Shown piece by piece: positions 1 to 62,971 of a stretch of 62,971 bases of DNA. The stretch lies in the NCBI GenBank assembly GCA_964651915.1, contig CAZYZI010000001.1:1-62971 (forward strand), in the 5' to 3' direction. Source of the stretch: an uncultured archaeon. Lineage in GTDB: Archaea > Thermoplasmatota > Poseidoniia > MGIII > CG-Epi1. The number at the start of each line of letters is the position of its first letter. The first letter of the stretch is position 1. Under the pieces are notes generated by a model. The model had not been told where the DNA came from. It did not search any database and saw only the letters and a program-made list of their open reading frames with translations. The position numbers and the translations under genes were made by a program.

Positions 1-142
1 TCATTTCAGTAACTGTTGCAGGTTTCAATTCTGTTTTGGTTGCAAGATCTGAAGTCCTTACCCTTTCGCCATCTGCAGCTAACTGATTTATGTTTTTAAT
101 CATCATTTCTGCACTTTCAGATAAAGCATCCATTCCAGGCAT
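1..142 (-). CDS. DtxR/MntR-family metal-dependent transcriptional repressor, N-terminal fragment (gene runs off the window start)
   Basis: Own minus-strand translation from ATG at 142 gives MPGMDALSESAEMMIKNINQLAADGERVRTSDLATKTELKPATVTEM, open to the window edge. It fits the winged-helix N-terminus of DtxR/IdeR/MntR (SE-AE-Y-K-I--L, G-VR-SD-A, P-TVTEM). It is absent from the ORF track because it is truncated. Confidence 0.55.
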   Translation of the reverse strand, partial: MPGMDALSESAEMMIKNINQLAADGERVRTSDLATKTELKPATVTEM

Positions 143-173
143 ATTTAGGATGAGTTGAGGGTTTATAAAAAAT

Positions 174-187
174 TTAGGGATGCCTAA
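174..187. promoter_or_regulatory. Palindromic operator-like box TTAGG-GATG-CCTAA (DtxR-box-like)
   Basis: Perfect 5-bp inverted arms TTAGG/CCTAA with a 4-bp spacer, in the divergent intergenic region between the DtxR-like gene and the FTR1 permease. Confidence 0.45.
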
Positions 188-189
188 AC

Positions 190-197
190 TATATATA
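190..197 (+). promoter_or_regulatory. TATA-box-like element (TATATATA) upstream of the FTR1 permease gene
   Basis: AT-alternating octamer about 50-60 nt upstream of the 248/257 start codons. The two tandem operator-like boxes lie between it and the start codon. Confidence 0.35.
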
Positions 198-207
198 GAT
201 GCATTTT

Positions 208-236
208 TTAGGTTGACCTAAATTAGGGTGACCTAA
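208..236. promoter_or_regulatory. Two tandem palindromic operator-like boxes: TTAGGTTGACCTAA (208-221) and TTAGGGTGACCTAA (223-236)
   Basis: Two near-identical 14-bp palindromes separated by 1 nt, both with TTAGG/CCTAA arms. They resemble the classical DtxR operator half-sites (TTAGG...CCTAA) and sit immediately upstream of the iron permease start. Confidence 0.5.
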
Positions 237-247
237 ATAATACAGAT

Positions 248-1018
248 GTGAAAAAAATGGACATGGAAGCTGGATTTCTGATTGGATTTCGAGAAGCTCT
301 CGAAGCTGCACTTATAATAGGTGTATTAGTTAGTCTACTCTATCGAACTAATAGAGACTTTATGACCAAATGGGTTTGGGGTGGAGTGATTCTAGCGCTT
401 ATAGCTAGTATACTAACTTGGCAGGCTTTCGAAATTATTGTTGGTGAATTCTCAAAGAAAAATGAAGAACTTTTTGAAGGTGTACTATATCTTGTTGCGG
501 CAGTATTGATTACCACCGTTATTCTACACGTTATAGGCCACGCATCTAAAGAAGTTCTAGAAAATAAAGCTGAAAAAGCAATTGAAACACGTGAATCTTT
601 TGGAATAGGATTATTAGCCTTTGTTTCTGTTTGGAGAGAAGGTGTTGAAACTGTTATTTTTATAGGTGCAGGGACCGAAAGTAGTGATGCTATTACAGGA
701 CTATTCATTGGAATTATATTGGCTACAATAATTGGATATGCTCTTTTTGCTTCTACAAAAAATCTTGATATCAAATTCATGTTCAATTTATCTACTTCAT
801 TACTAATCGGATTTGCAGCTTACCTTGTGATGAAATCTATACATGAATTTGGTGAAATTGGATTTATGGGCATACCTGAAAGTTTTCCACTGCAAATAGC
901 TGGAGCTTCAGCATACTTAGTCATAGCACATTTTATTTCAGAAAAATATGGTGTTTCTTTGATAGGTTCTGTGGTTGGAACGTTCAAAGGAATAGGGCAA
1001 CTGCTTTCTAGGAACTAA
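248..1018 (+). CDS. FTR1/EfeU-family high-affinity iron permease
   Basis: 256-aa polytopic ORF with two REXXE motifs (FREALEAAL, WREGVETVIF) typical of FTR1/EfeU. GTG at 248; the in-frame ATG at 257 is an equally plausible start. Confidence 0.85.
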   Translation: MKKMDMEAGFLIGFREALEAALIIGVLVSLLYRTNRDFMTKWVWGGVILALIASILTWQAFEIIVGEFSKKNEELFEGVLYLVAAVLITTVILHVIGHASKEVLENKAEKAIETRESFGIGLLAFVSVWREGVETVIFIGAGTESSDAITGLFIGIILATIIGYALFASTKNLDIKFMFNLSTSLLIGFAAYLVMKSIHEFGEIGFMGIPESFPLQIAGASAYLVIAHFISEKYGVSLIGSVVGTFKGIGQLLSRN

Positions 1019-1025
1019 CTTAGAA

Positions 1026-1820
1026 TTAATCCTTCTCAAGATCCATAAACAGCATCATAAGGAAAATTATCTCTATTCCTACTTCAAGAACTTTTCCTAA
1101 TGCCATAAGAATTGCATTAATTATGATATAGAGTATGCCTTCATCGGGATCAACTGCCTCTGCTATAGTGCCAGAAATGAATTCAAGTAAAAAATAGTCA
1201 AAAACCAATATTAAAACCATTATTCCAAGAACGTTCAAAAATACACGTACCAGATCATCTCGAACTAAAGAAGCACTATAAGTTAATGCGGAAAAAGCCC
1301 CTTTGCCTCTCAATACATAACTGTACTGCCAAAAAGCACAATAAACTGCGAATATTATTCCTGGAATAACTAACAAAAGAGAGCCAAAAACAAGCAAGGC
1401 GTAGTAAATTACAGCCGTTACAAAATACATAGGCAGCATATTTGTTCCATCTTTCAGAGCTTGCACACCTTGGATTTTTTCACCATGCATTGCTCCAGCA
1501 ACGACTCTAATAACTGCAATCCAAGCAATTCCACCAATCAGTTGGCGAATAAATTCAATTGCTATAAATTCTATAACGGAATTAAAAAAATTGTTAACAA
1601 AGTCCCATCCCGTCAAATCATCTGCAAAATCAGGAATTGGGATTAAAGGAACCAGGAATTCAACTACTAAAAAAACAGGAATAACTATCGTAGCTATAGC
1701 TGGTAAATTTAACGTGAAAAATTTGAAGGATTCCATTAGAAGAGTAAAAAAATTCTTAGATGCTGGCTTAAACAATTCCGGTTCTGGAATTTGTTCCACT
1801 TCTTGTTCCATAATAATCAT
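1026..1820 (-). CDS. Polytopic membrane protein, function unknown
   Basis: 264-aa ORF with 5-6 hydrophobic helices, tightly packed between neighbours. No motif I recognise. Confidence 0.6.
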   Translation of the reverse strand: MIIMEQEVEQIPEPELFKPASKNFFTLLMESFKFFTLNLPAIATIVIPVFLVVEFLVPLIPIPDFADDLTGWDFVNNFFNSVIEFIAIEFIRQLIGGIAWIAVIRVVAGAMHGEKIQGVQALKDGTNMLPMYFVTAVIYYALLVFGSLLLVIPGIIFAVYCAFWQYSYVLRGKGAFSALTYSASLVRDDLVRVFLNVLGIMVLILVFDYFLLEFISGTIAEAVDPDEGILYIIINAILMALGKVLEVGIEIIFLMMLFMDLEKD

Positions 1821-1906
1821 AGTAAATATCCCCTAAAAAATGCATCTGTTAATCTATAAAACCAAAAAAGGTCATTTAGAGGGGGCACAATTGAGGGTTT
1901 CCAAAT

Positions 1907-3637
1907 ATGGGTAATATCCAAGTTCTAGATGACCACACGATAAACCAAATTGCGGCAGGAGAAGTAATTGAAAGACCGGCATCTGTAGTCAAAGAACTTG
2001 TTGAAAATTCATTAGACGCTAAGGCAAAAAATATTTGGATTAGAGTCGAAGAAGGTGGTACTTCTCTAGTCATGGTCAGAGATGATGGAGAAGGGATGGA
2101 TTCCGAAGATGCAACTTTAGCTTTTCAAAAACATTCCACTTCGAAAATACGCTCTTTTGATGATTTACAAGACGTTAATACTTCTGGATTTAGAGGCGAA
2201 GCTTTGCCATCTATAGCCTCAGTATCAAGACTTAGAATTACAACTTGCAAAAAAGGAAATGACGTTGGAACTAGAATTACAATAGAAGGAAATAATAATT
2301 TAGAAGTTGAAGAACACGCTGCACCACAAGGAACTACAATTGAAGTTGCTGACCTTTTTTTCAATACGCCTGCAAGATCTAAACATCTTAAAAGAACAGC
2401 AACTGAACTTCAACATATTGTTAAAATTGTAACAACTGAAGCTATTCGAAGACCTGATGTAGCCTTTAATCTTGTTCATGGAGAAAGAAAATTGATTGAT
2501 GCACCGGCATCAGATCTAAAAACAAGAATAGGAGTTTTACTTGGGAGAGAAGCTTCTAAAGAATTAATTGAAATAAGTGGCGAATCTGAAGAAGTTAAGC
2601 TTGAAGGATTCCTAACAAGACCTGCAGTTTCTAGAAAATCAATGGCTGGATTATACCTACACATTAATGGAAGACCTGTCCAAGCAAGGAATATTTGTTA
2701 TTCGATTAAAGGCGCTTATGGAAGTTTACTTCATGACGGCCATTTCCCGATAGGTGCTTTATTTCTAGAAATTCCTGCAAAAGATGTTGATGTCAATGTA
2801 CATCCTGCTAAAACTATAGTTAGGATTGCTAGAGAAGAAAAAGTCAACAAAGAAATGAGAAAAATAATCAAAGATGTCTTGTCGGAGCAAGCTTTGATTG
2901 CTAATATTAATCTTGAAAACACAAAAACTGACTCGATATTCGGAACACCTGTTCCTAATACAGTACCAAGAACCAGATCTACACCAGTAAACTCCATTGA
3001 TAGTTTACAACAAGAATTTGATGTTAAATTGAATGAAGAAGAAGTAGAAACCAATATGCCATCTATGAGACCTCTAGCACTAATTGAAAACAAATATATC
3101 GTTGCAATGGGTCTAGATGGACTTTACATTATTGATTTTCATGCTGCTCATGAAAGAGTAATGTATGAACGTTTGAAGGATCAAGCTCGCTTCAAAAGAA
3201 TAGGAAAGCAAGATCTTCTCAAACCTATTTCTCTAGAATTATCAAAAAGTGAATCTACCGCTTTCGAAGAAATGTTGCCTCAAATAAATAACATGGGATT
3301 CGATGTTGAAAAATTTGGACCTTCTTCCTTCATGATAAGAAGTGTTCCGGCATTACTAGCAGGTTCAGAACCTGAAAGAATTAGAGAAGCAATAGATGAT
3401 ATTGTAGAAAGTGGTTCTATGAAATCAGCTGAAGAAAAACACACTTACATGATGTATACTGTTGCATGCCATTCTGCTTTGCGTGCAGGTGATAAGTTAA
3501 CGATGGCCCAAATGGAATTTGTCATAAGAGAAATGGAATCGATTCCTAATCCTTATGCTTGTGTTCATGGTAGACCAACTGTAATGACAATCACACCTTC
3601 TGAACTTGATAAGAAATTCAAAAGAAGTGGATTCTAA
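1907..3637 (+). CDS. mutL: DNA mismatch repair protein MutL (endonuclease type)
   Basis: N-terminus NQIAAGEVIERPASVVKELVENSLDA is the GHKL ATPase signature of MutL. The C-terminal half carries DFHAAHERVMYE (D-x-HA-x2-E-x4-E endonuclease motif). Confidence 0.95.
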   Translation: MGNIQVLDDHTINQIAAGEVIERPASVVKELVENSLDAKAKNIWIRVEEGGTSLVMVRDDGEGMDSEDATLAFQKHSTSKIRSFDDLQDVNTSGFRGEALPSIASVSRLRITTCKKGNDVGTRITIEGNNNLEVEEHAAPQGTTIEVADLFFNTPARSKHLKRTATELQHIVKIVTTEAIRRPDVAFNLVHGERKLIDAPASDLKTRIGVLLGREASKELIEISGESEEVKLEGFLTRPAVSRKSMAGLYLHINGRPVQARNICYSIKGAYGSLLHDGHFPIGALFLEIPAKDVDVNVHPAKTIVRIAREEKVNKEMRKIIKDVLSEQALIANINLENTKTDSIFGTPVPNTVPRTRSTPVNSIDSLQQEFDVKLNEEEVETNMPSMRPLALIENKYIVAMGLDGLYIIDFHAAHERVMYERLKDQARFKRIGKQDLLKPISLELSKSESTAFEEMLPQINNMGFDVEKFGPSSFMIRSVPALLAGSEPERIREAIDDIVESGSMKSAEEKHTYMMYTVACHSALRAGDKLTMAQMEFVIREMESIPNPYACVHGRPTVMTITPSELDKKFKRSGF

Positions 3638-6258
3638 GACCTATTTCCCTCTAAATTACCAAACTGATATAATAATGCAGGAAGCATAATTACGGCTGCA
3701 ACAAATGAAAGGAATATCATAATTGCCATTATCATTCCAAATGTAACAAACAGAGGCATAATGGACAAGGTCAGAACCATAAAACCTACGAAATCAGTGA
3801 ATGCCGACATAGCAACATTATTCCCTGTTTCATCTAAACTTTCGGCCATCCATTCCTCTTGTGTTCCATCAGGATTGTCAAACCTAGCTTCTCTTACTCT
3901 TTGGACCATATGAATTGCATAATCTACTCCTAAACCTATTGCTAAACTTGATATTTGTACTGTAACTAAATTGATGGAAGTTCCTGTTAGAACCATTCCA
4001 CCTCTTAACCATAGAGTAATCGCAACAACCGGTAAAATTGTTATCAAACTCAATCTCACATCTCTAAGAACAAATAATACAATCAAAAAGGCTAAAATAA
4101 TTGCTACAACCAAACTTTCCTGGAAACTATCAGTTATTTCTAAGACATACACATATCTTTCATAACTCAAACCTGCAACTTGTGCAGAGACGCCATTTAT
4201 CGAATTAAGATCATTACTTGCTGAATCCAACTCTACCTTTTGCTCTTCCATTAGACCATAAATATCGTCCGGCCTTTCAACTATAAACCAAGATCTTGCC
4301 ATGGTCATCTTACTGTTTTCAAGATGATACATTTCTCTAGCTTCTGATGGTGAAACGTAGTAAGTTCCTTCTAGATTAATTGTCCCATTTTTGTAAACAT
4401 CTGCTAAAACTTTGTAAATTTCTTCTTCGGAAGTAGGAAATCCTGTTGAAGAATTAACTGTTTTAGGAACATATCCCTTATTTTCTACATTTGTAGCTAA
4501 CAAAATTTGTGTTCGGATTATGTAAGGTACACTTCCTAACCACCGTGCACTCACATTTTGTTTTACAATTTCCTCCTCCATATTATCAATTTCAACTATG
4601 GTCTCATAAGTTGCAAGATTTTCACCCTCGATGACGTAATATCCTGGTTCTCCCTGTTCTGTAAATGTTGCCTGACCGATAATAACTGTTTGAATGAAAC
4701 GAGAATCATTATCTGCATATTCTTTTACATCAAATGTTGATTCTGGATTACCAAGAACAATTGGTGATAAAATAAGTGTAATAAACAAGAAAACAATTAG
4801 CATAGTAAGTGAACGATTTACCATCAATGAAGATAATTGTTTAACACTAAAATAAGCTCCAATTTTTGAGATTAGACCTTTTTCACCCGCATCCTCAGCA
4901 GGTTTAGCTGGAGGAAAATAACTTCTCAATATAGGTGCAAAAACACCCATTATCAAGTAAGCTTGAATAATTCCAATTGGTCCCAGAATACCCCATTCAA
5001 ATAAATCAGGAATATTGCTTAAGGTTGCAGTTCCAAATGCTACTACTGTCGTTACCGTAGCTACACCAAGAGCAGGAAAGAGAGTTCTAATTGAACCCAA
5101 TGCACCATGGAAACTAGCTTCTTGGGGATGATAAGGATACAAAGGATGTTCAAGTGTTAATCTACGCCAACGCGTGAGACTGTGAATCACAAAATCTACT
5201 CCTAAAGCCAACATTAGAATCGGTAGCATTGCAGCAAGTTGTGTTTGAGGAAAACCAAGCCAAAATGAATTTGCCATCATGCAAACCATTAACAAAGCTA
5301 AACCTAAACCACTTACTAACACATCACCTAAATTGCGGAAATAGAAAGACAACAAGAGAACCATCAAAACAAAAGAAACCCCAACCAAGGGTAATGTAGA
5401 ATTTATCTGATCCTCTAGTTCAAGACCAAATGCGAGATAAGAATAGAAATCTACATCTTCGTCAGATTCTAGTGAATCAAGATAATAAGCATCAACTTTC
5501 TGTTCCCAATATTCAAAGTGTTCATAATCACCTCTTTGTCGAGGATAGTCCACAAAGAGACGAGTAGAATTAGCTTCACCTATCATTGTGAAACCTTTAG
5601 CTTTCCAATATGAGGTACCTGTAGCATAAGCTTCAATATTATAATCGTAATCATCACGTGGTTTGGTACATTCATTACCTGTTACTACACAAAGATCAGG
5701 AGAAACCAAACCTCTGTATATGAATGAACCATCTTCAGAACGAATATTGAATAAGGCATTTAGAACATAAGTAAACTCCTCTTGGGTTGCTTCTTCATAG
5801 TTTGATCCTGTGTAGCCTATTACTGACGTAACTGAAGTCTCGTTATTCATTATGGAGCGAACTGTATCCGGTAAACCCCACATAGTAGAAAGTTCATTCT
5901 GATTAACTTGCCAATTGAATTTAACATCGAAATATTGACTTGTATCATTATCTGCTCTTAACTGATCATTTCGATTAGTTGTTTCTCTAAATACTTCAAA
6001 GTTCAAAGCATTGTGATTCTCAGAATCCTCTGAATCACCCATAATAATCTGGAAAACCATCCAATATTCTTCCGGCATCTTCTCTTCTGCCCTATCTGAT
6101 GCTTTCCAAACATCACTATCTGGATAAGAAAATTCTTCTCTCTGACTCATTTCTCGACCAACATCTGGTGAAAAACCTGCAAGAACGATAATGAAGAAGA
6201 AAACAAAAGCTATCATTGACAAATGCCAACGTTTTTTTGGTGACATTTCCTTAGCCAT
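3634..6258 (-). CDS. RND-superfamily (MMPL/HpnN-like) membrane exporter
   Basis: 874 aa. Two multi-TM blocks each contain G-x-GVD-[FY]-x-IH (LALGVDFVIHSL; GLGVDYAIHMVQRVRE), each preceded by a large extracytoplasmic domain. The stop codon overlaps the mutL stop (convergent). Confidence 0.8.
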   Translation of the reverse strand: MAKEMSPKKRWHLSMIAFVFFFIIVLAGFSPDVGREMSQREEFSYPDSDVWKASDRAEEKMPEEYWMVFQIIMGDSEDSENHNALNFEVFRETTNRNDQLRADNDTSQYFDVKFNWQVNQNELSTMWGLPDTVRSIMNNETSVTSVIGYTGSNYEEATQEEFTYVLNALFNIRSEDGSFIYRGLVSPDLCVVTGNECTKPRDDYDYNIEAYATGTSYWKAKGFTMIGEANSTRLFVDYPRQRGDYEHFEYWEQKVDAYYLDSLESDEDVDFYSYLAFGLELEDQINSTLPLVGVSFVLMVLLLSFYFRNLGDVLVSGLGLALLMVCMMANSFWLGFPQTQLAAMLPILMLALGVDFVIHSLTRWRRLTLEHPLYPYHPQEASFHGALGSIRTLFPALGVATVTTVVAFGTATLSNIPDLFEWGILGPIGIIQAYLIMGVFAPILRSYFPPAKPAEDAGEKGLISKIGAYFSVKQLSSLMVNRSLTMLIVFLFITLILSPIVLGNPESTFDVKEYADNDSRFIQTVIIGQATFTEQGEPGYYVIEGENLATYETIVEIDNMEEEIVKQNVSARWLGSVPYIIRTQILLATNVENKGYVPKTVNSSTGFPTSEEEIYKVLADVYKNGTINLEGTYYVSPSEAREMYHLENSKMTMARSWFIVERPDDIYGLMEEQKVELDSASNDLNSINGVSAQVAGLSYERYVYVLEITDSFQESLVVAIILAFLIVLFVLRDVRLSLITILPVVAITLWLRGGMVLTGTSINLVTVQISSLAIGLGVDYAIHMVQRVREARFDNPDGTQEEWMAESLDETGNNVAMSAFTDFVGFMVLTLSIMPLFVTFGMIMAIMIFLSFVAAVIMLPALLYQFGNLEGNRS

Positions 6259-6304
6259 AATTGAAAGCTAAAATATCTCCTTATTAAACTTGAGCTGCAA
6301 TAAC

Positions 6305-6796
6305 TCAACCTTTTGGAATTAACTGGGAAACAAAATGTTCGTATTCTTCTCCAAGGTGTATGTAGCATCTTATCCAAGGATAAAGATGGCCATCTCGTGC
6401 CTTAACAAATTTCCAAACATGTCCTGCTCCCTCTAAATCCTCAGCCAAAAGAATATCTCCTCTACGAATGATTACTTTATGCTCTTTATCTTCTGCATCA
6501 ACACCGCAGCTTTGGAATTCTAAACAACCACTTAAAGTCAATACAAGCTGCCTTCTTGGCGCTGTATGTGCTAACTTAGGGCCTTCTCCTTCTAAATTTT
6601 CTGGAACTGGCGTAAGTGCAAATTGTGTTTTTAGATCACCTGTGTTGTCATATATATTCTCATTAACAAACAATGATGAAAATAGACCTACGGAACCAAG
6701 ACCTGTTTTACTAACTACTGGAATTTGCATCTTTGCAAATCTGGTGTGTCCGCTTTCGTCAGTATACATTCTGACAACTGGTATCCCCTCTGTCAT
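6305..6796 (-). CDS. Small soluble protein, possibly cupin-fold
   Basis: 163-aa ORF. The beta-rich C-terminal half (IIRRGDILLAEDLEGAGHVWKF) is cupin-like. This is a weak assignment. Confidence 0.45.
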   Translation of the reverse strand: MTEGIPVVRMYTDESGHTRFAKMQIPVVSKTGLGSVGLFSSLFVNENIYDNTGDLKTQFALTPVPENLEGEGPKLAHTAPRRQLVLTLSGCLEFQSCGVDAEDKEHKVIIRRGDILLAEDLEGAGHVWKFVKARDGHLYPWIRCYIHLGEEYEHFVSQLIPKG

Positions 6797-6806
6797 AACA
6801 GAGGGG
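6785..6806 (-). terminator. Hairpin CCCCTCTG-tcataa-CAGAGGGG downstream of the 1282-aa gene; its loop holds the start codon of the next gene
   Basis: Perfect GC-rich 8-bp inverted repeat 22-43 nt downstream of the stop at 6828-6830. The ATG of the 6305..6796 ORF (6794-6796) lies in the 6-nt loop. Confidence 0.3.
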
Positions 6807-6827
6807 TATTACCCAGATATTTATTGC

Positions 6828-9800
6828 TTAGTGTATTCTGCGACGTAGTCCTGCTGCGCCGACTAATACAAGTGCACCAACTGCGAAACTAATGCTTGGC
6901 AATCCTGATTCGTCAGCAATTGCTTCAATTGGATCAGCTTCAGTTCCATTACCAACAGTTACTGTACCAACCATTCCCATAGTTGCATGTGGTTCACAAA
7001 CATAATAATGGGTTTTGTCATCTTCAGTAAAAGTATGTCTGAAATCAACTGTGTTGGTTGATTCACCACTGTAGAAACCAAGCTTGGCATCTTCAAGAAT
7101 CATGTCTGCATCGAACTTTGTTACAATCTCTGCGACATTATGAACATCTACTGTTCCTTTCCAAATCCAGCAAACTGTATCTCCTGCTGAAATTGTGATT
7201 TCTGCAGGTTCAAATGAATAACCACCGTCGCCAACTGTTACAATTTCATCACATTCGTCTGTATTTCCTTTACCGAAATGAACTGTTACTGGTTCATCAG
7301 CACTAAATTTAGCGTTGCTGCCATCGATAACTAAATCTTCACAGCCTTCACAAGATAGAACCTCATAGTCTTCTAAGAGAATCATCTCAACATGCCAAGT
7401 TTCGCCCTCCTCAGCAATAGGTAGGTGGGCTGAATGAACATCTAATGATTCGTCTACTCCAGCAAAATGTAGTTTGAAAGAAGTGCCAGATAGCATCGGT
7501 TTATCTTCGTTATCAGATAATGCACCTACTATATTCTCAGACATTGGTATTGGATCTGTATCTTCAGGATCTGAAACGCCTATGATTCCATCTAACAATG
7601 GTGGATTGTCGTCTCCATCATCAGCAACTGGAACCCACATGAATCCTGCACTTTCACAATCTGCTGGAGTCATAAGTTCATGTCTTACTTCATCATTCTC
7701 TGAATCATAACAAACCATTCTGAACATTACGTCACAACCATCATCGTCTACATTATCACAATATTCTGAAACATAATTTTGACAATCTGGATTATCTGGA
7801 CCTGAAGAACACGCCTCTACATGACAAGGACTCTCTGGATTATCCATATCAAATGGACATTCATCTCCAGTTCCATCTCCATCTATGTCATTAGGTCTTC
7901 CGCCGTCTTTGTAATATGTGTTACCTACAGATGATTCATATACTGGAGATTGTCCAAAGTCATCTGTACAAACCCATCGGTCATTTCCTTCACCGTCATC
8001 GTAGACTTCACAGTAATACCACCAAGTGTCCCAGTCTTCATCATCAGAATACTTGCAATACCATCGCGTATCTCCGTCACCACTGGCTTCGTCACCTTCC
8101 CATTCACAGTAACCACCATAATACTCTCCCCAGTATCCATCTTCTCCCTCGTGACCATCGTCGTCTCCATCGCCCTCAAAGATACCCATTTCTACAAGTA
8201 TATAGAATAATTCAACTACATTGTCTGCGGCTGTATCTGCTGTTATATTACCATCTTCATAATGTGTTGCATTCTCAGCAATCATAAAGATGGGAATAAA
8301 CATGTTAAAGACATCATCACAATCTATCTCTTCACCAGTTTCCTCATCATAGCAGTCTGGTTCGTAATCATGATAATCAGCTTCAGGCATATGTTTTCGA
8401 TCTGCTGTACCTTCTACTAGTACTTCTTCACCACCATTTCCACCGTAGCCTTCACTGGACACTGCATATACTTCACCAGAATCGTAGACATCGTTCTCAT
8501 TTTCATCCATGAACTGGAACCAATAGGAATCGAAGTCATAATTAGATGCCCAATTTTCAAATTCATTTTGACTCTTGATATCAAATGAGGTCTCGGCATC
8601 CATCGTGTCTAAATTTCCTGTACAACCGTCACAACCTTCACCTTCTGTTTCTAACACATTTTCATAATTTTCATAAAGATCATAAACAGAAACAAATTCT
8701 TCTTCAAAAGCTTTCGGATTATCTCCCCATTCAAAGTCGTAAGCTTCATTCCAGAACTCTTCAAAGACTAAATCATAAACAGACCCATCATAGGCAACAG
8801 TTTGCATAAATTCATCATCATCGCCTTCGTTCCATTCCCAATGATTATCGGACATATAACCATCCCACTCATCAGATTCTTCACCGTCAACTACAACATA
8901 AGCTCCATCTATATTATTGTAATAACTTGCTGAATTAATACCACCCTCAAATGTTGTATAAACCATATAGTCACCAGCGACTAAATCTACTTCTAAAAAT
9001 GCATAACCACAATTTGAGTAATCTTCGTCTTCTGAATTTACAGGACAAAACATATCATCATTATAATAATGTTTGTTAGAAGCAATCAGATCTTCACCAT
9101 GGTAAATGTATAATCCTGGATGCTGGCCGTAACACTCATCATCTACACCGTCTTCATCCCAATCATAACAATGCCAACCTGCAGAAAAAATACTTACTGA
9201 AGAATCTGTATCGATACTGAAAGATTGAGTTTGGTACATAACAAATTCTTCTTTATCATTATCATTCCAAGTATCAAAGTGAGGGAAATTTTCCATTTCC
9301 ATGCTTTCATGATGTATACTGCCATTCATGGCCCAACGCGCATCACCAAATTGTAATTTATGAGAATAAGGGCCTATGTTTGTATGATTATCATTTTCAC
9401 CATGACAGTCATATCCGACCAATAACCAATTTCCTTCATCATCGTAATCCCATTCTTGATGACAGCTACCAATTGTTACTAAGGACCAAGTGCCTGCGAA
9501 TAGCTCAGCTTCCATAAAATCATCACAGTGAACATATGTTTCGTTGTCATCACCCCAATCACAATAAGAATTACCAAATGCGACATTTTCAAGATTTCCA
9601 AAATCAGTTATCCCTGCTGAAAGATCGCCTTCAAAGAGATAAACGTCGCCCCACCAGTAATGATGATACTCCTGATATTCATCTTCTCCGTCTTCACAAT
9701 TCCACTCCCAATTATTTACTTGATTTATCCATACTTCAGAACCATCGTGACAATCAAACCAATTGACTTCTTCACCTTCACAAGTCTCATCATTCCATTC

Positions 9801-10676
9801 CTGACAATCATCAGATGTATCATCTGGTGTATTGCTATCATACCATTGCTCATCAGCTCCATCTTCACAGTCTCCATTGCCATCATTTACGGCCTGGAAA
9901 CTGATTTCTTCACCATTACCACAAACAAAATCTGGTGTGGTTTTTACATCTGTTAAGAAATTAGTATGAATTATTAGTTCACCATCTGAATTCACATCAA
10001 ATGTCTGGACGTCATACAATACTGGTCTGCCACTATCCTCATAACTTCCATCATCCATAAAATCTCCAAACTCTGGAATTATGTATTCGTCCATTAAAGT
10101 TGTAGCATCAATGTGCCCAGCTTCGTAAGCAATAACTCCCCAAACAAATTGGCCACCATCATCCTCATTATCTCTCATGAAATCATCACACATTTCTGAA
10201 TTATTATCATAACAATAGTTGTACATTGCTGTCATACATTCGAACATATCTCCATTGCCTTCATCAAAACATTCTGTGAATGTTGCACAGGTTGCATCAT
10301 CCATCTCTGGTGGACATCTGAACTCATCATCATGACCATGCTCATCATCTGACATCATCGTCTCAACCCAGTGATCGAAACATTCTTGATTAATTTCCCC
10401 AGAATCTGTTCCTAACATCATTTCACACATATCTGATAATTCATAACGCGCATCATTAGACCAATCGATTGGCATTTCTAACTGAATTTCAATCATCCAA
10501 TCTTCCAACGACTCCATAGTCATAGTAGCGTAGACCGCTTCTGGTTCTACATCTCCATCATCACGATCATCTTCGTCGTGCTCGTCTGCACCAACATTAT
10601 ATGTTGGAACTGTGACGAAAGCACTCATGACCATCATGAAAAATACTGCTAGCGTAGCTAGTCGGCTTAAGTTCAT
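6828..10676 (-). CDS. Hyper-acidic, Cys/Trp-rich secreted surface protein with C-terminal plastocyanin-like domain and PGF-CTERM-like anchor
   Basis: 1282-aa ORF with an N-terminal signal peptide (LATLAVFFMMVMSAFVTVP) and very high Asp/Glu content. It has LDLa-like DG-x2-DC-x-DG-x-DE motifs, a type-1 copper domain near the C-terminus, and the tail SGLPSISFAVGALVLVGAAGLRRRIH. Confidence 0.9.
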   Translation of the reverse strand: MNLSRLATLAVFFMMVMSAFVTVPTYNVGADEHDEDDRDDGDVEPEAVYATMTMESLEDWMIEIQLEMPIDWSNDARYELSDMCEMMLGTDSGEINQECFDHWVETMMSDDEHGHDDEFRCPPEMDDATCATFTECFDEGNGDMFECMTAMYNYCYDNNSEMCDDFMRDNEDDGGQFVWGVIAYEAGHIDATTLMDEYIIPEFGDFMDDGSYEDSGRPVLYDVQTFDVNSDGELIIHTNFLTDVKTTPDFVCGNGEEISFQAVNDGNGDCEDGADEQWYDSNTPDDTSDDCQEWNDETCEGEEVNWFDCHDGSEVWINQVNNWEWNCEDGEDEYQEYHHYWWGDVYLFEGDLSAGITDFGNLENVAFGNSYCDWGDDNETYVHCDDFMEAELFAGTWSLVTIGSCHQEWDYDDEGNWLLVGYDCHGENDNHTNIGPYSHKLQFGDARWAMNGSIHHESMEMENFPHFDTWNDNDKEEFVMYQTQSFSIDTDSSVSIFSAGWHCYDWDEDGVDDECYGQHPGLYIYHGEDLIASNKHYYNDDMFCPVNSEDEDYSNCGYAFLEVDLVAGDYMVYTTFEGGINSASYYNNIDGAYVVVDGEESDEWDGYMSDNHWEWNEGDDDEFMQTVAYDGSVYDLVFEEFWNEAYDFEWGDNPKAFEEEFVSVYDLYENYENVLETEGEGCDGCTGNLDTMDAETSFDIKSQNEFENWASNYDFDSYWFQFMDENENDVYDSGEVYAVSSEGYGGNGGEEVLVEGTADRKHMPEADYHDYEPDCYDEETGEEIDCDDVFNMFIPIFMIAENATHYEDGNITADTAADNVVELFYILVEMGIFEGDGDDDGHEGEDGYWGEYYGGYCEWEGDEASGDGDTRWYCKYSDDEDWDTWWYYCEVYDDGEGNDRWVCTDDFGQSPVYESSVGNTYYKDGGRPNDIDGDGTGDECPFDMDNPESPCHVEACSSGPDNPDCQNYVSEYCDNVDDDGCDVMFRMVCYDSENDEVRHELMTPADCESAGFMWVPVADDGDDNPPLLDGIIGVSDPEDTDPIPMSENIVGALSDNEDKPMLSGTSFKLHFAGVDESLDVHSAHLPIAEEGETWHVEMILLEDYEVLSCEGCEDLVIDGSNAKFSADEPVTVHFGKGNTDECDEIVTVGDGGYSFEPAEITISAGDTVCWIWKGTVDVHNVAEIVTKFDADMILEDAKLGFYSGESTNTVDFRHTFTEDDKTHYYVCEPHATMGMVGTVTVGNGTEADPIEAIADESGLPSISFAVGALVLVGAAGLRRRIH
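6954..7244 (-). other. Cupredoxin (plastocyanin/halocyanin-like type-1 copper) domain of the 1282-aa protein
   Basis: ITISAGDTVCWIWKGTVDVHNV ... THYYVCEPHATMGMVGTVTV. The His, Cys-x2-His-x4-Met ligand set and the Y-x-C-x-P-H-x3-G-M-x-G signature are canonical. Confidence 0.8.
9672..9929 (-). other. LDL-receptor class A-like calcium-binding Cys/Asp motifs
   Basis: FVCGNGEEISFQAVNDGNGDCEDGADE and FDCHDGSEVWINQVNNWEWNCEDGEDE match the C-terminal half of the LDLa consensus (D-G-x2-D-C-x-D-G-S-D-E). Confidence 0.5.
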
Positions 10677-10798
10677 AATAAGGTTTGACGAAATTAGTAT
10701 ATATAATTAGTAGCCATAACATCTAAATACGTCAATAACAGTATTGTAGAAGAGTGAAATAGACTTAATTAAGTTAAAATTGTATTAAAATACGCTTT

Positions 10799-12211
10799 TT
10801 AACGAATCGCTACTGAGACTGCTGCCGCCATACACTTGGTTACTTTTTTGGCTGTAGGAATATGTAATTTCTCATCTGGACCGTGTGCATTTCCACCTGG
10901 CCCTCCAGCTCCTGTGATTATAAATTTAGAATCTGGATATCTAGATTGGAGCATTGCCATTACTGGGATTGTACCTCCTATAAACAACGACATTGGTGCG
11001 TTACCGTAGAATTGCTTACCTGCTTTTTCAAGCATTTCTGATAATTCTTCAGGAAGTTCTGGTGAAAGAAAACCATCTGCAACTTCTGTCATTACTGCAG
11101 AAACATGTGCGCCATTAGGTGGGTCTTTCTCAAGTAATTCTTGTACTTTCACGGCTACTTCTTCAGCACTTATCCCAGGAGGTGTTCTTATCGAGATCTT
11201 AAGATCTGTATTTGTTCTAAGAACATTACCGGCGTCTTGGATAGAAGGAATCCCATCTGCGCCAATAATAGAAAGGCTAGGTGACAAATTCATAGTTAAA
11301 AAAATATCGAGAGGATCGTTGACTTGTTTCTCAACTCCATCTAGTAATGGAAAATCCTCAGTTGATTCAGATTTCATTTCAATTATTTTGGTTGCTTGTT
11401 CCTTCATTTTATCTGTTATTTCTATGTGCAACCATTCAGGCTTTATTTCACCTGTATTTTCATCTTCAATTCTTGACAATAATTTTCTAGCTAATCGAAA
11501 TGAAGAAGGCATAACTCCGCTTCCGTGGCCTGAATGTACACCTACTGAGGATACTTTTACTGATAATGTACCGGCTACTATCCCTCTCAAACTTTCTGTA
11601 ACCCACAATCTATCATAATCAATTCCGCCAGTATCCAAAACAATTACTAAATCTGGAGTTCCAAGAACTGATTCTAACTCGTCTAAATAATAAGATAAAT
11701 CTGGTGATCCACTTTCTTCTCCTGTTTCTATTAGAAAACGGCATGTTGGATGTGAGACTCCCTGGTCCTGTAAAGCTAATACTGATAAAATTCCTGCATA
11801 ACCGCCATAACCATCATCTACACTTCCTCTACCGAATAACCATCCATCTTCAATAACTGGCTTCCAAGGTCCTTTACCTTCTGACCAACCACTAGCTTCA
11901 GGTTGCTTGTCAAGATGTGAATAAAATACAACTTCACCGTCTTCATCACCTTCAATTTTAACCAATAACAGAGGTGATCTGTTTTTCAAACGATGTACTG
12001 AAACTGTCAAACCCTTGAGAGGCAAACTACGGGTCCAAGCAACAAACGTGTTTACAGCCGCATCCAAATATCCATTAGCTTCCCAATCAGAATCAAATGA
12101 TGGCGATAAAGCGGGAATTTCTACAAACTCACACAAACTAGGTAAAGCTGACTTATCCCACCATTCCTCTACGAAATCAGATAATTTGTCTAAATCAAGC
12201 GAATTAGGCAT
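10799..12211 (-). CDS. M20-family metallopeptidase (dipeptidase/deacylase-like)
   Basis: 470 aa. VVFYSHLDKQPE, GRGSVDDGYG and ETGEESGS match the metal-binding and catalytic motifs of M20/M25/M40 peptidases. Confidence 0.8.
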   Translation of the reverse strand: MPNSLDLDKLSDFVEEWWDKSALPSLCEFVEIPALSPSFDSDWEANGYLDAAVNTFVAWTRSLPLKGLTVSVHRLKNRSPLLLVKIEGDEDGEVVFYSHLDKQPEASGWSEGKGPWKPVIEDGWLFGRGSVDDGYGGYAGILSVLALQDQGVSHPTCRFLIETGEESGSPDLSYYLDELESVLGTPDLVIVLDTGGIDYDRLWVTESLRGIVAGTLSVKVSSVGVHSGHGSGVMPSSFRLARKLLSRIEDENTGEIKPEWLHIEITDKMKEQATKIIEMKSESTEDFPLLDGVEKQVNDPLDIFLTMNLSPSLSIIGADGIPSIQDAGNVLRTNTDLKISIRTPPGISAEEVAVKVQELLEKDPPNGAHVSAVMTEVADGFLSPELPEELSEMLEKAGKQFYGNAPMSLFIGGTIPVMAMLQSRYPDSKFIITGAGGPGGNAHGPDEKLHIPTAKKVTKCMAAAVSVAIR

Positions 12212-12216
12212 GCTGT

Positions 12217-14034
12217 CTACAATCTTGGCTTGCGTAATATAGCTAAGCCTAAAACTGCAACGATAGAGACAACAAAACTCAAACCTGGAAGACTACTTTC
12301 TCCATCTGCAATTTCTCCAATTATTTGGTTTGCAGAACAACCATCTTCATCTACTTGGTCTCCAACTTTAGTTCCTGGACATCGATCGTTCTCATCATCA
12401 ATTCCATCATTATCGTCATCCATGTCTTCTTCGTCTTCAATACCATCGTTATCATCATCAGTATCAAAAGTATCAACTATTCCATCATCATCTGCGTCAG
12501 GATCTCCCTCTTCCTTTAGAATTTCATTTCTTTCCACATCTGTTAATGGAATAGCAGTGACATAAATCAAAATATCAGTCTCATTTTTCTCATCCCAATG
12601 CCATTCAGGCACTAGTGCCTTGTAATGATTAGTGCCATTCATTTCAAATTCAACAACCATTCCCATCCAATCCAAATGACAACGATTATCATTAATAAAT
12701 TTGTCAAAACCCCATATTTCTAAACAATCTTCTGGACCTGCTTCATTAGGTTCGCCTTCTCCCCAAAATTCATTAGTGAAGTTTTCTCCTGTAACCCATT
12801 CCCAGCCTCCTCCTGGTTCTGAATAATTTAGATTATCCATGTTGTGAAAACCTCCAATCCAGTAAGCATGACCATCTAGGAGAGAGAAGACTAAATCTGC
12901 CTCTTCTTGACTGGTGATTGTTGCTAGGTGCCCATTAACTCCTTCATAAGTCAAAGATTCGGCATACTCCACTGCTTCATACCAATCATGTGAAGGAAAG
13001 TCAGTATATCCTTGACCAAAAGTTGCTTCAAAAGTCCCAACAGTTCCATTGTCTGCATAGAAACCAAACCGATATGGGTTGGTTATTCTTTCATCTTCCC
13101 ATGTATCTAAAGAATCTGTAGTAATATTTGTGAAGACTTCACCGTATCCTAAACTTATATGGAAACTAGTCTCCTTTCCTTTAAAGTCTTCATCTGGCCA
13201 CTCAAATTTTAAAGTGTGATTATCTGGTGTATGAGTTGCGTTAGGAAACTCAATATGCATCCATTGTCCAATCCAAAGACGATTATCTTTCTGAGATGAA
13301 ACACCTCCAATTAAATGAGAAGTTGGACCTACGCTCTCAAATTCCCAGTTAGACCAAACTGCTTGAACTCCATCAATTTCCAATGTTGGACCGCCTTGTG
13401 TAGTTGTATCTCTGTCATAATGCTCTCTAAGCAACTCATCCTCAATTTCTCTGATTTTATCGGCCGCGTCATCTTCATTCTTTAATGTATCATTTACATT
13501 ATCCAAACGCTTAGTCATCACACCACGTGGAACTCCATCAGACATAGATTCCATGACAAAATTTTCTCTTACCCATGTTATCATGTCTAAAGTAACTAGC
13601 TCATTGGCTGAAACATTGTAATCTAAAAACATTTTTGCTTTACCGTCATATGTTCTTGTCAAATTAGATATATTTTCTATTCCTTTATCTGCATCTATTG
13701 TACCTTCAGCTACAGAAGTAAGAACAGAATTAACGTTTTGAACATATTCTTTATCTAATAAGGAAATTTTGTAACTTTTTATTAATAATTCTCTAAATTT
13801 TTCAGATTCATCTGAAGAATATTCTCTACGCATGTAAACTGAACCGCTGAAATCAGGATAGTCTCCTTCACCATGATATTTAGAATTTAATTCATGAATA
13901 TGCAAATCATAATACAAATATGGTTGATCTTCATAAAATTCTTCACTTTCTTCAGCTTTGTAAACTGGAGAAAGAAACATTCCACTCAAAAGAAGTGATG
14001 CGAACAAGCCTAGTGCTAGTACCTTTCGGAACAT
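12217..14034 (-). CDS. Secreted protein with C-type lectin domain, thrombospondin-type-3-like Asp repeats and PGF-CTERM-like anchor
   Basis: 605 aa with a signal peptide. CTLD motifs are WIGG, GGGWEWVTG, GEPNEAGPEDCLEIW and INDNRC. The Asp-repeat block is DADDDGIVDTFDTDDDNDGIEDEEDMDDDNDGIDDENDRCPG..DQVDEDGC. The tail is SSLPGLSFVVSIVAVLGLAILRKPRL. Confidence 0.88.
   Translation of the reverse strand: MFRKVLALGLFASLLLSGMFLSPVYKAEESEEFYEDQPYLYYDLHIHELNSKYHGEGDYPDFSGSVYMRREYSSDESEKFRELLIKSYKISLLDKEYVQNVNSVLTSVAEGTIDADKGIENISNLTRTYDGKAKMFLDYNVSANELVTLDMITWVRENFVMESMSDGVPRGVMTKRLDNVNDTLKNEDDAADKIREIEDELLREHYDRDTTTQGGPTLEIDGVQAVWSNWEFESVGPTSHLIGGVSSQKDNRLWIGQWMHIEFPNATHTPDNHTLKFEWPDEDFKGKETSFHISLGYGEVFTNITTDSLDTWEDERITNPYRFGFYADNGTVGTFEATFGQGYTDFPSHDWYEAVEYAESLTYEGVNGHLATITSQEEADLVFSLLDGHAYWIGGFHNMDNLNYSEPGGGWEWVTGENFTNEFWGEGEPNEAGPEDCLEIWGFDKFINDNRCHLDWMGMVVEFEMNGTNHYKALVPEWHWDEKNETDILIYVTAIPLTDVERNEILKEEGDPDADDDGIVDTFDTDDDNDGIEDEEDMDDDNDGIDDENDRCPGTKVGDQVDEDGCSANQIIGEIADGESSLPGLSFVVSIVAVLGLAILRKPRL
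12337..12507 (-). other. Thrombospondin type 3-like calcium-binding Asp-rich repeats
   Basis: Reiterated D-x-D-x-D-G-[IV]-x-D units ending in NDRCPG...DQVDEDGC, as in TSP3/OmpA-associated repeats. Confidence 0.55.
12640..12993 (-). other. C-type lectin-like domain (CTLD) with EPN / ND sugar- and Ca-binding motifs
   Basis: HLATITSQEEADLVFSLL, YWIGG, WEWVTGENF, WGEGEPNEAGPEDCLEIW, FINDNRCHL. The order and spacing match the canonical CTLD long-loop region. Confidence 0.7.
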
Positions 14035-14114
14035 ATTGATATGTTAACGCTACGGTATTTATGGGTATCTAAATTGAAACGCAACTATAAAGACCCTATG
14101 ATTTGCTCAAGAAT

Positions 14115-15125
14115 ATGGCAGTTTGGTATCGCTCCCATTTAATTCCATTCGGATTGGCTTTGATTGCCTTTTTGATTATAACAACAGGAGGATGGATTCG
14201 TATAAGTGATGCTGGAGAAAGCTGCCCAGACTGGCCACAATGTTTTGGAACTTGGGGATTTGATGTATCTGAAGAAGAACAGGCCCAATGGTGGGAAGAA
14301 AATCCTGATGAAATTGATTCAAGAGGTGCTCAACATAGATATACTACAGACCAAATTTTCACTGAATGGGCGCATCGAGGTTTAGTTGGTATAATTGGTA
14401 TTTTAGTCATTTATAGTCATTATACTGCTTGGTCACTTAAAGAGCAAATTGGATCGCGTACTTACAGAACTCATTATGTTGCAACTGTATTCTTGGTTCT
14501 TCAAGCTGTTTTAGGCTACATTACAGTAGATTTAGATAATGCACCATGGACTGTTTCCCTTCACTTGTTCATGGCACTTATGTTTACATCATCACTATTA
14601 GCAGTGAGTCTCTTCTGGTGGCAAGGGCAAGAAGGATTGCCCGATAATTTAACAGTAAAAAATGTAAATTCACAAAATCAAAATATAATTTCATTAGTTA
14701 TGATATTAATTCTAATACAATTACTAATTGGAGCTTATCTTTCAACTAGTTATCATAGAGGCGCATGTGGAGTTGGTACTACTGGTTGGCCTCTTTGTTC
14801 AAGCAAAATAATACCTTCTTTTTCAGAATTTGGAGTTTTACTACAATTAACACATCGATTTTCAGCATTAGCTATTGGAGTAATTTTAGTCTGGGCAAAA
14901 ATGCAAATGGAAGATGAAATAATTATCAAGATATTTAATTGGGCCCTTGGATTTTTTGGTTTAAATATTGCACTTGGTGGAATTTATATTGTTTCAGCAA
15001 GTGAGGGGGAATTTCCTGGATGGATTTCATTACTACACTTATTAGTTGGAGCTCTAACTTTCTTGTCAATTGCAATAGCTTACATTTTATGTGTCATCTC
15101 TAAAGAGGAGAAATCCAATGACTAA
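14115..15125 (+). CDS. ctaA: Haem A synthase (CtaA/COX15)
   Basis: ISDAGESCPDWPQCFG plus paired His-containing helices (HRG, HLFMA, THRF, LHLL) match COX15/CtaA. The ORF track opens at TTG 14103; I prefer the in-frame ATG at 14115. Confidence 0.88.
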   Translation: MAVWYRSHLIPFGLALIAFLIITTGGWIRISDAGESCPDWPQCFGTWGFDVSEEEQAQWWEENPDEIDSRGAQHRYTTDQIFTEWAHRGLVGIIGILVIYSHYTAWSLKEQIGSRTYRTHYVATVFLVLQAVLGYITVDLDNAPWTVSLHLFMALMFTSSLLAVSLFWWQGQEGLPDNLTVKNVNSQNQNIISLVMILILIQLLIGAYLSTSYHRGACGVGTTGWPLCSSKIIPSFSEFGVLLQLTHRFSALAIGVILVWAKMQMEDEIIIKIFNWALGFFGLNIALGGIYIVSASEGEFPGWISLLHLLVGALTFLSIAIAYILCVISKEEKSND

Positions 15126-16035
15126 TGAAAAACCATCTTTAGCCAAAATTTATTGGATTCTAATGAAACCAAGGGTTGTATTCCTTCTACAGGCTACTGC
15201 AATATGTGGAGTTTTAGTTTATGATTTTAGTGAAGGATACAAGAGAGAAGGATGGACGCCTATTGATAGTATAAGAACTTCTTTAATTGTATTATTTGGA
15301 GGTTCACTTGCAAGCGGGGGATCTATGGCTGTCAATATGTGGTATGAAAGAGATATAGATCCATTAATGGAAAGGACCGAAAGTAGACCTATACCATCTG
15401 GTTTCATATCTCCAAATCATGCATTGATTTTTGGAATTGTTATGTGTTTGATAGGAATTGCGATTGTGACATTTCTTTCTGTACCTGAAGCAGGAATGAT
15501 TACTGGATTCAGTGCCTTCTTCTATGTTTTCATATACACTATGTTTTTGAAGAGAAGAACGCCACAAAATATCGTAATCGGCGGTTTAGCAGGAGCAACA
15601 CCTCCTGCAATTGGCTGGATTGCAGCTGGAGGAAATGTAACTGATGTTTTACCTTGGTTAATGGTATTGACTATATTCATGTGGACTCCACCTCATTTTT
15701 GGTCTCTTACTCTTTCCAAAAGGCGCGACTATGGAGAGGCAGGAGTACCAATGCTACCTGTAGTCAAAGGTGAAGATGTTACAAGGAATCACATTGTGGC
15801 TTATACACTTATTTTAGTAATAACTAGTCTAATGATAATTACTATTGGAAATTCTGGATTATTCTTTCTTGTTACAGGTATGCTTCTGTCACTTTACTTC
15901 TGTTACCTCGCATTCTCTCTAAGAAGCAGTAAATCCGAAGAACATGCGTGGAATTTGTTTAAATTTTCTAATATTTATCTCTATTCGTTATTCATCTGCC
16001 TTGTTATTGATTCTAAATTTCATTTTACTTTTTGA
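15091..16035 (+). CDS. ctaB: Protohaem IX farnesyltransferase (haem O synthase, CtaB/CyoE)
   Basis: UbiA-superfamily motifs NMWYERDIDPLMERTESRP and TPPHFWSL. The alternative ATG at 15118 would reduce the overlap with ctaA to 8 nt. Confidence 0.9.
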   Translation: MSSLKRRNPMTNEKPSLAKIYWILMKPRVVFLLQATAICGVLVYDFSEGYKREGWTPIDSIRTSLIVLFGGSLASGGSMAVNMWYERDIDPLMERTESRPIPSGFISPNHALIFGIVMCLIGIAIVTFLSVPEAGMITGFSAFFYVFIYTMFLKRRTPQNIVIGGLAGATPPAIGWIAAGGNVTDVLPWLMVLTIFMWTPPHFWSLTLSKRRDYGEAGVPMLPVVKGEDVTRNHIVAYTLILVITSLMIITIGNSGLFFLVTGMLLSLYFCYLAFSLRSSKSEEHAWNLFKFSNIYLYSLFICLVIDSKFHFTF

Positions 16036-16099
16036 GTAATCAGCTTTAATAAACCCATTCTAAATTGCTGAAACTAATAGTATTTCTTGAGGAAATAAA

Positions 16100-16834
16100 A
16101 TGTCACTAATTGGCGATTTAATAAGTTTTGAGAACCCCTCTGTCTGGAATGACTTCGGTGGTTCCTCTGGCGGGTTTACTGGTGTCGTTTGGCAGATGGC
16201 TATCTGGTCTGTAATTGTAGCTATTTTAGTAACTGGATGGTTGATTTACAACTTAATTTATTACAGACACACTGAAGGGGATCCTGACCACAAGGATGCT
16301 CTCAAAGCTGGTGTTTTCCCTCACGAAAGAGGTAATGCTATGATTGAAATTGCATGGACTATTGCTCCTTTAATTTTAGTTTCTTGGTTAACATTTATTT
16401 CCCTAGCGCCGTTAGACTATCTTTGGGATGTTGACGGTCAAGAAGAAGATTTGACTATCGAAGTCGAGGCAGGACAGTGGTACTGGCAATTTGGAACGCC
16501 AATATGTAGTGAAAAAGGCAATGAGAATTCTTGGTGTGTTGATGGATTATACCAACAACCTCTAAGCTTTGATAAATGTAAGAGCAACATAGATTGTTTA
16601 GAGATTCCTCACGGAGCTGTTGTTCATTTCAGACTAACTTCTAAAGATGTTTTACACGCTTTTAACTTTCCTGAAATTGGAATAAAACAAGACGTTATAC
16701 CTAATTTAGAAACTTTAGCTTGGCTCGATACTAACGAGGTCGAAACCGGCCAATACAGCATCTGGTGTGCAGAATATTGCGGTGATGACCACTCGAAAAT
16801 GGATGCTGATGTTTACATAACGGAGGTTCAATGA
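16100..16834 (+). CDS. coxB: Cytochrome c oxidase subunit II (CuA subunit, no fused cytochrome c)
   Basis: Two N-terminal TM helices, then the CuA site HAFNFPE ... CAEYCGDDHSKM (H, C-x-E-x-C-G-x2-H-x2-M). Extra 4-Cys insertion CSEKGNENSWC...CKSNIDC. Confidence 0.92.
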   Translation: MSLIGDLISFENPSVWNDFGGSSGGFTGVVWQMAIWSVIVAILVTGWLIYNLIYYRHTEGDPDHKDALKAGVFPHERGNAMIEIAWTIAPLILVSWLTFISLAPLDYLWDVDGQEEDLTIEVEAGQWYWQFGTPICSEKGNENSWCVDGLYQQPLSFDKCKSNIDCLEIPHGAVVHFRLTSKDVLHAFNFPEIGIKQDVIPNLETLAWLDTNEVETGQYSIWCAEYCGDDHSKMDADVYITEVQ

Positions 16835-19080
16835 ATAAAAAGATTTTGAGTTTGGGATTTCTTGTAGCAATTCTTTTGGCTGTAACTGCATTCCCAACTG
16901 GCAATAGTTTACCAACGGGAATAGAAGATCCAAATATGGTAGCAAATGGTTGTACCTGCCATACTACGGGACCTATGTCCTCTGATGTTGTTATTAATTT
17001 AACTACTTTACCTGAAAAATATAACGCAAGCCAAGTTTACACATTTACTCTAATAATATCAGGAGGAACTGAACCTACAGAGGATGCTAATCAAGGTGGT
17101 TTCTTTATCTCTGCAAGTTATGGAACTTTAAACTCCACAGACAATACAACACAGAAACCTGAAGGAGAAACTCATCTAACACACAATGAATTTGGGAATA
17201 ACTTCAGAGAATGGTCATTCAATTGGACTGCTCCAGAATCGGATTCAAAAGTGGCTGTTTTCACTGTTTATGGTAATTCTGTAAATGGAAATGCAGGTGG
17301 AACTGACGGTGCTTCTGGAGATTATTGGAATAAAGCTGAATTCAAAGTTGCTGGAGTAAATGCACAAATTGTGGCTGAACAAGAAGAAATGTCAATGCCA
17401 CAAAAAATGGTATATGCTTTTACTGTATTATTCTTAACACTCTGCACTGTAGTTGTTGGAAATAGAATGGTTGTAGATGATAAATCTTTCGAAGATGTAA
17501 TGAAAGATTATTGGGATGCAGTTTATCCTTGGTTAACAACAACTGATCACAAATATATTGGAACCTTATACATCTGCACTGGCTTTGGTTTCTTTTTCAT
17601 TGGCGGAATTTTAGGTTTATTAATTCGATTACAACTTTTTGAATCAGATAGTGATTTCTTAACTTATGAAGAATATAATTCTACATTTACTATGCATGGC
17701 ACAACTATGATTTTCCTAGCTGCTATGCCTATCATTTTTGGATTTGCAAATTACCTTATTCCACTTCAACTTGGTGCAAGAGATTTAGCATTTCCTCGAT
17801 TAAATGCATTAAGTTATTGGCTTTTGCCAACTGGAGGTATTGTAATCTACATGGGTTACTTTACTGGAGGAGCAGGAGATGTTGGATGGACTGGATATAC
17901 TCCATATGCTTCTAACGATGCTGGCATTACAGGACCAACCAGCCCAGGTACTGATTTCTGGGTAGCTGGACAGATTATGCTTGGTGCGTCATCAACTTTG
18001 ACTGCAATAAATTTCTTGACGACTATGCTACAAATGAGAGCCCCTGGAATGACTTTAATGAGGATGCCTCTTTTCTCATGGTCTATCTTTGTAACTGTTT
18101 TCTTGTTGTTACTATCTATTCCTGTCTTTACTGTTGCACTTATTTTGTTAATGGCTGATAGAACATTTGGTACACTGTACTTTGATGTCAATGCAGGAGG
18201 GGATCCAATATTATGGCAACACTTGTTCTGGTACTTTGGGCACCCTGAGGTTTACATCGTTATTTTACCTGCCTTTGGTGTTCTTTCTGAAATTATTTCT
18301 ACTTTCTCTAGAAGACCTATTTTTGGTTATACTTCAATGGTCTATGCAATGGCTACAATTGGAATTATTTCCTTCATCGTTTATGGACACCATATGTTCA
18401 CAACTGGGGCCGATCCATTATTCCGATTTATTGTTATGTTAACTACTATGTTAGTTGCGGTGCCGACTGGAATTAAAATCTTCAATTGGCTAGCTACTAT
18501 GACAGGGGGATCTATTGTTCTCAAAACACCGATGGTTTTTGCTTTAGGAACTATTATTACATTTACAATAGGTGGTATTACTGGAATTATTTTAGCCGCA
18601 ATACCTGTAAATGTTGCCTTGCATGATGGATACTTTGTAGTTGCTCACTTCCACTATGTACTTGTGGGGGGAACTGTATTTTCCTTCATAGCTGGAGTTT
18701 ACTATTGGTTCCCTAAAATGACTGGAAAAATAATGGATGAAAAATTAGGTTTGCTTCATTTTGCAACCACATTTATTTTCTTTAATGCTGCATTCTATCC
18801 TATGCACAACGTGGGAATTGAAGGAATGCCACGAAGATATGCTACATATGATCCTGAATTTACTGAATTGAATGAATTCATTTCTATTGCTGCATTCTTA
18901 TTTGGATTTGCCCAATTAATATTTATTTACAACGTAATTTATTCTTACAAAAATGGAGAAGATGCTGATGATAATCCATGGGATGGTTGGTCACTTGAAT
19001 GGGCAACTTCGTCACCTCCTCCACATAATAGTTTTGTAGAGATTCCAACATTAAAAATTGCAGAGGAGGGAAAACATTGA
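16831..19080 (+). CDS. coxA: Cytochrome c oxidase subunit I with ~235-aa N-terminal extracytoplasmic domain fusion
   Basis: From TTDHKYIGTLY onward this is canonical haem-copper oxidase subunit I (WFFGHPEVYI-type motif FWYFGHPEVYIV, HHMF, VAHFHYV). Residues 1-235 add a signal/anchor helix, a ~160-aa soluble domain and one extra TM. ATGA overlap with coxB. Confidence 0.92.
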   Translation: MNKKILSLGFLVAILLAVTAFPTGNSLPTGIEDPNMVANGCTCHTTGPMSSDVVINLTTLPEKYNASQVYTFTLIISGGTEPTEDANQGGFFISASYGTLNSTDNTTQKPEGETHLTHNEFGNNFREWSFNWTAPESDSKVAVFTVYGNSVNGNAGGTDGASGDYWNKAEFKVAGVNAQIVAEQEEMSMPQKMVYAFTVLFLTLCTVVVGNRMVVDDKSFEDVMKDYWDAVYPWLTTTDHKYIGTLYICTGFGFFFIGGILGLLIRLQLFESDSDFLTYEEYNSTFTMHGTTMIFLAAMPIIFGFANYLIPLQLGARDLAFPRLNALSYWLLPTGGIVIYMGYFTGGAGDVGWTGYTPYASNDAGITGPTSPGTDFWVAGQIMLGASSTLTAINFLTTMLQMRAPGMTLMRMPLFSWSIFVTVFLLLLSIPVFTVALILLMADRTFGTLYFDVNAGGDPILWQHLFWYFGHPEVYIVILPAFGVLSEIISTFSRRPIFGYTSMVYAMATIGIISFIVYGHHMFTTGADPLFRFIVMLTTMLVAVPTGIKIFNWLATMTGGSIVLKTPMVFALGTIITFTIGGITGIILAAIPVNVALHDGYFVVAHFHYVLVGGTVFSFIAGVYYWFPKMTGKIMDEKLGLLHFATTFIFFNAAFYPMHNVGIEGMPRRYATYDPEFTELNEFISIAAFLFGFAQLIFIYNVIYSYKNGEDADDNPWDGWSLEWATSSPPPHNSFVEIPTLKIAEEGKH

Positions 19081-20009
19081 GTGATAGTCATGACGATCAT
19101 GGACACCATGGTACTATAGCGCCATTTGTATTTTGCATTGGTGCTGCTGTAATGTTTATTGGCCTTGTAATGGCCACTGCTGGAAATGGAGATAATACTG
19201 GAGACTCAGGATACTGGTTTGTTTTCTTCTTAGGTCTTGCAGGACTATTAACTGGATTCTTTTTATGGGTACAAGATTATTGGGATCAAGATTCTGAAGA
19301 AGGTGAAGAAATTGAGGGATATCATGATTTCTGGTCAAGTATTACTACCCGAAAATTTGGTATGTGGATTTTCTTACTGACTGAGGTTATGGTTTTCAGT
19401 ACTCTCTTGAGTGCTTACCTAAGATATCGTGCTGCAGTTCCTGATTATGATTCTGGAATTGATTGCGGATTAGAATTTGAATTGTGCTGGGTTCCTGCTG
19501 CAGATGTTATTAGAAGTCACTTGATTTTTGGTGTTATCAATACTTTTGCTTTACTTCTAAGTAGTTTAACTGTTGTACTAGCACTTTACGCTGCTAAAAA
19601 TAATAATCCAAAAGCTACTACAAGATATCTAATGGTTACTTTCGCATTGGGTGCCCTTTTCTTAATTCTAAAAATATGGGAATGGGGTGAAATGAAAAAT
19701 GGACATTTCTGGGATGCAGAACACTGTGATGTAATGAAACAAGATATAGCACATCATTGTATTGCTCCGAAATATGAGGATGGATTCTGGCTAGATACTA
19801 GTTTAGAAGGCACTACTTTCTACATAACTACTGGAACGCACGGGGCACACGTATTCGTTGGATTAATTGCATTAGTTTACTTAATTGCAAAAGCAAACAA
19901 AGGCGCATACAATGAAAAATATCATGATACAATCGAATTATTCGGTTTGTACTGGCACTACGTGGATGTAGTATGGGTTTTCGTATTCCCATTCTTTTAT
20001 TTGTATTGA
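19077..20009 (+). CDS. coxC: Cytochrome c oxidase subunit III
   Basis: 310 aa, polytopic. C-terminal TGTHGAHVFVGL ... LYWHYVDVVWVFVF is typical of subunit III. TTG start overlaps the coxA stop. Confidence 0.85.
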   Translation: MSDSHDDHGHHGTIAPFVFCIGAAVMFIGLVMATAGNGDNTGDSGYWFVFFLGLAGLLTGFFLWVQDYWDQDSEEGEEIEGYHDFWSSITTRKFGMWIFLLTEVMVFSTLLSAYLRYRAAVPDYDSGIDCGLEFELCWVPAADVIRSHLIFGVINTFALLLSSLTVVLALYAAKNNNPKATTRYLMVTFALGALFLILKIWEWGEMKNGHFWDAEHCDVMKQDIAHHCIAPKYEDGFWLDTSLEGTTFYITTGTHGAHVFVGLIALVYLIAKANKGAYNEKYHDTIELFGLYWHYVDVVWVFVFPFFYLY

Positions 20010-20016
20010 GGTAAAG

Positions 20017-20397
20017 ATGAGTGAAGAAACAGATTCCGAGCACGCACATGACGAACACCATGACCACTCTTTCCCTGTATGGGTTACACTTGGTCACACT
20101 GACAATCCAATAGAGGCATTCATCAAAATATTTGCATGGTTAGTCCTTTGGACACTTTTAGAAGTAGGTGCAATTTTGAAAGAGTTTTCTTTCGAAGTCA
20201 CCATGGTTATCTTATTTGGTATTGCGGCCATCAAATGCTGGTTTATTGGTTCTTTCTTCATGCACATGACTTGGGATCCACCATTAGTCAATAGAACTGC
20301 CGCCGTTCCTGTCTTTTTCTTAATTGTATTATTTTTAGCTGTAGGACTAACAACTCCTGGAGCTGTTGATGATTGGAAAACCCTTTGTGGTTTCTAA
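20017..20397 (+). CDS. Small oxidase subunit (prokaryotic cytochrome oxidase subunit IV-like)
   Basis: 126 aa with 3 TM helices and a His-rich N-terminus. Position directly after coxC and the KCWFIGSFFMHM helix resemble the bacterial CoxD/CtaF-type family. Moderate confidence. Confidence 0.55.
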   Translation: MSEETDSEHAHDEHHDHSFPVWVTLGHTDNPIEAFIKIFAWLVLWTLLEVGAILKEFSFEVTMVILFGIAAIKCWFIGSFFMHMTWDPPLVNRTAAVPVFFLIVLFLAVGLTTPGAVDDWKTLCGF

Positions 20398-20939
20398 GAA
20401 ATATAAATAAATAATCCAAACATTGTCAAAAGAAAATAAGGAACTAATACTGCAGCTCCGTCATAATCCTTAGACATTCTTTGACCTATCATCAATATGG
20501 ACAAGGATATTCCAGCTAAAATAAGTCCAATTATTCCATAAGATTTTTCACCATAAAATAAAACCATCAATCCTCCAAACGATGATGCTAAACCTGAAAG
20601 AACTTCAAATATTGTAACTTGAATTAAGCCAAATGTTGAAAAGTTAGCTAAAGGTGTTTTTGCAAACTTTTCCGTCATAAAATCTAATTCTCCTTCCCAA
20701 TTGAATATTTTATCAAAACCAGACTGCGTCATTACTATCCCCATAAAGCCCGAAATAAACGACGCGATAATATGCATGTAACTAAATTCATAGTCGAGAA
20801 AAACTAAACTTTCATCTCCAAATCCTAACAAAGTCATATTCCCTAATGAATAAATGGGTATTTGGCTCTTACTAAAGAAGAAGTTTAACATCGTGGTAAA
20901 TAGAGGCATAGGTCCAATCTGTACCTCTCCAAAGTACAC
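20394..20939 (-). CDS. DoxX-like small membrane protein (tentative)
   Basis: 4 hydrophobic helices. As drawn the N-terminus overlaps the upstream gene by 68 nt; the true start is probably an internal Met (for example at 20837). Confidence 0.4.
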   Translation of the reverse strand: MYFGEVQIGPMPLFTTMLNFFFSKSQIPIYSLGNMTLLGFGDESLVFLDYEFSYMHIIASFISGFMGIVMTQSGFDKIFNWEGELDFMTEKFAKTPLANFSTFGLIQVTIFEVLSGLASSFGGLMVLFYGEKSYGIIGLILAGISLSILMIGQRMSKDYDGAAVLVPYFLLTMFGLFIYIS

Positions 20940-22317
20940 GAATATCGCCCTTTTGGTCTATTATGTACAACCTAGATGAGTGACTTACTCCATAACTTTT
21001 TACAACTTCTTCTTCAAGCTCATAATTCAATGCTGAAGTAATAATTCCAAACATATCACTATCTGTTACATGCCCCAATCTCCAATGGTACAAATTTTCA
21101 AGAATAATATCCATTTGTTCGGTTATATCTTGGGTTACCGTATAATTTGTAACCATCTCAACCAAACTATCATATGATTTAGTTCCAGAAGAAACGTTCA
21201 CAATTTGCGCTTCGCCAGTTTCCATATCGCCTTCTAAAAGAACCCAACTTGGATAACCGCTCAATCCAAAACTAGACTTTAATATTTCATCTTCATCGTA
21301 AAGATAAGTCCAAGATGCGTTATGTTGCGAAACAAAATTTTGTATCTCGCTCAAATTATCTTTATTTCCACTAAGGCTATATCCTCCTACTGAAATTATA
21401 TTAACTTCAGAAGAATAATTTGAATGGAATTTTTCTAAAGCCGGCATTTGAGTGTTACAATGACCACAATCTGTGTGGAAAAATTCAAGTAATGTAAGAT
21501 TAGTATTATAATAATCTGTAGATTTATGTGCTGTGTTATTAATATCATTAATAGCCCAATAAGGTCCAAACATTTCTGAAATATAAGCATCTAAAGTACT
21601 CATTGCATCTTCTTCATCGGCCAAACCATTTGCATTTAGTAGAGACCAAGCATCAAGAACTTGAATCATGTCGTGTTCCATACTTCCTTCCGCAAACGTT
21701 AGATTACCTAAATCATAATCTGGATCTGGAATACATGTATCTACATTCCATTCATCCTGAATATAGCCTGGATTGCAATGGCATCCTTCGTAACCCTCCA
21801 TATAGTGCCCTTCACCTGAACATGCTTCTTCATCAATTAAAACTTGGACTTTGTAATTAGACCACATAGCTTGCATGTGGCTATCTGGAAATGTTGAATT
21901 AACCGTTAAGAATTGCCATGATGCATTATAATTTGTTGAAAAAGTAGCTAATCTCTCTTGAGTATCTCTCTCAGGATCAACAGTTACACTAAGGAAAACT
22001 ACGGATTCCCCATAGTCCTCACCAAGTTCTTCAGCTAATTTCTTCATTTGATAAGTTATTGCAGGACATACATCAGGACAATGCGTATAAACAAAAGTCA
22101 TAACTACTATTTTACCTTCAAATTGAGTTAAATTAACTGTATCTCCATATTGATCTAATAATACAAAAGGAGGTGCTGGATTATCAGGACAATCTGAAAG
22201 TTCTTCATTACAATCGTCTCCCCAAAAACCACTAGAATTGGAATCTAAAGAATCAAGACAGCCAGATGATAAAAAAAGAATGGTGATTATTACTGCTAAA
22301 TGTCCCTGAAATTTCAT
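20872..22317 (-). CDS. Lipoprotein: Sco1/SenC copper chaperone domain fused to a TlpA/ResA-like thioredoxin domain
   Basis: Lipobox LSSGC. Sco motif FVYTHCPDVCP plus VTVDPERDT. A Cys-rich linker is followed by a second thioredoxin fold with FFHTDCGHCNTQMP. Confidence 0.85.
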   Translation of the reverse strand: MKFQGHLAVIITILFLSSGCLDSLDSNSSGFWGDDCNEELSDCPDNPAPPFVLLDQYGDTVNLTQFEGKIVVMTFVYTHCPDVCPAITYQMKKLAEELGEDYGESVVFLSVTVDPERDTQERLATFSTNYNASWQFLTVNSTFPDSHMQAMWSNYKVQVLIDEEACSGEGHYMEGYEGCHCNPGYIQDEWNVDTCIPDPDYDLGNLTFAEGSMEHDMIQVLDAWSLLNANGLADEEDAMSTLDAYISEMFGPYWAINDINNTAHKSTDYYNTNLTLLEFFHTDCGHCNTQMPALEKFHSNYSSEVNIISVGGYSLSGNKDNLSEIQNFVSQHNASWTYLYDEDEILKSSFGLSGYPSWVLLEGDMETGEAQIVNVSSGTKSYDSLVEMVTNYTVTQDITEQMDIILENLYHWRLGHVTDSDMFGIITSALNYELEEEVVKSYGVSHSSRLYIIDQKGDIRVLWRGTDWTYASIYHDVKLLL

Positions 22318-22327
22318 TTCTTAATTC

Positions 22328-22933
22328 CTATTTGTATTTCTCAATTTCCTTAGATAAATCCTCGTATGACATTTTACCACTGTGAGTGAATACGATTTCA
22401 CCATCTTTAATGAGAGCCATAGACGGATATGAAGAAAAACCATAATCTCTCATCAATTCTCCGTTATTATCATACAAATGAGGCCATGATAAGGTATATT
22501 TGAACTTAAAACTTGCAATATCACTTTTACTATCAACTTTATTACTTCCTAATTTGTAACCACCAATAGAAAACATATCTATCTCTGTTGAATAATTAGA
22601 ATATATGTCTTTCAAAGCACCTGTTTGCTCCTGACAATGTGGGCATTCTGTATGGAAAAATTCAACAAAAGTCAATTTTCCATTATTGTAATAATCACCT
22701 GATTTGTAAGTTTCTCCAGTTTCTGCTTCTTCCAATTCCCATTCATCTGCATTTGGAGTTCCTAATTCATAGAAAAATCCAAAATAAACTGCTGTGATTA
22801 GAATTACAGATACTGCAATAGGGACGCCTATACTCCACAAATTATCATTAAATGCTTCGCGTCTTGCTTCCATTTTGGAAGAAGCTGCTTGGGCTGCTTT
22901 CATTTCCAACTTACGTTTTCGTTTAGATGCCAT
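22328..22933 (-). CDS. Membrane-anchored TlpA-like thiol:disulfide oxidoreductase
   Basis: Single N-terminal TM helix, then a thioredoxin fold with FFHTECPHCQEQTGALK (CxxC). Paralogous to the C-terminal half of the previous protein. Confidence 0.8.
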   Translation of the reverse strand: MASKRKRKLEMKAAQAASSKMEARREAFNDNLWSIGVPIAVSVILITAVYFGFFYELGTPNADEWELEEAETGETYKSGDYYNNGKLTFVEFFHTECPHCQEQTGALKDIYSNYSTEIDMFSIGGYKLGSNKVDSKSDIASFKFKYTLSWPHLYDNNGELMRDYGFSSYPSMALIKDGEIVFTHSGKMSYEDLSKEIEKYK

Positions 22934-23408
22934 TACTTCCTCCTATGAACTCCTTAAGCGAACTTCCATAAGTCCTAAGGGCAAAAAAGGTTGCTGCCAA
23001 AGTTAAACCAAAAGCTACCAAACAAAATGGACACCATTGTTCAATGATAAATGCCTCTACATATGTCAAATAAGTACCAAAAACAGATCCTATCAATCCA
23101 GTTACAGGTAATAGAATTGTATTGTAATATGTTCTTTCCAAATCCATATTGAGATATCTATCTAAAGATAAAACAAATAATCCAACAAAACCAACAACTC
23201 CCAACCAAGCGACAGGTATACCTACCAGTTTAGCTTGATCGCTAGCTAACACAACACCACAATCTAATCCAGGAAGACTCTGTGTTGGGCATCCGCCTCC
23301 TCCTGCAACAAGATGATGCAAATAAGATAAGTAAATAGAATCTATCAAACCAACGATTGATAAAATCATAATTATTCTTAGAGTTCTATCTTCCTGTTCG
23401 GCCTCCAT
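22923..23408 (-). CDS. Vitamin K epoxide reductase (VKOR) family protein
   Basis: 4-5 TM helices, loop cysteines GGGCPTQSLPGLDCGVVLAS, and the redox CxxC at a helix start (WCPFCL). Overlaps the thioredoxin gene by 11 nt. Confidence 0.8.
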   Translation of the reverse strand: MEAEQEDRTLRIIMILSIVGLIDSIYLSYLHHLVAGGGGCPTQSLPGLDCGVVLASDQAKLVGIPVAWLGVVGFVGLFVLSLDRYLNMDLERTYYNTILLPVTGLIGSVFGTYLTYVEAFIIEQWCPFCLVAFGLTLAATFFALRTYGSSLKEFIGGSNGI

Positions 23409-23496
23409 GTTTCTAATAAAATAAAGTCATATAAAAAACGTTTGACCGGACCAAATCATTTATTGGACTGTTCTAATGGGGTAAAAGTGATGTTCC

Positions 23497-24471
23497 ATGC
23501 ATGGACCTAATGAAGGCGTTAGTGAAGAAACTGATGAAGCAAACTCTGCTGTAAAAATAGTCGGAGGCAACGTTTTCGTAGAACTTGATCCCGATCACCC
23601 TGGATTCAAAGATGAGGGCTATAGAGCCAGAAGAAATGAAATTGCAAAAATCGCAATGGAATGGAATGAAATGTCTATGGAAGAAAGAAGGACAACGAAA
23701 ATACCTCATGCCCCCTATTCTGAAGGTGAGGATGCTGTATGGGCTGCAATTATGGAAAGAATTACTCCAGTTCATAAAAAACATGCATGCAAAGCATATC
23801 TAGACAATGCAAAAAAATTAGGATTACCTAATGATAGAATACCTCAATTGCAAGAAGTTAGTGAAACATTAGAAGAAATGACTGGATTTAGACAGGAACC
23901 AGTTGGAGGACTAGTACATCCAAAAACATTTCACACAGCGTTGGCAAACAAAGTCTTTCTTTCAACTCAATACATTAGACATTCTTCAAGACCATTCTAT
24001 ACTCCTGAGCCTGATGTTGTACACGAACTAGTAGGACATACTGCAATGCTGGGTGTTCCTGAATGGGCTGAATTGAATGTATTATTTGGCAAAGCAGATA
24101 TGCGTACGGAAAGTGAAGCAGCCATAAATCGATTAGGTTCTGTATATTGGTATGTAATGGAATTTGGAGCATGTCTTGAAAATGGTGTAGTCAAATCAGT
24201 AGGTCCCGGATTACTATCCTCATTTGGAGAAATGGAGCATGCTTGTACTGGAGGTGAGGAGTGTGGAAACAATGAAGCTTGTGTCTGTAATCCTAAAATT
24301 GGATATCTTACACCAAATTTCGAAGAGATGGAAACTAGACCTTATGATGTTACCAAATATCAGCCTGTCTTGTATGTTTGGGATTCTTTTGAGGAAATGT
24401 ATGAGAAAACAAAAGAATTTGTCTTGAACTGGGGAACTGATAATGATCCTCTCAAAGATTTACATCAATAA
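23497..24471 (+). CDS. phhA: Phenylalanine-4-hydroxylase (pterin-dependent aromatic amino acid hydroxylase)
   Basis: DPDHPGFKDEGYRARRNEIA and PEPDVVHELVGHTAML (iron-binding 2-His), then YWYVMEFG and GPGLLSSFGE. Carries a Cys-rich insertion near the C-terminus. Confidence 0.88.
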   Translation: MHGPNEGVSEETDEANSAVKIVGGNVFVELDPDHPGFKDEGYRARRNEIAKIAMEWNEMSMEERRTTKIPHAPYSEGEDAVWAAIMERITPVHKKHACKAYLDNAKKLGLPNDRIPQLQEVSETLEEMTGFRQEPVGGLVHPKTFHTALANKVFLSTQYIRHSSRPFYTPEPDVVHELVGHTAMLGVPEWAELNVLFGKADMRTESEAAINRLGSVYWYVMEFGACLENGVVKSVGPGLLSSFGEMEHACTGGEECGNNEACVCNPKIGYLTPNFEEMETRPYDVTKYQPVLYVWDSFEEMYEKTKEFVLNWGTDNDPLKDLHQ

Positions 24472-24837
24472 TTAATCTTCTTTGTAGGCATATTCTTTCA
24501 ATTTTTCTAGAGATACCATCTCTAAAGCAGATTCATGAGTTGCCTCAAGAACTACTTTAGGAGCCATTTCAGAATCATATGCTTCAACCCATCGAGACAA
24601 ACAAAGACACCATCTATCTCCATCCTTTAAACCTGAAAAACCCGGACCTGGAGTACTAAGATCATTTCCTGCGCCTTTAGAAAAGGCCAAAAAAACATCA
24701 GTCATTACTACGCAAACAACATGTCTTCCAAAATCACGATTATCTGTATTACAACAACCATCACGAAACCAACCTGTCATTGGATCTGTAGAACATGGCT
24801 CAAGCTTACCGCCTAAGACATTAATTGACTCTTCCAT
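24472..24837 (-). CDS. DUF2237-family protein
   Basis: NVLGGKLEPCSTDPMTGWFRDGCCNT ... GDRWCLCLSRW matches the conserved Cys pattern of DUF2237. Confidence 0.7.
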   Translation of the reverse strand: MEESINVLGGKLEPCSTDPMTGWFRDGCCNTDNRDFGRHVVCVVMTDVFLAFSKGAGNDLSTPGPGFSGLKDGDRWCLCLSRWVEAYDSEMAPKVVLEATHESALEMVSLEKLKEYAYKED

Positions 24838-25055
24838 TATTTCTCTCGATTTTCTCGAAGATTATCTATTATTGTAAAAGCGAGGGCTGCTCTCTCATTA
24901 CGTGAAAAATCAGATTCTAGTTTATCTATTATAGATTTAATTTTTTTAGAAGATTCTGGATCCTCTTCTGTTAGTTTCTTTGCATGTTCCATTTGGGCTT
25001 CATTTATGCAATAAACTGAATCTCCACCAAGTATAGAAATTGGACTAAGAACCAT
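24837..25055 (-). CDS. Small hypothetical protein
   Basis: 72-aa ORF tightly packed in a same-strand gene string. No recognisable motif. Confidence 0.4.
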   Translation of the reverse strand: MVLSPISILGGDSVYCINEAQMEHAKKLTEEDPESSKKIKSIIDKLESDFSRNERAALAFTIIDNLRENREK

Positions 25056-25057
25056 AT

Positions 25058-25417
25058 TTATACTGAAAATCCTGTATCGACATTAGGGGCAGGGTCACCA
25101 GTACTGAAACTAGAACCACAACCACACGAACCTTTAGCATTAGCATTTGTAAGTCTAAAACCAGGCTCTATCAAATCATCTGAAAAATCAATTGTAAGGC
25201 CGTCCAAAAAGACTGAACTTACCTTATCTGAAACAATACGAAGTTTATTATCAGAATAATAAACATCGTCTACTGAATTCATGTTATCATCTAACACGGC
25301 GTCGTAAGTATTTCCAGAACAACCTCCTGACCTGACTCCTATACGTAAAAAAACTTCTTCTGATATTCCCATATCGTAAAGTTTCGATTTTGCCTTTTCA
25401 GTCACCTTAATATCCAT
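25058..25417 (-). CDS. Iron-sulfur cluster insertion protein (IscA/HesB/ErpA family)
   Basis: GGCSG in the N-terminal half and C-terminal CGCGSSF, the three-Cys signature of A-type carriers. Confidence 0.85.
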   Translation of the reverse strand: MDIKVTEKAKSKLYDMGISEEVFLRIGVRSGGCSGNTYDAVLDDNMNSVDDVYYSDNKLRIVSDKVSSVFLDGLTIDFSDDLIEPGFRLTNANAKGSCGCGSSFSTGDPAPNVDTGFSV

Positions 25418-25493
25418 AATATTCTTAATTTGATGTAGATTTAATAGTTACTGTATACTATAATCGTATAAAGAAGCCAAAAATAGGCTCGTT

Positions 25494-26249
25494 GTGAGAA
25501 TACTAATTATTCTGGTAGCATTGATGCTTTTCACGCCAATAAGCAAGGCTGAACCTAGCCCTATGGAACAATCTTACGAAGGTAATCCAATCGTTATAAT
25601 TAATTTAACATATGAAGCCGGAATTGGAGGAGGTAACGACATTGAAGGCGAAGTAATTATTGAATTGTTTGTAAATTGGGCGCCAATTACAGTATCCAAT
25701 TTTGTAGGACTAGTGAATGAATCTTTCTACAATGGAATTTTCTTCCATCGCGTTATTGATGATTTTGTTATTCAGGCCGGTGATCCTACTTGTACCGCAA
25801 TTGGAATTTATCCTGCAAGTGACCCCTCATGCGGAAGCAATGGCTCAGATGAGACAATCCCCTTCGAAGCAAATGCAAATCTTACGCACATAAACGGTGC
25901 TGTTGGAATGGCTAGAGGATTAGATCCTGATTCCGCTTCAAGCCAATTTTACATTTGTGATGGGCCTCAGCATGGATTAGATAATGGTAATCGCTCTCAG
26001 GAAGACGATCCTGGTTATGCTGTATTCGGAGTTGTAAGAGAAGGAATGGATTTGGTACAAGCTGTTGCACAAGTTCCAACTTCTAATGACCCAATGAACC
26101 GCCCTCTTTACGAAGTTCATATCAATTCTATTACTTTAGAAGGATATTTTACTCCTGATATTGAAGAAACTGAAGATGAAGAAACGCCTGGAATTGGATT
26201 TAGTCTTTCTATACTATCAATAGCCTTATTGGCACTACGTAGAAATTAA
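25494..26249 (+). CDS. Secreted cyclophilin-type peptidyl-prolyl isomerase with PGF-CTERM-like anchor
   Basis: Signal peptide, then FHRVIDDFVIQAGDP, GAVGMAR, SQFYI and AVFG cyclophilin motifs. Acidic linker and tail ETPGIGFSLSILSIALLALRRN. GTG start. Confidence 0.85.
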   Translation: MRILIILVALMLFTPISKAEPSPMEQSYEGNPIVIINLTYEAGIGGGNDIEGEVIIELFVNWAPITVSNFVGLVNESFYNGIFFHRVIDDFVIQAGDPTCTAIGIYPASDPSCGSNGSDETIPFEANANLTHINGAVGMARGLDPDSASSQFYICDGPQHGLDNGNRSQEDDPGYAVFGVVREGMDLVQAVAQVPTSNDPMNRPLYEVHINSITLEGYFTPDIEETEDEETPGIGFSLSILSIALLALRRN

Positions 26250-26251
26250 AT

Positions 26252-26980
26252 ATGGACTCAATAATATTTCAAGGAAATGTAATCGGTATGCTGATGTATA
26301 TCATACCTGCAATGTTACTCTTTTTCTACGTAATTAATGGTCTAGAAGAAAAACTTGTTGAACGCAAACTCTACTTGGCTTGTGGTATAGGGGTTGTATT
26401 GGGAACAATTGCTGAAATAATATTATTCCTAAGTGGAACAGATTTGTATACTGATTTAGCATATGCTTCAATGATTTTAGTAACTCCATTTATCGTCATG
26501 ATGTTTATGTTTGTAGGTGTTAATCTAAAGACATTCAAAGATGAACCTGCGGCACCGCATTATTCAGCAGGATACGGCCTATTTTTTGGAGGTGCTGTAG
26601 AATTTTGGAAATTATTGATAACTGAAGATAGATATTCAAATATGAGCTCAGGTGATGTTTTACTTGTGGCAATGTTTGGCCTTAGTTCTGTATTGTTCCT
26701 TGGTGGGGCTGGAATGTGGATTGCATATGCAATCAAAGAAAATAATCCAAAAAATGGAGTTCGTATTGCAGGAAGATTGGCTGTACTTTATGTTTTCCTA
26801 CAATATCTCTATGCAAGCGCACTAGAGCATGTACATTATGGAATGCATGATCTTATGTTAATACTTGCTAGTCTTATGGCATTCTTTGTTGTATCTGGAG
26901 CTCTGTTTCATCAAGGTTACTTAAGATTGCCAAAAATATCTAAGATAACTATAAAGGACGGAGAAAGTGAAGTATCATGA
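26252..26980 (+). CDS. Polytopic (about 7 TM) membrane protein, function unknown
   Basis: 242-aa ORF starting 3 nt after the cyclophilin stop and overlapping the nuclease start (ATGA). No motif recognised. Confidence 0.6.
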   Translation: MDSIIFQGNVIGMLMYIIPAMLLFFYVINGLEEKLVERKLYLACGIGVVLGTIAEIILFLSGTDLYTDLAYASMILVTPFIVMMFMFVGVNLKTFKDEPAAPHYSAGYGLFFGGAVEFWKLLITEDRYSNMSSGDVLLVAMFGLSSVLFLGGAGMWIAYAIKENNPKNGVRIAGRLAVLYVFLQYLYASALEHVHYGMHDLMLILASLMAFFVVSGALFHQGYLRLPKISKITIKDGESEVS

Positions 26981-28194
26981 ATAAATTGTACGTGGCAGGA
27001 ATAGCTTTTCTTTTATCTTTTACAGGATGTATTGATACTGAAGATGATTCGGAAGTAGATCATACTCCCTCTCTGAGAGAATCTGTCGATAGATTATATG
27101 ATTATTGGAATTCAAGACCATATGTTACCGACTCTGAATGGTATTGTGGAATAATGGTAGAACCTGACGGGAAATTTTTGAATAATTCCGCTAAAGAAGA
27201 ATGTATCAATGGGTGGAAAGAGTTTTATGATTCTTGGTATGAGTACTTTGACGAAGGGTTCGAAATGAAGCTCATAGATAGTAATTATACTGAGGAAGAA
27301 AAAATGAATTACAAAGGAGTGGTCTATGAGGTGACTGTGGATCAGAAATATTGTTCGAGATACAACAGTACGGAACCTTGGGATTGTAATAGTGATTATG
27401 AAAATATTTCTCTATGGGCTCTGGTCGATGAAAAATGGGGTTGGGCAATCTACGGTTTGGACGAATACCTTAAGGAAACTGAAGAAGAAACTCAAGATTA
27501 CGACATGACCGTTACGGAAGTTGTTGATGGTGATACATTCTATCTTGGAAATGGCGACAAAGTCAGGATGTTAGGAATTAACACTCCTGAATCCGGAAGG
27601 CCTTATTCAGAAGAAGCTACAGAGTTTCTAACAAATATGATTTTAGGAAAAGAAGTTACTCTTGTAAATGATAGTAAAAATGGAGATTCAGATTCTTACG
27701 GAAGATTACTTGCCCATGTTTATGTCGATGATACATTTGTTAATTATGAAATTATCAAAGCAGGATTTGCATTCTGGTATCCTTACACATCAGGAACAGA
27801 TTTTGATTCCGAATATGAAGAAGCTCAAGATTATGCCTCAACTAATAAGGCTGGTCTTTGGACAGAATCTTCCTATAATTTGACTATTGACTATATTGAA
27901 TATGATCCAGAGGGGGATGAAGCTGAAGGAGAATATGTAGTTCTTACAAATCACGAAAATTACAATGTTAGTATGGTTGGTTGGTTTTTGCAAGATGAAG
28001 CTGCTCAAACAGCATATGAATTTGATTTTATTATAACAAATAACACAAGTATTCGGATTTATACTGGAGATGGAACTGACAATGCAACTACGTTATTCTG
28101 GGGATGGTATCAAGGAATCTGGAATAATAGTGGCGATTTTGCCATAATTCAGGATGAAAATGGCTACATGGTTGATAGTTACAGATACGATTAA
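26977..28194 (+). CDS. Lipoprotein nuclease: unknown N-domain + staphylococcal-nuclease (SNase) domain + lamin-tail domain
   Basis: Lipobox LSFTGC. SNase core VVDGDTFYLGNGDKVRMLGINTPE ... YGRLLAHVY. C-terminal LTD pattern EYVVLTNHENYNVSMVGWFLQD ... WNNSGDFAIIQDENGYMVDSYRY. Confidence 0.82.
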   Translation: MNKLYVAGIAFLLSFTGCIDTEDDSEVDHTPSLRESVDRLYDYWNSRPYVTDSEWYCGIMVEPDGKFLNNSAKEECINGWKEFYDSWYEYFDEGFEMKLIDSNYTEEEKMNYKGVVYEVTVDQKYCSRYNSTEPWDCNSDYENISLWALVDEKWGWAIYGLDEYLKETEEETQDYDMTVTEVVDGDTFYLGNGDKVRMLGINTPESGRPYSEEATEFLTNMILGKEVTLVNDSKNGDSDSYGRLLAHVYVDDTFVNYEIIKAGFAFWYPYTSGTDFDSEYEEAQDYASTNKAGLWTESSYNLTIDYIEYDPEGDEAEGEYVVLTNHENYNVSMVGWFLQDEAAQTAYEFDFIITNNTSIRIYTGDGTDNATTLFWGWYQGIWNNSGDFAIIQDENGYMVDSYRYD

Positions 28195-28241
28195 TTTCTA
28201 ATTCTGAACAAACTCTATAACAAGGCCGTAAATCATCATGT

Positions 28242-30017
28242 ATGGAACAACGTCTCTTTGCAGGAATTACTGTAGGAATCCTGCTTTTGTCATCGCTATT
28301 ATTGTACTTCAATGAAGACAATGAACAAGATGACGATTATTACATGGGCGATAATGGCCTTGTTCCTGTATGGGAAAGAGTAAACCAGAATTTCAATACA
28401 ACTGGATCTTACAGCTATACCTTAGTACCAGGACAATACGGCATAGTTGGTCCTGAAAGTGTATTCATTGATGTTGATTTGCCTTCAAGCGAATTAGGAT
28501 GTACAATTACTGATGATTGTCAAGTACATCTTGGATTATGGATGCCTGATGTTCCTAATGGAACTAAAGTTCCTGTTATTGCTGATGTTGGACCTTACTA
28601 CGATGATGGTGATGTAGATGCTTTAACACCTGCAAACCGTCTTGGCAAATTTTTGATTGAAAATATGGTTCCATATGGATATGCGGTTGCTCAAGTTTCT
28701 GTATTTGGAACTGGAATGTCGAATCACTGCATGGATTTCATGGGACTAAGTGAGCAAATGGGAATTGATGCTGCCGTAACTTGGTTAGGAACACAAGAAT
28801 GGAGTAATGGAAATGTTGGGATTGTTGGAAAATCATACGATGGAACTACACCTTGGCAAGCTGCAATGTTTGGCAATCCTCATTTGAAAACTATTATTCC
28901 TATTTCAGGATTAATTGGTGTCCATGATTTAATGTGGAGAAATGGATCAATGGAAGCTAGAGGAATAGCTATGCACAATGGTGTCTACGGTTCCTTTGGA
29001 TGGGATGGAGATAGTGATGATTGGCAAACTATGTGCAGAGGATATGCAGAAGGATATGCAAATGGACCTGCTGCATACTTAGCTGGTGACGAGGTTAATT
29101 ATGCAGGCAATACCTATTGGGCAGATAGACATTTCTTAGAAAGAGCAATGCAGAATTATAATGGCTCTATCTATTTCATCCATGGAATGCAAGATTGGAA
29201 TGTTGATCCGCATATGGCATTCCCTGCATATAAGCAACTACAAACAGCTGGATTCGAAATTAAAGGATTATTTGGTCAATGGGGGCATCACTATCCTGAT
29301 AGACCGAGTGACCAAAATGGAATGTCATCTGGAAGAGGAGCTGAAGCATTTCCATATTCTGTAAGATATGATTGGGCGCAAGACTTACTGGAATGGTTCA
29401 ATTACTATTTGTATGAAGGAAATATGAAACCTGCACTACATGTTGAAATGCAGGATAATATGGGTGGATGGAGAGTCGAAGAAACTTGGCCTGTTAATGA
29501 CCGAGAATATTTACACTTACCAATCGGCGAAGGATTGAACGTTGTTTCAGGAAGCGGATTAGTTGGACCAACCAATACATTGACACTAGAAACCGGAATT
29601 TTTGAAAATGAAACCCGTATTTCAGGTATGCCTACTTTTCATGTGGATGTTACAATACCACCTACCCAAACTTCAGGACACTTATTCATCGAATTATCTA
29701 TTACTGATGGAATACATCTTGGACATGGAGTAATGGATCTAAGATATCATGAAGGTGGGAGAGATTGTGGGCAACCATGCACAGTTATTGGAACCGTAAA
29801 TGCAAAAATGCAAATGTTTGCGCTGGATGTCGTTGTACCTGCAGGAAGTACCTTAGAACTTGTAGTTAGTCAAACTAATGATGACTATGTTCCTTCTCCT
29901 GTAAGTAGTGGATATGTTACAATTGGAACCGATCAAAATAGTGTGTTAACTCTTCCAATTATTGATAGGGGCCCTGAAGATTTATTCACGCCACCTATTT
30001 GGTACACTGAAGAATAA
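28242..30017 (+). CDS. Membrane-anchored S15-family X-Pro dipeptidyl-peptidase (CocE/NonD hydrolase)
   Basis: N-terminal anchor helix, nucleophile elbow GKSYDGTTPW, FIHGMQDWNV and a C-terminal beta-sandwich, as in the PepX/CocE family. Confidence 0.8.
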   Translation: MEQRLFAGITVGILLLSSLLLYFNEDNEQDDDYYMGDNGLVPVWERVNQNFNTTGSYSYTLVPGQYGIVGPESVFIDVDLPSSELGCTITDDCQVHLGLWMPDVPNGTKVPVIADVGPYYDDGDVDALTPANRLGKFLIENMVPYGYAVAQVSVFGTGMSNHCMDFMGLSEQMGIDAAVTWLGTQEWSNGNVGIVGKSYDGTTPWQAAMFGNPHLKTIIPISGLIGVHDLMWRNGSMEARGIAMHNGVYGSFGWDGDSDDWQTMCRGYAEGYANGPAAYLAGDEVNYAGNTYWADRHFLERAMQNYNGSIYFIHGMQDWNVDPHMAFPAYKQLQTAGFEIKGLFGQWGHHYPDRPSDQNGMSSGRGAEAFPYSVRYDWAQDLLEWFNYYLYEGNMKPALHVEMQDNMGGWRVEETWPVNDREYLHLPIGEGLNVVSGSGLVGPTNTLTLETGIFENETRISGMPTFHVDVTIPPTQTSGHLFIELSITDGIHLGHGVMDLRYHEGGRDCGQPCTVIGTVNAKMQMFALDVVVPAGSTLELVVSQTNDDYVPSPVSSGYVTIGTDQNSVLTLPIIDRGPEDLFTPPIWYTEE

Positions 30018-30019
30018 AA

Positions 30020-31918
30020 TTATTTCTTTTCAGCCGCCCGTCTTGCTTTTATTTCTTCAATTAGTTTTCTTGTTGCAGCCTCTTCGGCCTCTAATTTAGC
30101 TTTCTTTTCTCCAGCAATCTTTGCAGCTTCTTCTGCCTCAATTCTAGCCTTCTTTTCATCTGCTAATCTTGCAGCTTCTTCTGCCTCAAACTTAGCTTTT
30201 TCCTCTTCTGCTTTCTTTTCAGCCTCTTCAGCCTCTAGTTTGGTTTTTTCTTCCTCTACCTTCTTTGCAATCTCTTCAGCTTTCTTAGCTTCTTTTTCTG
30301 CTTTCTTGGCTTCTCGTTCGGCTTCCTTTGCTTCTCTCTTAGCTTCTTGTTCTGCTTCTTTCCTAGCTTTCTCTTCTTCTTTCTTCCTTGTTACTTCCTC
30401 AGCCTCTAATTTGGCTTTTTCTTCCTCTGCCTTCTTTGCGGCCTTTTCAGCCCTTTTAGCTTCTTTTTCCGCTTTCTTAGACTTTTTCTCTTCAGCTTTC
30501 TTAGCTGCTGCCTCAGCCTCCTTTGCAGATTCTTCTACTTGCCTCTCAGCTTCTTCCACTTCCAATTTAGCCCTTTCTTCTTCAGCTTGTCTTGCAGATT
30601 CTTCAGCTTTTTTCAAATCTTCTTCAGCCTGTCTTGCTTTCTCTTCAGCCTCTTCCCTTGCTTTTGTCTCAAGATTGGAATCTCCTGCAGACTCTGTTAT
30701 ATATTTTTCAGATGGTTTAGAGGATTTATACAAATGAACATCCCTCTGTGGGAAAGCGATAACTATTCCTTTTTCACCTAATTTAGCAAATACTTCATGA
30801 TGCAAATCTGAATTAATCTGTCGAATCTTAATTACATTCTTAATCCAAATTACAAGTGCAAAATTCAAAGAAGAATCGGCAAATTCTTGGAAGCGAACCA
30901 GAGGTAATCTTGTAGGGTCGTCTTGTTCAACATCTTTATTTGCTTTGGCAACATCAATTAAAGCTTCTTCAACCTCACGAGCATCAGAATCATAAGAAAC
31001 GCCGACTAATATTCTCAAACGATAATATCTATCTGGCTTTGTAAGATTTACAATATCTTGATTAGCCAATGCATTATTTGGTATAATTATAATTACATGA
31101 TTAATGATATCATAAATTTTTGTAGAACGTAGACCTACTTCTCGAATTATACAGTAAGTATCTGAAAATTTAATCATGTCTCCTGTTTTGAAACCTTGAT
31201 CTAACAATAGAAGAATACCAGAGAAGAAATTACTCAATGTATCTTGTGCTGCAAGTGCTATAACTAAACCAACAACACCAACACCTGCAATTAATACGCC
31301 AAAATCAACATGATAGGTTGAAAGAAAATTTGTGACACCAAATACTATTATCAGTATTGATCCTAAAATTTCCAAAAGTGGACCATACTGAGTATCCGAT
31401 TTTCCAACAGTTAACCAATCTGCAACTGCTGGAACAACAAAATTAGTATATGCCTTGAGTAAAAATACAGTCAAGAAAATTATAGTAATTGAATCTACAA
31501 TATCAACCATAATTGCTAAAAAATCTGTGTATCCACGATTTGTATTTCCAAGCTCAATAAGGAACATGGAAAATCCTTTAGTAACAAGCAACCAGAAAAC
31601 AACCTCGGTGGGATCCCATTCCCATTTTGCCAAGCCCCTAAAATAGAGTGATAGCGGTAAAATAAAAAATATTATGAGAAAAATTGCATATACTAAAGAT
31701 ATAAGAATCCAAATCGATAAATCTGAAAATTCAAGAATTATGTCATCATCTTTATCAGTAATTGAAAAATTTAAATCTTCACTTTGTAAAATATCATTAA
31801 TTATACCTTGTGAATAAAATATAAGGCCTAAGGACACAATAAGGCCGAACAATGTAAAATAAGGAAAATCCTTTCTAAAAGCAAAGCCAAAATTTGGTAT
31901 TCTTTCTGAAGGCAACAC
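30020..31918 (-). CDS. MscS-family mechanosensitive channel with ~225-aa Lys/Glu/Ala-rich C-terminal repeat tail
   Basis: Multiple N-terminal TM helices and the MscS core (NFFSGILLLLDQGFKTGDMI ... VGLRSTKI ... IIIPNNALANQDIVNLT). GTG start. Confidence 0.85.
   Translation of the reverse strand: MLPSERIPNFGFAFRKDFPYFTLFGLIVSLGLIFYSQGIINDILQSEDLNFSITDKDDDIILEFSDLSIWILISLVYAIFLIIFFILPLSLYFRGLAKWEWDPTEVVFWLLVTKGFSMFLIELGNTNRGYTDFLAIMVDIVDSITIIFLTVFLLKAYTNFVVPAVADWLTVGKSDTQYGPLLEILGSILIIVFGVTNFLSTYHVDFGVLIAGVGVVGLVIALAAQDTLSNFFSGILLLLDQGFKTGDMIKFSDTYCIIREVGLRSTKIYDIINHVIIIIPNNALANQDIVNLTKPDRYYRLRILVGVSYDSDAREVEEALIDVAKANKDVEQDDPTRLPLVRFQEFADSSLNFALVIWIKNVIKIRQINSDLHHEVFAKLGEKGIVIAFPQRDVHLYKSSKPSEKYITESAGDSNLETKAREEAEEKARQAEEDLKKAEESARQAEEERAKLEVEEAERQVEESAKEAEAAAKKAEEKKSKKAEKEAKRAEKAAKKAEEEKAKLEAEEVTRKKEEEKARKEAEQEAKREAKEAEREAKKAEKEAKKAEEIAKKVEEEKTKLEAEEAEKKAEEEKAKFEAEEAARLADEKKARIEAEEAAKIAGEKKAKLEAEEAATRKLIEEIKARRAAEKK
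30023..30706 (-). repeat. Coding low-complexity repeat (reiterated K-[AT]-K-[LFI]-E-A-E-E-A units) in the MscS tail
   Basis: KAKLEAEEV, KTKLEAEEA, KAKFEAEEA, KARIEAEEA and KAKLEAEEA recur in a continuous E/K/A tract. This accounts for the Ser/Ala/Phe-rich antisense ORFs at 30240..30781. Confidence 0.8.
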
Positions 31919-31987
31919 GATATTCCATTTGAAAATAGTTTATAAGTAAGGTGGGAACCTGTAAATAGGAACGCAGAATAAGCTATC

Positions 31988-32281
31988 ATGGCTGATTTAC
32001 TAAGCGATGAAAATGTTGAAAAATCATTGAATGGCCTTGACGATTGGAACTACAATGATGTTTACAGACAAATTCAAAAACAGTTCAGTTTCAATAGTTT
32101 TGAATCTGCTGCAACATTTGTCCAACATGTCGCCAGCATTGCAAGTGAATTGAGTCATTATCCTGAGATTCTTATGAAAGGATCTAATGTAACTATAACA
32201 TCTACTACAGTCGATGATAATGGTGTAACTGATAATGACATAGCTCTCGCTGAAAGTATAGAAATACTAGTAACGGGCTAA
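31988..32281 (+). CDS. phhB: Pterin-4a-carbinolamine dehydratase (PCD/DCoH)
   Basis: 97 aa. W-x-Y ... F-x-F-x-x-F ... A-x-x-F-V ... A ... HYPE ... V-x-I-x-x-T-T pattern (FSFNSFESAATFVQHVASIASELSHYPEILMKGSNVTITSTT). Confidence 0.85.
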   Translation: MADLLSDENVEKSLNGLDDWNYNDVYRQIQKQFSFNSFESAATFVQHVASIASELSHYPEILMKGSNVTITSTTVDDNGVTDNDIALAESIEILVTG

Positions 32282-32291
32282 GCCTTTAATT

Positions 32292-32420
32292 TTAAGATAT
32301 GGTTAATTCTTTGACCACATATTCTTCAGAATTTTTGTCAATATATTCTATCAAATCTGATACGTGCGGAGATTCAAGTAAAATCTCATTGGATTCATGG
32401 TCAATTATACGAAAAGGCAT
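32292..32420 (-). CDS. Possible 42-aa small ORF in the phhB-thyA intergenic gap
   Basis: Own translation: MPFRIIDHESNEILLESPHVSDLIEYIDKNSEEYVVKELTIS. It is the only open frame filling an otherwise unusually long 210-nt gap. No homology evidence. Confidence 0.2.
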   Translation of the reverse strand: MPFRIIDHESNEILLESPHVSDLIEYIDKNSEEYVVKELTIS

Positions 32421-32492
32421 TCTTTACACAATACACTAATTTATTTATAATTTACGAATGCAGAGCAACGCTTTATGGCCCCTTTCTACTAG

Positions 32493-33371
32493 GTGTATGT
32501 GAAACAATACTTAGACTTAGTACAGGAAGTTTTAGACCGAGGTACAAGGAAAGAAAATAGGACTGGCGTCGATACAATCTCGGCTTTCAATATCAATTAT
32601 TCAATAAATCTTAATGAAGGATTTCCACTTCTAACAACAAAAGAAATATCATGGAAGAATATAGTTATAGAAAATCTATGGTTTTTGTCCGGAGACTTGC
32701 ACATAGGACTATTAAAAAAGCACGGTTGTAAATTTTGGGATCACTGGGCTGATGAGGAAGGTTATGTACCTAGTGCGTACGGCAATTTTTGGAGAAAATT
32801 TCCAATACATGGAGAGCAAAAATACAATGACCAAGTACGTTACGTTTTAGATACTCTCAAAAAGAATCCAAATAGTCGTCGAATGGTAATTACTGCATGG
32901 GCTCCTGGTAACGCTCAAAGTAGCGGTTTACCTCCTTGTCATCTAATGTTTATCTTTAATGTTCAATATGATAAAAACAATGAACCAAGACTTTGTGTTC
33001 ATTTGACTCAAAGAAGTTGTGATGTTGCTCTAGGCGTACCTTACAATATTGCAGGATATTCGTTCTTGTTGCATTTATTTGCGCACTTATCTGGGATGAA
33101 GGTAGGGACTTTTGGACACACTCTAGTTGATGCTCATATTTACACAAAAAAAGCAGATGATTCTATGGAAGAATATGATCATATTCCTGGACTTCAAAAA
33201 CAGTTGACAAGAGATGTTGGTAAATTACCTAAATTAAAAATAGATTCAAGCATCAAAACATTGGATGATGTAATGGATTTACTTGATGCAGATACCGATA
33301 CCATACTTTCAAAATTTAAATTAGAAAATTATAATCCCAAACCATTCATTCCGTTTAAGGTCGCTGTATGA
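32493..33371 (+). CDS. thyA: Thymidylate synthase (ThyA type)
   Basis: KQYLDLVQEVLDRGTRKENRTG, active-site LPPCH, and RSCDVALGVPYNIA. GTG at 32493; the second GTG at 32499 aligns better with the canonical MKQYL start. Confidence 0.93.
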   Translation: MYVKQYLDLVQEVLDRGTRKENRTGVDTISAFNINYSINLNEGFPLLTTKEISWKNIVIENLWFLSGDLHIGLLKKHGCKFWDHWADEEGYVPSAYGNFWRKFPIHGEQKYNDQVRYVLDTLKKNPNSRRMVITAWAPGNAQSSGLPPCHLMFIFNVQYDKNNEPRLCVHLTQRSCDVALGVPYNIAGYSFLLHLFAHLSGMKVGTFGHTLVDAHIYTKKADDSMEEYDHIPGLQKQLTRDVGKLPKLKIDSSIKTLDDVMDLLDADTDTILSKFKLENYNPKPFIPFKVAV

Positions 33372-33832
33372 AAGGAATTTTGGTTGCAGTTTCTCCAGAA
33401 GGTATTATTGGAAAAAATAATACCATACCGTGGCATTATTCAACAGACTTAAAACGATTCAAAAGGTTGACAACTGGCAATACTATCATCATGGGGCGTA
33501 AAACTTGGGAATCTTTACCAATAAAACCGCTTCCTGAACGGCGAAATATAGTGATAACTAGAAGTTCAATAGAAGGAGTTGAATGTTTTCAAAGTATAGA
33601 CGATGCTTTACAAACTTGTGAAGGCGATATCTGGTTTATTGGAGGTGCTGGAATTTATGAAGAAGCGATGGAAAAGGCTGATGTAATTGATATGACATTA
33701 GTCCCAGATAAAGTCAATGGAAATGACTGCATTTATTTTCCAGAAATAGATGAAACCTGGAAAGAAGGAAAAACAAATGCCTTAGATAATCATCCCAAAT
33801 TAAAGCACAGAAAGTACACCCGTAGGGTGTAA
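33368..33832 (+). CDS. folA: Dihydrofolate reductase
   Basis: IGKNNTIPWH, MGRKTWESLP and FIGGAGIY motifs. ATGA overlap with thyA. Confidence 0.9.
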   Translation: MKGILVAVSPEGIIGKNNTIPWHYSTDLKRFKRLTTGNTIIMGRKTWESLPIKPLPERRNIVITRSSIEGVECFQSIDDALQTCEGDIWFIGGAGIYEEAMEKADVIDMTLVPDKVNGNDCIYFPEIDETWKEGKTNALDNHPKLKHRKYTRRV

Positions 33833-33877
33833 ACACATCTTTTATAACAAGTACGTTTCACCAAGTCTGGAGCGACT

Positions 33878-36800
33878 ATGTCACGCAAACTAACTGCTTT
33901 CCTGCTAGCCATACTAATGTTGCCGCTATCTGCTATGAATACAATAGCTGATGAAGGTGACCCTGATTTATCAATAAATGAGATAACATTTAGCGATGAT
34001 TCACCTACTGGTGGAGATACAATAACGATTACTGCTGAAATTGCCAATGATGGTGGAGCTAGTGGACTGGTAAGCGTGACTACCAATGTTAGCTTTTACT
34101 GGGATGGAAATTATATCGGAAAGGAAAGTATAACAGTTCCTGGAAGTAATACTGCTGATGCAGAAATGGATTGGAGAGCCGTTGGAGGTTCGCATACCAT
34201 CAAAGTAATTGTAGATGAAGAAGAACAAATTCGAGAATCTGACGAAGACAATAACGAAGAAGAAGAAGATATCGATGTCGCCTATCCTCCAATTCTTTTG
34301 CTAGATGACGACAATAGTGACAATAATGGAGGATTCAAAACTGAAACCGATAGCTATTACGTCAATTCATTAGACAATATGACTACGGAAATGGGATATG
34401 ATATTATTAGAGTAAACAGTGGAGAAGATGCACCAGATTATGATACTCTTAGTGAATACAGCTTGATTATCTGGGCTTGTGGAACGGACTATCAAAGCGG
34501 AGATACAGATATCACATTTACAAACAATGATAAAGAAAATGTTGCTGATTTCCTTGAAGGCGGAGGAAGCTTATGGGCTATCGGACAAGATATTCTATAC
34601 GATTTTAACACTGCAGACGGAGAACGTAATGAAGGTGATTTTGAATATGATTATCTCGGAGTTACTTATGTTGATCACGACAGAACTACTCCTGCTGTAT
34701 TGCAAGGTGTAGATGACGATCCTATCTCAGACGGTGTACAATATGATGCAGATGCAATTTCTTCTGATTTTGCCGATGATCTTAATCCGAAGTCTGGATT
34801 TGAAAAAGTATTCAGTTCTGGAGCTCCAGATGATTACAATACTTCAACAATCAGAACTGAAGAGGATTTCAAAGTAGTCTTCATGACAGTAGATTTCAGT
34901 TCGATAACAAATAGTGAAGACCGCGATGAGTTAATGGAACTTGTAGTTGAATACTTAGTTGAACAACTTGAAAATGATGTAAGTCTAAGTCGTTTCAACA
35001 CTCCTAAAGATGGTGAAACTGTTGAACCTAATGTTGATAATATTGTGAATGTTACTGTTCGAAATAGAGGAACTGAAGATCAGGATAGCGTCCAAGTTTC
35101 CATAGATATAAGATGTTTGAACAATACATACCGCTTTACGGATTCTGAAACAATATCATTAGACACTGGTGAAGGAGCATATGTAGAATTTGAATGGGAA
35201 ACTCCTGATGATGAAGATTATGTATATGAAATTAAAGCTGAAGCTACAATTTCGGACGATGAAAAAGAAGATAATAATGGAAAACAAATTTCCGTTAATA
35301 CTTACGTAAATTATGACGTAGCATTATCTGAAGCTAGAGTAGATCCGATGATTGCTGAAAAAGATACGAATCGAGAAATGAGTGTGATTGTAACTAATAC
35401 TGGTGATGTAACAATGAACTCTGATATCAGCGGAAAAGTATATGATGGCGCTGGAGGAACAATGTACAATGGTGAAACTCAATCTACTGGAGATTTGAGT
35501 CCTGGCGATTCTATAACTCTAGAATGGGAATGGTCACCTGATGAATATGGAACTTTCTGGTTCGAGGCCGAAGTACATGATGATGACGATGAAGTTCCTG
35601 AGAATGACAAAGCTACTGCCCTTATGAGAAGTGTTGACATTGAATTTAGCGACGATATGGAAGAAGGGATAAATGGATGGACGCATTACAAATCATTGTC
35701 AAATCCATGGCATTTAATTGATACTGATGAAGATGAAAACAGAGAAGCTGCAAGCCCAACACACGCCATGTGGGTTGGAGATGGATCTAAAGGAGACGGA
35801 GAATACGACAATAATTGGGATTTCTCCCTGTATACTGCAGACAATCATACTCTAGGAACAAATCCATCCATGTCAGTTGAGATTTGGTATAGTACCGAAT
35901 TTAGTTGGGATGGAGGAAATGTACAAATTTCTACCGATGGTGGAATTGAGTGGGAAGTTATCACGCCAGATGGTGGATATCCTGATGATGCTGTAGTTGG
36001 TTTGGATAACGAACCAGGATACACTGGAACCTCGGGTGATGATCCTGATGGAGAAACTGCTTGGGAAACTGCAAATTTCAACCTTGGAAATTATACGAAC
36101 GAAGATGTAAAATTCAGATTTAGATTTGGAACTGATTCTTCTGTGGAAGGCTATGAAGGATGGTATATTGACGATTTCAAAATTGTTAATGGAGTAAGTA
36201 CCCAATTTGAAGATGATTTTGAAGACGGTACTAGTGATTGGGAAGCTGATGTTGTCCTAAGTGAATGGCATTATTATTCAAAAGATGAAGATTATGGAAA
36301 AGCCTATTCGGGTGACTATGCCTGGTACCTAGGAAATCCTGACACTGGAGCTTATAGTGCCTCACTAAATGATTCTTTAGAAACTCCAACTATTGATTTA
36401 GGAGATGGATCTGAGAAATATGTTTCTGCTATGGTTTGGTTTGGAATTGATGGGCCATATGACTTTGTTGCTCTTGAAATAAATGTATCTGGAGAATGGG
36501 AAACTATTGACACATTCCCTGGAAATGATGGTGATTATTCTGAAGAATATGACGATGCTGACGAAAATGGTTGGCTATACGTAGAATCAGATGTAAGTGA
36601 ATATGAAGGTGATATTAACTTTAGACTACGATTTGTATCGGATACATACACACAATACAACGGATTGTATGTTGATGATTTTACACTATACAGTTTACCA
36701 CCAATACCTAATGATGTTGGAACTAAAGATTTGAACGCCCCGGATACTGCAAAACCAGGAAGAGCTGTATCTTTTACTTCTAATATCTATAACTTTGGTA

Positions 36801-39800
36801 CCGAAGATCAAAACAGCTTTGACGTAAGAGGAACTGTAACCAGAGATGATGGAACTGAAGTTTACAACGAAACTCAAGAAGTTGACAATCTTGATTCTAA
36901 AGACAACACTACTTTAGATTGGACTTGGGAAGGAGGGCCAAATGGAACTTACACCATTAGAGTTGAAACATTACTAGAGGATGATGAAAGAGCTGGAAAC
37001 AATCCAAAAGAAAAAGTAATTGATGTTGCAGAAAGTGGATATCAAGTTGCCTTAGCTGTAGAAGAACAAGCTAAAGAAGTACTTTCAGGAGAATCTGTAT
37101 TCTTCAACTTTACAGCTACGAATACTGGAGAAAATAGTGGATATTACGATATTACTGTAGATTATGTTAGTGAACAAGATGAATGGAAAATAATATCACA
37201 CGTTACTACTCTCTATCTAACTTCTGGCTCAAGTCAGGACTTTACAGTTGTAGTAATAGCTCCAACATTAGCACCACTTGGAGATGAACATTCATTCTCA
37301 GTTACTGTGACTAGTAGAGATGATCCAGATACTGAAGATACACAAGAAATCTCTGCGACGCCATTATACTACGAACAAAATGGGGGAGACAAAGTACTCT
37401 TAATCGATGCTAACTTTGGTAAAAATAACGGATATAACAATTACTACAATGTTGATGACATCGATGTAAGAATGAAAGACACCTTGCAAGAATACTTCGG
37501 CGAAGGTGAAAGTCGAGGTTACGATGTTTATACAATTCCATATGATAATGAAGCAGGTGCTTATGGAGAACTTTATCCATATCCTACTAATGAATTAATG
37601 ACAAATTATGATGTAGTAATATGGGTACAAGGCGATCATCATCAAAGAAATTTAACAAATTGGAAGAATTGTATTAGCGATTACTTAGACGCAGGTGGAA
37701 GTATGTGGATTATGGGGCAGCAATACTTAACTGCTCTAAATAGTTCTACAGGCTCAAGAGAAGCTGGAACTTTTGAACATGATTATCTGAAAATAAAATA
37801 TGTAAGTGACAGCTCAGGAACTCCAAACCCAATGATTGGCGTTGAAGACGATGAAATATTCAACGAAGCTGAATATGACATGGGTGATCGAAGTATCTAT
37901 TCATACGACTATGCAGATTGGATTCGTCCAACGGATGATGCTGTAGGAGCTTTCTACACTGGTAAGGGCAACTGGTGGCATATTGTAGATACTGAAGAAG
38001 ATTCAAACCGGAAAGCAAACAGTCCAACTCATTCAATGTGGATTGGAGATGAATCAAAAGAAAATGGAGAATATCATAGCGGTTGGGATTACTCCATATA
38101 TACCTCAGATTCGTTTAGCTTGGGTGTTGGAGGACAATTAAGATTCCAACACTATTATGACACCGAAAGTGCAACATACCCTTATGATGGTGGAAATGTA
38201 CAAATTTCTACTGATGAGGGAGAAAACTGGGAAGTAATACATCCAAGTGGAGGATATCCTGCAGATTCAGTTACTGGACTTGATGGAGAAGCTGGATACT
38301 ATGGTGATTCAAATGGTTGGGTACAAGCATCTTTTGACTTAGGAAATTTCTCAGGCGAGGATGTAAGGTTTAGATTTAGATTTGGTTCCGATGGCGTTGT
38401 AGATAGTTATGAGGGTTGGTATTTCGATGATGTGGAACTAACCGATACCTCTGGATCATTATTCAGTGATGATATGGAAGCAGGAATGAGTGATTGGAAT
38501 GATTCACCTCAGATTTACAACATGTCACTACACTATGATGGAGATTATCGACTTATTGTTTCACCATTCACTTTTGCCTTTGTAAATAATAGTGAAGATA
38601 GAGATGATATGGTTGGTAGAGGTTTAGATTGGTTAAGAGCTGCTGCTGCGGCTGACGACGTTGGTGTCAAATTGTTAGAGATCGAAAGCGCGACAGAAGA
38701 AAACTCTACAATTGCTTTCTCAAGTATAATCAAAAACTACGGTTCTGAAGATCAAGCTGCATTTAATGTAGAAGGAAGAGTCGTTGATTCTGAAGGTAAT
38801 GAACTATGGTCTCAAACACAACTTGCAGGACCTTTACAATCTGGGGAAGAAGAAACCTTAGATTGGGAATGGGATAGTGGAAATCCTGATGAAGTAACTA
38901 TTATTGTTGAAACTCTAAAAGATGATGAAAATCATCGTAATGATATCAAAGAAGAAAATATTGAAATTGTAATGATTTGCATACCAGAAGTCACTACATT
39001 TAACGATCACAAGCAAGGTCAGCCTGGAGATGATGTAATATTTGATTTAATCGTAAGCAACAGAGCCTCAGGAACGGATATTATGGAAATAGAGATGACT
39101 GGAAGTGCTTCAGGATGGGGGCAGATTGCAAATGAAATGGAACTAAAAAGCAACGAAAGTCGAGATTTAGAATTAGCTTTAAAGATTGATGAAGATGCAG
39201 AATATGATGATTATGATTTGATCATAATTGTAACTGCAAGTGATGGAACTGTTGAGGAACTTGAATTACTTGTAACTGTTACTGATAACCCTGTAAATTA
39301 TGAAGTTGAAATTGAATTAGACCCAACAAACGCTGAAACTATAGCTGGTCAAGATGTTGAATTCACAGTAACTATCCATAATAAGGGGGATGAACAAGAT
39401 ACATTTGATCTCAAAGCTAGTGAAGAATGGGTAACATTTGATGAGGATGAAATAACAATTGGGGCAGATGGACAAGCTACTGTTAACGGAATAATTAGTG
39501 TTCCTTCAGATGCTTCAAATGGAAATTCTTACATTGATATCAGTGCAACTTCAAGAGGCGATCAAAGTGCTTCGGATGAGAAGACTATTAAAGTCGTTGT
39601 AGAAGAATTAGAAAGTGGAGCTACCTTACGAAGAGATACTGGAGGGCTGATTACTATTGCCCCTGGTGAATCTGGAGTATTTGAATTTACTTTGTTAAGT
39701 GATAGTAATGGCGAACAAAGTCTCTCTATCGTAACAACGGCCACTGCAGGTGAATGGGCTACGCCATCAATAACTGAAGTAGATTTAGAAGCTGGTGAAG

Positions 39801-40489
39801 GAACTACATTCACTGTAACTGTAAATGTACCTGCTGGAACTTCTGAAGAAACTTACAGACTAGAAGTTTTAATTATGAACGGAGATGAAGAACTCGCAAA
39901 ATCGGTTTCAAACGTAATTGTTCAAGAAATTGTTGAAGAAAATATGGATATTATGTTTTGTTTAACTGATCTTAGTGGATTTTGTTTAAGTTCTGGTAAT
40001 TTTGAAGTTACCATTGAAGCTGAAAAAATACAAACTGCATCAGTAGGGTTCTCAGTTGAAAATTTAGGTAATGTTGATACTGAAATCGCATTTGAAGTGG
40101 TAATGCCTGATGGAACAACTGGCTCCGAAGTTTACTTTGATGAGAACCTAAAAGAATGGAGAATTGCTCTTTCCCCGTCTGAAACAGAACTATACCCAAT
40201 AAGTCTTGATGCGGGAGATACTATGGACTGGGGTGCTGTTGCAGTAATAGCCAGAGAAGTTTCACCTGGTTCCTATACCTTTACAGTAAACTTATTGAAA
40301 GCTACAGAAACTAGTACTGGTAGCTACATTTTTGAGAATCTAGAACAATTAACAATTACTGTTATTGTTGAAGGTGAAACAACGGAAGAAAGTGCTGGAG
40401 ATGAGGAAGATGATTCTCTACTTCCTGGCCCTTCATTCATATCAGTTGTAGCAATGCTAGCGATAATAGTCTATAGAAGAAGAATATAA
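33878..40489 (+). CDS. Giant (2203 aa) acidic surface protein: CARDB repeats, duplicated alpha/beta + Asp-box beta-sandwich super-modules, Ig-like repeats, PGF-CTERM-like anchor
   Basis: Signal peptide and at least 5 CARDB-like units (for example DLSINEITFSD..GDTITITAEIANDGG). Two paralogous sandwich modules carry GGNVQISTD-x-G-x-x-WEV ... VKFRFRFG ... YEGWY-x-DD. Tail SLLPGPSFISVVAMLAIIVYRRRI. Confidence 0.9.
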   Translation: MSRKLTAFLLAILMLPLSAMNTIADEGDPDLSINEITFSDDSPTGGDTITITAEIANDGGASGLVSVTTNVSFYWDGNYIGKESITVPGSNTADAEMDWRAVGGSHTIKVIVDEEEQIRESDEDNNEEEEDIDVAYPPILLLDDDNSDNNGGFKTETDSYYVNSLDNMTTEMGYDIIRVNSGEDAPDYDTLSEYSLIIWACGTDYQSGDTDITFTNNDKENVADFLEGGGSLWAIGQDILYDFNTADGERNEGDFEYDYLGVTYVDHDRTTPAVLQGVDDDPISDGVQYDADAISSDFADDLNPKSGFEKVFSSGAPDDYNTSTIRTEEDFKVVFMTVDFSSITNSEDRDELMELVVEYLVEQLENDVSLSRFNTPKDGETVEPNVDNIVNVTVRNRGTEDQDSVQVSIDIRCLNNTYRFTDSETISLDTGEGAYVEFEWETPDDEDYVYEIKAEATISDDEKEDNNGKQISVNTYVNYDVALSEARVDPMIAEKDTNREMSVIVTNTGDVTMNSDISGKVYDGAGGTMYNGETQSTGDLSPGDSITLEWEWSPDEYGTFWFEAEVHDDDDEVPENDKATALMRSVDIEFSDDMEEGINGWTHYKSLSNPWHLIDTDEDENREAASPTHAMWVGDGSKGDGEYDNNWDFSLYTADNHTLGTNPSMSVEIWYSTEFSWDGGNVQISTDGGIEWEVITPDGGYPDDAVVGLDNEPGYTGTSGDDPDGETAWETANFNLGNYTNEDVKFRFRFGTDSSVEGYEGWYIDDFKIVNGVSTQFEDDFEDGTSDWEADVVLSEWHYYSKDEDYGKAYSGDYAWYLGNPDTGAYSASLNDSLETPTIDLGDGSEKYVSAMVWFGIDGPYDFVALEINVSGEWETIDTFPGNDGDYSEEYDDADENGWLYVESDVSEYEGDINFRLRFVSDTYTQYNGLYVDDFTLYSLPPIPNDVGTKDLNAPDTAKPGRAVSFTSNIYNFGTEDQNSFDVRGTVTRDDGTEVYNETQEVDNLDSKDNTTLDWTWEGGPNGTYTIRVETLLEDDERAGNNPKEKVIDVAESGYQVALAVEEQAKEVLSGESVFFNFTATNTGENSGYYDITVDYVSEQDEWKIISHVTTLYLTSGSSQDFTVVVIAPTLAPLGDEHSFSVTVTSRDDPDTEDTQEISATPLYYEQNGGDKVLLIDANFGKNNGYNNYYNVDDIDVRMKDTLQEYFGEGESRGYDVYTIPYDNEAGAYGELYPYPTNELMTNYDVVIWVQGDHHQRNLTNWKNCISDYLDAGGSMWIMGQQYLTALNSSTGSREAGTFEHDYLKIKYVSDSSGTPNPMIGVEDDEIFNEAEYDMGDRSIYSYDYADWIRPTDDAVGAFYTGKGNWWHIVDTEEDSNRKANSPTHSMWIGDESKENGEYHSGWDYSIYTSDSFSLGVGGQLRFQHYYDTESATYPYDGGNVQISTDEGENWEVIHPSGGYPADSVTGLDGEAGYYGDSNGWVQASFDLGNFSGEDVRFRFRFGSDGVVDSYEGWYFDDVELTDTSGSLFSDDMEAGMSDWNDSPQIYNMSLHYDGDYRLIVSPFTFAFVNNSEDRDDMVGRGLDWLRAAAAADDVGVKLLEIESATEENSTIAFSSIIKNYGSEDQAAFNVEGRVVDSEGNELWSQTQLAGPLQSGEEETLDWEWDSGNPDEVTIIVETLKDDENHRNDIKEENIEIVMICIPEVTTFNDHKQGQPGDDVIFDLIVSNRASGTDIMEIEMTGSASGWGQIANEMELKSNESRDLELALKIDEDAEYDDYDLIIIVTASDGTVEELELLVTVTDNPVNYEVEIELDPTNAETIAGQDVEFTVTIHNKGDEQDTFDLKASEEWVTFDEDEITIGADGQATVNGIISVPSDASNGNSYIDISATSRGDQSASDEKTIKVVVEELESGATLRRDTGGLITIAPGESGVFEFTLLSDSNGEQSLSIVTTATAGEWATPSITEVDLEAGEGTTFTVTVNVPAGTSEETYRLEVLIMNGDEELAKSVSNVIVQEIVEENMDIMFCLTDLSGFCLSSGNFEVTIEAEKIQTASVGFSVENLGNVDTEIAFEVVMPDGTTGSEVYFDENLKEWRIALSPSETELYPISLDAGDTMDWGAVAVIAREVSPGSYTFTVNLLKATETSTGSYIFENLEQLTITVIVEGETTEESAGDEEDDSLLPGPSFISVVAMLAIIVYRRRI

Positions 40490-41284
40490 TTATTCTTCAA
40501 AGGTACCTTGGAAAATTAAAGCCGGTATAAGTGCAAAATAAGACATGTAGAGCAGAAATGCTGCAAACCAAATAGTTTCCCACAAATCATTATTAAAAAA
40601 TCGAAGGGCTACAGTTAGTAAAAGAATTAAGATTCCAAATAATATTGGTTTTAGAAAACCTGCCCTAGCTTTTGCATAAGGTACGGTACTAACTGTAAGC
40701 AAAGATACAATACCTATCGATAATGGAACCGAGACATTGTAAAATTCATTAATCAATGAATATTTTATTGAGATTAGTACAATAAACATTGTAAGTCCTG
40801 GTGATGGCAAGCCCTCAAAATATTTGTTTGAACTTTGGTCACCTATAGTAAACCTAGCTAATCTAAAAAGACTGAGTAAAGCAATCATTAAAGATGCCGT
40901 AATTGCAACCAGATTTTCTATATTATGTTTAAATTCAATCTGCATATCATCATTCAAAATATCTAAGGCTGGACCTTTACTAAGGTCATAATACAATGAA
41001 TAAACTAAGATTGATGGGGCTATTCCAAAACAAATTGAATCTGAAATAGAATCAAAATATTTACCATAATCATGTTTTGTACCAAACTTACGGGCTAAGG
41101 CTCCATCCATTCCATCAATAATTGCTGAAATAGGAAGTAAAAGTAAAGCTACAATATAACTTTCAACCGTACCATCAATAATGTAAGTAATTGCTAGAAA
41201 ACCCAAAGTAGCGCTAGTAAAAGTTGCTAAATCTGCATAGGATATGAACGTTAATGGCTTAAAGAATCTTTTAATAAAATTCAA
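40490..41284 (-). CDS. pssA: CDP-alcohol phosphatidyltransferase, probable archaetidylserine synthase
   Basis: DGMDGALARKFGTKHDYGKYFDSISDSI matches D-G-x2-A-R-x8-G-x3-D-x3-D in a polytopic protein. Lies 1 nt downstream of the ArtA-PSD fusion gene. Head-group specificity is inferred from context only. Confidence 0.65.
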   Translation of the reverse strand: MNFIKRFFKPLTFISYADLATFTSATLGFLAITYIIDGTVESYIVALLLLPISAIIDGMDGALARKFGTKHDYGKYFDSISDSICFGIAPSILVYSLYYDLSKGPALDILNDDMQIEFKHNIENLVAITASLMIALLSLFRLARFTIGDQSSNKYFEGLPSPGLTMFIVLISIKYSLINEFYNVSVPLSIGIVSLLTVSTVPYAKARAGFLKPILFGILILLLTVALRFFNNDLWETIWFAAFLLYMSYFALIPALIFQGTFEE

Positions 41285-41285
41285 T

Positions 41286-42947
41286 TTAATCGAACCCCTC
41301 AGAAGCAGTTGCTTTCAATTTTGAAAAAAGTCTTTTTGGTGCTTCTACAACCTTTTCAACAGTAGATAAATCTGACATCGGAGTGAAAATAGCAATTGTT
41401 TGTCCTGCCAAAATGCGATCTCCTTTCTTAATTTTTAATTCAATACCTGATTCTTCAAAAGTCAAATCTACACGAGAACCAAAATGAATTAGGCCTATTC
41501 TTTCGCCTTTCTTAACTTTGAACTCTGGCTTTACATAACTCACAATTCTTCTCACAAGAAAACCTGCAATTTGAGTAATCTTGACAGGGCCTATTCTTGT
41601 ATCTAATTTAGTGATTAATCTTTCATTCTTGTCTGAATCTTTAGAGAAGGCTGGCATGTATCCTCCTGGTTTATGTTTCTGAGAAATAACTTTCCCATTA
41701 ATCGGCGATCTATTCACATGCACATTTTGAAGATTCATGAATATAGAAATCTTAACCATCCCATTTTTCTTAATTGCTTTTTGAACTAAACCATCTGCTG
41801 GACTCACAATTCCTTTCTGAATTTCTCTATAGGGATCGCGATAAAAGAAAAGAAGGAATGCTGAAACGAAAAGTAGAACTAATGAAATTATGTACATTTC
41901 TTCAAGAGGTAAATCTACACTAATACCTTGGCTGGTAATTGAATCAGCTGATGCTCCAAATGGAAATAATACTAAACCAAATATTGAAATATAAATTACG
42001 CTAGTAGGCATCCCTTTTGCAAAAGGAAGAGGGGGTGCATCTTGTGGAGCTTTGCGTAATGGTAAGTCAATAACGCCAAGTATAGAATCTTGCATTTCGG
42101 GTAAGAAATGAAAAACGGCAACAGCTAAGAATATTAGCGCAATTAAACTTCCTACTTTTCCAATTACGGCATGAGCCCAGAAAAATGTATCATCCCCCCA
42201 AACATGTTCATATGTCAACCAAATAACTACTGCATTACGTATTAAATTTAATAAATATATTGGAGGAACTGTAACTAAGAAACCATTCAACCTACTACGG
42301 AAGGAAGCTTTAGTACAAATTACACCACCTACAAAAATAATCATGCTTTGAAGAGCTGTACATGCAAGAACTATATTGACAGAAGGGGCAAGAGGATCTT
42401 TCCAATTTTCTGCCTCGACTGAAACTCTTACTTCCTGATGTTCTGAACCTGAACGATAAAAACGAGAACCTTCACCATAATCTATTGCGCCCAAACTAGT
42501 CTCGAGATCAAAAATATGAAGAAGCCAAACTGATTGTTCAGCTACCAAATGAATAAACCAGCCAGCAAGTAAAGGAACTCTTTCAACGAAAAAATAAATT
42601 CCACCTGCTACAACTGTCATAGCTGCTAACCATCGTAATGGCTCGTATGATTCTTTCCAGAGAACGCTCAAATATTCGTGGTATGCTAAATATCCAAAAA
42701 ACGGAATCGCTGCTGCACAAATTAAAGCATTAACAGGATCTTTTATCAGAATATAATACTCTACTTGAATCCACCAAAAAAAACCAAGACATAACCAACC
42801 CAGTATCGATATTTGATGTCCTATCTTTTTAGGAAAATGTTTTCCAAGAAAATTATGGCCTTTGTCTGAAAGAAAATAACCTATACTTAAAAGAAATAAC
42901 GAACTTATGACAAAAACTTCGCCCAGTAATGATAAGTCAGTTGCCAT
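41286..42947 (-). CDS. Fusion protein: archaeosortase A (N-terminal ~300 aa) + phosphatidyl/archaetidylserine decarboxylase (C-terminal ~190 aa)
   Basis: N-half is polytopic with IVLAC(196)TALQS, LLNLIR(236)N and FWAH(259)AVIGK, the exosortase/archaeosortase signature order. C-half has FYRDP, SPADG, NVHVNRSP, NER, QIAGFLVRRI and HFG-S(490)-RVD (pyruvoyl self-cleavage site). Single uninterrupted 553-aa frame. Confidence 0.8.
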   Translation of the reverse strand: MATDLSLLGEVFVISSLFLLSIGYFLSDKGHNFLGKHFPKKIGHQISILGWLCLGFFWWIQVEYYILIKDPVNALICAAAIPFFGYLAYHEYLSVLWKESYEPLRWLAAMTVVAGGIYFFVERVPLLAGWFIHLVAEQSVWLLHIFDLETSLGAIDYGEGSRFYRSGSEHQEVRVSVEAENWKDPLAPSVNIVLACTALQSMIIFVGGVICTKASFRSRLNGFLVTVPPIYLLNLIRNAVVIWLTYEHVWGDDTFFWAHAVIGKVGSLIALIFLAVAVFHFLPEMQDSILGVIDLPLRKAPQDAPPLPFAKGMPTSVIYISIFGLVLFPFGASADSITSQGISVDLPLEEMYIISLVLLFVSAFLLFFYRDPYREIQKGIVSPADGLVQKAIKKNGMVKISIFMNLQNVHVNRSPINGKVISQKHKPGGYMPAFSKDSDKNERLITKLDTRIGPVKITQIAGFLVRRIVSYVKPEFKVKKGERIGLIHFGSRVDLTFEESGIELKIKKGDRILAGQTIAIFTPMSDLSTVEKVVEAPKRLFSKLKATASEGFD

Positions 42948-42985
42948 TATTATTGGGACAAAGAAGTTCTAAAAAAACCCTCTGG

Positions 42986-43714
42986 TTATTTTGAAAGCCA
43001 ATTTTGGGCTTCTTTATAGGAGCCTAAATCTCCAATATCATACCAAGTTCCTCGATATGAAACACTTAGAACATTATTCCTCTTAACATTCCAAGTTAAA
43101 AAATTACCAAGTGCATCACGATCTCCTCCGGAATTGATATATTCAAAGAAATTTGAAATTCCATCTTCAGACAACATCCAATATGCTGTCGCAGCTAATG
43201 TAGACTTAGGAACTGAAGGTTTTTCTACAAAGTTCACTATTCTATCAGATTTTAATTCGGCGATACCGTATAACTTAGCAAGATTTATATCTTCAACATC
43301 GTAAAGACCAATAACATCTCTATTAGTCCGATTTGATTTAGAAACCATTTCACTTAAATCAAAATCTGATAAATTATCTCCACCTGCAATTAAAACTGGA
43401 CCTTTGATAGATAACTCAGAGAATAACAAGTTAAGAGCACCCAATGCTCCTAATTTTTCCTCTTCATTTTCACTAGATTCAACAAAAAGTTCAAGGTTTA
43501 ATGAACCTTGGTAATTATCTATAAATTGACTAAAATTAGATGAAAAAAAACTATTTGCTGAAATAATAACTCTTTCAGGAGAAACCTTTTCCAATGTTCT
43601 AAGAACATGTGCAAGCATTGGTTCACCTGCCACATCAAGAAGTTGTTTAGGTGTTTTCTCAGTAAGAGGCAACATTCGTTTGGCAAAACCGCCAGCCAGA
43701 ATGATTGAATCCAT
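42986..43714 (-). CDS. Sugar-/alcohol-phosphate nucleotidyltransferase (NTP_transferase fold; substrate unknown)
   Basis: N-terminal ILAGGFAKRMLPLTEKTPKQLLDVAGEPML is the G-x-G-x-R-L signature of the GlmU/RmlA/LicC-type nucleotidyltransferases. Confidence 0.7.
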   Translation of the reverse strand: MDSIILAGGFAKRMLPLTEKTPKQLLDVAGEPMLAHVLRTLEKVSPERVIISANSFFSSNFSQFIDNYQGSLNLELFVESSENEEEKLGALGALNLLFSELSIKGPVLIAGGDNLSDFDLSEMVSKSNRTNRDVIGLYDVEDINLAKLYGIAELKSDRIVNFVEKPSVPKSTLAATAYWMLSEDGISNFFEYINSGGDRDALGNFLTWNVKRNNVLSVSYRGTWYDIGDLGSYKEAQNWLSK

Positions 43715-44604
43715 TAAAGATTTATTTTTCCGCCAGACATTAATTGTTGTAATGCATCATCTGCTGCATTGTTTAATTTCTTTTCATCGTATAATTCTTT
43801 CTTAATATTCTTTCGATGATCTTTAACAACCTTCCAACGAGCTTGGCGTTCTTCACTAGCTGCTTTTCTATGAGTCTTTAATGTGTCAAGCATTTCCATA
43901 GCCTTTGTATGTTGATTATCTGCTTTCTTTCTATACTCAACGAATTCTTTGTGTTTTTTATCTGCTTCTGTAGATAAATGAGAAGCTTCTTTCATCAAAG
44001 AACTGACTTTTTTATATATTTTTTTGTTTAAACGTGCTAAATTTACAACTTCTTTATGCTCTTCATCTGCTTTAGAGAATTCAGTATCAATATCTTTGTC
44101 TAATTCTGATACCTCTGCCGTTAAATGTTCTTGAGTCACTAAAACTTCTTCTTGATCGTCTAAGCTTCTTCTCAAAATAGCCAATCTATCCATAAGTTCT
44201 CTTTCTTTAGCTATTGGCATTTCTGTTGTTTCTCTTCTTTTCTCTAAGTTAAGAATTTCTGAATGAAGTGCCTGAACTGTATCTTTTAATGATTTTTCGC
44301 CTTTCTTACCTTTCCTTTTTTGTTGTTTGAGCTCAATTAATTTTTTAGCTTTTTCTTGAGAGCTGTTCCGAGCATTCTGGTGCTTAGTCTTAGTAGTAGT
44401 ATTAGATTTCATCTCGTCACGATGCTTCATTATCTCTTCCATGACTTTGTTTCTTTGATCATGTAAAGAATTGCGTTCATCCCTTAATGCTCGGGCATCA
44501 TCATTTAGAGAATTACGTTTAACAATGCAATTCTGAAAGCGCTCTTCGGCCAATTTAATTTCTGATTTTGGCTTCCTCTGAGTTCGGTTCTTTTTCTGAC
44601 TCAT
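43714..44604 (-). CDS. Lys/Glu-rich coiled-coil protein (archaeal coiled-coil family, function unknown)
   Basis: 296 aa, almost entirely heptad-like charged sequence with no TM helix. Resembles the conserved uncharacterised archaeal coiled-coil proteins. Confidence 0.55.
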   Translation of the reverse strand: MSQKKNRTQRKPKSEIKLAEERFQNCIVKRNSLNDDARALRDERNSLHDQRNKVMEEIMKHRDEMKSNTTTKTKHQNARNSSQEKAKKLIELKQQKRKGKKGEKSLKDTVQALHSEILNLEKRRETTEMPIAKERELMDRLAILRRSLDDQEEVLVTQEHLTAEVSELDKDIDTEFSKADEEHKEVVNLARLNKKIYKKVSSLMKEASHLSTEADKKHKEFVEYRKKADNQHTKAMEMLDTLKTHRKAASEERQARWKVVKDHRKNIKKELYDEKKLNNAADDALQQLMSGGKINL

Positions 44605-44684
44605 TTTTGACTAATCCAACATGATTTCAACATATTGGAATAAGTCACGTTTAGACTTAAGATATAAAGCTGACGATTATCTGT

Positions 44685-45647
44685 TCAATAAGCAAAAGGG
44701 TTTAAAATTGCATATATCGATTCATCAACTGGACCTACTTCAAGTTGCATAGGTTCTCCTGTAAAATTTTCGACAACTTCCATATATCTGGCCGATGCCT
44801 CCACACGAAGTTCATCCGTCAATTTTGGCGGTTTACCATCACCTGTAAATCCTTTATCTGCAAGCCAAGTTCGAACATATTCTTTATCTAATTTTCTTGG
44901 TTCTTCTTTCTTTTCAAAGCGCTTTTCATAATCGTCAGCCATCCAATAACGACTTGAATCTGGTGTATTTACCTCATCCATCAGCATTATTTTACCATTA
45001 GATATTCCAAATTCATATTTAGTATCAACAAAAATTAAACCATGATCTGCAGCCCTAGAAACTCCTCTTTCATACAGCCGCATGGAAATACGTGCTAACT
45101 CTTTGTACAATGCAGGATCAACTACACCTCGCTTGTATAATTCAGAAGGAGCCACAGATTCATCATGATCTCCCTTGGCAGCTTTGGTAGAAGGTGTAAT
45201 AATTGGCTCAGGAAATTTTTCATTTTTACGCATGCCATCTGGCAATTCATTACCGCAAAATTCTCTATCACCCCTTTCATATGCTGTCCAAGCAGATGTT
45301 GATGTTACACCTGTAAGATATCCTCTAACTACCATTTCAACCTGTATTGGGTCACATCTTCTTACAGTCCAGACATTAGGATGAGGGCGCCTAATTACAT
45401 GATTAGCTACAATATCTGCAGTTTCTCCAAACCACCAATCTGCTAATTCAACTAAGGACTGTCCCTTGAATGGAACTGTTCCTAGGACTCTATCAAAAGC
45501 CGAAATTCTATCTGTTGTCACCATTGTTATGGTGTCTTCATTCAAATAATTATCTCGAACTTTTCCTCGATAAAGTTCACCTTGATCATCAAAATTAGTT
45601 TCCTCTAAAGTATATTCTAATTGCTGTTTTATCAAGTCGCGGTCCAT
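44685..45647 (-). CDS. purC: Phosphoribosylaminoimidazole-succinocarboxamide (SAICAR) synthase
   Basis: LYRGKVRDNY, TDRISAFD and FVDTKYEFG motifs. The track ORF extends to 45692, but those 15 extra residues (MGVVILVPSVVRILH) look non-native, so I start at the ATG at 45647. Confidence 0.88.
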   Translation of the reverse strand: MDRDLIKQQLEYTLEETNFDDQGELYRGKVRDNYLNEDTITMVTTDRISAFDRVLGTVPFKGQSLVELADWWFGETADIVANHVIRRPHPNVWTVRRCDPIQVEMVVRGYLTGVTSTSAWTAYERGDREFCGNELPDGMRKNEKFPEPIITPSTKAAKGDHDESVAPSELYKRGVVDPALYKELARISMRLYERGVSRAADHGLIFVDTKYEFGISNGKIMLMDEVNTPDSSRYWMADDYEKRFEKKEEPRKLDKEYVRTWLADKGFTGDGKPPKLTDELRVEASARYMEVVENFTGEPMQLEVGPVDESIYAILNPFAY

Positions 45648-45706
45648 GTGTAATATCCTCACTACGGAAGGGACTAAAATAACCACTCCCATGTCATTTC
45701 GTCCTT

Positions 45707-46336
45707 ATGCTTAGTAAAACCCTAAAAACTGCTGCTGGGAAACTCTTGAATCCATTAGGAAAAGGTCTTGGGAAAATAGGCATCAAACCAAATCATATTA
45801 CTGTAATGGGACTTGTTTTGACATTTTACGCTGCATGGCTCCTTTACAATCAAAATATTTACGAAGCTTTTGCTATTGGATTAATTGCTTCTTTATTCGA
45901 TGGAGCTGATGGTTTGGTTGCTAGGGCAACAAAAACCACTTCGATAAGAGGCGGATATCTAGATGCTACATTAGACCGATATGCTGATTGTTTCGCATTT
46001 AGTGCGCTGATTCTATGTAATTGGGTAAAGCCACTACCAATTGTACCATTGGAATTTATTTCAGGACAAGTCTGGGCAATGGCTGCTATGATTGGGGCTT
46101 TTCAAACATCTTACTGTCGAGCCGCTGCTGAAAGATTAGGAGTTTCACAAGAAGGAATTGGATTCATTGAAAGGCCCGAAAGATGGTTTGTATTAGGTAT
46201 GGGGGTATTAGTTGGAGAAATGATGGGAGATATTGAAACCGTTATCACAATAGTTGTAGCTATTTTAGCAGTTTTAGGAAATTTGACCGCTTTGCAAAGA
46301 ATGTATCATTTCTGGAATGAGGCAAAAGATGACTGA
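45707..46336 (+). CDS. CDP-alcohol phosphatidyltransferase (second copy; archaetidylglycerophosphate/inositolphosphate synthase-like)
   Basis: DGADGLVARATKTTSIRGGYLDATLDRYAD matches D-G-x2-A-R-x8-G-x3-D-x3-D. Followed directly by pgpA. Confidence 0.7.
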   Translation: MLSKTLKTAAGKLLNPLGKGLGKIGIKPNHITVMGLVLTFYAAWLLYNQNIYEAFAIGLIASLFDGADGLVARATKTTSIRGGYLDATLDRYADCFAFSALILCNWVKPLPIVPLEFISGQVWAMAAMIGAFQTSYCRAAAERLGVSQEGIGFIERPERWFVLGMGVLVGEMMGDIETVITIVVAILAVLGNLTALQRMYHFWNEAKDD

Positions 46337-46817
46337 ATCGAATAATTTGATGAAAGAAGCTTTTATTTCTTTTTTCTTTCTTGGAAAAGCCCCTATAGCT
46401 CCAGGTACATTTGGATCTCTTGGATCCTTAATTTTAGCTTATTTTATTATCGAGAATGTTAGTGAATTTTCAGGTTATCTGATATTGGGGCTGGGGGCTG
46501 TAATGTACTATATTGGATTACAAATCGCCCCATGGTGCGAAAAAAAATATGGTAAAGATCCGGGAGTTTATGTAATGGATGAAGTTATAGGGTACCTAAT
46601 TCCAATAGGATTCTTACTTATTTTGGGAATAAAAATTACTACTAATATCTGGATTTGCTCTTTTATCGCTTTTAGAATATTTGATGTTCTAAAAATATGG
46701 CCTGCGAAGAATTTAGAAAATATAGAAGGCGGACATGGAATACTTTTAGATGATGTTGCGGCAGGATTTCAAACATTGATTCTAATTTTACTTTTTTACC
46801 AATTCAATATAATCTAA
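46317..46817 (+). CDS. pgpA: Phosphatidylglycerophosphatase A
   Basis: GTFGSLGS, MDEVIGY, KIWPA and LDDVAAG motifs of PgpA. Internal Met starts at 46329/46350 would shorten the overlap. Confidence 0.8.
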   Translation: MRQKMTESNNLMKEAFISFFFLGKAPIAPGTFGSLGSLILAYFIIENVSEFSGYLILGLGAVMYYIGLQIAPWCEKKYGKDPGVYVMDEVIGYLIPIGFLLILGIKITTNIWICSFIAFRIFDVLKIWPAKNLENIEGGHGILLDDVAAGFQTLILILLFYQFNII

Positions 46818-46873
46818 ATATATTTTAGCCGTTTAATTTTTATCCCGCTTGCAATCTGTAACATCAGAGTTTT

Positions 46874-47119
46874 ATGTCTACAGAAATCGAAATTAGAATC
46901 GGTCTAAAATCTGGAATGGCTGACCCTGAGGGCGCTAATGTTCAAAAAGCATTAAGCCTTCTTGGTTTTGAAAATGTAAATGCTGTAAAATCTGCCAAAT
47001 GCTATAGGGTGGTTATAGAAGGTAATCAAAATACTGCACTTGCTGAAGCTGAAAAAATGTGCCAACGATTATTAGCAAATCCTGTTGTGCATGATTATTC
47101 AATATCGGTGGCTGATTAA
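46874..47119 (+). CDS. purS: FGAM synthase subunit PurS
   Basis: 81 aa with the GMADPEG motif, directly upstream of and overlapping purL (TAATG). Confidence 0.85.
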   Translation: MSTEIEIRIGLKSGMADPEGANVQKALSLLGFENVNAVKSAKCYRVVIEGNQNTALAEAEKMCQRLLANPVVHDYSISVAD

Positions 47120-49410
47120 TGCTGGAACCTTTACCCAATGCCAAAAATGTCTTTTATGTCGATTTAAAAGAAGATTTAGCTGAAATTGCTAGCAACTTGG
47201 GTCTAGGATTATTGCCTGATGAAATGGAAAAAGTAAAAAATTACTTTGAAAAAGAAAACAGAAAACCAACTGATGTTGAACTTCAAGCTATAGATCAAGC
47301 TTGGTCTGAACACTGTTGTTATAAATCTTCAAAACCTGTTTTAGAGGAAACTGTTTTCGGGCTTAATTCAAGTAAAAAAGTAATTGCAAGAGAAGATGCT
47401 GGAATAATGGAATTTGATGAACACCATTATTACGCAGTTGGATTAGAATCGCATAATCATCCCTCTGCACTAGATCCCTATGGGGGTTCTGCAACTGGAA
47501 TTGGCGGAATTCTAAGAGACGTCGTCTGTATGGGGGCTCAGCCGATTGCACTAATCGATCCTTTATTCTTTGGAAATCTAGATACACCTCGAGATACTTT
47601 AGCTGAAGGTATAAAACATCCAAGATATTTGATGGGGGGAGTTGTCGCAGGCATACGTGATTATGGAAATAGAGTGGGAATACCTACTGTTGCAGGACAA
47701 GTGGCGTTCCACCCAAAATACACTGGAAATCCACTGGTAAATGTTGGGTGTGTGGGTATTGTTGAAAAAGAATTAATGATTCATAGTAAAGCTGGTGATG
47801 TTGGTGACATTTACATTCTAGCCGGAGGGCGAACAGGCAGAGATGGAATTCATGGGGTAACTTTTGCATCAAGAGATTTGGATGCAGGAGCCGATGAAGA
47901 CCTTGGAGCTGTACAATTAGGAGACCCAATAACTAAAGAACCTCTAATGCATTTATGTTTAGAATTAAATGAGATGGGCTTACTAACTGGAATGAAAGAC
48001 CTAGGGGGTGGGGGACTTTCATGTGTTGTCGGAGAACTTGCATTAGATGGTGGATTTGGAGCTAAAGTTAATCTTGAAAAAGTGCATCTTAAAGTCGATA
48101 ATATGCCGCCTTGGGAAATTTGGGTTTCCGAATCCCAAGAAAGAATGATGTTCACTGTAACTCCTGAAAATGTGGACAAAGTCCTTGATAGGTGTAAAGC
48201 TTGGGATGTTGAGGCTGTAACTGTTGGTGAAGTAATCTCTGAAAAACGAAATATTGTAAATTATAACGGAATTGAAATTTTAAACTTGGATCTAGATTTT
48301 ACAACGGGTGGACCTGTCTATAAAAGACCCTATAATTTACCGGAATATAATATTGGGGAGGCTGCACCTTTACCGAAATATCCTGATGACATTAACAACC
48401 AAATTATTAATATAATTAGTCAACCAGAAGTAGCCTCAAAAGATTGGGTAATCAGGCAATATGATCACGAAGTTAGAGGAAAAACCGTTCTAAAACCAAT
48501 ACAAGGACCTATTGGAAAAGAAGTGCCCGGAGATTCTTCTGTAATAAAACCTGTAGAAAATTCATGGAAAGGATTAGCGCTGACTTCTGATGTAAATCCA
48601 TACCTTATGGAAGCAAATCCATATCATGGTACAATGAGTGCCGTTGAAGAGGTTTGTAGAAATTTAGCCTCAGTAGGTGCTAGAATTGATTCTCTTGCTG
48701 ATTGTTTATGCTTTGGTAATCCTCGTAGACCTGATATTATGGGTCAATTCAAAGCAAGCTGCGAAGCACTTAGAGATGCTGCAATTTCTGTAGATGTTCC
48801 CTATGTATCTGGTAATGTTAGCCTATACAATGAGACTGCAGACGGAGCAATTCCTCCGACTCCAGTGTTAATGGGTATTGGATTAGTAAAAGATATTCGG
48901 AAATGTGTAACTAGTGATATGAAAAATGAAGGAACTATCTGGATTGTTGGAAAAACAAAAAATGAAATGGGAGCAAGTTTGTACTATAGAACCTTGGGGT
49001 TGGAATGCTCAAAAGTACCAACAACTAATTTTCAAACATTTATGCCTAGGATGGAACAACTAATTCAAGCAATTGAAAACGAGGAAGTTCTTGCGTGCCA
49101 TGATATTTCAAATGGCGGATTAGCACTATCAATTATTGAAATGTGCATGAGTGGAGTAGGTGCTGAAATAAATTTGAACAGCGATTTAAGAGCTGATATT
49201 GAATTATTTAGTGAGTCAAATGGCAGATGGGTTGTACAGGTTGCACCTGGATTCGAATCAAAATTTAAAAGGAGATTTGACTTTGCTGAGAAAATTGGAG
49301 ATGTGAAGGATAAAATAATATTTAATAAAAATGGTGATCAAATAGCAAACTTACAAATTGATAAAGTCCGAAAAGAATGGACAAATCCCATTTGGGAAAG
49401 ATTGGCTTAA
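47119..49410 (+). CDS. purL: Phosphoribosylformylglycinamidine synthase II
   Basis: SHNHPSALDPYGGSATGIGGILRD, the duplicated AIR-synthase-like halves and overall length match PurL. Confidence 0.93.
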   Translation: MLEPLPNAKNVFYVDLKEDLAEIASNLGLGLLPDEMEKVKNYFEKENRKPTDVELQAIDQAWSEHCCYKSSKPVLEETVFGLNSSKKVIAREDAGIMEFDEHHYYAVGLESHNHPSALDPYGGSATGIGGILRDVVCMGAQPIALIDPLFFGNLDTPRDTLAEGIKHPRYLMGGVVAGIRDYGNRVGIPTVAGQVAFHPKYTGNPLVNVGCVGIVEKELMIHSKAGDVGDIYILAGGRTGRDGIHGVTFASRDLDAGADEDLGAVQLGDPITKEPLMHLCLELNEMGLLTGMKDLGGGGLSCVVGELALDGGFGAKVNLEKVHLKVDNMPPWEIWVSESQERMMFTVTPENVDKVLDRCKAWDVEAVTVGEVISEKRNIVNYNGIEILNLDLDFTTGGPVYKRPYNLPEYNIGEAAPLPKYPDDINNQIINIISQPEVASKDWVIRQYDHEVRGKTVLKPIQGPIGKEVPGDSSVIKPVENSWKGLALTSDVNPYLMEANPYHGTMSAVEEVCRNLASVGARIDSLADCLCFGNPRRPDIMGQFKASCEALRDAAISVDVPYVSGNVSLYNETADGAIPPTPVLMGIGLVKDIRKCVTSDMKNEGTIWIVGKTKNEMGASLYYRTLGLECSKVPTTNFQTFMPRMEQLIQAIENEEVLACHDISNGGLALSIIEMCMSGVGAEINLNSDLRADIELFSESNGRWVVQVAPGFESKFKRRFDFAEKIGDVKDKIIFNKNGDQIANLQIDKVRKEWTNPIWERLA

Positions 49411-49441
49411 GCTTTTATCAGGGCCCTAAATATTTGAATAT

Positions 49442-50899
49442 ATGGCCGCCAATATAACTACAAATGCTACTGCAGGATATGTTGCCGACACCGGTTCAAT
49501 AGAATCAATTTTAATTCTACTCATTTTCCTTATAGCATTTGCTTTAATTTTAGGTGAAGTTGTTGATCGTGTACTAGCTGCTTGGGGTGGGGCTGTAGGA
49601 ATGCTCCTAGTTGGAACATATTACAATTCTCTTACTTGGTGTACTGGAGGTGGACATGGAGGAGAAAGTGGAGGGTGTGAAAATAACTTATTCGAAGCAA
49701 TCGATTTCAATGTAATTGGACTCCTTTTAGGAATGATGGTTTTTGCAGGAATGCTAGAAATCAGTGGATTTTTCGAATTTGTAGCTATCAAAGCCACAAA
49801 ACTATCGAAAGGAGATCCTTGGATGTTAGTTGTTTATCTTGGAACTTTTACAACTATTATTTCTGTATTTATTGACAATGTGACTGCATTGATTCTAATT
49901 GCTCCTGTTACATTAAAAATATGCTCAAAAATAAAAATTAGTCCAATACCTCCGCTTATTGCTTTGGCCATTTTCTCAAACACAGGAGGTGTCGCTACTT
50001 TGGTAGGAGATCCACCAAATGTTTTGATTGCTTCTTATACCAATGAAAGAGGTTTAGGATTTAGTTTTCTCAGCTTTATTGAACATCTAACTCCTCTAGC
50101 AATAATTGCATGGGCTTGTACACTGGGTTATATGTGGTACCATTACAAAGAATGGAGAGAAGTAAAACCTCAACATGTAGAAGACATATTGGAAGAAGAT
50201 GAATGGACTGCTGTCAACAATGATGTTTTAATGTACCGAACTTTGGGTGCATTAGCTGTAACTGTCGTAATGTTTGCAGCTGTCGAACTTATACATTTAG
50301 ATTTAGAAATTTCTGCAGTATCATTAGGAGGTGCAGGTATTGCAATGAGCATTAGTATGATGGGTGTACCAAAAGAAAAACAATTGGATATTCATGAGGT
50401 CGTACACAAAGTTGAATGGGGGGCATTAATATTCTTTGCCGGACTTTTTGTTATGGTCGGTGGTTTAGAGGCTATGGGATATTTAGAAGCTGTAGCAGAC
50501 TGGATATTCGCGAATTTTGGTCCTGATGGAAATATATCAAGCGATGAAGTTGTATTAGTTATTGTTCTAATTTGGGTTTCTGCTATTGCGTCTGCAATTG
50601 TAGACAATATACCCTTTTGTGCTGCAATGCTACCTGTAATCAATCAACTAGGCGAATTAAGCGAAGAAGTAAATGTTATTCCATTATACTGGGCTCTAGC
50701 AATTGGTTGTGGTTTTGGTGGAAATGCTACACCAATTGGTTCCAGTGCAAATGTTATGACTATCGCAATTAGTGAAAGAGGCGGACACAAGATTTCTACA
50801 AAAGAATGGCTAAGTGTCGGCGTTCCTGTAATGATTATTACCTGTACTATCGGATCAATAGTAGTAGCATTATTCTACGGACATTTCACAACTGCCTAA
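49442..50899 (+). CDS. ArsB/NhaD-superfamily (CitMHS/YbiR-like) anion or ion permease
   Basis: 485 aa, about 12 TM helices. FIDNVTALILIAPV and VDNIPFCAAMLPV are duplicated hairpin-helix motifs of the ArsB/NhaD permease superfamily. Confidence 0.7.
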   Translation: MAANITTNATAGYVADTGSIESILILLIFLIAFALILGEVVDRVLAAWGGAVGMLLVGTYYNSLTWCTGGGHGGESGGCENNLFEAIDFNVIGLLLGMMVFAGMLEISGFFEFVAIKATKLSKGDPWMLVVYLGTFTTIISVFIDNVTALILIAPVTLKICSKIKISPIPPLIALAIFSNTGGVATLVGDPPNVLIASYTNERGLGFSFLSFIEHLTPLAIIAWACTLGYMWYHYKEWREVKPQHVEDILEEDEWTAVNNDVLMYRTLGALAVTVVMFAAVELIHLDLEISAVSLGGAGIAMSISMMGVPKEKQLDIHEVVHKVEWGALIFFAGLFVMVGGLEAMGYLEAVADWIFANFGPDGNISSDEVVLVIVLIWVSAIASAIVDNIPFCAAMLPVINQLGELSEEVNVIPLYWALAIGCGFGGNATPIGSSANVMTIAISERGGHKISTKEWLSVGVPVMIITCTIGSIVVALFYGHFTTA

Positions 50900-51813
50900 T
50901 TCGAATAATCTTTGCCACAATCTAAGCATTCGGCTTCAGACGTCAAACTAATATTGCAATCAGGACACTTTTGAAGTTCCCAGAATTTTTCAACCCAGGC
51001 GTCTACTAATTCAGGTTCATCAGCTTCCTTTGCCATTTCTAATTCGTGGCCACCTACTTTGCTCTTTTCAAAGAATTTTGTTAATGATGATATATCAAAA
51101 GCAATTCTAGACTCGGATTCTTCAATTTTTGCAGAATAGTAAGGAGCTAAGAAAACTCCTGCAATAAAAGAGGCCATGTGTGTTCCATGTCCAATACCGT
51201 CATTTGGATCTAAACCTACATACAATGTTTCCATACCAACAAAAACTAATGTAGATAGAAAGACTGGAACTCTGTGCATGAATATAGGCCCTAAAAGCAT
51301 TGGAATCTCCAGTCTAGGGTATAACAGTACAAAACTACCCATTATACCAAAAACAGCCCCTGAAGCGCCAATATGGATAGTCTCTAGGCCATCTTCATTC
51401 CATATTGATATCAATCCAGTTAGCAATGAACCGATAATTCCACTTATTATGTAAATTCTTAGAAATGAACTAGAACCAATTCTATCTTCAAAAGGTACTC
51501 CTAACAATATCAGGATTAACATATTCATTAGCAAATGCATAGGCCCTCCATGCATGAACATTGCACTAATCAAAGTCAGTAACTCAAAACTTGGCGTTTC
51601 AATATATCCTGGCTGGAATCCTAAGGCCATAACCGCTTGAATCGCCATACTAGGCTTAAGCAGAAACATAATCCACCATGTGGCAAATACACTAAAGTTG
51701 ATGAATACCAACGACTGTGAGACCATGAAACCATTCTGTCTACAGTAATAGACAACCAGGATTCCAACTAATATCAGAATCAAAGTTCCTAATGAAGACG
51801 CAGGTTCAGACAT
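50896..51813 (-). CDS. Rhomboid-family intramembrane serine protease with C-terminal cytoplasmic extension ending in a zinc-ribbon
   Basis: HGGPMHLLMNM (TM2), GASGAVFG (catalytic Ser, TM4) and a His-containing helix GHGTHMASF. The C-terminus has CPDC-x12-CLDC. Confidence 0.85.
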   Translation of the reverse strand: MSEPASSLGTLILILVGILVVYYCRQNGFMVSQSLVFINFSVFATWWIMFLLKPSMAIQAVMALGFQPGYIETPSFELLTLISAMFMHGGPMHLLMNMLILILLGVPFEDRIGSSSFLRIYIISGIIGSLLTGLISIWNEDGLETIHIGASGAVFGIMGSFVLLYPRLEIPMLLGPIFMHRVPVFLSTLVFVGMETLYVGLDPNDGIGHGTHMASFIAGVFLAPYYSAKIEESESRIAFDISSLTKFFEKSKVGGHELEMAKEADEPELVDAWVEKFWELQKCPDCNISLTSEAECLDCGKDYSN

Positions 51814-51872
51814 ACTGCTGACTGGTAGCTTATCGAATTAAAGCTGACGCTGATAATTGACATGATCGGATA

Positions 51873-51894
51873 GGAGAAGGCGAATGCCTTCTCC
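51873..51894 (-). terminator. Terminator-like hairpin GGAGAAGGC-gaat-GCCTTCTCC after the 2379-aa gene
   Basis: Perfect 9-bp GC-rich stem with a 4-nt loop, 23-44 nt downstream of the stop at 51917-51919 and upstream of the rhomboid gene start. Confidence 0.4.
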
Positions 51895-51916
51895 CTCCTT
51901 CATTGACTTATTTCGT

Positions 51917-54900
51917 CTATTCTTCTTCTCTGCGAAGAGAAGCGCCGATAGATGCTACTAAGGCTGCTACGGATAGACCGATGATTCCAACTGCGAAAGA
52001 TGGAGTAGATGACTTGTTCTTGACAACTGCAATAGTGCCTTCTGCGTCATTATCATCTTTTTGGTTTAGATATTCATCTTGTGTCTTAACTCCGGCCTTG
52101 ACATCCTGCTCTTCTGCATCTGGGTTGATCATTGCATACATGTTCACAGTTTCAAATTCTTGAACTGTTGAACCAGGGATGTATGCTTCGTCCCAAGTTG
52201 CTGTTGCATAATACCAAGTCTGGAAAATTCCATCATTTTCCATGACAGGCTTAGGTGCCATTAGTGGTACGGTTGTTGAAGCTACTCTATTCATACGTTG
52301 AATTCCGTCTGGAGTAGAGTATGCATCACCAGTAGAGTCCATGACGTAGAAAACAACTAACACATCAGATGCGTAGTTACCTTCATTCCATGCCTTAACT
52401 GTGATGTCCAAAGGTTCTCCTTCAATTACACCTGCGCGATCAAAGGTCATTTCTCCAAGCACGAATTGTGATGGTTTAATGAACAATGTTGCTGCAACTG
52501 GTTCTCTTAGAGAATCGTCACTTCCTGTATCGTATCCATTGATTACAACATCGAATTTTCGGTTACCTGCTGGTTCCCCTGCTTCTTGGTCATAATCTGG
52601 AGCTCCGAAGCGGACTGTGATTAATGCTTCATCATCTGGACTCATATCAAATTCATGGGTCCAAGTTCCGTCTTCATTCTGTGTTGTGGTAATATCTTCA
52701 AAAGTATTACCGTTCATCAAGACATTGATTGAAATATCAAAGGCTGCACCATCATAGGATTTACCCTGAGCTTCCAATTCTGGATTCATACGGAATGTGT
52801 TGTCCACTGTACCAATATTCTTAGCGAAGTAATCAATTTCGACTGCTAAACTTGGGAATATGTCATAGGTTAATTGGCCAACATCGTCCTTCGTTAAGAA
52901 GAAACCAGTGTCAAGAGTTCTAATTACTTGAACGCCACCAATGTCAGCAGTTCCTTCAACTCCTCTTGCACGGAAGACAAATGAGTAAGCATTGTCATCT
53001 GCAGGGTTGTAGCTTAGACTGCTGTAACCGAGTTTCTTTGAATCCAAAGACATGTAGTATGGATTCCAACCATCTGATTTTCCACTCAATGAGTTTCCAA
53101 CTTCTTCATGGTCTGAACCATCCATTATGCTGAATCCATTAGCATCCCATAGACCTATTGAATCTGCGTCATCTAATGAAGCTCCTTTCTTCTGAGCGTA
53201 TATGCTTATTCCGCTGTCTTCAGACATCTCGAAATTAGCCCAGAATACCAGATAAGATGTGGAAGACCAAACTTCAATGTAATTTGTTCTAACTTGCTCA
53301 TCTGCAGATTGTGAAGAGGTTACTGTAACTGAACCCTCCATCATTGGATGATACTTACAGTAATAATCGAACATACCAACTTCAGTGAAGGTCAATGACC
53401 AACTTTCACCTGGTGCAATATCGAAAGAATCGAATTGCGCATTCTTATCTGTTACTGTGTGAGTTATAGTATCTGAATTGGTCCATGTTACTGCAGTTCC
53501 AATCTGAACTTCCGGTGTAGCTGGACTAAAGCCAGTTGCTTGTCCTCCAATACTTACCGCTAATGTTTCAGTTGCAACACCAGTTCGATCCCAAGATACA
53601 CTCATAGCTCCATCGCCAACATCTGCTGGTTCATTATCGGTTGCTACCCAGTTCTCTCCACCAGTTAATACTGGAGATCCCATGTTTGCACTCTTACCGA
53701 CAATCAACATATGGCTTGCATCATTATTAGCTTTAAACAAATCAGCCAAGAGATTTCCATCAGAATCTGCCACCTTAACTCCTGCAGTGTAAAGACCAGC
53801 TGCACTCATTCCTGGGAAGTTGAAATCAATAGCTGCTGTTTCCTCACCTGCATGTGTAACAAGTGCATCATCGTAGTAAGCCATTGCTAAAGTTCCAAGA
53901 GATGTAGATGAAGACCACTTTTCGTTTCCACTCATATCATTCACGTATGCGTACGCGTAGGCTGAGTTAACTGGACCACTTGGTCCAAGGTCACCCATAC
54001 CTTGATTCTTGAATGAAGTAGACATAGTAAATCCTTCACCAACTTCTAAGGTGTATGGAGATGATTCAGAAGTCATAGCTAGGTCAAAACCAAGGCCGTA
54101 AACTCCTACATTGTCAATTTCCCACATTGAAATCCAATTAGGGAAACCTCCACCGAAACGGAATCTTATCTGAACTTGATCCATGCCTTCTCCGGTATAA
54201 GCATCTAATCTACATTGTGATTCTACCCAACCACCAGAGCCCATAACAAAGGCTTGTTCATTGTAGAACGGATGTCCGTAGTATGCATAATTGTAGATAC
54301 TACCTTTGTAGCCCTGACCTGATGTAACAGCTAATGAAGACCATGTTTCTCCTGCATCAGTACTGATTTCAACACGTCCACCTTCATAATAATAGCTATA
54401 AGATGCACTTTCAGATCCGTAGAAATCATATTTATGATCAAATACTAATTTAGCGGATGTAGATGTTGAAAGGTCGAATACTGGCGATACCAAACTAGAA
54501 TCGTCTCCATTGTAAGGTGTACCATATGCTCCTTCACCAGCCCACCATGTTGGTGAACTACTTGCTCCAGTAGTTGATGAAGGTAGCCATTGATAACCAT
54601 CCTTAGGACCTCCATCTACAGAAGAATGCCAACCACTATCATACCATCGGTCGTTGAATTCATCATTCTTCTTAGATAATGCAACCTCATCTGCAGTTGT
54701 AGAAACAACTGTAAACATAGTCTCTCTTGCTAGAGAAACGCTGTTATCTCCTGCAAACTCATCAATTCCAGAATCTGGAGTGGAACCAATCCACGTATCG
54801 AATACTACTTTGTAACTTCCCGGAACTTGGAAATGATAATCTACTCCAACAACCTTTGAAGAGCCACTTTCGAAAGCTCCACCAACGCCATCACCTGAGA

Positions 54901-57900
54901 TATCCCAAGATTCTTCGAAGACAACTGATTCCATTCCAGTTCCTGTAAAGGATAATGAATCAATATACCAGTGTTCTCCGTCACCAGGCCATTGATAGCT
55001 GTACATTCCTACAACAAATTTCAATCTGACATCTGTCATATCAACATAGGCAGCCATATCGAACTCAGATGAAATATATTCATCTGCATCATCACTTGCG
55101 CCACCTGGGCCTGGGCATGAACCACAGTGTACGAAACCAGCTTGACCATACAATGGATTTCCATATCCTGCATAGTTGTACATAGTTCCTGGATATCCTC
55201 CACTAGGTGCGATAGCTGTCCAAGTATCACCGCCATCGGTTGATATCTGAGCTTGACCACCATTATAGGATGTATATCCTGCATAGTAATCGAAGTTGTA
55301 TCTGTGTTTCATAGTCAACGTTAGATCACTAGATGCACCTGTGAAGTCGAGTGCTCCTGTTTGTACACTAGCACTACCTCCACCATAATACATCTGGAAT
55401 TCTCCGCCGTCAGGTCCCCAGGAATTAGTTTCATCTCCATCACCATCATCGGTTCTGAAAACGAATCCCGGATCTCCAGCATTGTAACCCCAGTAACTAC
55501 ATGTGCTGTAGGTTGTGTTACAATCATCACTGGATGACCAGCCTCCTACGTTTGCGGCTGCTTCATCTGCATAGCTTTCCAAATCATCAGAACTATCGTA
55601 TGTTTCCAACCCCATAGGTCCTAACTGCAACCTTACTTTTGCTGCACCTGCTGTTTGATCAACAATACCTGCGTTAATTATTGTAGCTTCTACAGGAACT
55701 GTAGCATCTATTCCTAATGGATCAGGCAATTCGAAGCCTGTCAAACCTACATTATTATTGTAGACTAGTCCAGTAACTGCGATATCATCGAAACGGAAGA
55801 AAGATTCGAAGTAGGTTGGACCTGTTGATAATGTAGACCAACCAGTTACAACTCTAATTCTAACGTCACTGTTACCACAATATTCTGTCAAATCAAATGT
55901 AGCTTTTACCCATCCCTGTGGATCAGGAGCATAAGTAAATCCAGTTGACGAACCGTAGTATGCATATCCTTTGAGACCACGTAGTGGGTTAGCATAGTAT
56001 GCATAGTTGTAAATCGTCCAATACCTCAGTTCATCATTTGCATTAGGTTCTAACATATTCCATGTTTCACCGCCATCAGGTGATACTTGTACTTGATATC
56101 CGTCATACGTGTAATACGCATAATAAGATATGAACATTTGCATTTCAGCTTCAACTGGCAAAGTCAAATCTAATGGTCCAGTTGATACATAATTATCTGC
56201 TGGAAGCGTGGATGATCTTCTAAAATCACTGTCCATAGAGTATGAACCGGCATTAGAGTCACGACTGCGGACATCCCAAGTATCTCCTGAGCCGTATCTT
56301 ACTTTGCCTGTTTCCCAACCGTCTGCATTACCGTCTTCAAAGTCATCTGCAAAAATTACGTACTTGACCTCTCTGAATTGAACATCGCGGTTGTTGCTCA
56401 TATCCTGATCGCCACCATTATCAGCAACATTAATCAGGATAGCTAATTCGCTACCTACTTTCAAACCTTCTGCTGCTGGATTAAACTTGTTAGTTTGGAA
56501 GAAATCAACGGTTGCTGTTTCCTTAAATCCTAGACTAGCTATGGTCTGAGTTTCGTCTGCAAATGTTTCATCTGCTTCCTTTACTGTAACTACTACATCA
56601 TCTAACCTAAAGTAAGAATCATAGTAGTATGTATTATCATACTGATTGAAACCTACAACCCAGCGGAATTTTATATCTGAATTACCTGTAAAGGAATCCA
56701 AATTTAGTTTCATTTCTTTCCATGGTGCTGTATGTGTATTATAGGTATATGCGTCATTTGTATTATAATACGTCCAAGTGTCTATTGATGTTGATACTGG
56801 ATTTGAATATGTATTGAAAGTAGTTCCATAATATTTACCCATCGTAAAATGATCTCCATCTATATAATTCCAAGTGCTTCCGCCATCAATGGATGATTCC
56901 ATGTACGCACCTTCATATCTGTAATACATCTGATATGAAATTTTGAAAGACATTGTCATTCCAATTGCATCAGAAGCATCATATGACGGTGTTTCCAAGG
57001 CTGATAAACTAGCTGGGTTTGGTCCAAGTGTTCTTGTTGGAGAGCCACTGTAGGTTCCTGATGCACTCTTTTCATGCACCCAAATTTTATCATCCCAGTT
57101 ATAGAAACTGTAGTAATAATATGCATAATTACTTGCGACATAAATATCTCCATCACTAGTTACCGCAACTGCACCTTTGTAACCGTTAGCTCCAGAGTAA
57201 GAACTCCAAAGTGTACTTGTCGTTAAGGTATCGCCAGTTGTAGTTTTCTTCATACCACCATAGTATGATGAATAGTAATATCCTGTATTATACACAAATC
57301 CATCTTGAACATCCAAGTGAGAATGATATCTGCCATAAGTGTACTTTTGAGTATAGGACGATGCCGAATAGTCGCCATCATCATCTCTTTCATATTGTCT
57401 TATACGCCCATAATAATCACGGTATGCTAAGTACAAATCACCTGTGGCTTCATCAACATCGATATCTTGCGTGTAATAGTACGAGGGTACTCCACTTGCA
57501 TAAGAAAAGCTACCTGCTGCACCCATATCATCTGTGTCGATAATTATTACTTTACGATAAGAAGAACTAGACATTGTTTGAAGAACAAATAATTGCCCTC
57601 CGTATTCTGTTAATGCAGTTCCATATCTTGCGCTAGCTGTATTACAACTTGGAGTTGCTGTAGTATCTGATTTTAACCACTTACAAACTTTTGTCAAATA
57701 ACTGTATGTACCTGATGTTCTAGCCAAAGTGTAATAGTAATCATCATCCTCTGTAACATCAATTACATCATTAAGATAAGTGTAACTTGTTGCTATGATT
57801 GTAGTTACTTGATCGGTGCTAGGATTTAACGAAATAACATTATCTGCACCTTTATTTGCAATTAAGATATTTGTTCCATCGTAATGCATCTTGTGGTTAT

Positions 57901-59056
57901 CATTGAACATACCACCCAGTGTTGTTGATTTACGACCTGAAGACCAAGAACCATCATCCGTGCCTTCATCTCCATAATTGTGATTTCCTTTACCATCATT
58001 CAAAGAATTAGTCCAACTAGCCACTCCTTGAATTGCTGTTTCTGTAAATCCACCATCATCATCATCGAAATCATATGTACTTTTACTTTCTTTAATTGAG
58101 AAAATTTTTGCATTTACATCAATGGTTTCTTCTGGTACTGGAGTACAAGATCCTGCTGTATCACAGTTTACACCATAATTGCCAACATTTGCTGAAATGA
58201 AATTATCATCTGCCAAAGACATAGGGTCTGGCACAATTGTTGATTTTAATCTTAGATCATTTCTTGCAGGAGGTGGTGGTGAGAATACAACTGAAGTTTC
58301 ATCAGCTATTGCTGCTGGTGATCTTCTGTATACATACTCAAGACCCTGTGGGTAATCCTGAATACCTGATGTTAATTGTTCATTATCACTAGAATATCCG
58401 CCCTGTGCGTCTTCCCAATTGATTGTAATTTGATTGGATCCTTCATGTAGAATAATTTGCCAAGTCAAAGCATTAGCTGCAGCTGCGCCAGGACATTGGT
58501 AAACTGAAGGATACCATGCTCCCTGATCTTCATACTGAACTACTAATTTTCTGTTTGGGGCGTCTCCAAGAGTTGCATAGTAAACACCTGCATCGGCATT
58601 ACTTGCTCTACAGAAACCACCATCAAACCATCCGCCCATGATTGCTTTGCCTAATCCGGCATAAGGCATACGGTATGAGGTCCAATAGTTAGAATAACCT
58701 GCTGAACCTAAATTGATGTATCCATTATCTCCACCGTTACCCCACGTAGTATATTCCTTTTCGTAGAATTCGAATGTGAAACCAATATCGGTTGCTGATT
58801 GTCCGCCATCTGTGCTACTCGAAATTAAAAGAGTTGCATCAGTATGACCTACCAATTCAATCCATTCGTCGGCAAAGACAGGCCCATCTGATTCGGCACT
58901 ATCCTTGTATGTGTAACCAAAAGAATCACTTCCGGTTCTTGCCGATGCCTCTGGAGCGAACAGCACTAACGTGCTTGCTACCATAGACACGACGACTACA
59001 ATCGCCATAAGCTTTGCAGCCCAATTTTTCTTGCTTACATTATGAGTTTTTTGCAT
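51917..59056 (-). CDS. Giant (2379 aa) surface protein: Tyr-rich propeller-like region, four Asp-box beta-sandwich modules, embedded cupredoxin domain, Ig-like repeats, PGF-CTERM-like anchor
   Basis: Signal peptide. Asp-box modules contain SIDGGSTW, SPDGGETW, STDGGDTW and STDAGETW, each followed by [RK]-x-[RK]-[FVW]-x-x-G and [WF]-x-[IL]-D(D/S/N). Type-1 copper motif YYCKYHPMMEG. Tail SSTPSFAVGIIGLSVAALVASIGASLRREEE. Confidence 0.9.
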   Translation of the reverse strand: MQKTHNVSKKNWAAKLMAIVVVVSMVASTLVLFAPEASARTGSDSFGYTYKDSAESDGPVFADEWIELVGHTDATLLISSSTDGGQSATDIGFTFEFYEKEYTTWGNGGDNGYINLGSAGYSNYWTSYRMPYAGLGKAIMGGWFDGGFCRASNADAGVYYATLGDAPNRKLVVQYEDQGAWYPSVYQCPGAAAANALTWQIILHEGSNQITINWEDAQGGYSSDNEQLTSGIQDYPQGLEYVYRRSPAAIADETSVVFSPPPPARNDLRLKSTIVPDPMSLADDNFISANVGNYGVNCDTAGSCTPVPEETIDVNAKIFSIKESKSTYDFDDDDGGFTETAIQGVASWTNSLNDGKGNHNYGDEGTDDGSWSSGRKSTTLGGMFNDNHKMHYDGTNILIANKGADNVISLNPSTDQVTTIIATSYTYLNDVIDVTEDDDYYYTLARTSGTYSYLTKVCKWLKSDTTATPSCNTASARYGTALTEYGGQLFVLQTMSSSSYRKVIIIDTDDMGAAGSFSYASGVPSYYYTQDIDVDEATGDLYLAYRDYYGRIRQYERDDDGDYSASSYTQKYTYGRYHSHLDVQDGFVYNTGYYYSSYYGGMKKTTTGDTLTTSTLWSSYSGANGYKGAVAVTSDGDIYVASNYAYYYYSFYNWDDKIWVHEKSASGTYSGSPTRTLGPNPASLSALETPSYDASDAIGMTMSFKISYQMYYRYEGAYMESSIDGGSTWNYIDGDHFTMGKYYGTTFNTYSNPVSTSIDTWTYYNTNDAYTYNTHTAPWKEMKLNLDSFTGNSDIKFRWVVGFNQYDNTYYYDSYFRLDDVVVTVKEADETFADETQTIASLGFKETATVDFFQTNKFNPAAEGLKVGSELAILINVADNGGDQDMSNNRDVQFREVKYVIFADDFEDGNADGWETGKVRYGSGDTWDVRSRDSNAGSYSMDSDFRRSSTLPADNYVSTGPLDLTLPVEAEMQMFISYYAYYTYDGYQVQVSPDGGETWNMLEPNANDELRYWTIYNYAYYANPLRGLKGYAYYGSSTGFTYAPDPQGWVKATFDLTEYCGNSDVRIRVVTGWSTLSTGPTYFESFFRFDDIAVTGLVYNNNVGLTGFELPDPLGIDATVPVEATIINAGIVDQTAGAAKVRLQLGPMGLETYDSSDDLESYADEAAANVGGWSSSDDCNTTYSTCSYWGYNAGDPGFVFRTDDGDGDETNSWGPDGGEFQMYYGGGSASVQTGALDFTGASSDLTLTMKHRYNFDYYAGYTSYNGGQAQISTDGGDTWTAIAPSGGYPGTMYNYAGYGNPLYGQAGFVHCGSCPGPGGASDDADEYISSEFDMAAYVDMTDVRLKFVVGMYSYQWPGDGEHWYIDSLSFTGTGMESVVFEESWDISGDGVGGAFESGSSKVVGVDYHFQVPGSYKVVFDTWIGSTPDSGIDEFAGDNSVSLARETMFTVVSTTADEVALSKKNDEFNDRWYDSGWHSSVDGGPKDGYQWLPSSTTGASSSPTWWAGEGAYGTPYNGDDSSLVSPVFDLSTSTSAKLVFDHKYDFYGSESASYSYYYEGGRVEISTDAGETWSSLAVTSGQGYKGSIYNYAYYGHPFYNEQAFVMGSGGWVESQCRLDAYTGEGMDQVQIRFRFGGGFPNWISMWEIDNVGVYGLGFDLAMTSESSPYTLEVGEGFTMSTSFKNQGMGDLGPSGPVNSAYAYAYVNDMSGNEKWSSSTSLGTLAMAYYDDALVTHAGEETAAIDFNFPGMSAAGLYTAGVKVADSDGNLLADLFKANNDASHMLIVGKSANMGSPVLTGGENWVATDNEPADVGDGAMSVSWDRTGVATETLAVSIGGQATGFSPATPEVQIGTAVTWTNSDTITHTVTDKNAQFDSFDIAPGESWSLTFTEVGMFDYYCKYHPMMEGSVTVTSSQSADEQVRTNYIEVWSSTSYLVFWANFEMSEDSGISIYAQKKGASLDDADSIGLWDANGFSIMDGSDHEEVGNSLSGKSDGWNPYYMSLDSKKLGYSSLSYNPADDNAYSFVFRARGVEGTADIGGVQVIRTLDTGFFLTKDDVGQLTYDIFPSLAVEIDYFAKNIGTVDNTFRMNPELEAQGKSYDGAAFDISINVLMNGNTFEDITTTQNEDGTWTHEFDMSPDDEALITVRFGAPDYDQEAGEPAGNRKFDVVINGYDTGSDDSLREPVAATLFIKPSQFVLGEMTFDRAGVIEGEPLDITVKAWNEGNYASDVLVVFYVMDSTGDAYSTPDGIQRMNRVASTTVPLMAPKPVMENDGIFQTWYYATATWDEAYIPGSTVQEFETVNMYAMINPDAEEQDVKAGVKTQDEYLNQKDDNDAEGTIAVVKNKSSTPSFAVGIIGLSVAALVASIGASLRREEE
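53321..53566 (-). other. Cupredoxin (amicyanin/pseudoazurin-like type-1 copper) domain embedded in the 2379-aa protein
   Basis: PEVQIGTAVTWTNSDTITHTV ... GMFDYYCKYHPMMEGSVTV. The ligand pattern is His ... Cys-x2-His-x2-Met in an ~80-aa beta-sandwich-sized segment. Confidence 0.75.
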
Positions 59057-59196
59057 ATGTACACACCTTGGTTGAGTCCTTGTATCAATGAGACGGTGCC
59101 CATTGAAGGGTACCTACCATGACGCCATTCTAATATAAAGGTTGGCGTTTGGTTTTAGATGAAACTTCTTTTAAGGCCGAATTTTAGGAGTCGTTA

Positions 59197-59736
59197 ATGA
59201 ACATTGGCCTCTTAGCTCTCCAAGGTGCAGTATCTGAACATAAAATAAGTATGCGTAAGTTAGGAATAAATGTAATCGAAGTTAAAGAACCTAAAAGCTT
59301 GAAAGGATTAAATGCATTAATAATGCCTGGAGGAGAATCAACTACTTTAAGAAAATTACTAAAAAATTCAGGAATATGGGATTTTGTTAAAGATCATGAA
59401 CTGCCTATAATGGGGACGTGCGCGGGAGCAATACTATTGGGAAAGTGTGAAAATGAAACATTTGGTAAAATGGATATTGAAATCAATCGTAATTATTATG
59501 GGAGACAAAAGGATTCTTTTGAAAGAAAGATTAGTCTAAAAAATGGAAATTATTTCGATGGAATTTTCATAAGAGCTCCAGCAATTACTTCTATTGGAAC
59601 TGGAATTACGCCTATTGCATGGGATGGGGACAATATCGTTGGATGTACAGATGGGAAAAATATGGCCCTGACTTTTCATCCTGAACTAACAAATGACGTA
59701 AGATTTCATAAAATTTGGGTTGAGGGTTTAAAATGA
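59197..59736 (+). CDS. pdxT: Pyridoxal 5'-phosphate synthase glutaminase subunit PdxT
   Basis: IGLLALQGAVSEH, MPGGESTT, GTCAG and FHPELT motifs. Confidence 0.9.
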   Translation: MNIGLLALQGAVSEHKISMRKLGINVIEVKEPKSLKGLNALIMPGGESTTLRKLLKNSGIWDFVKDHELPIMGTCAGAILLGKCENETFGKMDIEINRNYYGRQKDSFERKISLKNGNYFDGIFIRAPAITSIGTGITPIAWDGDNIVGCTDGKNMALTFHPELTNDVRFHKIWVEGLK

Positions 59737-60074
59737 AAGATCCAAAAGGAAGAAAAACTATTGGTTTTGAAAAACATATATTTGTTTGTGAAAATACAAG
59801 AATTAATCACCCAAGAGGATGCTGCAAAGATAAAGGTAGTACAGAAATGCGGTTAATGTTTAAGAATGAAATTGAAAGACAAAAATTGAAGGGTAAAGTA
59901 CGTGCAAATAGTGCAGGATGCCTTGATTTTTGTGAACAAGGACCTACTATAGTTGTATATCCTGAAGGTACATGGTATAGAATTGAAAATCCTGAAAAAG
60001 ATATTAAAGATATTGTTAAATTACATTGTAAAGAAAATAAAATAGTTGAAAGATGTAAAATTCAACTTGAATAA
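59733..60074 (+). CDS. Thioredoxin-like [2Fe-2S] ferredoxin
   Basis: HIFVCEN ... GCC ... GCLDFCEQGPTIVVYPEGTWY. This is the four-Cys pattern of the (2Fe-2S) ferredoxin family related to Aquifex Fd4. ATGA overlap with pdxT. Confidence 0.75.
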   Translation: MKDPKGRKTIGFEKHIFVCENTRINHPRGCCKDKGSTEMRLMFKNEIERQKLKGKVRANSAGCLDFCEQGPTIVVYPEGTWYRIENPEKDIKDIVKLHCKENKIVERCKIQLE

Positions 60075-60075
60075 A

Positions 60076-60162
60076 TGGTGCGGGGGGAGGGATTCGAACC
60101 CACGTACCACTAAGGATCGGATTTTGAGTCCGACGCAATTGGCCAGACTATGCGACCCCCGC
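60076..60162 (-). tRNA. tRNA-Leu (anticodon CAA), CCA encoded
   Basis: Reverse complement reads GCGGGGG-UC-GCAUAGUCUGGCCAAUUGCG-UCGGA-CUCAAAA-UCCGA-long variable arm-GUGGGUUCGAAUCCCUC-CCCCCGC-A-CCA. Acceptor stem is 7 bp, the anticodon loop has CAA, and the long variable arm fits a class II tRNA. There is one U-U mismatch in the T stem. Confidence 0.85.
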
Positions 60163-60196
60163 ACTTTATTTCCACTAACGTAGCGCTATTTTAGGA

Positions 60197-61057
60197 TTAT
60201 TTGAAACGTTCTTGTGATTGCCAAATGGCTCCTATCAAATGACGGATAATTCTAGCCGCAAGTGCGGATGTATTGCCATTATCATATGGTGGGCAAACTT
60301 CAACACAATCAAAACCAACTATTCTGTCAGAGAAAAAATTAATAGTTTGTAAAACCTCGTAAGGAGTCATACCAAATGGTTCTGGCGTTCCAACTCCTGG
60401 TGCAAATGCAGGATCTATAGCATCCATATCTAAGCTCAGGTAAACTGGACCATCCATTTCATCAATTATATCAACTAAATATTCTCTTAATTCAGTCCAT
60501 CCTGATTCTATAAACTTTAATCCTATAGTTCGAGCCTCAGATATCTCTGATTGGGAAACTGAACGAATGCCTACTGATCTTACTTTATCTAAACCAACAA
60601 TCTCAGTAAGGCGGCGTGTAACTGTTGCATGTGAATTTGCGTTACCTTCGTATTCTGGTCTGAAATCTAAATGTGCATCCAATATTACAACTCCTAAATT
60701 TGGATATTTAGATTGAACTGCACGTACTGCTGCAGGCGTCATTGAATGTTCCCCACCAATCCCAATTGGGAATTTGTTTGAATTTACAATTTTAGAAACT
60801 AATTCTTCTAATTCAGATTCATTTTTATCTTGATTATCTGTAATTTCTAAATTTCCCCAATCATTAGCTGAAACATCACACAAATCAATACCCAATTCCA
60901 TCAAATATGTTTCAAAATTATAGCTATGTTTGCGTATTTCGTCAGGAGCTTCTGAAGTTCCCTTTCTGAAACAAGCTGTCCCATCAAATGGATAACCATA
61001 GAATACAAACTTAGCATCATTAAAAGATGCTTCTGCGTCTGCAAAGAATTCTGTCAC
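60197..61057 (-). CDS. speB: Agmatinase (arginase/ureohydrolase family)
   Basis: GGEHSMT, ILDAHLDFR and SLDMDAIDPAFAPGVGTPEPFG Mn-binding motifs. Confidence 0.88.
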   Translation of the reverse strand: MTEFFADAEASFNDAKFVFYGYPFDGTACFRKGTSEAPDEIRKHSYNFETYLMELGIDLCDVSANDWGNLEITDNQDKNESELEELVSKIVNSNKFPIGIGGEHSMTPAAVRAVQSKYPNLGVVILDAHLDFRPEYEGNANSHATVTRRLTEIVGLDKVRSVGIRSVSQSEISEARTIGLKFIESGWTELREYLVDIIDEMDGPVYLSLDMDAIDPAFAPGVGTPEPFGMTPYEVLQTINFFSDRIVGFDCVEVCPPYDNGNTSALAARIIRHLIGAIWQSQERFK

Positions 61058-61058
61058 G

Positions 61059-61454
61059 TTAGTCTGTTACCAAAACTCTGCCCATAGCAGAGAGGTAAAC
61101 AATTTCATTTCCAGGTTCCATATTTCCATGAAAATTATCTGGAATATCTGCCAATGGTACATTGAATGTATTGTAATCCTCTAAATCCATCATCTGGACT
61201 TCAGAACCTAAATTAGCTAAAATCTGCGCCTTACGGCGATCTACTTGAGGGACGTGGACCTTATGTTTTACAGGATGTACCAAGGATCTTTTTTGTCCAT
61301 CAAAAAGACCAATAGCAACCATACGAGCTTTAGCTTCACCGTGTTTTCCTGGTTTAGATGTCACATATTCAACCAATTTACATGGTTCATCGTCAATTAC
61401 GATATACCTGCCGACTTTCAGAGTTCTAATTTCTTGTATTGATGTTTGGCTCAT
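61059..61454 (-). CDS. Translation initiation factor 5A (aIF5A)
   Basis: TSKPGKHGEAKARMVAIGLFDG contains the hypusine-site loop (G-K-H-G). 131 aa. Confidence 0.92.
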   Translation of the reverse strand: MSQTSIQEIRTLKVGRYIVIDDEPCKLVEYVTSKPGKHGEAKARMVAIGLFDGQKRSLVHPVKHKVHVPQVDRRKAQILANLGSEVQMMDLEDYNTFNVPLADIPDNFHGNMEPGNEIVYLSAMGRVLVTD

Positions 61455-61458
61455 ACTA

Positions 61459-61641
61459 TCACCATTCTAATTCGCGCCATTTGTCATCTGACAAATACCC
61501 ATAAAGAGTATTTCTGCCTGAAATATTACGGCGCATTCTATTGAATAAATCCACGGCTATTTCTAATGATTCCTCGCCTGTGTCTTCATGCAAAGCTTCT
61601 AATTTTTCAATTAACTGTTCCACTGTAATCATGGGACTCAA
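61459..61641 (-). CDS. Small hypothetical protein
   Basis: 60-aa ORF overlapping the tbp stop by 4 nt and ending 4 nt before aIF5A. No motif recognised. Confidence 0.45.
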   Translation of the reverse strand: MSPMITVEQLIEKLEALHEDTGEESLEIAVDLFNRMRRNISGRNTLYGYLSDDKWRELEW

Positions 61642-62189
61642 GTTCTCATTAAGCCAGCGGTAGATAATTCTTCCTTTATGTTTCTGACTGCATTTTTTAT
61701 GTCATTTACTTCTCTTGCACCGACACAAACCATCTTTCCACTACCAAACAGAAGTAAAACAACCTTAGGATCGTCCATTCTGTAAACTAAACCAGGGAAA
61801 GCTTCAGGCTCATATTCGACATTTTCAAAACCAAGAGACATTGCAATTTGAATCAAATTCAAAGTTGATTCTAAATTCGTTGTTGCAACGATATTCTGAA
61901 TTACTATGTCTGGTTCATCCTTTACAGGCATATCCAAAACTCTAAGTTCATCTACAACTTTGTTAATTGCAACATGAACATCTGGAATTGAACGTGCGCC
62001 AGTACAAACTACTTTACCACTTCTAAATATCAAAACTGCAGTTTTTGGTTCTGCTAATTTGTAAATTAGTCCTGGAAATCTATCCTGATCATATTCTGCT
62101 CCTTCTAACTGAAAAGCGATATCTTGTAGCATCAATTCTTTACCAATTGATGCACTAGCTACAACATTTACGACTATTATTTCTGCCAT
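61638..62189 (-). CDS. tbp: TATA-box binding protein
   Basis: Two direct repeats, NVVASASIG...FPGLIYKL..PKTAVLIFRSGKVVCTGA and NIVATTNLE...FPGLVYRM..PKVVLLLFGSGKMVCVGA. GGAGG lies 7 nt upstream of the ATG. Confidence 0.95.
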   Translation of the reverse strand: MAEIIVVNVVASASIGKELMLQDIAFQLEGAEYDQDRFPGLIYKLAEPKTAVLIFRSGKVVCTGARSIPDVHVAINKVVDELRVLDMPVKDEPDIVIQNIVATTNLESTLNLIQIAMSLGFENVEYEPEAFPGLVYRMDDPKVVLLLFGSGKMVCVGAREVNDIKNAVRNIKEELSTAGLMRT

Positions 62190-62265
62190 GTAAAACTCCT
62201 CCGGGGAGAACTTAGTATATAAAGTGTCTATTTAAAGGTTTAAATACTGCGCCTCTAAAAAAGAA

Positions 62266-62739
62266 TTATTTTAATAAAGAAAGAATTTCTTCAGGATTAT
62301 CAGTTCCAAATACATAGCATATTCCACTTACTGTTTCAATTTCTATTCCTTTCTGAAGCCATACAAGATAGCCGCGTTTCCATTTGCCATCTTTTTTACC
62401 GATTCGCCACCCAAGTCCGCCGAATTCTCGTATTGGATGATATGGCGTCTCGTCAAATGATTTTATTTCACTTGGTTGAAGTTTCTTATTCCAAGCTGGA
62501 AAACCAAATTGTATTGTTTTATCATCAAAGATTTTAATAGAATAAAAAGCCATATTGTAAGTTGCAAAAATTCCAAAAAATAATCCAATTAAAGGTAAGA
62601 ATATGAGATACCCTATGAACTCACTCACAGTGTATACAAGAAAAAAAACTATACCAATAAAAAACAAAACAAACAACAATGCCCAAAATGTTACTTTTTT
62701 TTCCTCATAGATTACTGTTTGAGGATAATATGTTGTCAT
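62266..62739 (-). CDS. Membrane protein with two TM helices and a small C-terminal soluble (PH-like?) domain
   Basis: 157-aa ORF with hydrophobic helices at residues ~17-65. The C-terminal beta-rich segment has no catalytic motif. Confidence 0.55.
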   Translation of the reverse strand: MTTYYPQTVIYEEKKVTFWALLFVLFFIGIVFFLVYTVSEFIGYLIFLPLIGLFFGIFATYNMAFYSIKIFDDKTIQFGFPAWNKKLQPSEIKSFDETPYHPIREFGGLGWRIGKKDGKWKRGYLVWLQKGIEIETVSGICYVFGTDNPEEILSLLK

Positions 62740-62802
62740 AACTTTTGAATCTACTGGGCCATATTAACCTTTTTTATCATGGTTGTATCCCATTAAATTC
62801 CA

Positions 62803-62971
62803 ATGGAAAAATATGCGGCCTCTATAGAAGATGTTCGTTCTGCTGCTGAACGCATAAGAGGAGTCGGTCACAGAACTCCTGTACTAACTAGTAAAACTTT
62901 AGATCAATTAACTGGACGTAAACTTTTCTTCAAATGTGAGAACTTTCAGAAAGTTGGCGCATTCAAATTCA
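62803..62971 (+). CDS. PLP-dependent threonine dehydratase / serine racemase family protein, N-terminal fragment (runs off the window end)
   Basis: Own translation: MEKYAASIEDVRSAAERIRGVGHRTPVLTSKTLDQLTGRKLFFKCENFQKVGAFKF. It ends in the PLP-lysine motif (F-K-C-E-N-x-Q-x-x-G-A-F-K-F) of the family. Confidence 0.75.
   Translation, partial: MEKYAASIEDVRSAAERIRGVGHRTPVLTSKTLDQLTGRKLFFKCENFQKVGAFKF

Follow-up and report, generated by a model that had tools for sequence, protein, structure and literature searches.

Archaea of Marine Groups II and III (MGII and MGIII) are abundant uncultured heterotrophs of the ocean, and their respiratory chain is known from gene lists alone. These lists contain an aa3 oxidase and Rieske and cytochrome b proteins but no canonical bc1 complex. 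A stretch of 62,971 nucleotides (hereafter the window) from a deep-sea MGIII archaeon of the Poseidoniia raises the question of how electrons reach the terminal oxidase in such cells. In the window, a gene for a giant secreted protein with a C-terminal copper domain lies near an oxidase gene cluster. The copper domain might act as an electron donor to the oxidase, or it might serve the cell surface in some other way.

The gene, termed BIGCUP here, spans 6828..10676 on the minus strand and encodes 1282 aa and a stop codon. The secreted product is acidic (pI ~4.05, 25% Asp plus Glu) and contains 43 cysteines. A Sec-type signal peptide can be read from the sequence at aa 1-30 (MNLSRLATLAVFFMMVMSAFVTVPTYNVGA/DE; 10587..10676, minus strand). 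The signal peptide is near-identical among MGIII homologues, and aa 1-50 have a mean identity to the window sequence of 0.57. An exact-sequence look-up returned no record of the protein. Its architecture recurs in over 50 clusters of full-length homologues (1013-1504 aa). The fusion is genuine and sets apart a family of ~1000-1500 aa that occurs throughout MGIII; BIGCUP is unusual in its architecture only.

The copper domain of BIGCUP

The type-1 copper cupredoxin domain occupies aa 1141-1241 (6954..7256, minus strand) and is recognized by Pfam, PDB matches, alignment and AlphaFold2/Foldseek. The slightly shorter interval proposed earlier, 6954..7244, corresponds to residues 1145-1241. The Pfam profile PF00127 (Copper-bind) covers aa 1146-1241 with positions 5-98 of its 99 (E=9.1e-13, 48.9 bits against a cut-off of 21.2). 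A phmmer search of the PDB aligned the domain end-to-end with Synechocystis plastocyanin 1J5C, with every ligand position matched (E=4.9e-11). Modelling, which the sequence-only reading had proposed as a check, returned the plastocyanin/pseudoazurin fold. In an AlphaFold2 model of aa 1020-1282, pLDDT was 84-93 across most of the domain, and plastocyanins and pseudoazurins made up all top 50 Foldseek matches (best E ~6e-8; target TM 0.54-0.70). By profile, by its four ligands and by its Greek-key beta-sandwich fold, the domain is a PF00127-type cupredoxin.

The ligands are His1179 in the motif VDVHNV (7140..7142, minus strand), aligned with the plastocyanin ligand His, and Cys1227, His1230 and Met1235 in an aligned C-x2-H-x4-M loop (YYVCEPHATMGM; 6972..6998, minus strand). 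All four are invariant in an alignment of 56 homologues. The motifs quoted by the sequence-only reading are exact, and its description as a textbook type-1 copper site has held. Identity across homologues reaches 70-72% in the cupredoxin core and tail (aa 1201-1282) and 17-45%, with many indels, in the N-terminal region. The invariance of the ligands and the conservation of cupredoxin and tail, while the N-terminal region drifts, point to selection acting on the copper module. The type-1 site is complete and under strong purifying selection, and the domain presumably carries copper.

The closest solved structure is cyanobacterial plastocyanin (Synechocystis 1J5C; Synechococcus 1BXU), with a sequence E of 5e-11, a fold E of 6e-8 and ~34% identity. 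Its ligand set and C-x2-H-x4-M loop are as in BIGCUP. Plastocyanin, however, is soluble (98 aa) and moves in the lumen from cytochrome b6f to photosystem I and back, whereas the BIGCUP domain is tethered within a giant protein of a non-photosynthetic archaeon and has an extra conserved Cys pair (C1142/C1169). The host is a heterotrophic archaeon, and the window showed no photosystem genes. Among NCBIfam models, the halocyanin domain TIGR03102 is the best cupredoxin match at 49.0 bits, below its cut-off of 93.8. The plastocyanin equivalog TIGR02656 scores 40.1 bits, below its cut-off of 87.85.

The N-terminal region

No catalytic or cofactor domain was found in the N-terminal 1100 residues. Searches of this region against Pfam and NCBIfam at permissive thresholds recovered a sub-threshold LDLa match alone (PF00057; 17.4-17.7 bits, cut-off 24.1). 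It concerns twin LDL-receptor-class-A-like motifs of calcium-binding type at aa 251-335 (CGNGEEISFQAVNDGNGDCEDGADEQWYD ... NWFDCHDGSEVWINQVNNWEWNCEDGEDE; 9672..9926, minus strand). The six-Cys pattern of PF00057 is incomplete, with the C-terminal calcium-cage half, DxxDCxDGxDE, present only and invariant in the family. These motifs are the best-conserved part of the N-terminal region, with many invariant columns and identities of 0.60-0.66.

The acidic, beta-rich region that follows (aa 336-1047; 7536..9671, minus strand) is variable and indel-rich, with identities of 0.17-0.45 and gaps of up to 65% in the homologue alignment, and has no recognizable family or fold match. An AlphaFold2 model of the N-terminal region from a 49-sequence alignment is beta-rich and of medium confidence (pLDDT 62 overall, 75-90 in beta-sandwich segments). 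Foldseek returned nothing for it in the PDB at E<1e-3, with weak similarities to adhesins and Ig-like proteins. Just upstream of the cupredoxin, alignment and AlphaFold2 delimit a conserved beta-sandwich pre-domain (aa 1048-1135; 7272..7535, minus strand; strand pLDDT 77-84, identity 0.48), which is preceded by a conserved LLDGIxGVxDPxD motif. The pre-domain is kept in the cupredoxin-less paralogue P0089. In P0089 and P0100, the N-terminal region forms a full anchored protein that lacks a cupredoxin, and it therefore has a function of its own.

A constant unit of copper domain and anchor

The cupredoxin is the last folded unit of BIGCUP and directly precedes a short acidic linker (aa 1242-1257, ~15-17 residues; 6906..6953, minus strand) and the tail, so its proposed membrane-proximal placement is borne out. 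The tail is a PGF-CTERM-like tripartite sorting and anchor signal identified by tail alignment, consisting of GLPSISF, a hydrophobic helix and RRRIH (6831..6905, minus strand). It reads GNGTEADPIEAIADESG-LPSISF-AVGALVLVGAAGL-RRRIH, with ESG directly before LPSISF. The layout of Pro-containing motif, hydrophobic helix and basic cluster at the extreme C-terminus is present, and each column of the tail lines up with the canonical (T/V)PGF tails found in MGII relatives. Four other proteins of the window have P[GS]x[SG]F-type tails.

Substrates of archaeosortase A, such as the S-layer glycoprotein of Haloferax volcanii, are large, very acidic secreted proteins that close with a hydrophobic helix between a short motif and basic residues. 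BIGCUP has the same ending layout but differs in that a literal P-G-F is absent, the motif being P-S-I-S-F. The PGF-CTERM model gave no BIGCUP match in NCBIfam at E<=1, short models of this kind being easily lost to filters, and no exosortase or archaeosortase family match was found within the window. The tail may be processed by an archaeosortase. A rhomboid gene beside a second giant protein of the window (2379 aa) was considered as a rhombosortase and rejected at 23 bits against a cut-off of 84.

In 75 of 75 related genes, the copper module is the last domain and the Met ligand lies 19-30 residues from the anchor motif, whatever the size of the N-terminal part. The latter can be nothing (169-176 aa proteins), one to four fasciclin domains or the 1100-aa region. 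The constant functional unit is therefore the cupredoxin with its anchor, which is the format expected for a membrane-tethered carrier. Small anchored cupredoxins and FAS1 (fasciclin) cupredoxins of MGII and MGIII loci belong to the same subfamily, with 42-52% identity, the extra Cys pair and homologous anchor signals (for example L034, 171 aa; L079/P0132, 176 aa; L001:4976-6865, 629 aa). They differ from BIGCUP in their N-terminal partner, which is absent or fasciclin, in an anchor motif of (T/V)PGF rather than the LPS(I/V)(S/G)F of the BIGCUP family, and in usually not lying near cox genes. The small MGII forms adjoin genes for DUF2237, SDR and soluble Rieske ferredoxin proteins. A halocyanin-like cupredoxin with an anchor is a constant unit across Poseidoniia, and the placement of the copper module as last domain before the anchor is an architectural rule.

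The neighboring oxidase and the conserved gene order

The cluster ctaA-ctaB-coxB-coxA-coxC-coxD (14103..20397, plus strand) encodes an A-type haem-copper oxidase with CuA. CoxB (244 aa) consists of a COX2 domain only and has complete CuA ligands (H...CxExCGxxHxxM; CAEYCGDDHSKM and the His in VLHAF). It scores 131.9 on TIGR02866, just below the cut-off of 147.7, and CoxA reaches 698 bits on TIGR02891, above the cut-off of 670.75. With subunit I above its cut-off and the CuA ligands in subunit II, the oxidase is of the A-type (aa3) with CuA. Since it has CuA and scores as a cytochrome-c-type CoxA/CoxB rather than a quinol oxidase, it needs a one-electron protein donor. The sequence-only reading had noted that the operon encodes no cytochrome c and that subunit II has no cytochrome-c domain. 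This is correct for CoxB, but the oxidase is not a plain one: CoxA has an N-terminal outer-face domain of the "choice-of-anchor V" type (NF041895, 88 bits against a cut-off of 42; aa 11-171; 16861..17343, plus strand). Its motif N-G-C-x-C-H is invariant in seven Poseidoniia CoxA sequences, and the domain is possibly a docking or electron-entry module. Genes for a Sco1-thioredoxin, a thioredoxin and VKOR adjoin the cox genes and constitute the outer-face copper-insertion and disulfide machinery that a protein like BIGCUP would need.

BIGCUP lies on the opposite strand, and two unrelated genes, for a C-type lectin and an M20 peptidase, stand between it and cox. The lectin-M20-BIGCUP strand diverges from the cox cluster, with 68 bp between the lectin and ctaA starts. 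A spacing of 3.4 kb between BIGCUP and the cluster, as proposed earlier, is accurate from gene start (10676) to ctaA start (14103); the domain itself is ~8.9 kb from coxB. Downstream of BIGCUP follow, after 31 bp, a gene for a conserved cytoplasmic 163-aa protein (hyp163; 6305..6796, minus strand) and, after a further 46 bp, an HAE3/MMPL-type RND transporter (3634..6258, minus strand). Searches of Pfam, NCBIfam and the PDB gave no match for hyp163, which directly follows BIGCUP in 22 of 22 MGIII loci with 81-93% identity.

The conserved order in MGIII is coxA-coxB-ctaB-ctaA, then divergently [lectin]-M20-[FAS1-cupredoxin]-BIGCUP-hyp163-RND. The cox linkage is kept at every MGIII locus with enough upstream sequence (L001, L005-L009, L015, L018, L019, L022), and also at L030 and L037, where the matching gene is a FAS1-cupredoxin. 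Many MGIII relatives have such a FAS1-cupredoxin as a second cupredoxin gene next to BIGCUP. The loci of the window's nearest lineages (L005-L009) have no cupredoxin gene besides BIGCUP. In MGII, the subfamily lies near cox in 1 of ~55 loci. One MGII genome (L054) has a FAS1-cupredoxin gene ~1 kb from coxB.

Other candidate electron carriers

The window encodes no cytochrome c, Rieske/cytochrome b complex or small cupredoxin. The proposed lack of these carriers within the window was corroborated by motif and HMM scans, in which ORFs of at least 50 aa had no CxxCH or Rieske motif and a six-frame HMM scan recovered no third cupredoxin. The second cupredoxin, reported before and confirmed by PF00127 (E=1.4e-6), is an amicyanin-like internal domain (aa 1834-1912; 53321..53557, minus strand) of the 2379-aa surface protein (ORF 51917..59056, minus strand), ~470 aa from that protein's anchor. 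That cupredoxins occur only as parts of huge proteins is correct for the 63 kb window. It does not extend to the genome. Small anchored forms exist in MGII, where the same subfamily occurs on 169-176-aa anchored proteins. A second small-cupredoxin family of MGII contributes to the 2332 database matches of the profile and makes up most of the 120 listed. The best 120 of these 2332 matches, a set saturated by MGII proteins, include no small cupredoxin labelled as MGIII. The BIGCUP host may encode small anchored cupredoxins elsewhere in its genome.

A search of 78 related loci for Rieske (CxHxGC...CxCH) and haem-c (CxxCH) motifs recovered the soluble Rieske ferredoxin, of 120 aa, beside small MGII cupredoxins. 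It also recovered a lipoprotein-like ORF of 195-214 aa with CRGCH beside a flavin amine-oxidase-type gene; this ORF has no Pfam match and was not accepted as a cytochrome. A cupredoxin-less BIGCUP paralogue in a relative adjoins a CcmF/CcsA-type cytochrome-c maturation gene, so at least one organism with a BIGCUP relative encodes such machinery. The description of the locus as cytochrome-c-less is therefore valid for the window and cannot be generalized.

A tethered electron donor as a possible function

Membrane-anchored blue copper proteins are known from other archaea. Sulfocyanin (SoxE) of Sulfolobales and the plastocyanin-like proteins of ammonia-oxidizing Thaumarchaeota are thought to take the place of cytochrome c in linking a Rieske/cytochrome b module to a haem-copper oxidase. 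They are small and anchored by an N-terminal helix, unlike BIGCUP, and the sulfocyanin gene lies inside an oxidase supercomplex operon. The halocyanins of Natronomonas pharaonis and other haloarchaea likewise combine archaeal type-1 copper with anchoring at the outer face, as in BIGCUP. In these CuA-oxidase organisms, the lipid-anchored halocyanin, rather than cytochrome c, is regarded as the one-electron carrier to terminal oxidases, and a halocyanin-CbaD fusion exists (OE_4073R; PMC8305020). Halocyanins have an N-terminal lipobox in place of the C-terminal PGF-CTERM-like anchor and the 1100-aa N-terminal extension of BIGCUP. BIGCUP also differs in lineage (Thermoplasmatota/Poseidoniia) and stays, at 49 bits, far under the TIGR03102 cut-off. 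Besides their aa3 oxidase, MGII archaea possess cytochrome b and a Rieske protein but lack a canonical bc1 complex (PMC6336850). Genes for "halocyanin" and "plastocyanin" are among the most transcribed of MGIIb and were placed in electron transport (PMC9723583). Copper proteins go unmentioned in the MGII papers by Rinke and by Orellana.

We suggest that the copper module of BIGCUP is best read as a tethered halocyanin-like electron donor to CuA, with a probability of roughly one half. BIGCUP would be a Sec-exported cell-surface protein built from two autonomous modules. The Poseidoniia-wide module consists of the halocyanin/plastocyanin-type copper domain, a ~15-residue linker and a PGF-CTERM-type anchor that would hold the copper domain on the outside of the cytoplasmic membrane. 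The MGIII-specific module, the ~1100-residue N-terminal extension, is acidic, disulfide-rich and fast-evolving, with motifs of calcium-binding type, and would face outward. Like an archaeal halocyanin, the copper module might act as a membrane-tethered one-electron carrier. It could be reduced at the membrane surface, presumably by a Rieske/cytochrome b complex as reported for the sister order MGII, and pass electrons to the CuA of the neighboring aa3-type oxidase. The donor and acceptor named here are the probable ones, and the module may be the sole carrier or one of several.

The sequence-only reading had also favored a donor to CuA. The copper site, the membrane-proximal domain, the CuA oxidase and the synteny agree with it. 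The separate strand, the low MGII linkage and the frequency of small carriers do not. BIGCUP is outside the cox operon, and synteny within one order might reflect simple inheritance. Small anchored cupredoxins are extremely common in MGII. With a passenger of 1100 residues, lateral diffusion would be slower and docking could be impeded, and we know of no characterized electron shuttle with such a passenger. The CxCH domain on the outer face of CoxA might be the real electron entry point. The N-terminal region is also found anchored without a cupredoxin.

The family of ~1200-residue proteins that carries the module in MGIII is order-wide and cox-linked, and as such a candidate for the missing one-electron carrier. 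Should BIGCUP be the carrier, a respiratory shuttle would, unusually, form part of a large surface structure. Otherwise, the family would still be a conserved, uncharacterized component of the envelope that contains copper, in an archaeal order with a global distribution. It is improbable that the copper foot of the giant envelope protein is the only carrier equivalent between the quinol-oxidizing complex and the aa3 oxidase in bathypelagic MGIII. Were it so, the final electron transfer between molecules in respiration would be built into cell-surface architecture. The copper foot might then dock on the CxCH-bearing outer domain of CoxA, previously unnoticed, and respiration might be coupled to extracellular electron uptake or to the binding of particles or cations by the N-terminal region.

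Alternative roles of the copper module

BIGCUP could instead be a redox-active surface protein, in which the N-terminal region attaches to particles, polymers or metals and the copper domain relays electrons between substrate and membrane, outside core respiration. Such a role would cover extracellular oxidation or reduction as well as electron uptake. The large exposed protein with its conserved LDLa-like motifs, the weak Foldseek similarities to adhesins and Ig-like surface proteins, and surface or degradative neighbors (the C-type lectin, which has the same kind of tail, and the M20 peptidase) are consistent with it. Further consistent observations are the second cupredoxin inside another giant surface protein of the window and giant proteins from metagenomes in which as many as 11 cupredoxin domains stand in tandem. 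However, the N-terminal 1100 residues have no detectable cofactor-binding or catalytic domain, and they are poorly conserved and replaced by fasciclin repeats or nothing where the copper module stays constant. A lone T1Cu center would also lie more than 10 nm of polypeptide from the distal tip, without intermediate redox centers. We consider this role unlikely.

An S-layer-like or adhesive envelope protein, in which the cupredoxin is a stalk or spacer and copper stabilizes the fold without electron transfer, is improbable. Haloarchaeal S-layer glycoproteins share the format of a large, very acidic protein with a PGF-CTERM-type anchor. BIGCUP has eight N-x-S/T sequons and weak Foldseek matches to the Haloferax S-layer structures 7PTP and 7PTU, and the anchored N-terminal region without a cupredoxin fits a structural role too. 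The four ligands and the electron-transfer-type loop spacing are, however, strictly invariant across more than 50 diverged sequences, and the copper module also stands alone as a 170-aa anchored protein. Together, these observations argue for a redox function. The 43 cysteines are atypical of S-layer proteins.

A further alternative is metal handling. The copper domain would be a ferroxidase- or cuprous-oxidase-type uptake partner, much as cupredoxin-like proteins are partners of FTR1-type permeases, and cations would be scavenged by the N-terminal region, which is acidic and contains His. An FTR1 iron permease gene (248..1018) does lie ~6 kb from BIGCUP and is syntenic at the MGIII loci L005, L006, L008, L013, L014 and L022, and the N-terminus has His/Asp/Glu-rich stretches. 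The link is rated as very unlikely because of gene order, with hyp163, the RND transporter, MutL and one more gene between FTR1, on the other strand, and BIGCUP. A multicopper or P19-type partner is absent from the window, and MGII members of the subfamily have no FTR1 neighbor.

An artefactual reading frame, joining a surface-protein gene to a small halocyanin gene by mis-assembly or frameshift, has a negligible chance: the 150-300-aa proteins that dominated the initial homologue search are contig-end fragments of large genes, starting at internal residues, and single ORFs of 1013-1504 aa combine signal peptide, copper loop and tail in 33 homologue clusters from independent assemblies and in ~14 further cases at GTDB MAG loci. 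For the 1000-1500-aa proteins of the BIGCUP family, a "plastocyanin" label in annotations covers ~8% of the polypeptide.

A plastocyanin-type domain at the end of a large surface protein

The window encodes TBP and aIF5A and is therefore archaeal; its GC content is ~0.37 and its proteome is strongly acidic. The BIGCUP gene (6828..10676, minus strand) encodes 1282 residues with a Sec-type signal peptide, a pI of ~4.05, 25% Asp plus Glu and 43 cysteines. The sequence-only reading placed a type-1 copper domain at 6954..7244, which corresponds to BIGCUP residues 1145-1241. Residues 1146-1241 match Pfam PF00127 (E=9.1e-13, 48.9 bits against a cut-off of 21.2), and a search of PDB sequences aligned Synechocystis plastocyanin end to end with the domain (E=4.9e-11). 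The AlphaFold2 model, built from a 56-sequence alignment, has a pLDDT of 84-93 across most of the domain, and all of the top 50 Foldseek matches are plastocyanin or pseudoazurin. The copper ligands His1179, Cys1227, His1230 and Met1235 (spacing C-x2-H-x4-M) are all four invariant in the same alignment. These three independent lines, together with the invariant ligands, confirm the cupredoxin far beyond chance. The domain is a true plastocyanin/azurin-family cupredoxin. It most closely resembles halocyanin, yet scores below the curated halocyanin cut-off, and it also falls below the curated plastocyanin cut-off. Unlike characterised halocyanin, BIGCUP has a C-terminal anchor.

The C-terminus consists of the last strand, 17 mostly acidic residues, LPSISF, a hydrophobic helix and RRRIH. 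Tails of the same type end four further proteins of the window, a C-type lectin (12217-14034), a cyclophilin (25494-26249) and proteins of 2203 and 2379 aa. The form common to these five secreted proteins is P[GS]x[SG]F (or PSF) followed by a hydrophobic helix and RR(R), encoded at the C-terminal ends of the genes (6831-6905, 12217-12300, 26180-26246, 40400-40486 and 51920-52010). MGII relatives carry the canonical (T/V)PGF at the position aligned with LPSISF. We read the BIGCUP tail as a probable lineage variant of the PGF-CTERM archaeosortase signal, and the shared tail looks like the MGIII version of it. The BIGCUP tail matches no family HMM and the window holds no archaeosortase gene, so we only infer that the tail is processed.

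An order-wide family built from two modules

A profile of the cupredoxin domain was scanned against one genome per GTDB species. The loci closest to the BIGCUP domain are Marine Group III MAGs, with identities of 84% (L003), 83% (L004, ALOHA_A2.5_59), 82% (L006) and 80% (L005, CG-Bathy1), and the flanking proteins are 80-95% identical to those of the same MAGs. Short proteins retrieved in the first homologue search were rejected as contig-end fragments. With the N-terminal 1040 residues as the query, 80 clusters were recovered, one of them 96% identical to BIGCUP, and the strong matches are nearly all 1000-1500 aa long with a C-terminal PF00127 domain. The copper loop and the LRRR tail are both present in 52 of the 62 clusters examined, and 33 clusters span the whole length between signal peptide and tail (1013-1504 aa, median 1262). 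The BIGCUP fusion is genuine and marks out an uncharacterised family found across MGIII, labelled in databases as 'plastocyanin', 'hypothetical' or 'EF-hand domain'. Tethered blue-copper donors are already known as a kind of system. What is new is the order-wide fusion to a surface module of ~1100 residues, with the copper module always proximal to the anchor.

Constraint is uneven along the protein, as judged by mean identity to the window sequence over 52 full-length homologues. Identity is highest in the cupredoxin core and tail (0.70-0.72, aa 1201-1282), followed by aa 251-350 (0.60-0.66), the signal peptide (0.57) and the stretch of aa 1051-1200 (~0.5), which covers the first part of the cupredoxin and the pre-domain, a conserved beta-sandwich just upstream of it. 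Residues 851-950 fall to ~0.3 and are gapped in over a third of homologues, and residues 600-750 and 951-1000 to ~0.2, gapped in about half or more. The segment of aa 251-350 contains two calcium-cage-type motifs in the style of LDL-receptor class A (VNDGxxDCxDGADE and NWFDCHDG...CxDGEDE), which are invariant in the family yet below the Pfam threshold. The N-terminal region has no recognisable catalytic or cofactor-binding domain. In an AlphaFold2 model of residues 30-1040, pLDDT averages 62 and reaches 75-90 in beta-rich segments; the model shows no PDB match at E<1e-3, only a faint likeness to Ig-like adhesins and S-layer proteins.

A cupredoxin profile HMM was run over 79 related loci (L001-L079), where no match in a complete ORF is more than ~150 residues away from the C-terminus. 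The distance from the Met ligand to the anchor motif is 19-30 residues in 75 genes, whatever the N-terminal partner. The partner can be missing altogether (169-176-aa proteins at L034, L043 and L079/P0132), consist of fasciclin repeats (300-870 aa proteins, typical of MGII) or be the MGIII N-terminal region. Conversely, the related proteins P0089 and P0100 are complete, with a BIGCUP-type signal peptide, N-terminal region, pre-domain and PGF-like tail, and have no cupredoxin. As each module is found alone, BIGCUP is a fusion of the two, with the cupredoxin and its anchor as the constant functional unit. In a rough neighbour-joining tree without support values, BIGCUP domains form a clade sister to MGIII FAS1-cupredoxin domains, and the small MGII proteins fall inside MGII FAS1 clades.

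Gene neighbourhood and the adjacent oxidase

BIGCUP belongs to a minus-strand run of lectin, M20 peptidase, BIGCUP, the cytoplasmic 163-aa protein hyp163 without detectable family (6305-6796, after a 31 bp gap) and an HAE3/MMPL RND transporter (3634-6258, after a 46 bp gap). The run starts 68 bp from ctaA, the first gene of the oppositely transcribed ctaA-ctaB-coxB-coxA-coxC-coxD cluster. The same arrangement recurs in every MGIII locus of sufficient length (L001, L005-L009, L015, L018, L019, L022, L030 and L037). BIGCUP, hyp163 and the transporter are syntenic in 22 MGIII loci and thus may form one transcription unit.

In many epipelagic-type MGIII relatives (L001, L012, L015-L020), and also in L030 and L037, one or two FAS1-cupredoxin genes lie just upstream of the BIGCUP homologue. 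The products (e.g. L001:4976-6865) have 630-810 aa with a signal peptide, at least two fasciclin domains, a cupredoxin and a PGF-like tail. The gene is absent from the window and its closest relatives (L005-L009). In MGII, cox genes lie <10 kb from a FAS1-cupredoxin gene in L054 only. In MGII, the gene for a small (171-176 aa) anchored cupredoxin or a FAS1-cupredoxin is flanked by genes for DUF2237, a short-chain dehydrogenase and a soluble ~120-aa Rieske [2Fe-2S] ferredoxin (L079:3922-6115; L034:9397-11573; L025, L046, L074). The DUF2237 gene of the window (24472-24837) has no cupredoxin alongside.

In the nearby oxidase, CoxB has a complete CuA ligand set and, as first described, no cytochrome-c domain, and CoxA scores above the CtaD/CoxA cut-off. 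The reported lack of a cytochrome c or small cupredoxin in the window also held, as no ORF of at least 50 aa has a CxxCH or Rieske motif and a six-frame scan found two cupredoxin domains only. In CoxA, an N-terminal extension (residues 1-243; 16831-17560, plus strand) precedes the canonical COX1 core. A signal-like helix is followed there by a previously unnoted outer-face domain of ~150 aa, which matches the 'choice-of-anchor V' model NF041895 at 88 bits (cut-off 42), and by one additional transmembrane helix. The outer-face domain has no Pfam or PDB sequence match. Its N-G-C-x-C-H motif (aa 40-45) does not vary among seven MGIII/MGII CoxA sequences, nor do several further motifs. The domain could be a metal or haem site, or an electron entry or docking site for a donor.

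The cox cluster is also flanked by genes for a Sco1/SenC-thioredoxin fusion (481 aa), a thioredoxin-fold protein and a VKOR homologue (20872-23408, minus strand). This set may deliver copper and form disulfides at the outer face, which would suit the many secreted proteins rich in Cys. A 181-aa membrane protein encoded between coxD and Sco1 (20394-20939, minus strand) has a single match, to a DoxX-like Pfam family, which is weak and falls short of the cut-off (E=0.013).

A possible tethered donor to CuA

An oxidase bearing CuA depends on a protein that donates single electrons. On the best-supported reading, the C-terminal module of BIGCUP is a membrane-tethered halocyanin-like carrier feeding CuA, and we give this roughly even odds (about 0.5). 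The sequence-only interpretation is partly supported, in that invariant ligands, a short, fixed tether and a conserved neighbourhood of cox genes all favour the carrier role. Literature on related archaea also bears on it. MGII archaea possess genes for cytochrome b and Rieske proteins and no canonical bc1 complex (PMC6336850), and halocyanin and plastocyanin genes assigned to electron transport are among the most transcribed in MGIIb (PMC9723583). In haloarchaea, halocyanin is regarded as a carrier to terminal oxidases, and a fusion of halocyanin with an oxidase subunit exists (PMC8305020). The tethered module would hand electrons to the CuA of the neighbouring oxidase, with the N-terminal region as a fast-evolving, outward-facing passenger. 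The Sco1-thioredoxin, thioredoxin and VKOR genes are in line with a requirement for inserting copper and forming disulfides on the outer face. Plastocyanin-type folds have both termini at the end opposite the copper site. If this holds for BIGCUP, neither the anchor nor the passenger would obstruct the copper face.

However, several observations weaken the carrier role. BIGCUP is not part of the cox operon, and its synteny is retained in just one order. In the sister order MGII, small anchored cupredoxins are very common, and such proteins may also be encoded in this genome outside the window; the profile search returned 2332 matches, and ~160-aa MGII proteins make up most of the 120 matches listed. 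The BIGCUP N-terminal region also exists independently, and the CxCH domain of CoxA could itself serve as the entry or docking site. The cupredoxin-less P0089 (1093 aa; L080:4047-7328, plus strand) is encoded ~900 bp from a CcmF/CcsA-like cytochrome-c maturation gene (L080:1156-3135, minus strand; PF01578 and PF16327, WWD motif) on a contig of 52.5% GC. This hints that some relatives may use c-type cytochromes, whose absence is thus not to be assumed across the group.

Other cupredoxin architectures

The second cupredoxin, noted earlier near 53321..53566, was recovered at 53321-53557 (minus strand). It is an internal, amicyanin-like domain (THTV...YYCKYHPMM; PF00127 E=1.4e-6, TIGR02657 E=5e-10) of the 2379-aa surface protein (51917-59056), ~470 residues from the anchor of that protein, whose tail is PGF-like. 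The surrounding repeats resemble those of the myxosortase-dependent M36 family, and the next gene downstream encodes a rhomboid protease (50896-51813). In public metagenomes, four proteins of 1350-3670 aa (P0119, P0126, P0128 and P0150) contain 8-11 tandem cupredoxin domains related to that of BIGCUP.

Follow-up and report, generated by a model that had tools for sequence, protein, structure and literature searches.

The window analyzed here is a 62,971-nucleotide stretch of DNA from an uncultured archaeon, and positions 41286..42947 on its minus strand (stop codon, 41286..41288) hold one continuous reading frame for a 553-amino-acid protein that fuses an archaeosortase A (ArtA) to a short-type phosphatidylserine/archaetidylserine decarboxylase (PSD; PssD). 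Next to it on the same strand is an open reading frame (ORF) for a PssA-like CDP-alcohol phosphatidyltransferase of 264 aa (40490..41284). Directly upstream of the fusion lies a gene for a sugar-1-phosphate nucleotidylyltransferase (42986..43714, minus strand), which is conserved beside artA in relatives both with and without the fusion, and convergent with pssA is the gene for a 2203-aa surface protein (33878..40489, plus strand). An earlier reading by a model given the sequence alone (here, the sequence-only reading) had described two enzymes in one in-frame ORF, and both halves indeed passed curated models. We take the protein to be a real membrane protein with two functions, both predicted, that belongs to Marine Group III (MGIII) archaea (class Poseidoniia).

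The two halves of the fusion and the adjoining synthase gene

The archaeosortase A module comprises residues 1-300 (42048..42947, minus strand). It is polytopic, with helices in the AF2 model running from residues 4-26 through 254-281, and it ends in the basic stretch DLPLRKA. The archaeosortase layout that had been read into this half was upheld by profile searches: residues 41-293 matched the archaeosortase A model NCBIfam TIGR04125 with 142.3 bits (cutoff, 75), and residues 190-283 matched the exo/archaeosortase signature NCBIfam TIGR04178 with 65.2 bits (cutoff, 23). Pfam PF09721 (Exosortase_EpsH) gave no match at an E value of ≤0.1 in a scan of the 553-aa protein. A Cys/Arg/His triad for archaeosortases was proposed by Haft. 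Here, the predicted catalytic nucleophile is Cys196 in IVLACTALQS (codon at 42360..42362), and it is followed by the arginine of NLIRN 41 residues further on (42237..42239) and by His259 in FWAHA (42171..42173), all on the minus strand; the cysteine and histidine had been numbered correctly from the start, whereas the arginine is residue 237 and not 236. All three residues lie on consecutive transmembrane (TM) helices and are invariant in an alignment of 11 fused sequences (A1) and in one of 17 diverse ArtAs (A2). The spacing of Cys196 and Arg237 equals that of C173 and R214 in Haloferax volcanii ArtA, for which Arg253 is the third experimentally critical residue (PMC9263693). In what is probably the column matching Arg253, reached through an indirect alignment, 12 of the 17 ArtAs of A2 have R or K, whereas the MGIII proteins have His280.

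Sequence searches of the Protein Data Bank (PDB) returned no match for the fusion protein or for profiles of A1 and A2 (A2 up to an E value of ≤10), and no entry in the PDB copy searched matched the archaeosortase/exosortase family. AF2 gave a model of medium quality (pLDDT of 71.6 overall and about 50 to 70 in the ArtA core), and comparing this model to the PDB with Foldseek yielded nothing at an E value of ≤0.001. Weak lysostaphin/LytM-like matches to the beta domain were also recorded by Foldseek.

The decarboxylase catalytic domain occupies residues 370-522 (41382..41840, minus strand). Residues 362-519 matched Pfam PF02666 (PS_Dcarbxylase) with 134 bits (cutoff, 22) across model positions 2-197 of 198, and the PSD equivalog NCBIfam NF003685 was matched with 192.4 bits (cutoff, 183); the score for NF038088, "protein sorting system archaetidylserine decarboxylase," fell below its cutoff (166.9 versus 240). 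A complete short-type decarboxylase had been predicted, and all of the motifs quoted for it were found, among them FYRDP, SPADG (D385), HVNR (H410/R413), and HFG-S491-RVD, although the self-cleavage serine proved to be S491 and not Ser490. The H-x-x-R variant is shared with HvAsd of H. volcanii, where it is H86/R89 (PMC9385802). Every fused lineage aligned keeps D385, H410, and G490-S491 unchanged, and the catalytic residues of both halves are likewise invariant when unfused relatives are included. Self-cleavage to a pyruvoyl enzyme is established chemistry for the PSD family; by motif and family chemistry, the predicted site here is G490-S491 (codons at 41475..41480, minus strand), and a cut between these residues would split the protein into ArtA-PSD-beta (490 aa) and alpha (63 aa) chains. 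From the same chemistry, we infer that the fused PSD forms the pyruvoyl group and decarboxylates a serine lipid. The protein closes with a 31-aa C-terminal extension (41289..41381, minus strand), identified by alignment and the AF2 model, that has a predicted helix at residues 529-550 and is restricted to the main MGIII clade.

The PssA-like protein matched Pfam PF01066 with 48.1 bits (cutoff, 22), and its residues 57-82 form a complete CDP-alcohol phosphotransferase motif (D57-x2-DG-x2-AR-x8-G-x3-D-x3-D82). Thus, its assignment as a CDP-alcohol phosphatidyltransferase stood, but every cutoff for a serine-specific equivalog was missed. The top NCBIfam match was arch_ser_synth, and serine-synthase models ranked first yet below cutoff (NF038087, 93.6 versus 240; TIGR00473, 83.8 versus 107; TIGR04217, 80.6 versus 200); NF038086, "protein sorting system archaetidylserine synthase," was likewise missed (68.8 versus 200). 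The ranking of these matches and the PSD partner point to serine specificity. On the minus strand, the TAA stop of the fusion (41288..41286) is followed by a single A (41285) and then by the TTG start of pssA (41284), exactly the 1-nt spacing first reported, and 10 nt 5' of this start is a Shine-Dalgarno-like motif, GAGGGG. Among 35 MGIII loci compared, most have a pssA start -7 to +3 nt from the fusion stop. The 1-nt spacing suggests that pssA is translationally coupled to the fusion.

Candidate substrates in the window

Five ORFs in the window encode an N-terminal signal-like sequence together with a C-terminal motif, TM segment, and basic tail. The conserved candidate substrate is the 2203-aa neighbor of pssA, a CARDB/MAM-domain protein recognized by its domains and its tail. 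The latter (40415..40486) reads DD-SLLPGPSF-ISVVAMLAIIVY-RRRI (LLPGPSF-TM-RRRK), and the same giant neighbor with an LLPGPS[FIL] tail was found in 26 MGIII loci. The other candidates are a 1282-aa secreted cupredoxin-domain protein (6828..10676, minus strand; LPSISF-TM-RRRIH), a 605-aa secreted C-type-lectin-domain protein (12217..14034, minus strand; LPGLSF-TM-RKPRL), a 251-aa secreted cyclophilin peptidyl-prolyl isomerase (PPIase) (25494..26249, plus strand; TPGIGF-TM-RRN), and a 2379-aa secreted cupredoxin-domain protein (51917..59056, minus strand; TPSF-TM-RREEE), whose motif match is the weakest of the five.

The sequence-only reading had counted five candidate substrates at this locus, and this count held for the tripartite tails but not for the curated signal: the NCBIfam PGF-CTERM model, searched up to an E value of ≤10, hit none of these 45-aa tails. 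By that model, the putative signals are an LPGPSF-type variant and not canonical PGF-CTERM; the sorting motif in Haloferax is PGF, whereas the MGIII motif is LPGPSF-like. Co-variation between sortase and motif was seen solely inside MGIII (LLPGPSF versus LPAPSL), and a tail filter found no PGF-type substrate adjoining artA in distant operon-type loci.

Distribution and origin of the fusion

The sequence-only reading had counted relatives that never show the fusion among the things that would speak against it, and relatives do carry it. Independent assemblies in ENA, JGI, NCBI, Logan, and Tara yielded at least 120 clusters (90% identity) of the full-length protein, with lengths of 540-581 aa and identities of 68-91%. 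A survey of fused versus split arrangements found the ORF unbroken in 34 of 36 MGIII species-representative genomes (single-cell genomes and metagenome-assembled genomes [MAGs]), while 20 of 44 distant Thermoplasmatota loci hold artA, pssD, and pssA as separate genes in this order. When 1.84 billion representatives (50% identity clusters) were searched, the best 150 matches held only two fused ones, P0209 and P0211. In CG-Bathy1 MGIII lineages (L035 and L002), ArtA is alone at the locus, and the fusion is therefore dispensable. Database labels for the fusion proteins name just one of the two halves.

In the Thermoplasmatota operons, the three genes share one orientation, and their stops and starts overlap or abut. 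Comparison with 20 stand-alone PssD ORFs showed that the N-terminus of the separate enzyme, MKIAKG, resembles PFAKGMP (residues 308-314) of the fusion and that the two linker TM helices are native to PssD. Collectively, these comparisons show that the fusion arose by read-through when the artA stop codon disappeared from an ancestral artA-pssD-pssA operon. The C-terminal tail of ArtA and the N-terminus of PssD, both cytoplasmic, were thereby connected, and the PssD two-helix hairpin serves as the linker. The junction and hairpin span residues 301-369 (41841..42047, minus strand), with TM helices at about 315-339 and 348-369, as delimited by the stand-alone PssD ORFs, AF2 secondary structure, and charge analysis of 42 fused proteins. 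The distant operons thus resemble the MGIII locus in gene order and in the MKIAKG start and two-TM hairpin of PssD, but their genes are separate and the artA stop is kept. The artA, pssA, and pssD genes of Methanosarcina (Haft 2012; Abdul-Halim 2020) are likewise clustered, but as separate genes.

Sequence comparisons also support at least three independent origins for the fusions. The fused sequences were all monophyletic in 0 of 100 bootstrap replicates, 91 of 100 replicates placed P0370 with a sequence of the operon type, and genomic contexts differ among the fusions. P0370 is an independent fusion from which the PssD hairpin has been deleted.

Topology and the proposed link between lipid supply and sorting

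Topology was deduced from the loop charge pattern of the 42 fused proteins, the parity of the linker, and secondary structure. Because the linker has two TM helices in most fusions and none in one (P0370), the decarboxylase appears always to lie on the side of the basic C-terminal tail of ArtA, which is the cytoplasmic face. Cys196, Arg237, and His259 appear to occupy the opposite ends of TM6, TM7, and TM8, on the outer face, and the active site of ArtA has been placed outside the cell (PMC9263693). The sequence-only reading had proposed that the decarboxylase product is handed directly to the sortase and had asked whether the two sites can meet at one membrane face. Neither is supported by parity and charge: with the PSD inside and the triad outside, the lipid would have to cross the bilayer, and a direct hand-off would need lipid flipping. 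A conduit, in which the PssD hairpin packs on the ArtA bundle and carries the ethanolamine lipid from the PSD site to Cys196, seems to us doubtful. If it exists, then lipid synthesis, flipping, and transpeptidation would be coupled in one protein (an "anchor synthase"), and ArtA-family proteins would possess an intrinsic scramblase-like function.

In H. volcanii, processing and lipidation of tripartite C-terminal signals by ArtA need PssA and PssD, and all three proteins co-localize (PMC7157517), which bears out the dependence on separately encoded PssA and PssD that had been cited for this species; the three gather at midcell. The same 2020 study proposed archaetidylethanolamine as the amine nucleophile that resolves the ArtA thioester in Haloferax, and it also proposed a possible ArtA/PssA/PssD complex, while a 2022 review stated that whether the three form a functional complex is not known (PMC9385802). 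Thus, the functional link and the nucleophile idea have been known for Haloferax since 2020, and what is new is the fused architecture. The belief that this architecture was uncharacterized agrees with our finding no description of an ArtA-PssD fusion in the literature searched, including a 2024 survey of archaeal fusions, although such absence is not proof. Haloferax uses the same three enzyme families, but from dispersed genes and as separate proteins, whereas the locus described here has one ArtA-PssD polypeptide and a coupled pssA; moreover, the MGIII PSD half and PssA miss the cutoffs of the haloarchaeal anchor_synt_D and anchor_synt_A models.

We favor, with a probability of roughly 0.7, the explanation that this is an operon-derived bifunctional fusion that co-localizes lipid supply and sortase. 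The fusion enforces a 1:1 stoichiometry and the co-localization of the two activities without juxtaposing their active sites. By homology, PssA, coupled from the same mRNA, would make a serine-headgroup lipid from a CDP-activated lipid at the cytoplasmic face; for MGII, the sister group of MGIII, the chemistry of the lipids is a matter of dispute (PMC7852524). The PssD module would cleave itself at G490/S491 to gain its pyruvoyl cofactor, leaving ArtA on the beta chain, and would decarboxylate the serine lipid to an ethanolamine lipid at the same face. The topology implies that this lipid would then move to the outer leaflet. Following the Haloferax work, the ArtA module, through Cys196, Arg237, and His259, is hypothesized to cleave Sec-exported proteins at the LPGPSF-TM-basic tail and to transfer the new substrate C-terminus to the lipid amine; the role of an ethanolamine lipid as the ArtA nucleophile is a hypothesis in Haloferax as well. 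The predicted functional or physical link between ArtA and PssD is strengthened because a same-order operon exists in distant lineages, at least three independent fusions arose, and a substrate gene adjoining the cluster is conserved, and the Rosetta-stone argument made for this locus is upheld on these grounds.

A neutral collapse of the operon is an unlikely but credible alternative. In this account, pssD and pssA would make bulk ethanolamine lipid and just happen to adjoin artA, loss of a stop codon would have fused compatible membrane proteins that are not coupled in mechanism, and ArtA would need the lipid indirectly (e.g., through the membrane environment) or never. Since adjacent stops and starts overlap or abut, one mutation can fuse the genes, and no topological rearrangement is required; however, such fusions have recurred at least three times and one has been kept, with conserved linker residues, across 34 species-level genomes. 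Unfused and ArtA-alone states are common, including in MGIII, yet the three-gene order has been kept in very distant lineages, and Methanosarcina clusters the genes too. Neutrality would also fit a PSD half that scores best with general PSD equivalogs rather than the sorting-system family and active sites that lie on opposite faces, but ArtA cleavage in H. volcanii depends genetically on PssA and PssD, and the substrate gene is conserved beside the cluster.

It is improbable that PssD serves ArtA chiefly as a structural or allosteric partner, licensing cleavage by protein-protein contact instead of supplying the nucleophile. Lipid-ArtA binding and protein-protein interaction were both left open by the Haloferax authors, and the loss of PssA or PssD blocks cleavage itself and not lipidation alone; a covalent fusion would make permanent contact plausible. 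However, the catalytic residues of the PSD are invariant in every fused lineage and pssA stays translationally coupled, both of which argue for selection on the enzymatic pathway. Finally, the idea that a sequencing frameshift or gene calling joined two genes can be set aside: split versions exist in databases (P0121-P0127 and L001; L085 and L086), but we rejected these as gene fission, neighboring genes being fragmented in the same assemblies, and an artifact is refuted by the intact ORF, which recurs across at least 120 clusters and across 34 species represented by single-cell genomes and MAGs.

The operon-derived fusion can be set beside the rhombosortase/GlyGly-CTERM, sortase A/lipid II, glycosylphosphatidylinositol (GPI) transamidase, and Atg8-PE conjugation systems, in all of which a C-terminal signal or terminus is cleaved and the new carboxyl is joined to an amine, although their enzyme folds are unrelated to the fusion. 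In the GlyGly-CTERM system, glycerophosphoethanolamine provides this amine; sortase uses lipid II pentaglycine, and both GPI transamidase and Atg8-PE conjugation use phosphoethanolamine. The sortase and GPI acceptors are built on the cytoplasmic face and then flipped, as the fusion topology implies for the MGIII lipid. To our knowledge, none of these systems has its transpeptidase fused to the enzyme that makes the acceptor amine.

Natural, recurrent, and conserved fusions provide independent comparative evidence for ArtA and PssD side by side in the membrane. Since the archaeosortase/exosortase family matched no PDB entry, the single-chain fusion is an attractive structural target, and together with pssA and an adjacent cognate-looking substrate it offers a compact experimental system. 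An acceptor lipid made inside the cell and used outside would mean that current schemes lack a flipping step. For MGIII, which are abundant marine planktonic archaea, our data indicate that giant surface proteins are probably lipid-anchored through a variant LPGPSF-type signal that current PGF-CTERM models miss.

A two-enzyme protein conserved in Marine Group III

The window (G+C ~36-37%) carries an open reading frame (ORF) at 41286..42947 (minus strand) whose 553-residue product had been read, from sequence alone, as archaeosortase A (ArtA) joined to an archaetidylserine decarboxylase (PSD, or PssD). Profile searches confirm that the predicted protein holds two enzymes in one chain. The NCBIfam archaeosortase A model TIGR04125 matched residues 41-293 (142.3 bits; cutoff, 75) and the exo/archaeosortase signature model TIGR04178 matched residues 190-283 (65.2 bits; cutoff, 23), while Pfam PS_Dcarbxylase was covered almost end to end by residues 362-519 (134 bits; cutoff, 22) and the PSD equivalog NF003685 scored 192.4 bits (cutoff, 183). 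Every motif quoted in the sequence-only reading was found, with two residue numbers corrected by one: the conserved arginine is R237, and the self-cleavage serine is S491, after G490. The PSD alpha chain ends in a 31-residue extension (residues 523-553; 41289..41381, minus strand; predicted helix at 529-550). This extension is limited to the main Marine Group III (MGIII) clade and is missing both in the 512- to 515-residue MGIII sequences of our alignment of fused proteins, A1 (P0129 and P0132), and in P0211, from a fused group of 444 to 447 residues.

A search covering ~5.8 billion proteins found at least 120 related protein clusters (68 to 91% identity; 540 to 581 residues, nearly all 550 to 581), drawn from ENA, JGI, NCBI, Logan, and Tara assemblies and most with both Pfam domains on record. 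Scanning one genome per GTDB species gave 36 close relatives, the nearest 96% identical across the ArtA module, with titles naming Marine Group III, Poseidoniia, or broader or evidently mistaken taxa. ORF and phmmer parsing recovered a fused ORF in 34 of these 36 loci; one was truncated at a contig end, and one, from the MGIII lineage CG-Bathy1, had ArtA only. This recurrence disposes of a hidden frameshift, and the fusion is not an artefact.

Database versions with "split" artA and pssD were rejected as real gene fission because the same assemblies have fragmented neighboring genes too. At three such loci (L001, on ERZ28548068 contig_22625_pilon, a Pilon-polished contig by its name; L085; and L086), many genes are broken by frameshifts, which yields false split calls and separate clusters in protein databases. 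Fused proteins are named "archaeosortase A" by NCBI or "phosphatidylserine decarboxylase" by JGI. One contig with the MGIII fusion (L023; PCCQ01000086.1) is filed under "Candidatus Neomarinimicrobiota bacterium" and its protein (P0079) under "Marinimicrobia bacterium," probably through binning or taxonomy error.

Operon origin and recurrent fusion

In 20 of 44 distant relatives (33 to 48% identity; mostly titled Thermoplasmata or Thermoplasmatota), artA and pssD are separate genes, usually accompanied by pssA, in the order and orientation of the window and with gene ends that abut or overlap. The stand-alone PssD of these operons begins M-K-I-A-K-G, followed by two hydrophobic helices and then FFRDP; the window protein has PFAKGMP (308-314), helices at ~315-339 and 348-369, and then FYRDP. 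Thus, the "two further hydrophobic helices" noted earlier are PssD's own N-terminal hairpin. The ArtA/PssD junction falls at about residues 300-308, and the fusion amounts to plain read-through of the artA stop.

Directly after the fusion, 40490..41284 (minus strand) encodes a 264-residue CDP-alcohol phosphatidyltransferase. Its earlier description as PssA-like holds for the family (PF01066) and the complete catalytic motif (residues 57-82), but its top NCBIfam matches, all archaetidylserine or phosphatidylserine synthases, each fell under the model's cutoff. The two genes meet as TAA-A-TTG, and a GAGGGG motif lies 10 nt 5' of the TTG start, a layout that fits translational coupling.

The closest unfused relatives (L035 6001-6885, from MGIII CG-Bathy1, and L002 1904-2818, where the gene abuts DHFR) encode a 304-residue ArtA at 60% identity. 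At their artA position, the PSD module, pssA, and the giant surface protein are all missing. ArtA alone may represent either secondary loss or a pre-fusion state (bootstrap support, 53/100).

An exhaustive profile search of 1.84 billion 50%-identity cluster representatives gave only two fused proteins among the 150 best matches: P0209, representing the MGIII family, and P0211 (444 residues, 33% identical to the window protein). The 444- to 447-residue group has EF-1alpha and S10 as neighbors and no adjacent pssA; the P0211 gene itself (L083 5001-6335), likewise lacking a nearby pssA, is flanked by ribosomal protein S10 and a P-type ATPase. Two further fused proteins are P0368 (533 residues) and P0370 (418 residues; L087 1583-2839), the latter overlapped by pssA by 4 nt. 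The hosts of P0370 and P0211 are other Thermoplasmatota. When the ArtA modules of 50 taxa were compared by bootstrapped neighbor joining (100 replicates), no replicate placed all fused sequences in one clade (0/100); MGIII joined unfused CG-Bathy1 sequences in 99/100 replicates, P0370 joined an operon-type sequence in 91/100, and the P0211 group and P0368 may share an origin (36/100). By this rough method, we conclude that ArtA-PSD fusion occurred independently at least three times. Other archaeosortase architectures (P0236, 592 residues; P0329, 578 residues; P0140; and P0147) include some with an N-terminal pentapeptide-repeat region before the ArtA module and others with long acidic low-complexity C-terminal tails.

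Membrane topology

A medium-confidence AF2 model (pLDDT, 71.6; pTM, 0.61) assigned three helices (188-210, 216-247, and 254-281) to the catalytic region and two (315-339 and 348-369) to the linker, which leads into the PSD beta domain. Sides were assigned by charge bias averaged over 42 fused proteins. Acidic character suggests an outside position for the large loop before transmembrane helix 6 (TM6; 146-187, net -4), the loop with His259 (248-259), and the hairpin loop (340-347); basic character suggests an inside position for the loop after TM6 with the start of TM7 (211-219), the tail after TM8 (DLPLRK), and R370/R374/K378 after TM10. Cys196, Arg237, and His259 are each nearer the outer end of their helix (TM6, TM7, and TM8, respectively). 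If this topology holds, region 102-145 is incompatible with two full membrane passes and may form one pass plus an interfacial helix. Helix parity leads to the same result independently of charge: with two TM helices in the linker of most fusions and zero in that of P0370, the PSD domain always falls on the side of the ArtA C terminus, opposite the catalytic triad.

This topology agrees with the established location of PSD and CDP-alcohol transferases at the cytoplasmic face and with the extracellular ArtA active site given in the literature (PMC9263693). Charge bias and linker parity thus lend no support to the proposed direct hand-off of lipid to the sortase, and a transbilayer lipid step between the two sites is implied. 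As Rosetta-stone evidence, the fusion speaks for physical association and for co-regulation of lipid supply and sortase, but not for transfer between adjacent active sites.

Candidate substrates, neighbors, and the known anchoring system

Five proteins of the window, its candidate substrates, have signal-peptide-like N termini and C-terminal motif/TM/basic tails: 6828..10676 (minus; LPSISF), 12217..14034 (minus; LPGLSF), 25494..26249 (plus; TPGIGF-TM-RRN), 33878..40489 (plus; LPGPSF), and 51917..59056 (minus; TPSF). The third, a 251-residue cyclophilin-type peptidyl-prolyl isomerase, would be a folding catalyst held by a lipid anchor outside the cytoplasm. The curated PGF-CTERM model matched none of the five tails. 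In 26 MGIII loci, a giant surface protein gene is convergent with pssA, and its product ends in an acidic stretch, SLLPGPS[FIL], a TM helix, and (Y)RRRK; LPAPSL replaces the LLPGPS[FIL]-type motif in a divergent fused subclade.

Directly upstream of artA, 42986..44604 (minus) encodes DUF7121 and a sugar-1-phosphate nucleotidylyltransferase (weakly AglF/GlmU-like), a pair also found there in fused and unfused relatives (L001 and L002) and possibly tied to surface-protein glycosylation. Three kilobases from the fusion lies another CDP-alcohol phosphatidyltransferase gene (45707..46336, plus), complete in its catalytic motif and overlapping a PgpA-type phosphatase gene (46317..46817, plus); this pair, also present in L001, suggests a second pathway for lipid head groups, perhaps of glycerol-phosphate type. 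A staphylococcal-nuclease/lamin-tail-domain protein (26977..28194, plus) and an S15 X-Pro dipeptidyl peptidase (28242..30017, plus), each with a hydrophobic signal-peptide-like N terminus, would fit an extracellular-polymer-degrading lifestyle.

In the known lipid-anchoring system, artA, pssA, and pssD are clustered in Methanosarcina, ArtA cleavage and lipidation depend on HvPssA and HvPssD, and the three proteins colocalize at midcell (Abdul-Halim et al. 2020, PMC7157517); in MGIII, by contrast, ArtA and PssD are covalently fused. That paper explicitly proposed resolution of an ArtA thioester by the amine of archaetidylethanolamine, and a possible complex of the enzymes, so the same mechanism in the sequence-only reading is not new. 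Whether a complex forms was still given as unknown in a 2022 review (PMC9385802). The fusion is not mentioned in either paper, in Haft's 2023 preprint, or in a 2024 survey of archaeal fusions and the supplements searched with it, and keyword literature searches returned nothing. The fused architecture, its recurrence, operon origin, variant signal, and opposite-face topology appear to be undescribed. The nature of the anchor lipid is uncertain because membrane lipid chemistry is disputed in the sister group MGII (PMC7852524). The ArtA-PssD fusion is a real, conserved feature; unsurprising to specialists, it corroborates an existing hypothesis and opens the way to experiments.
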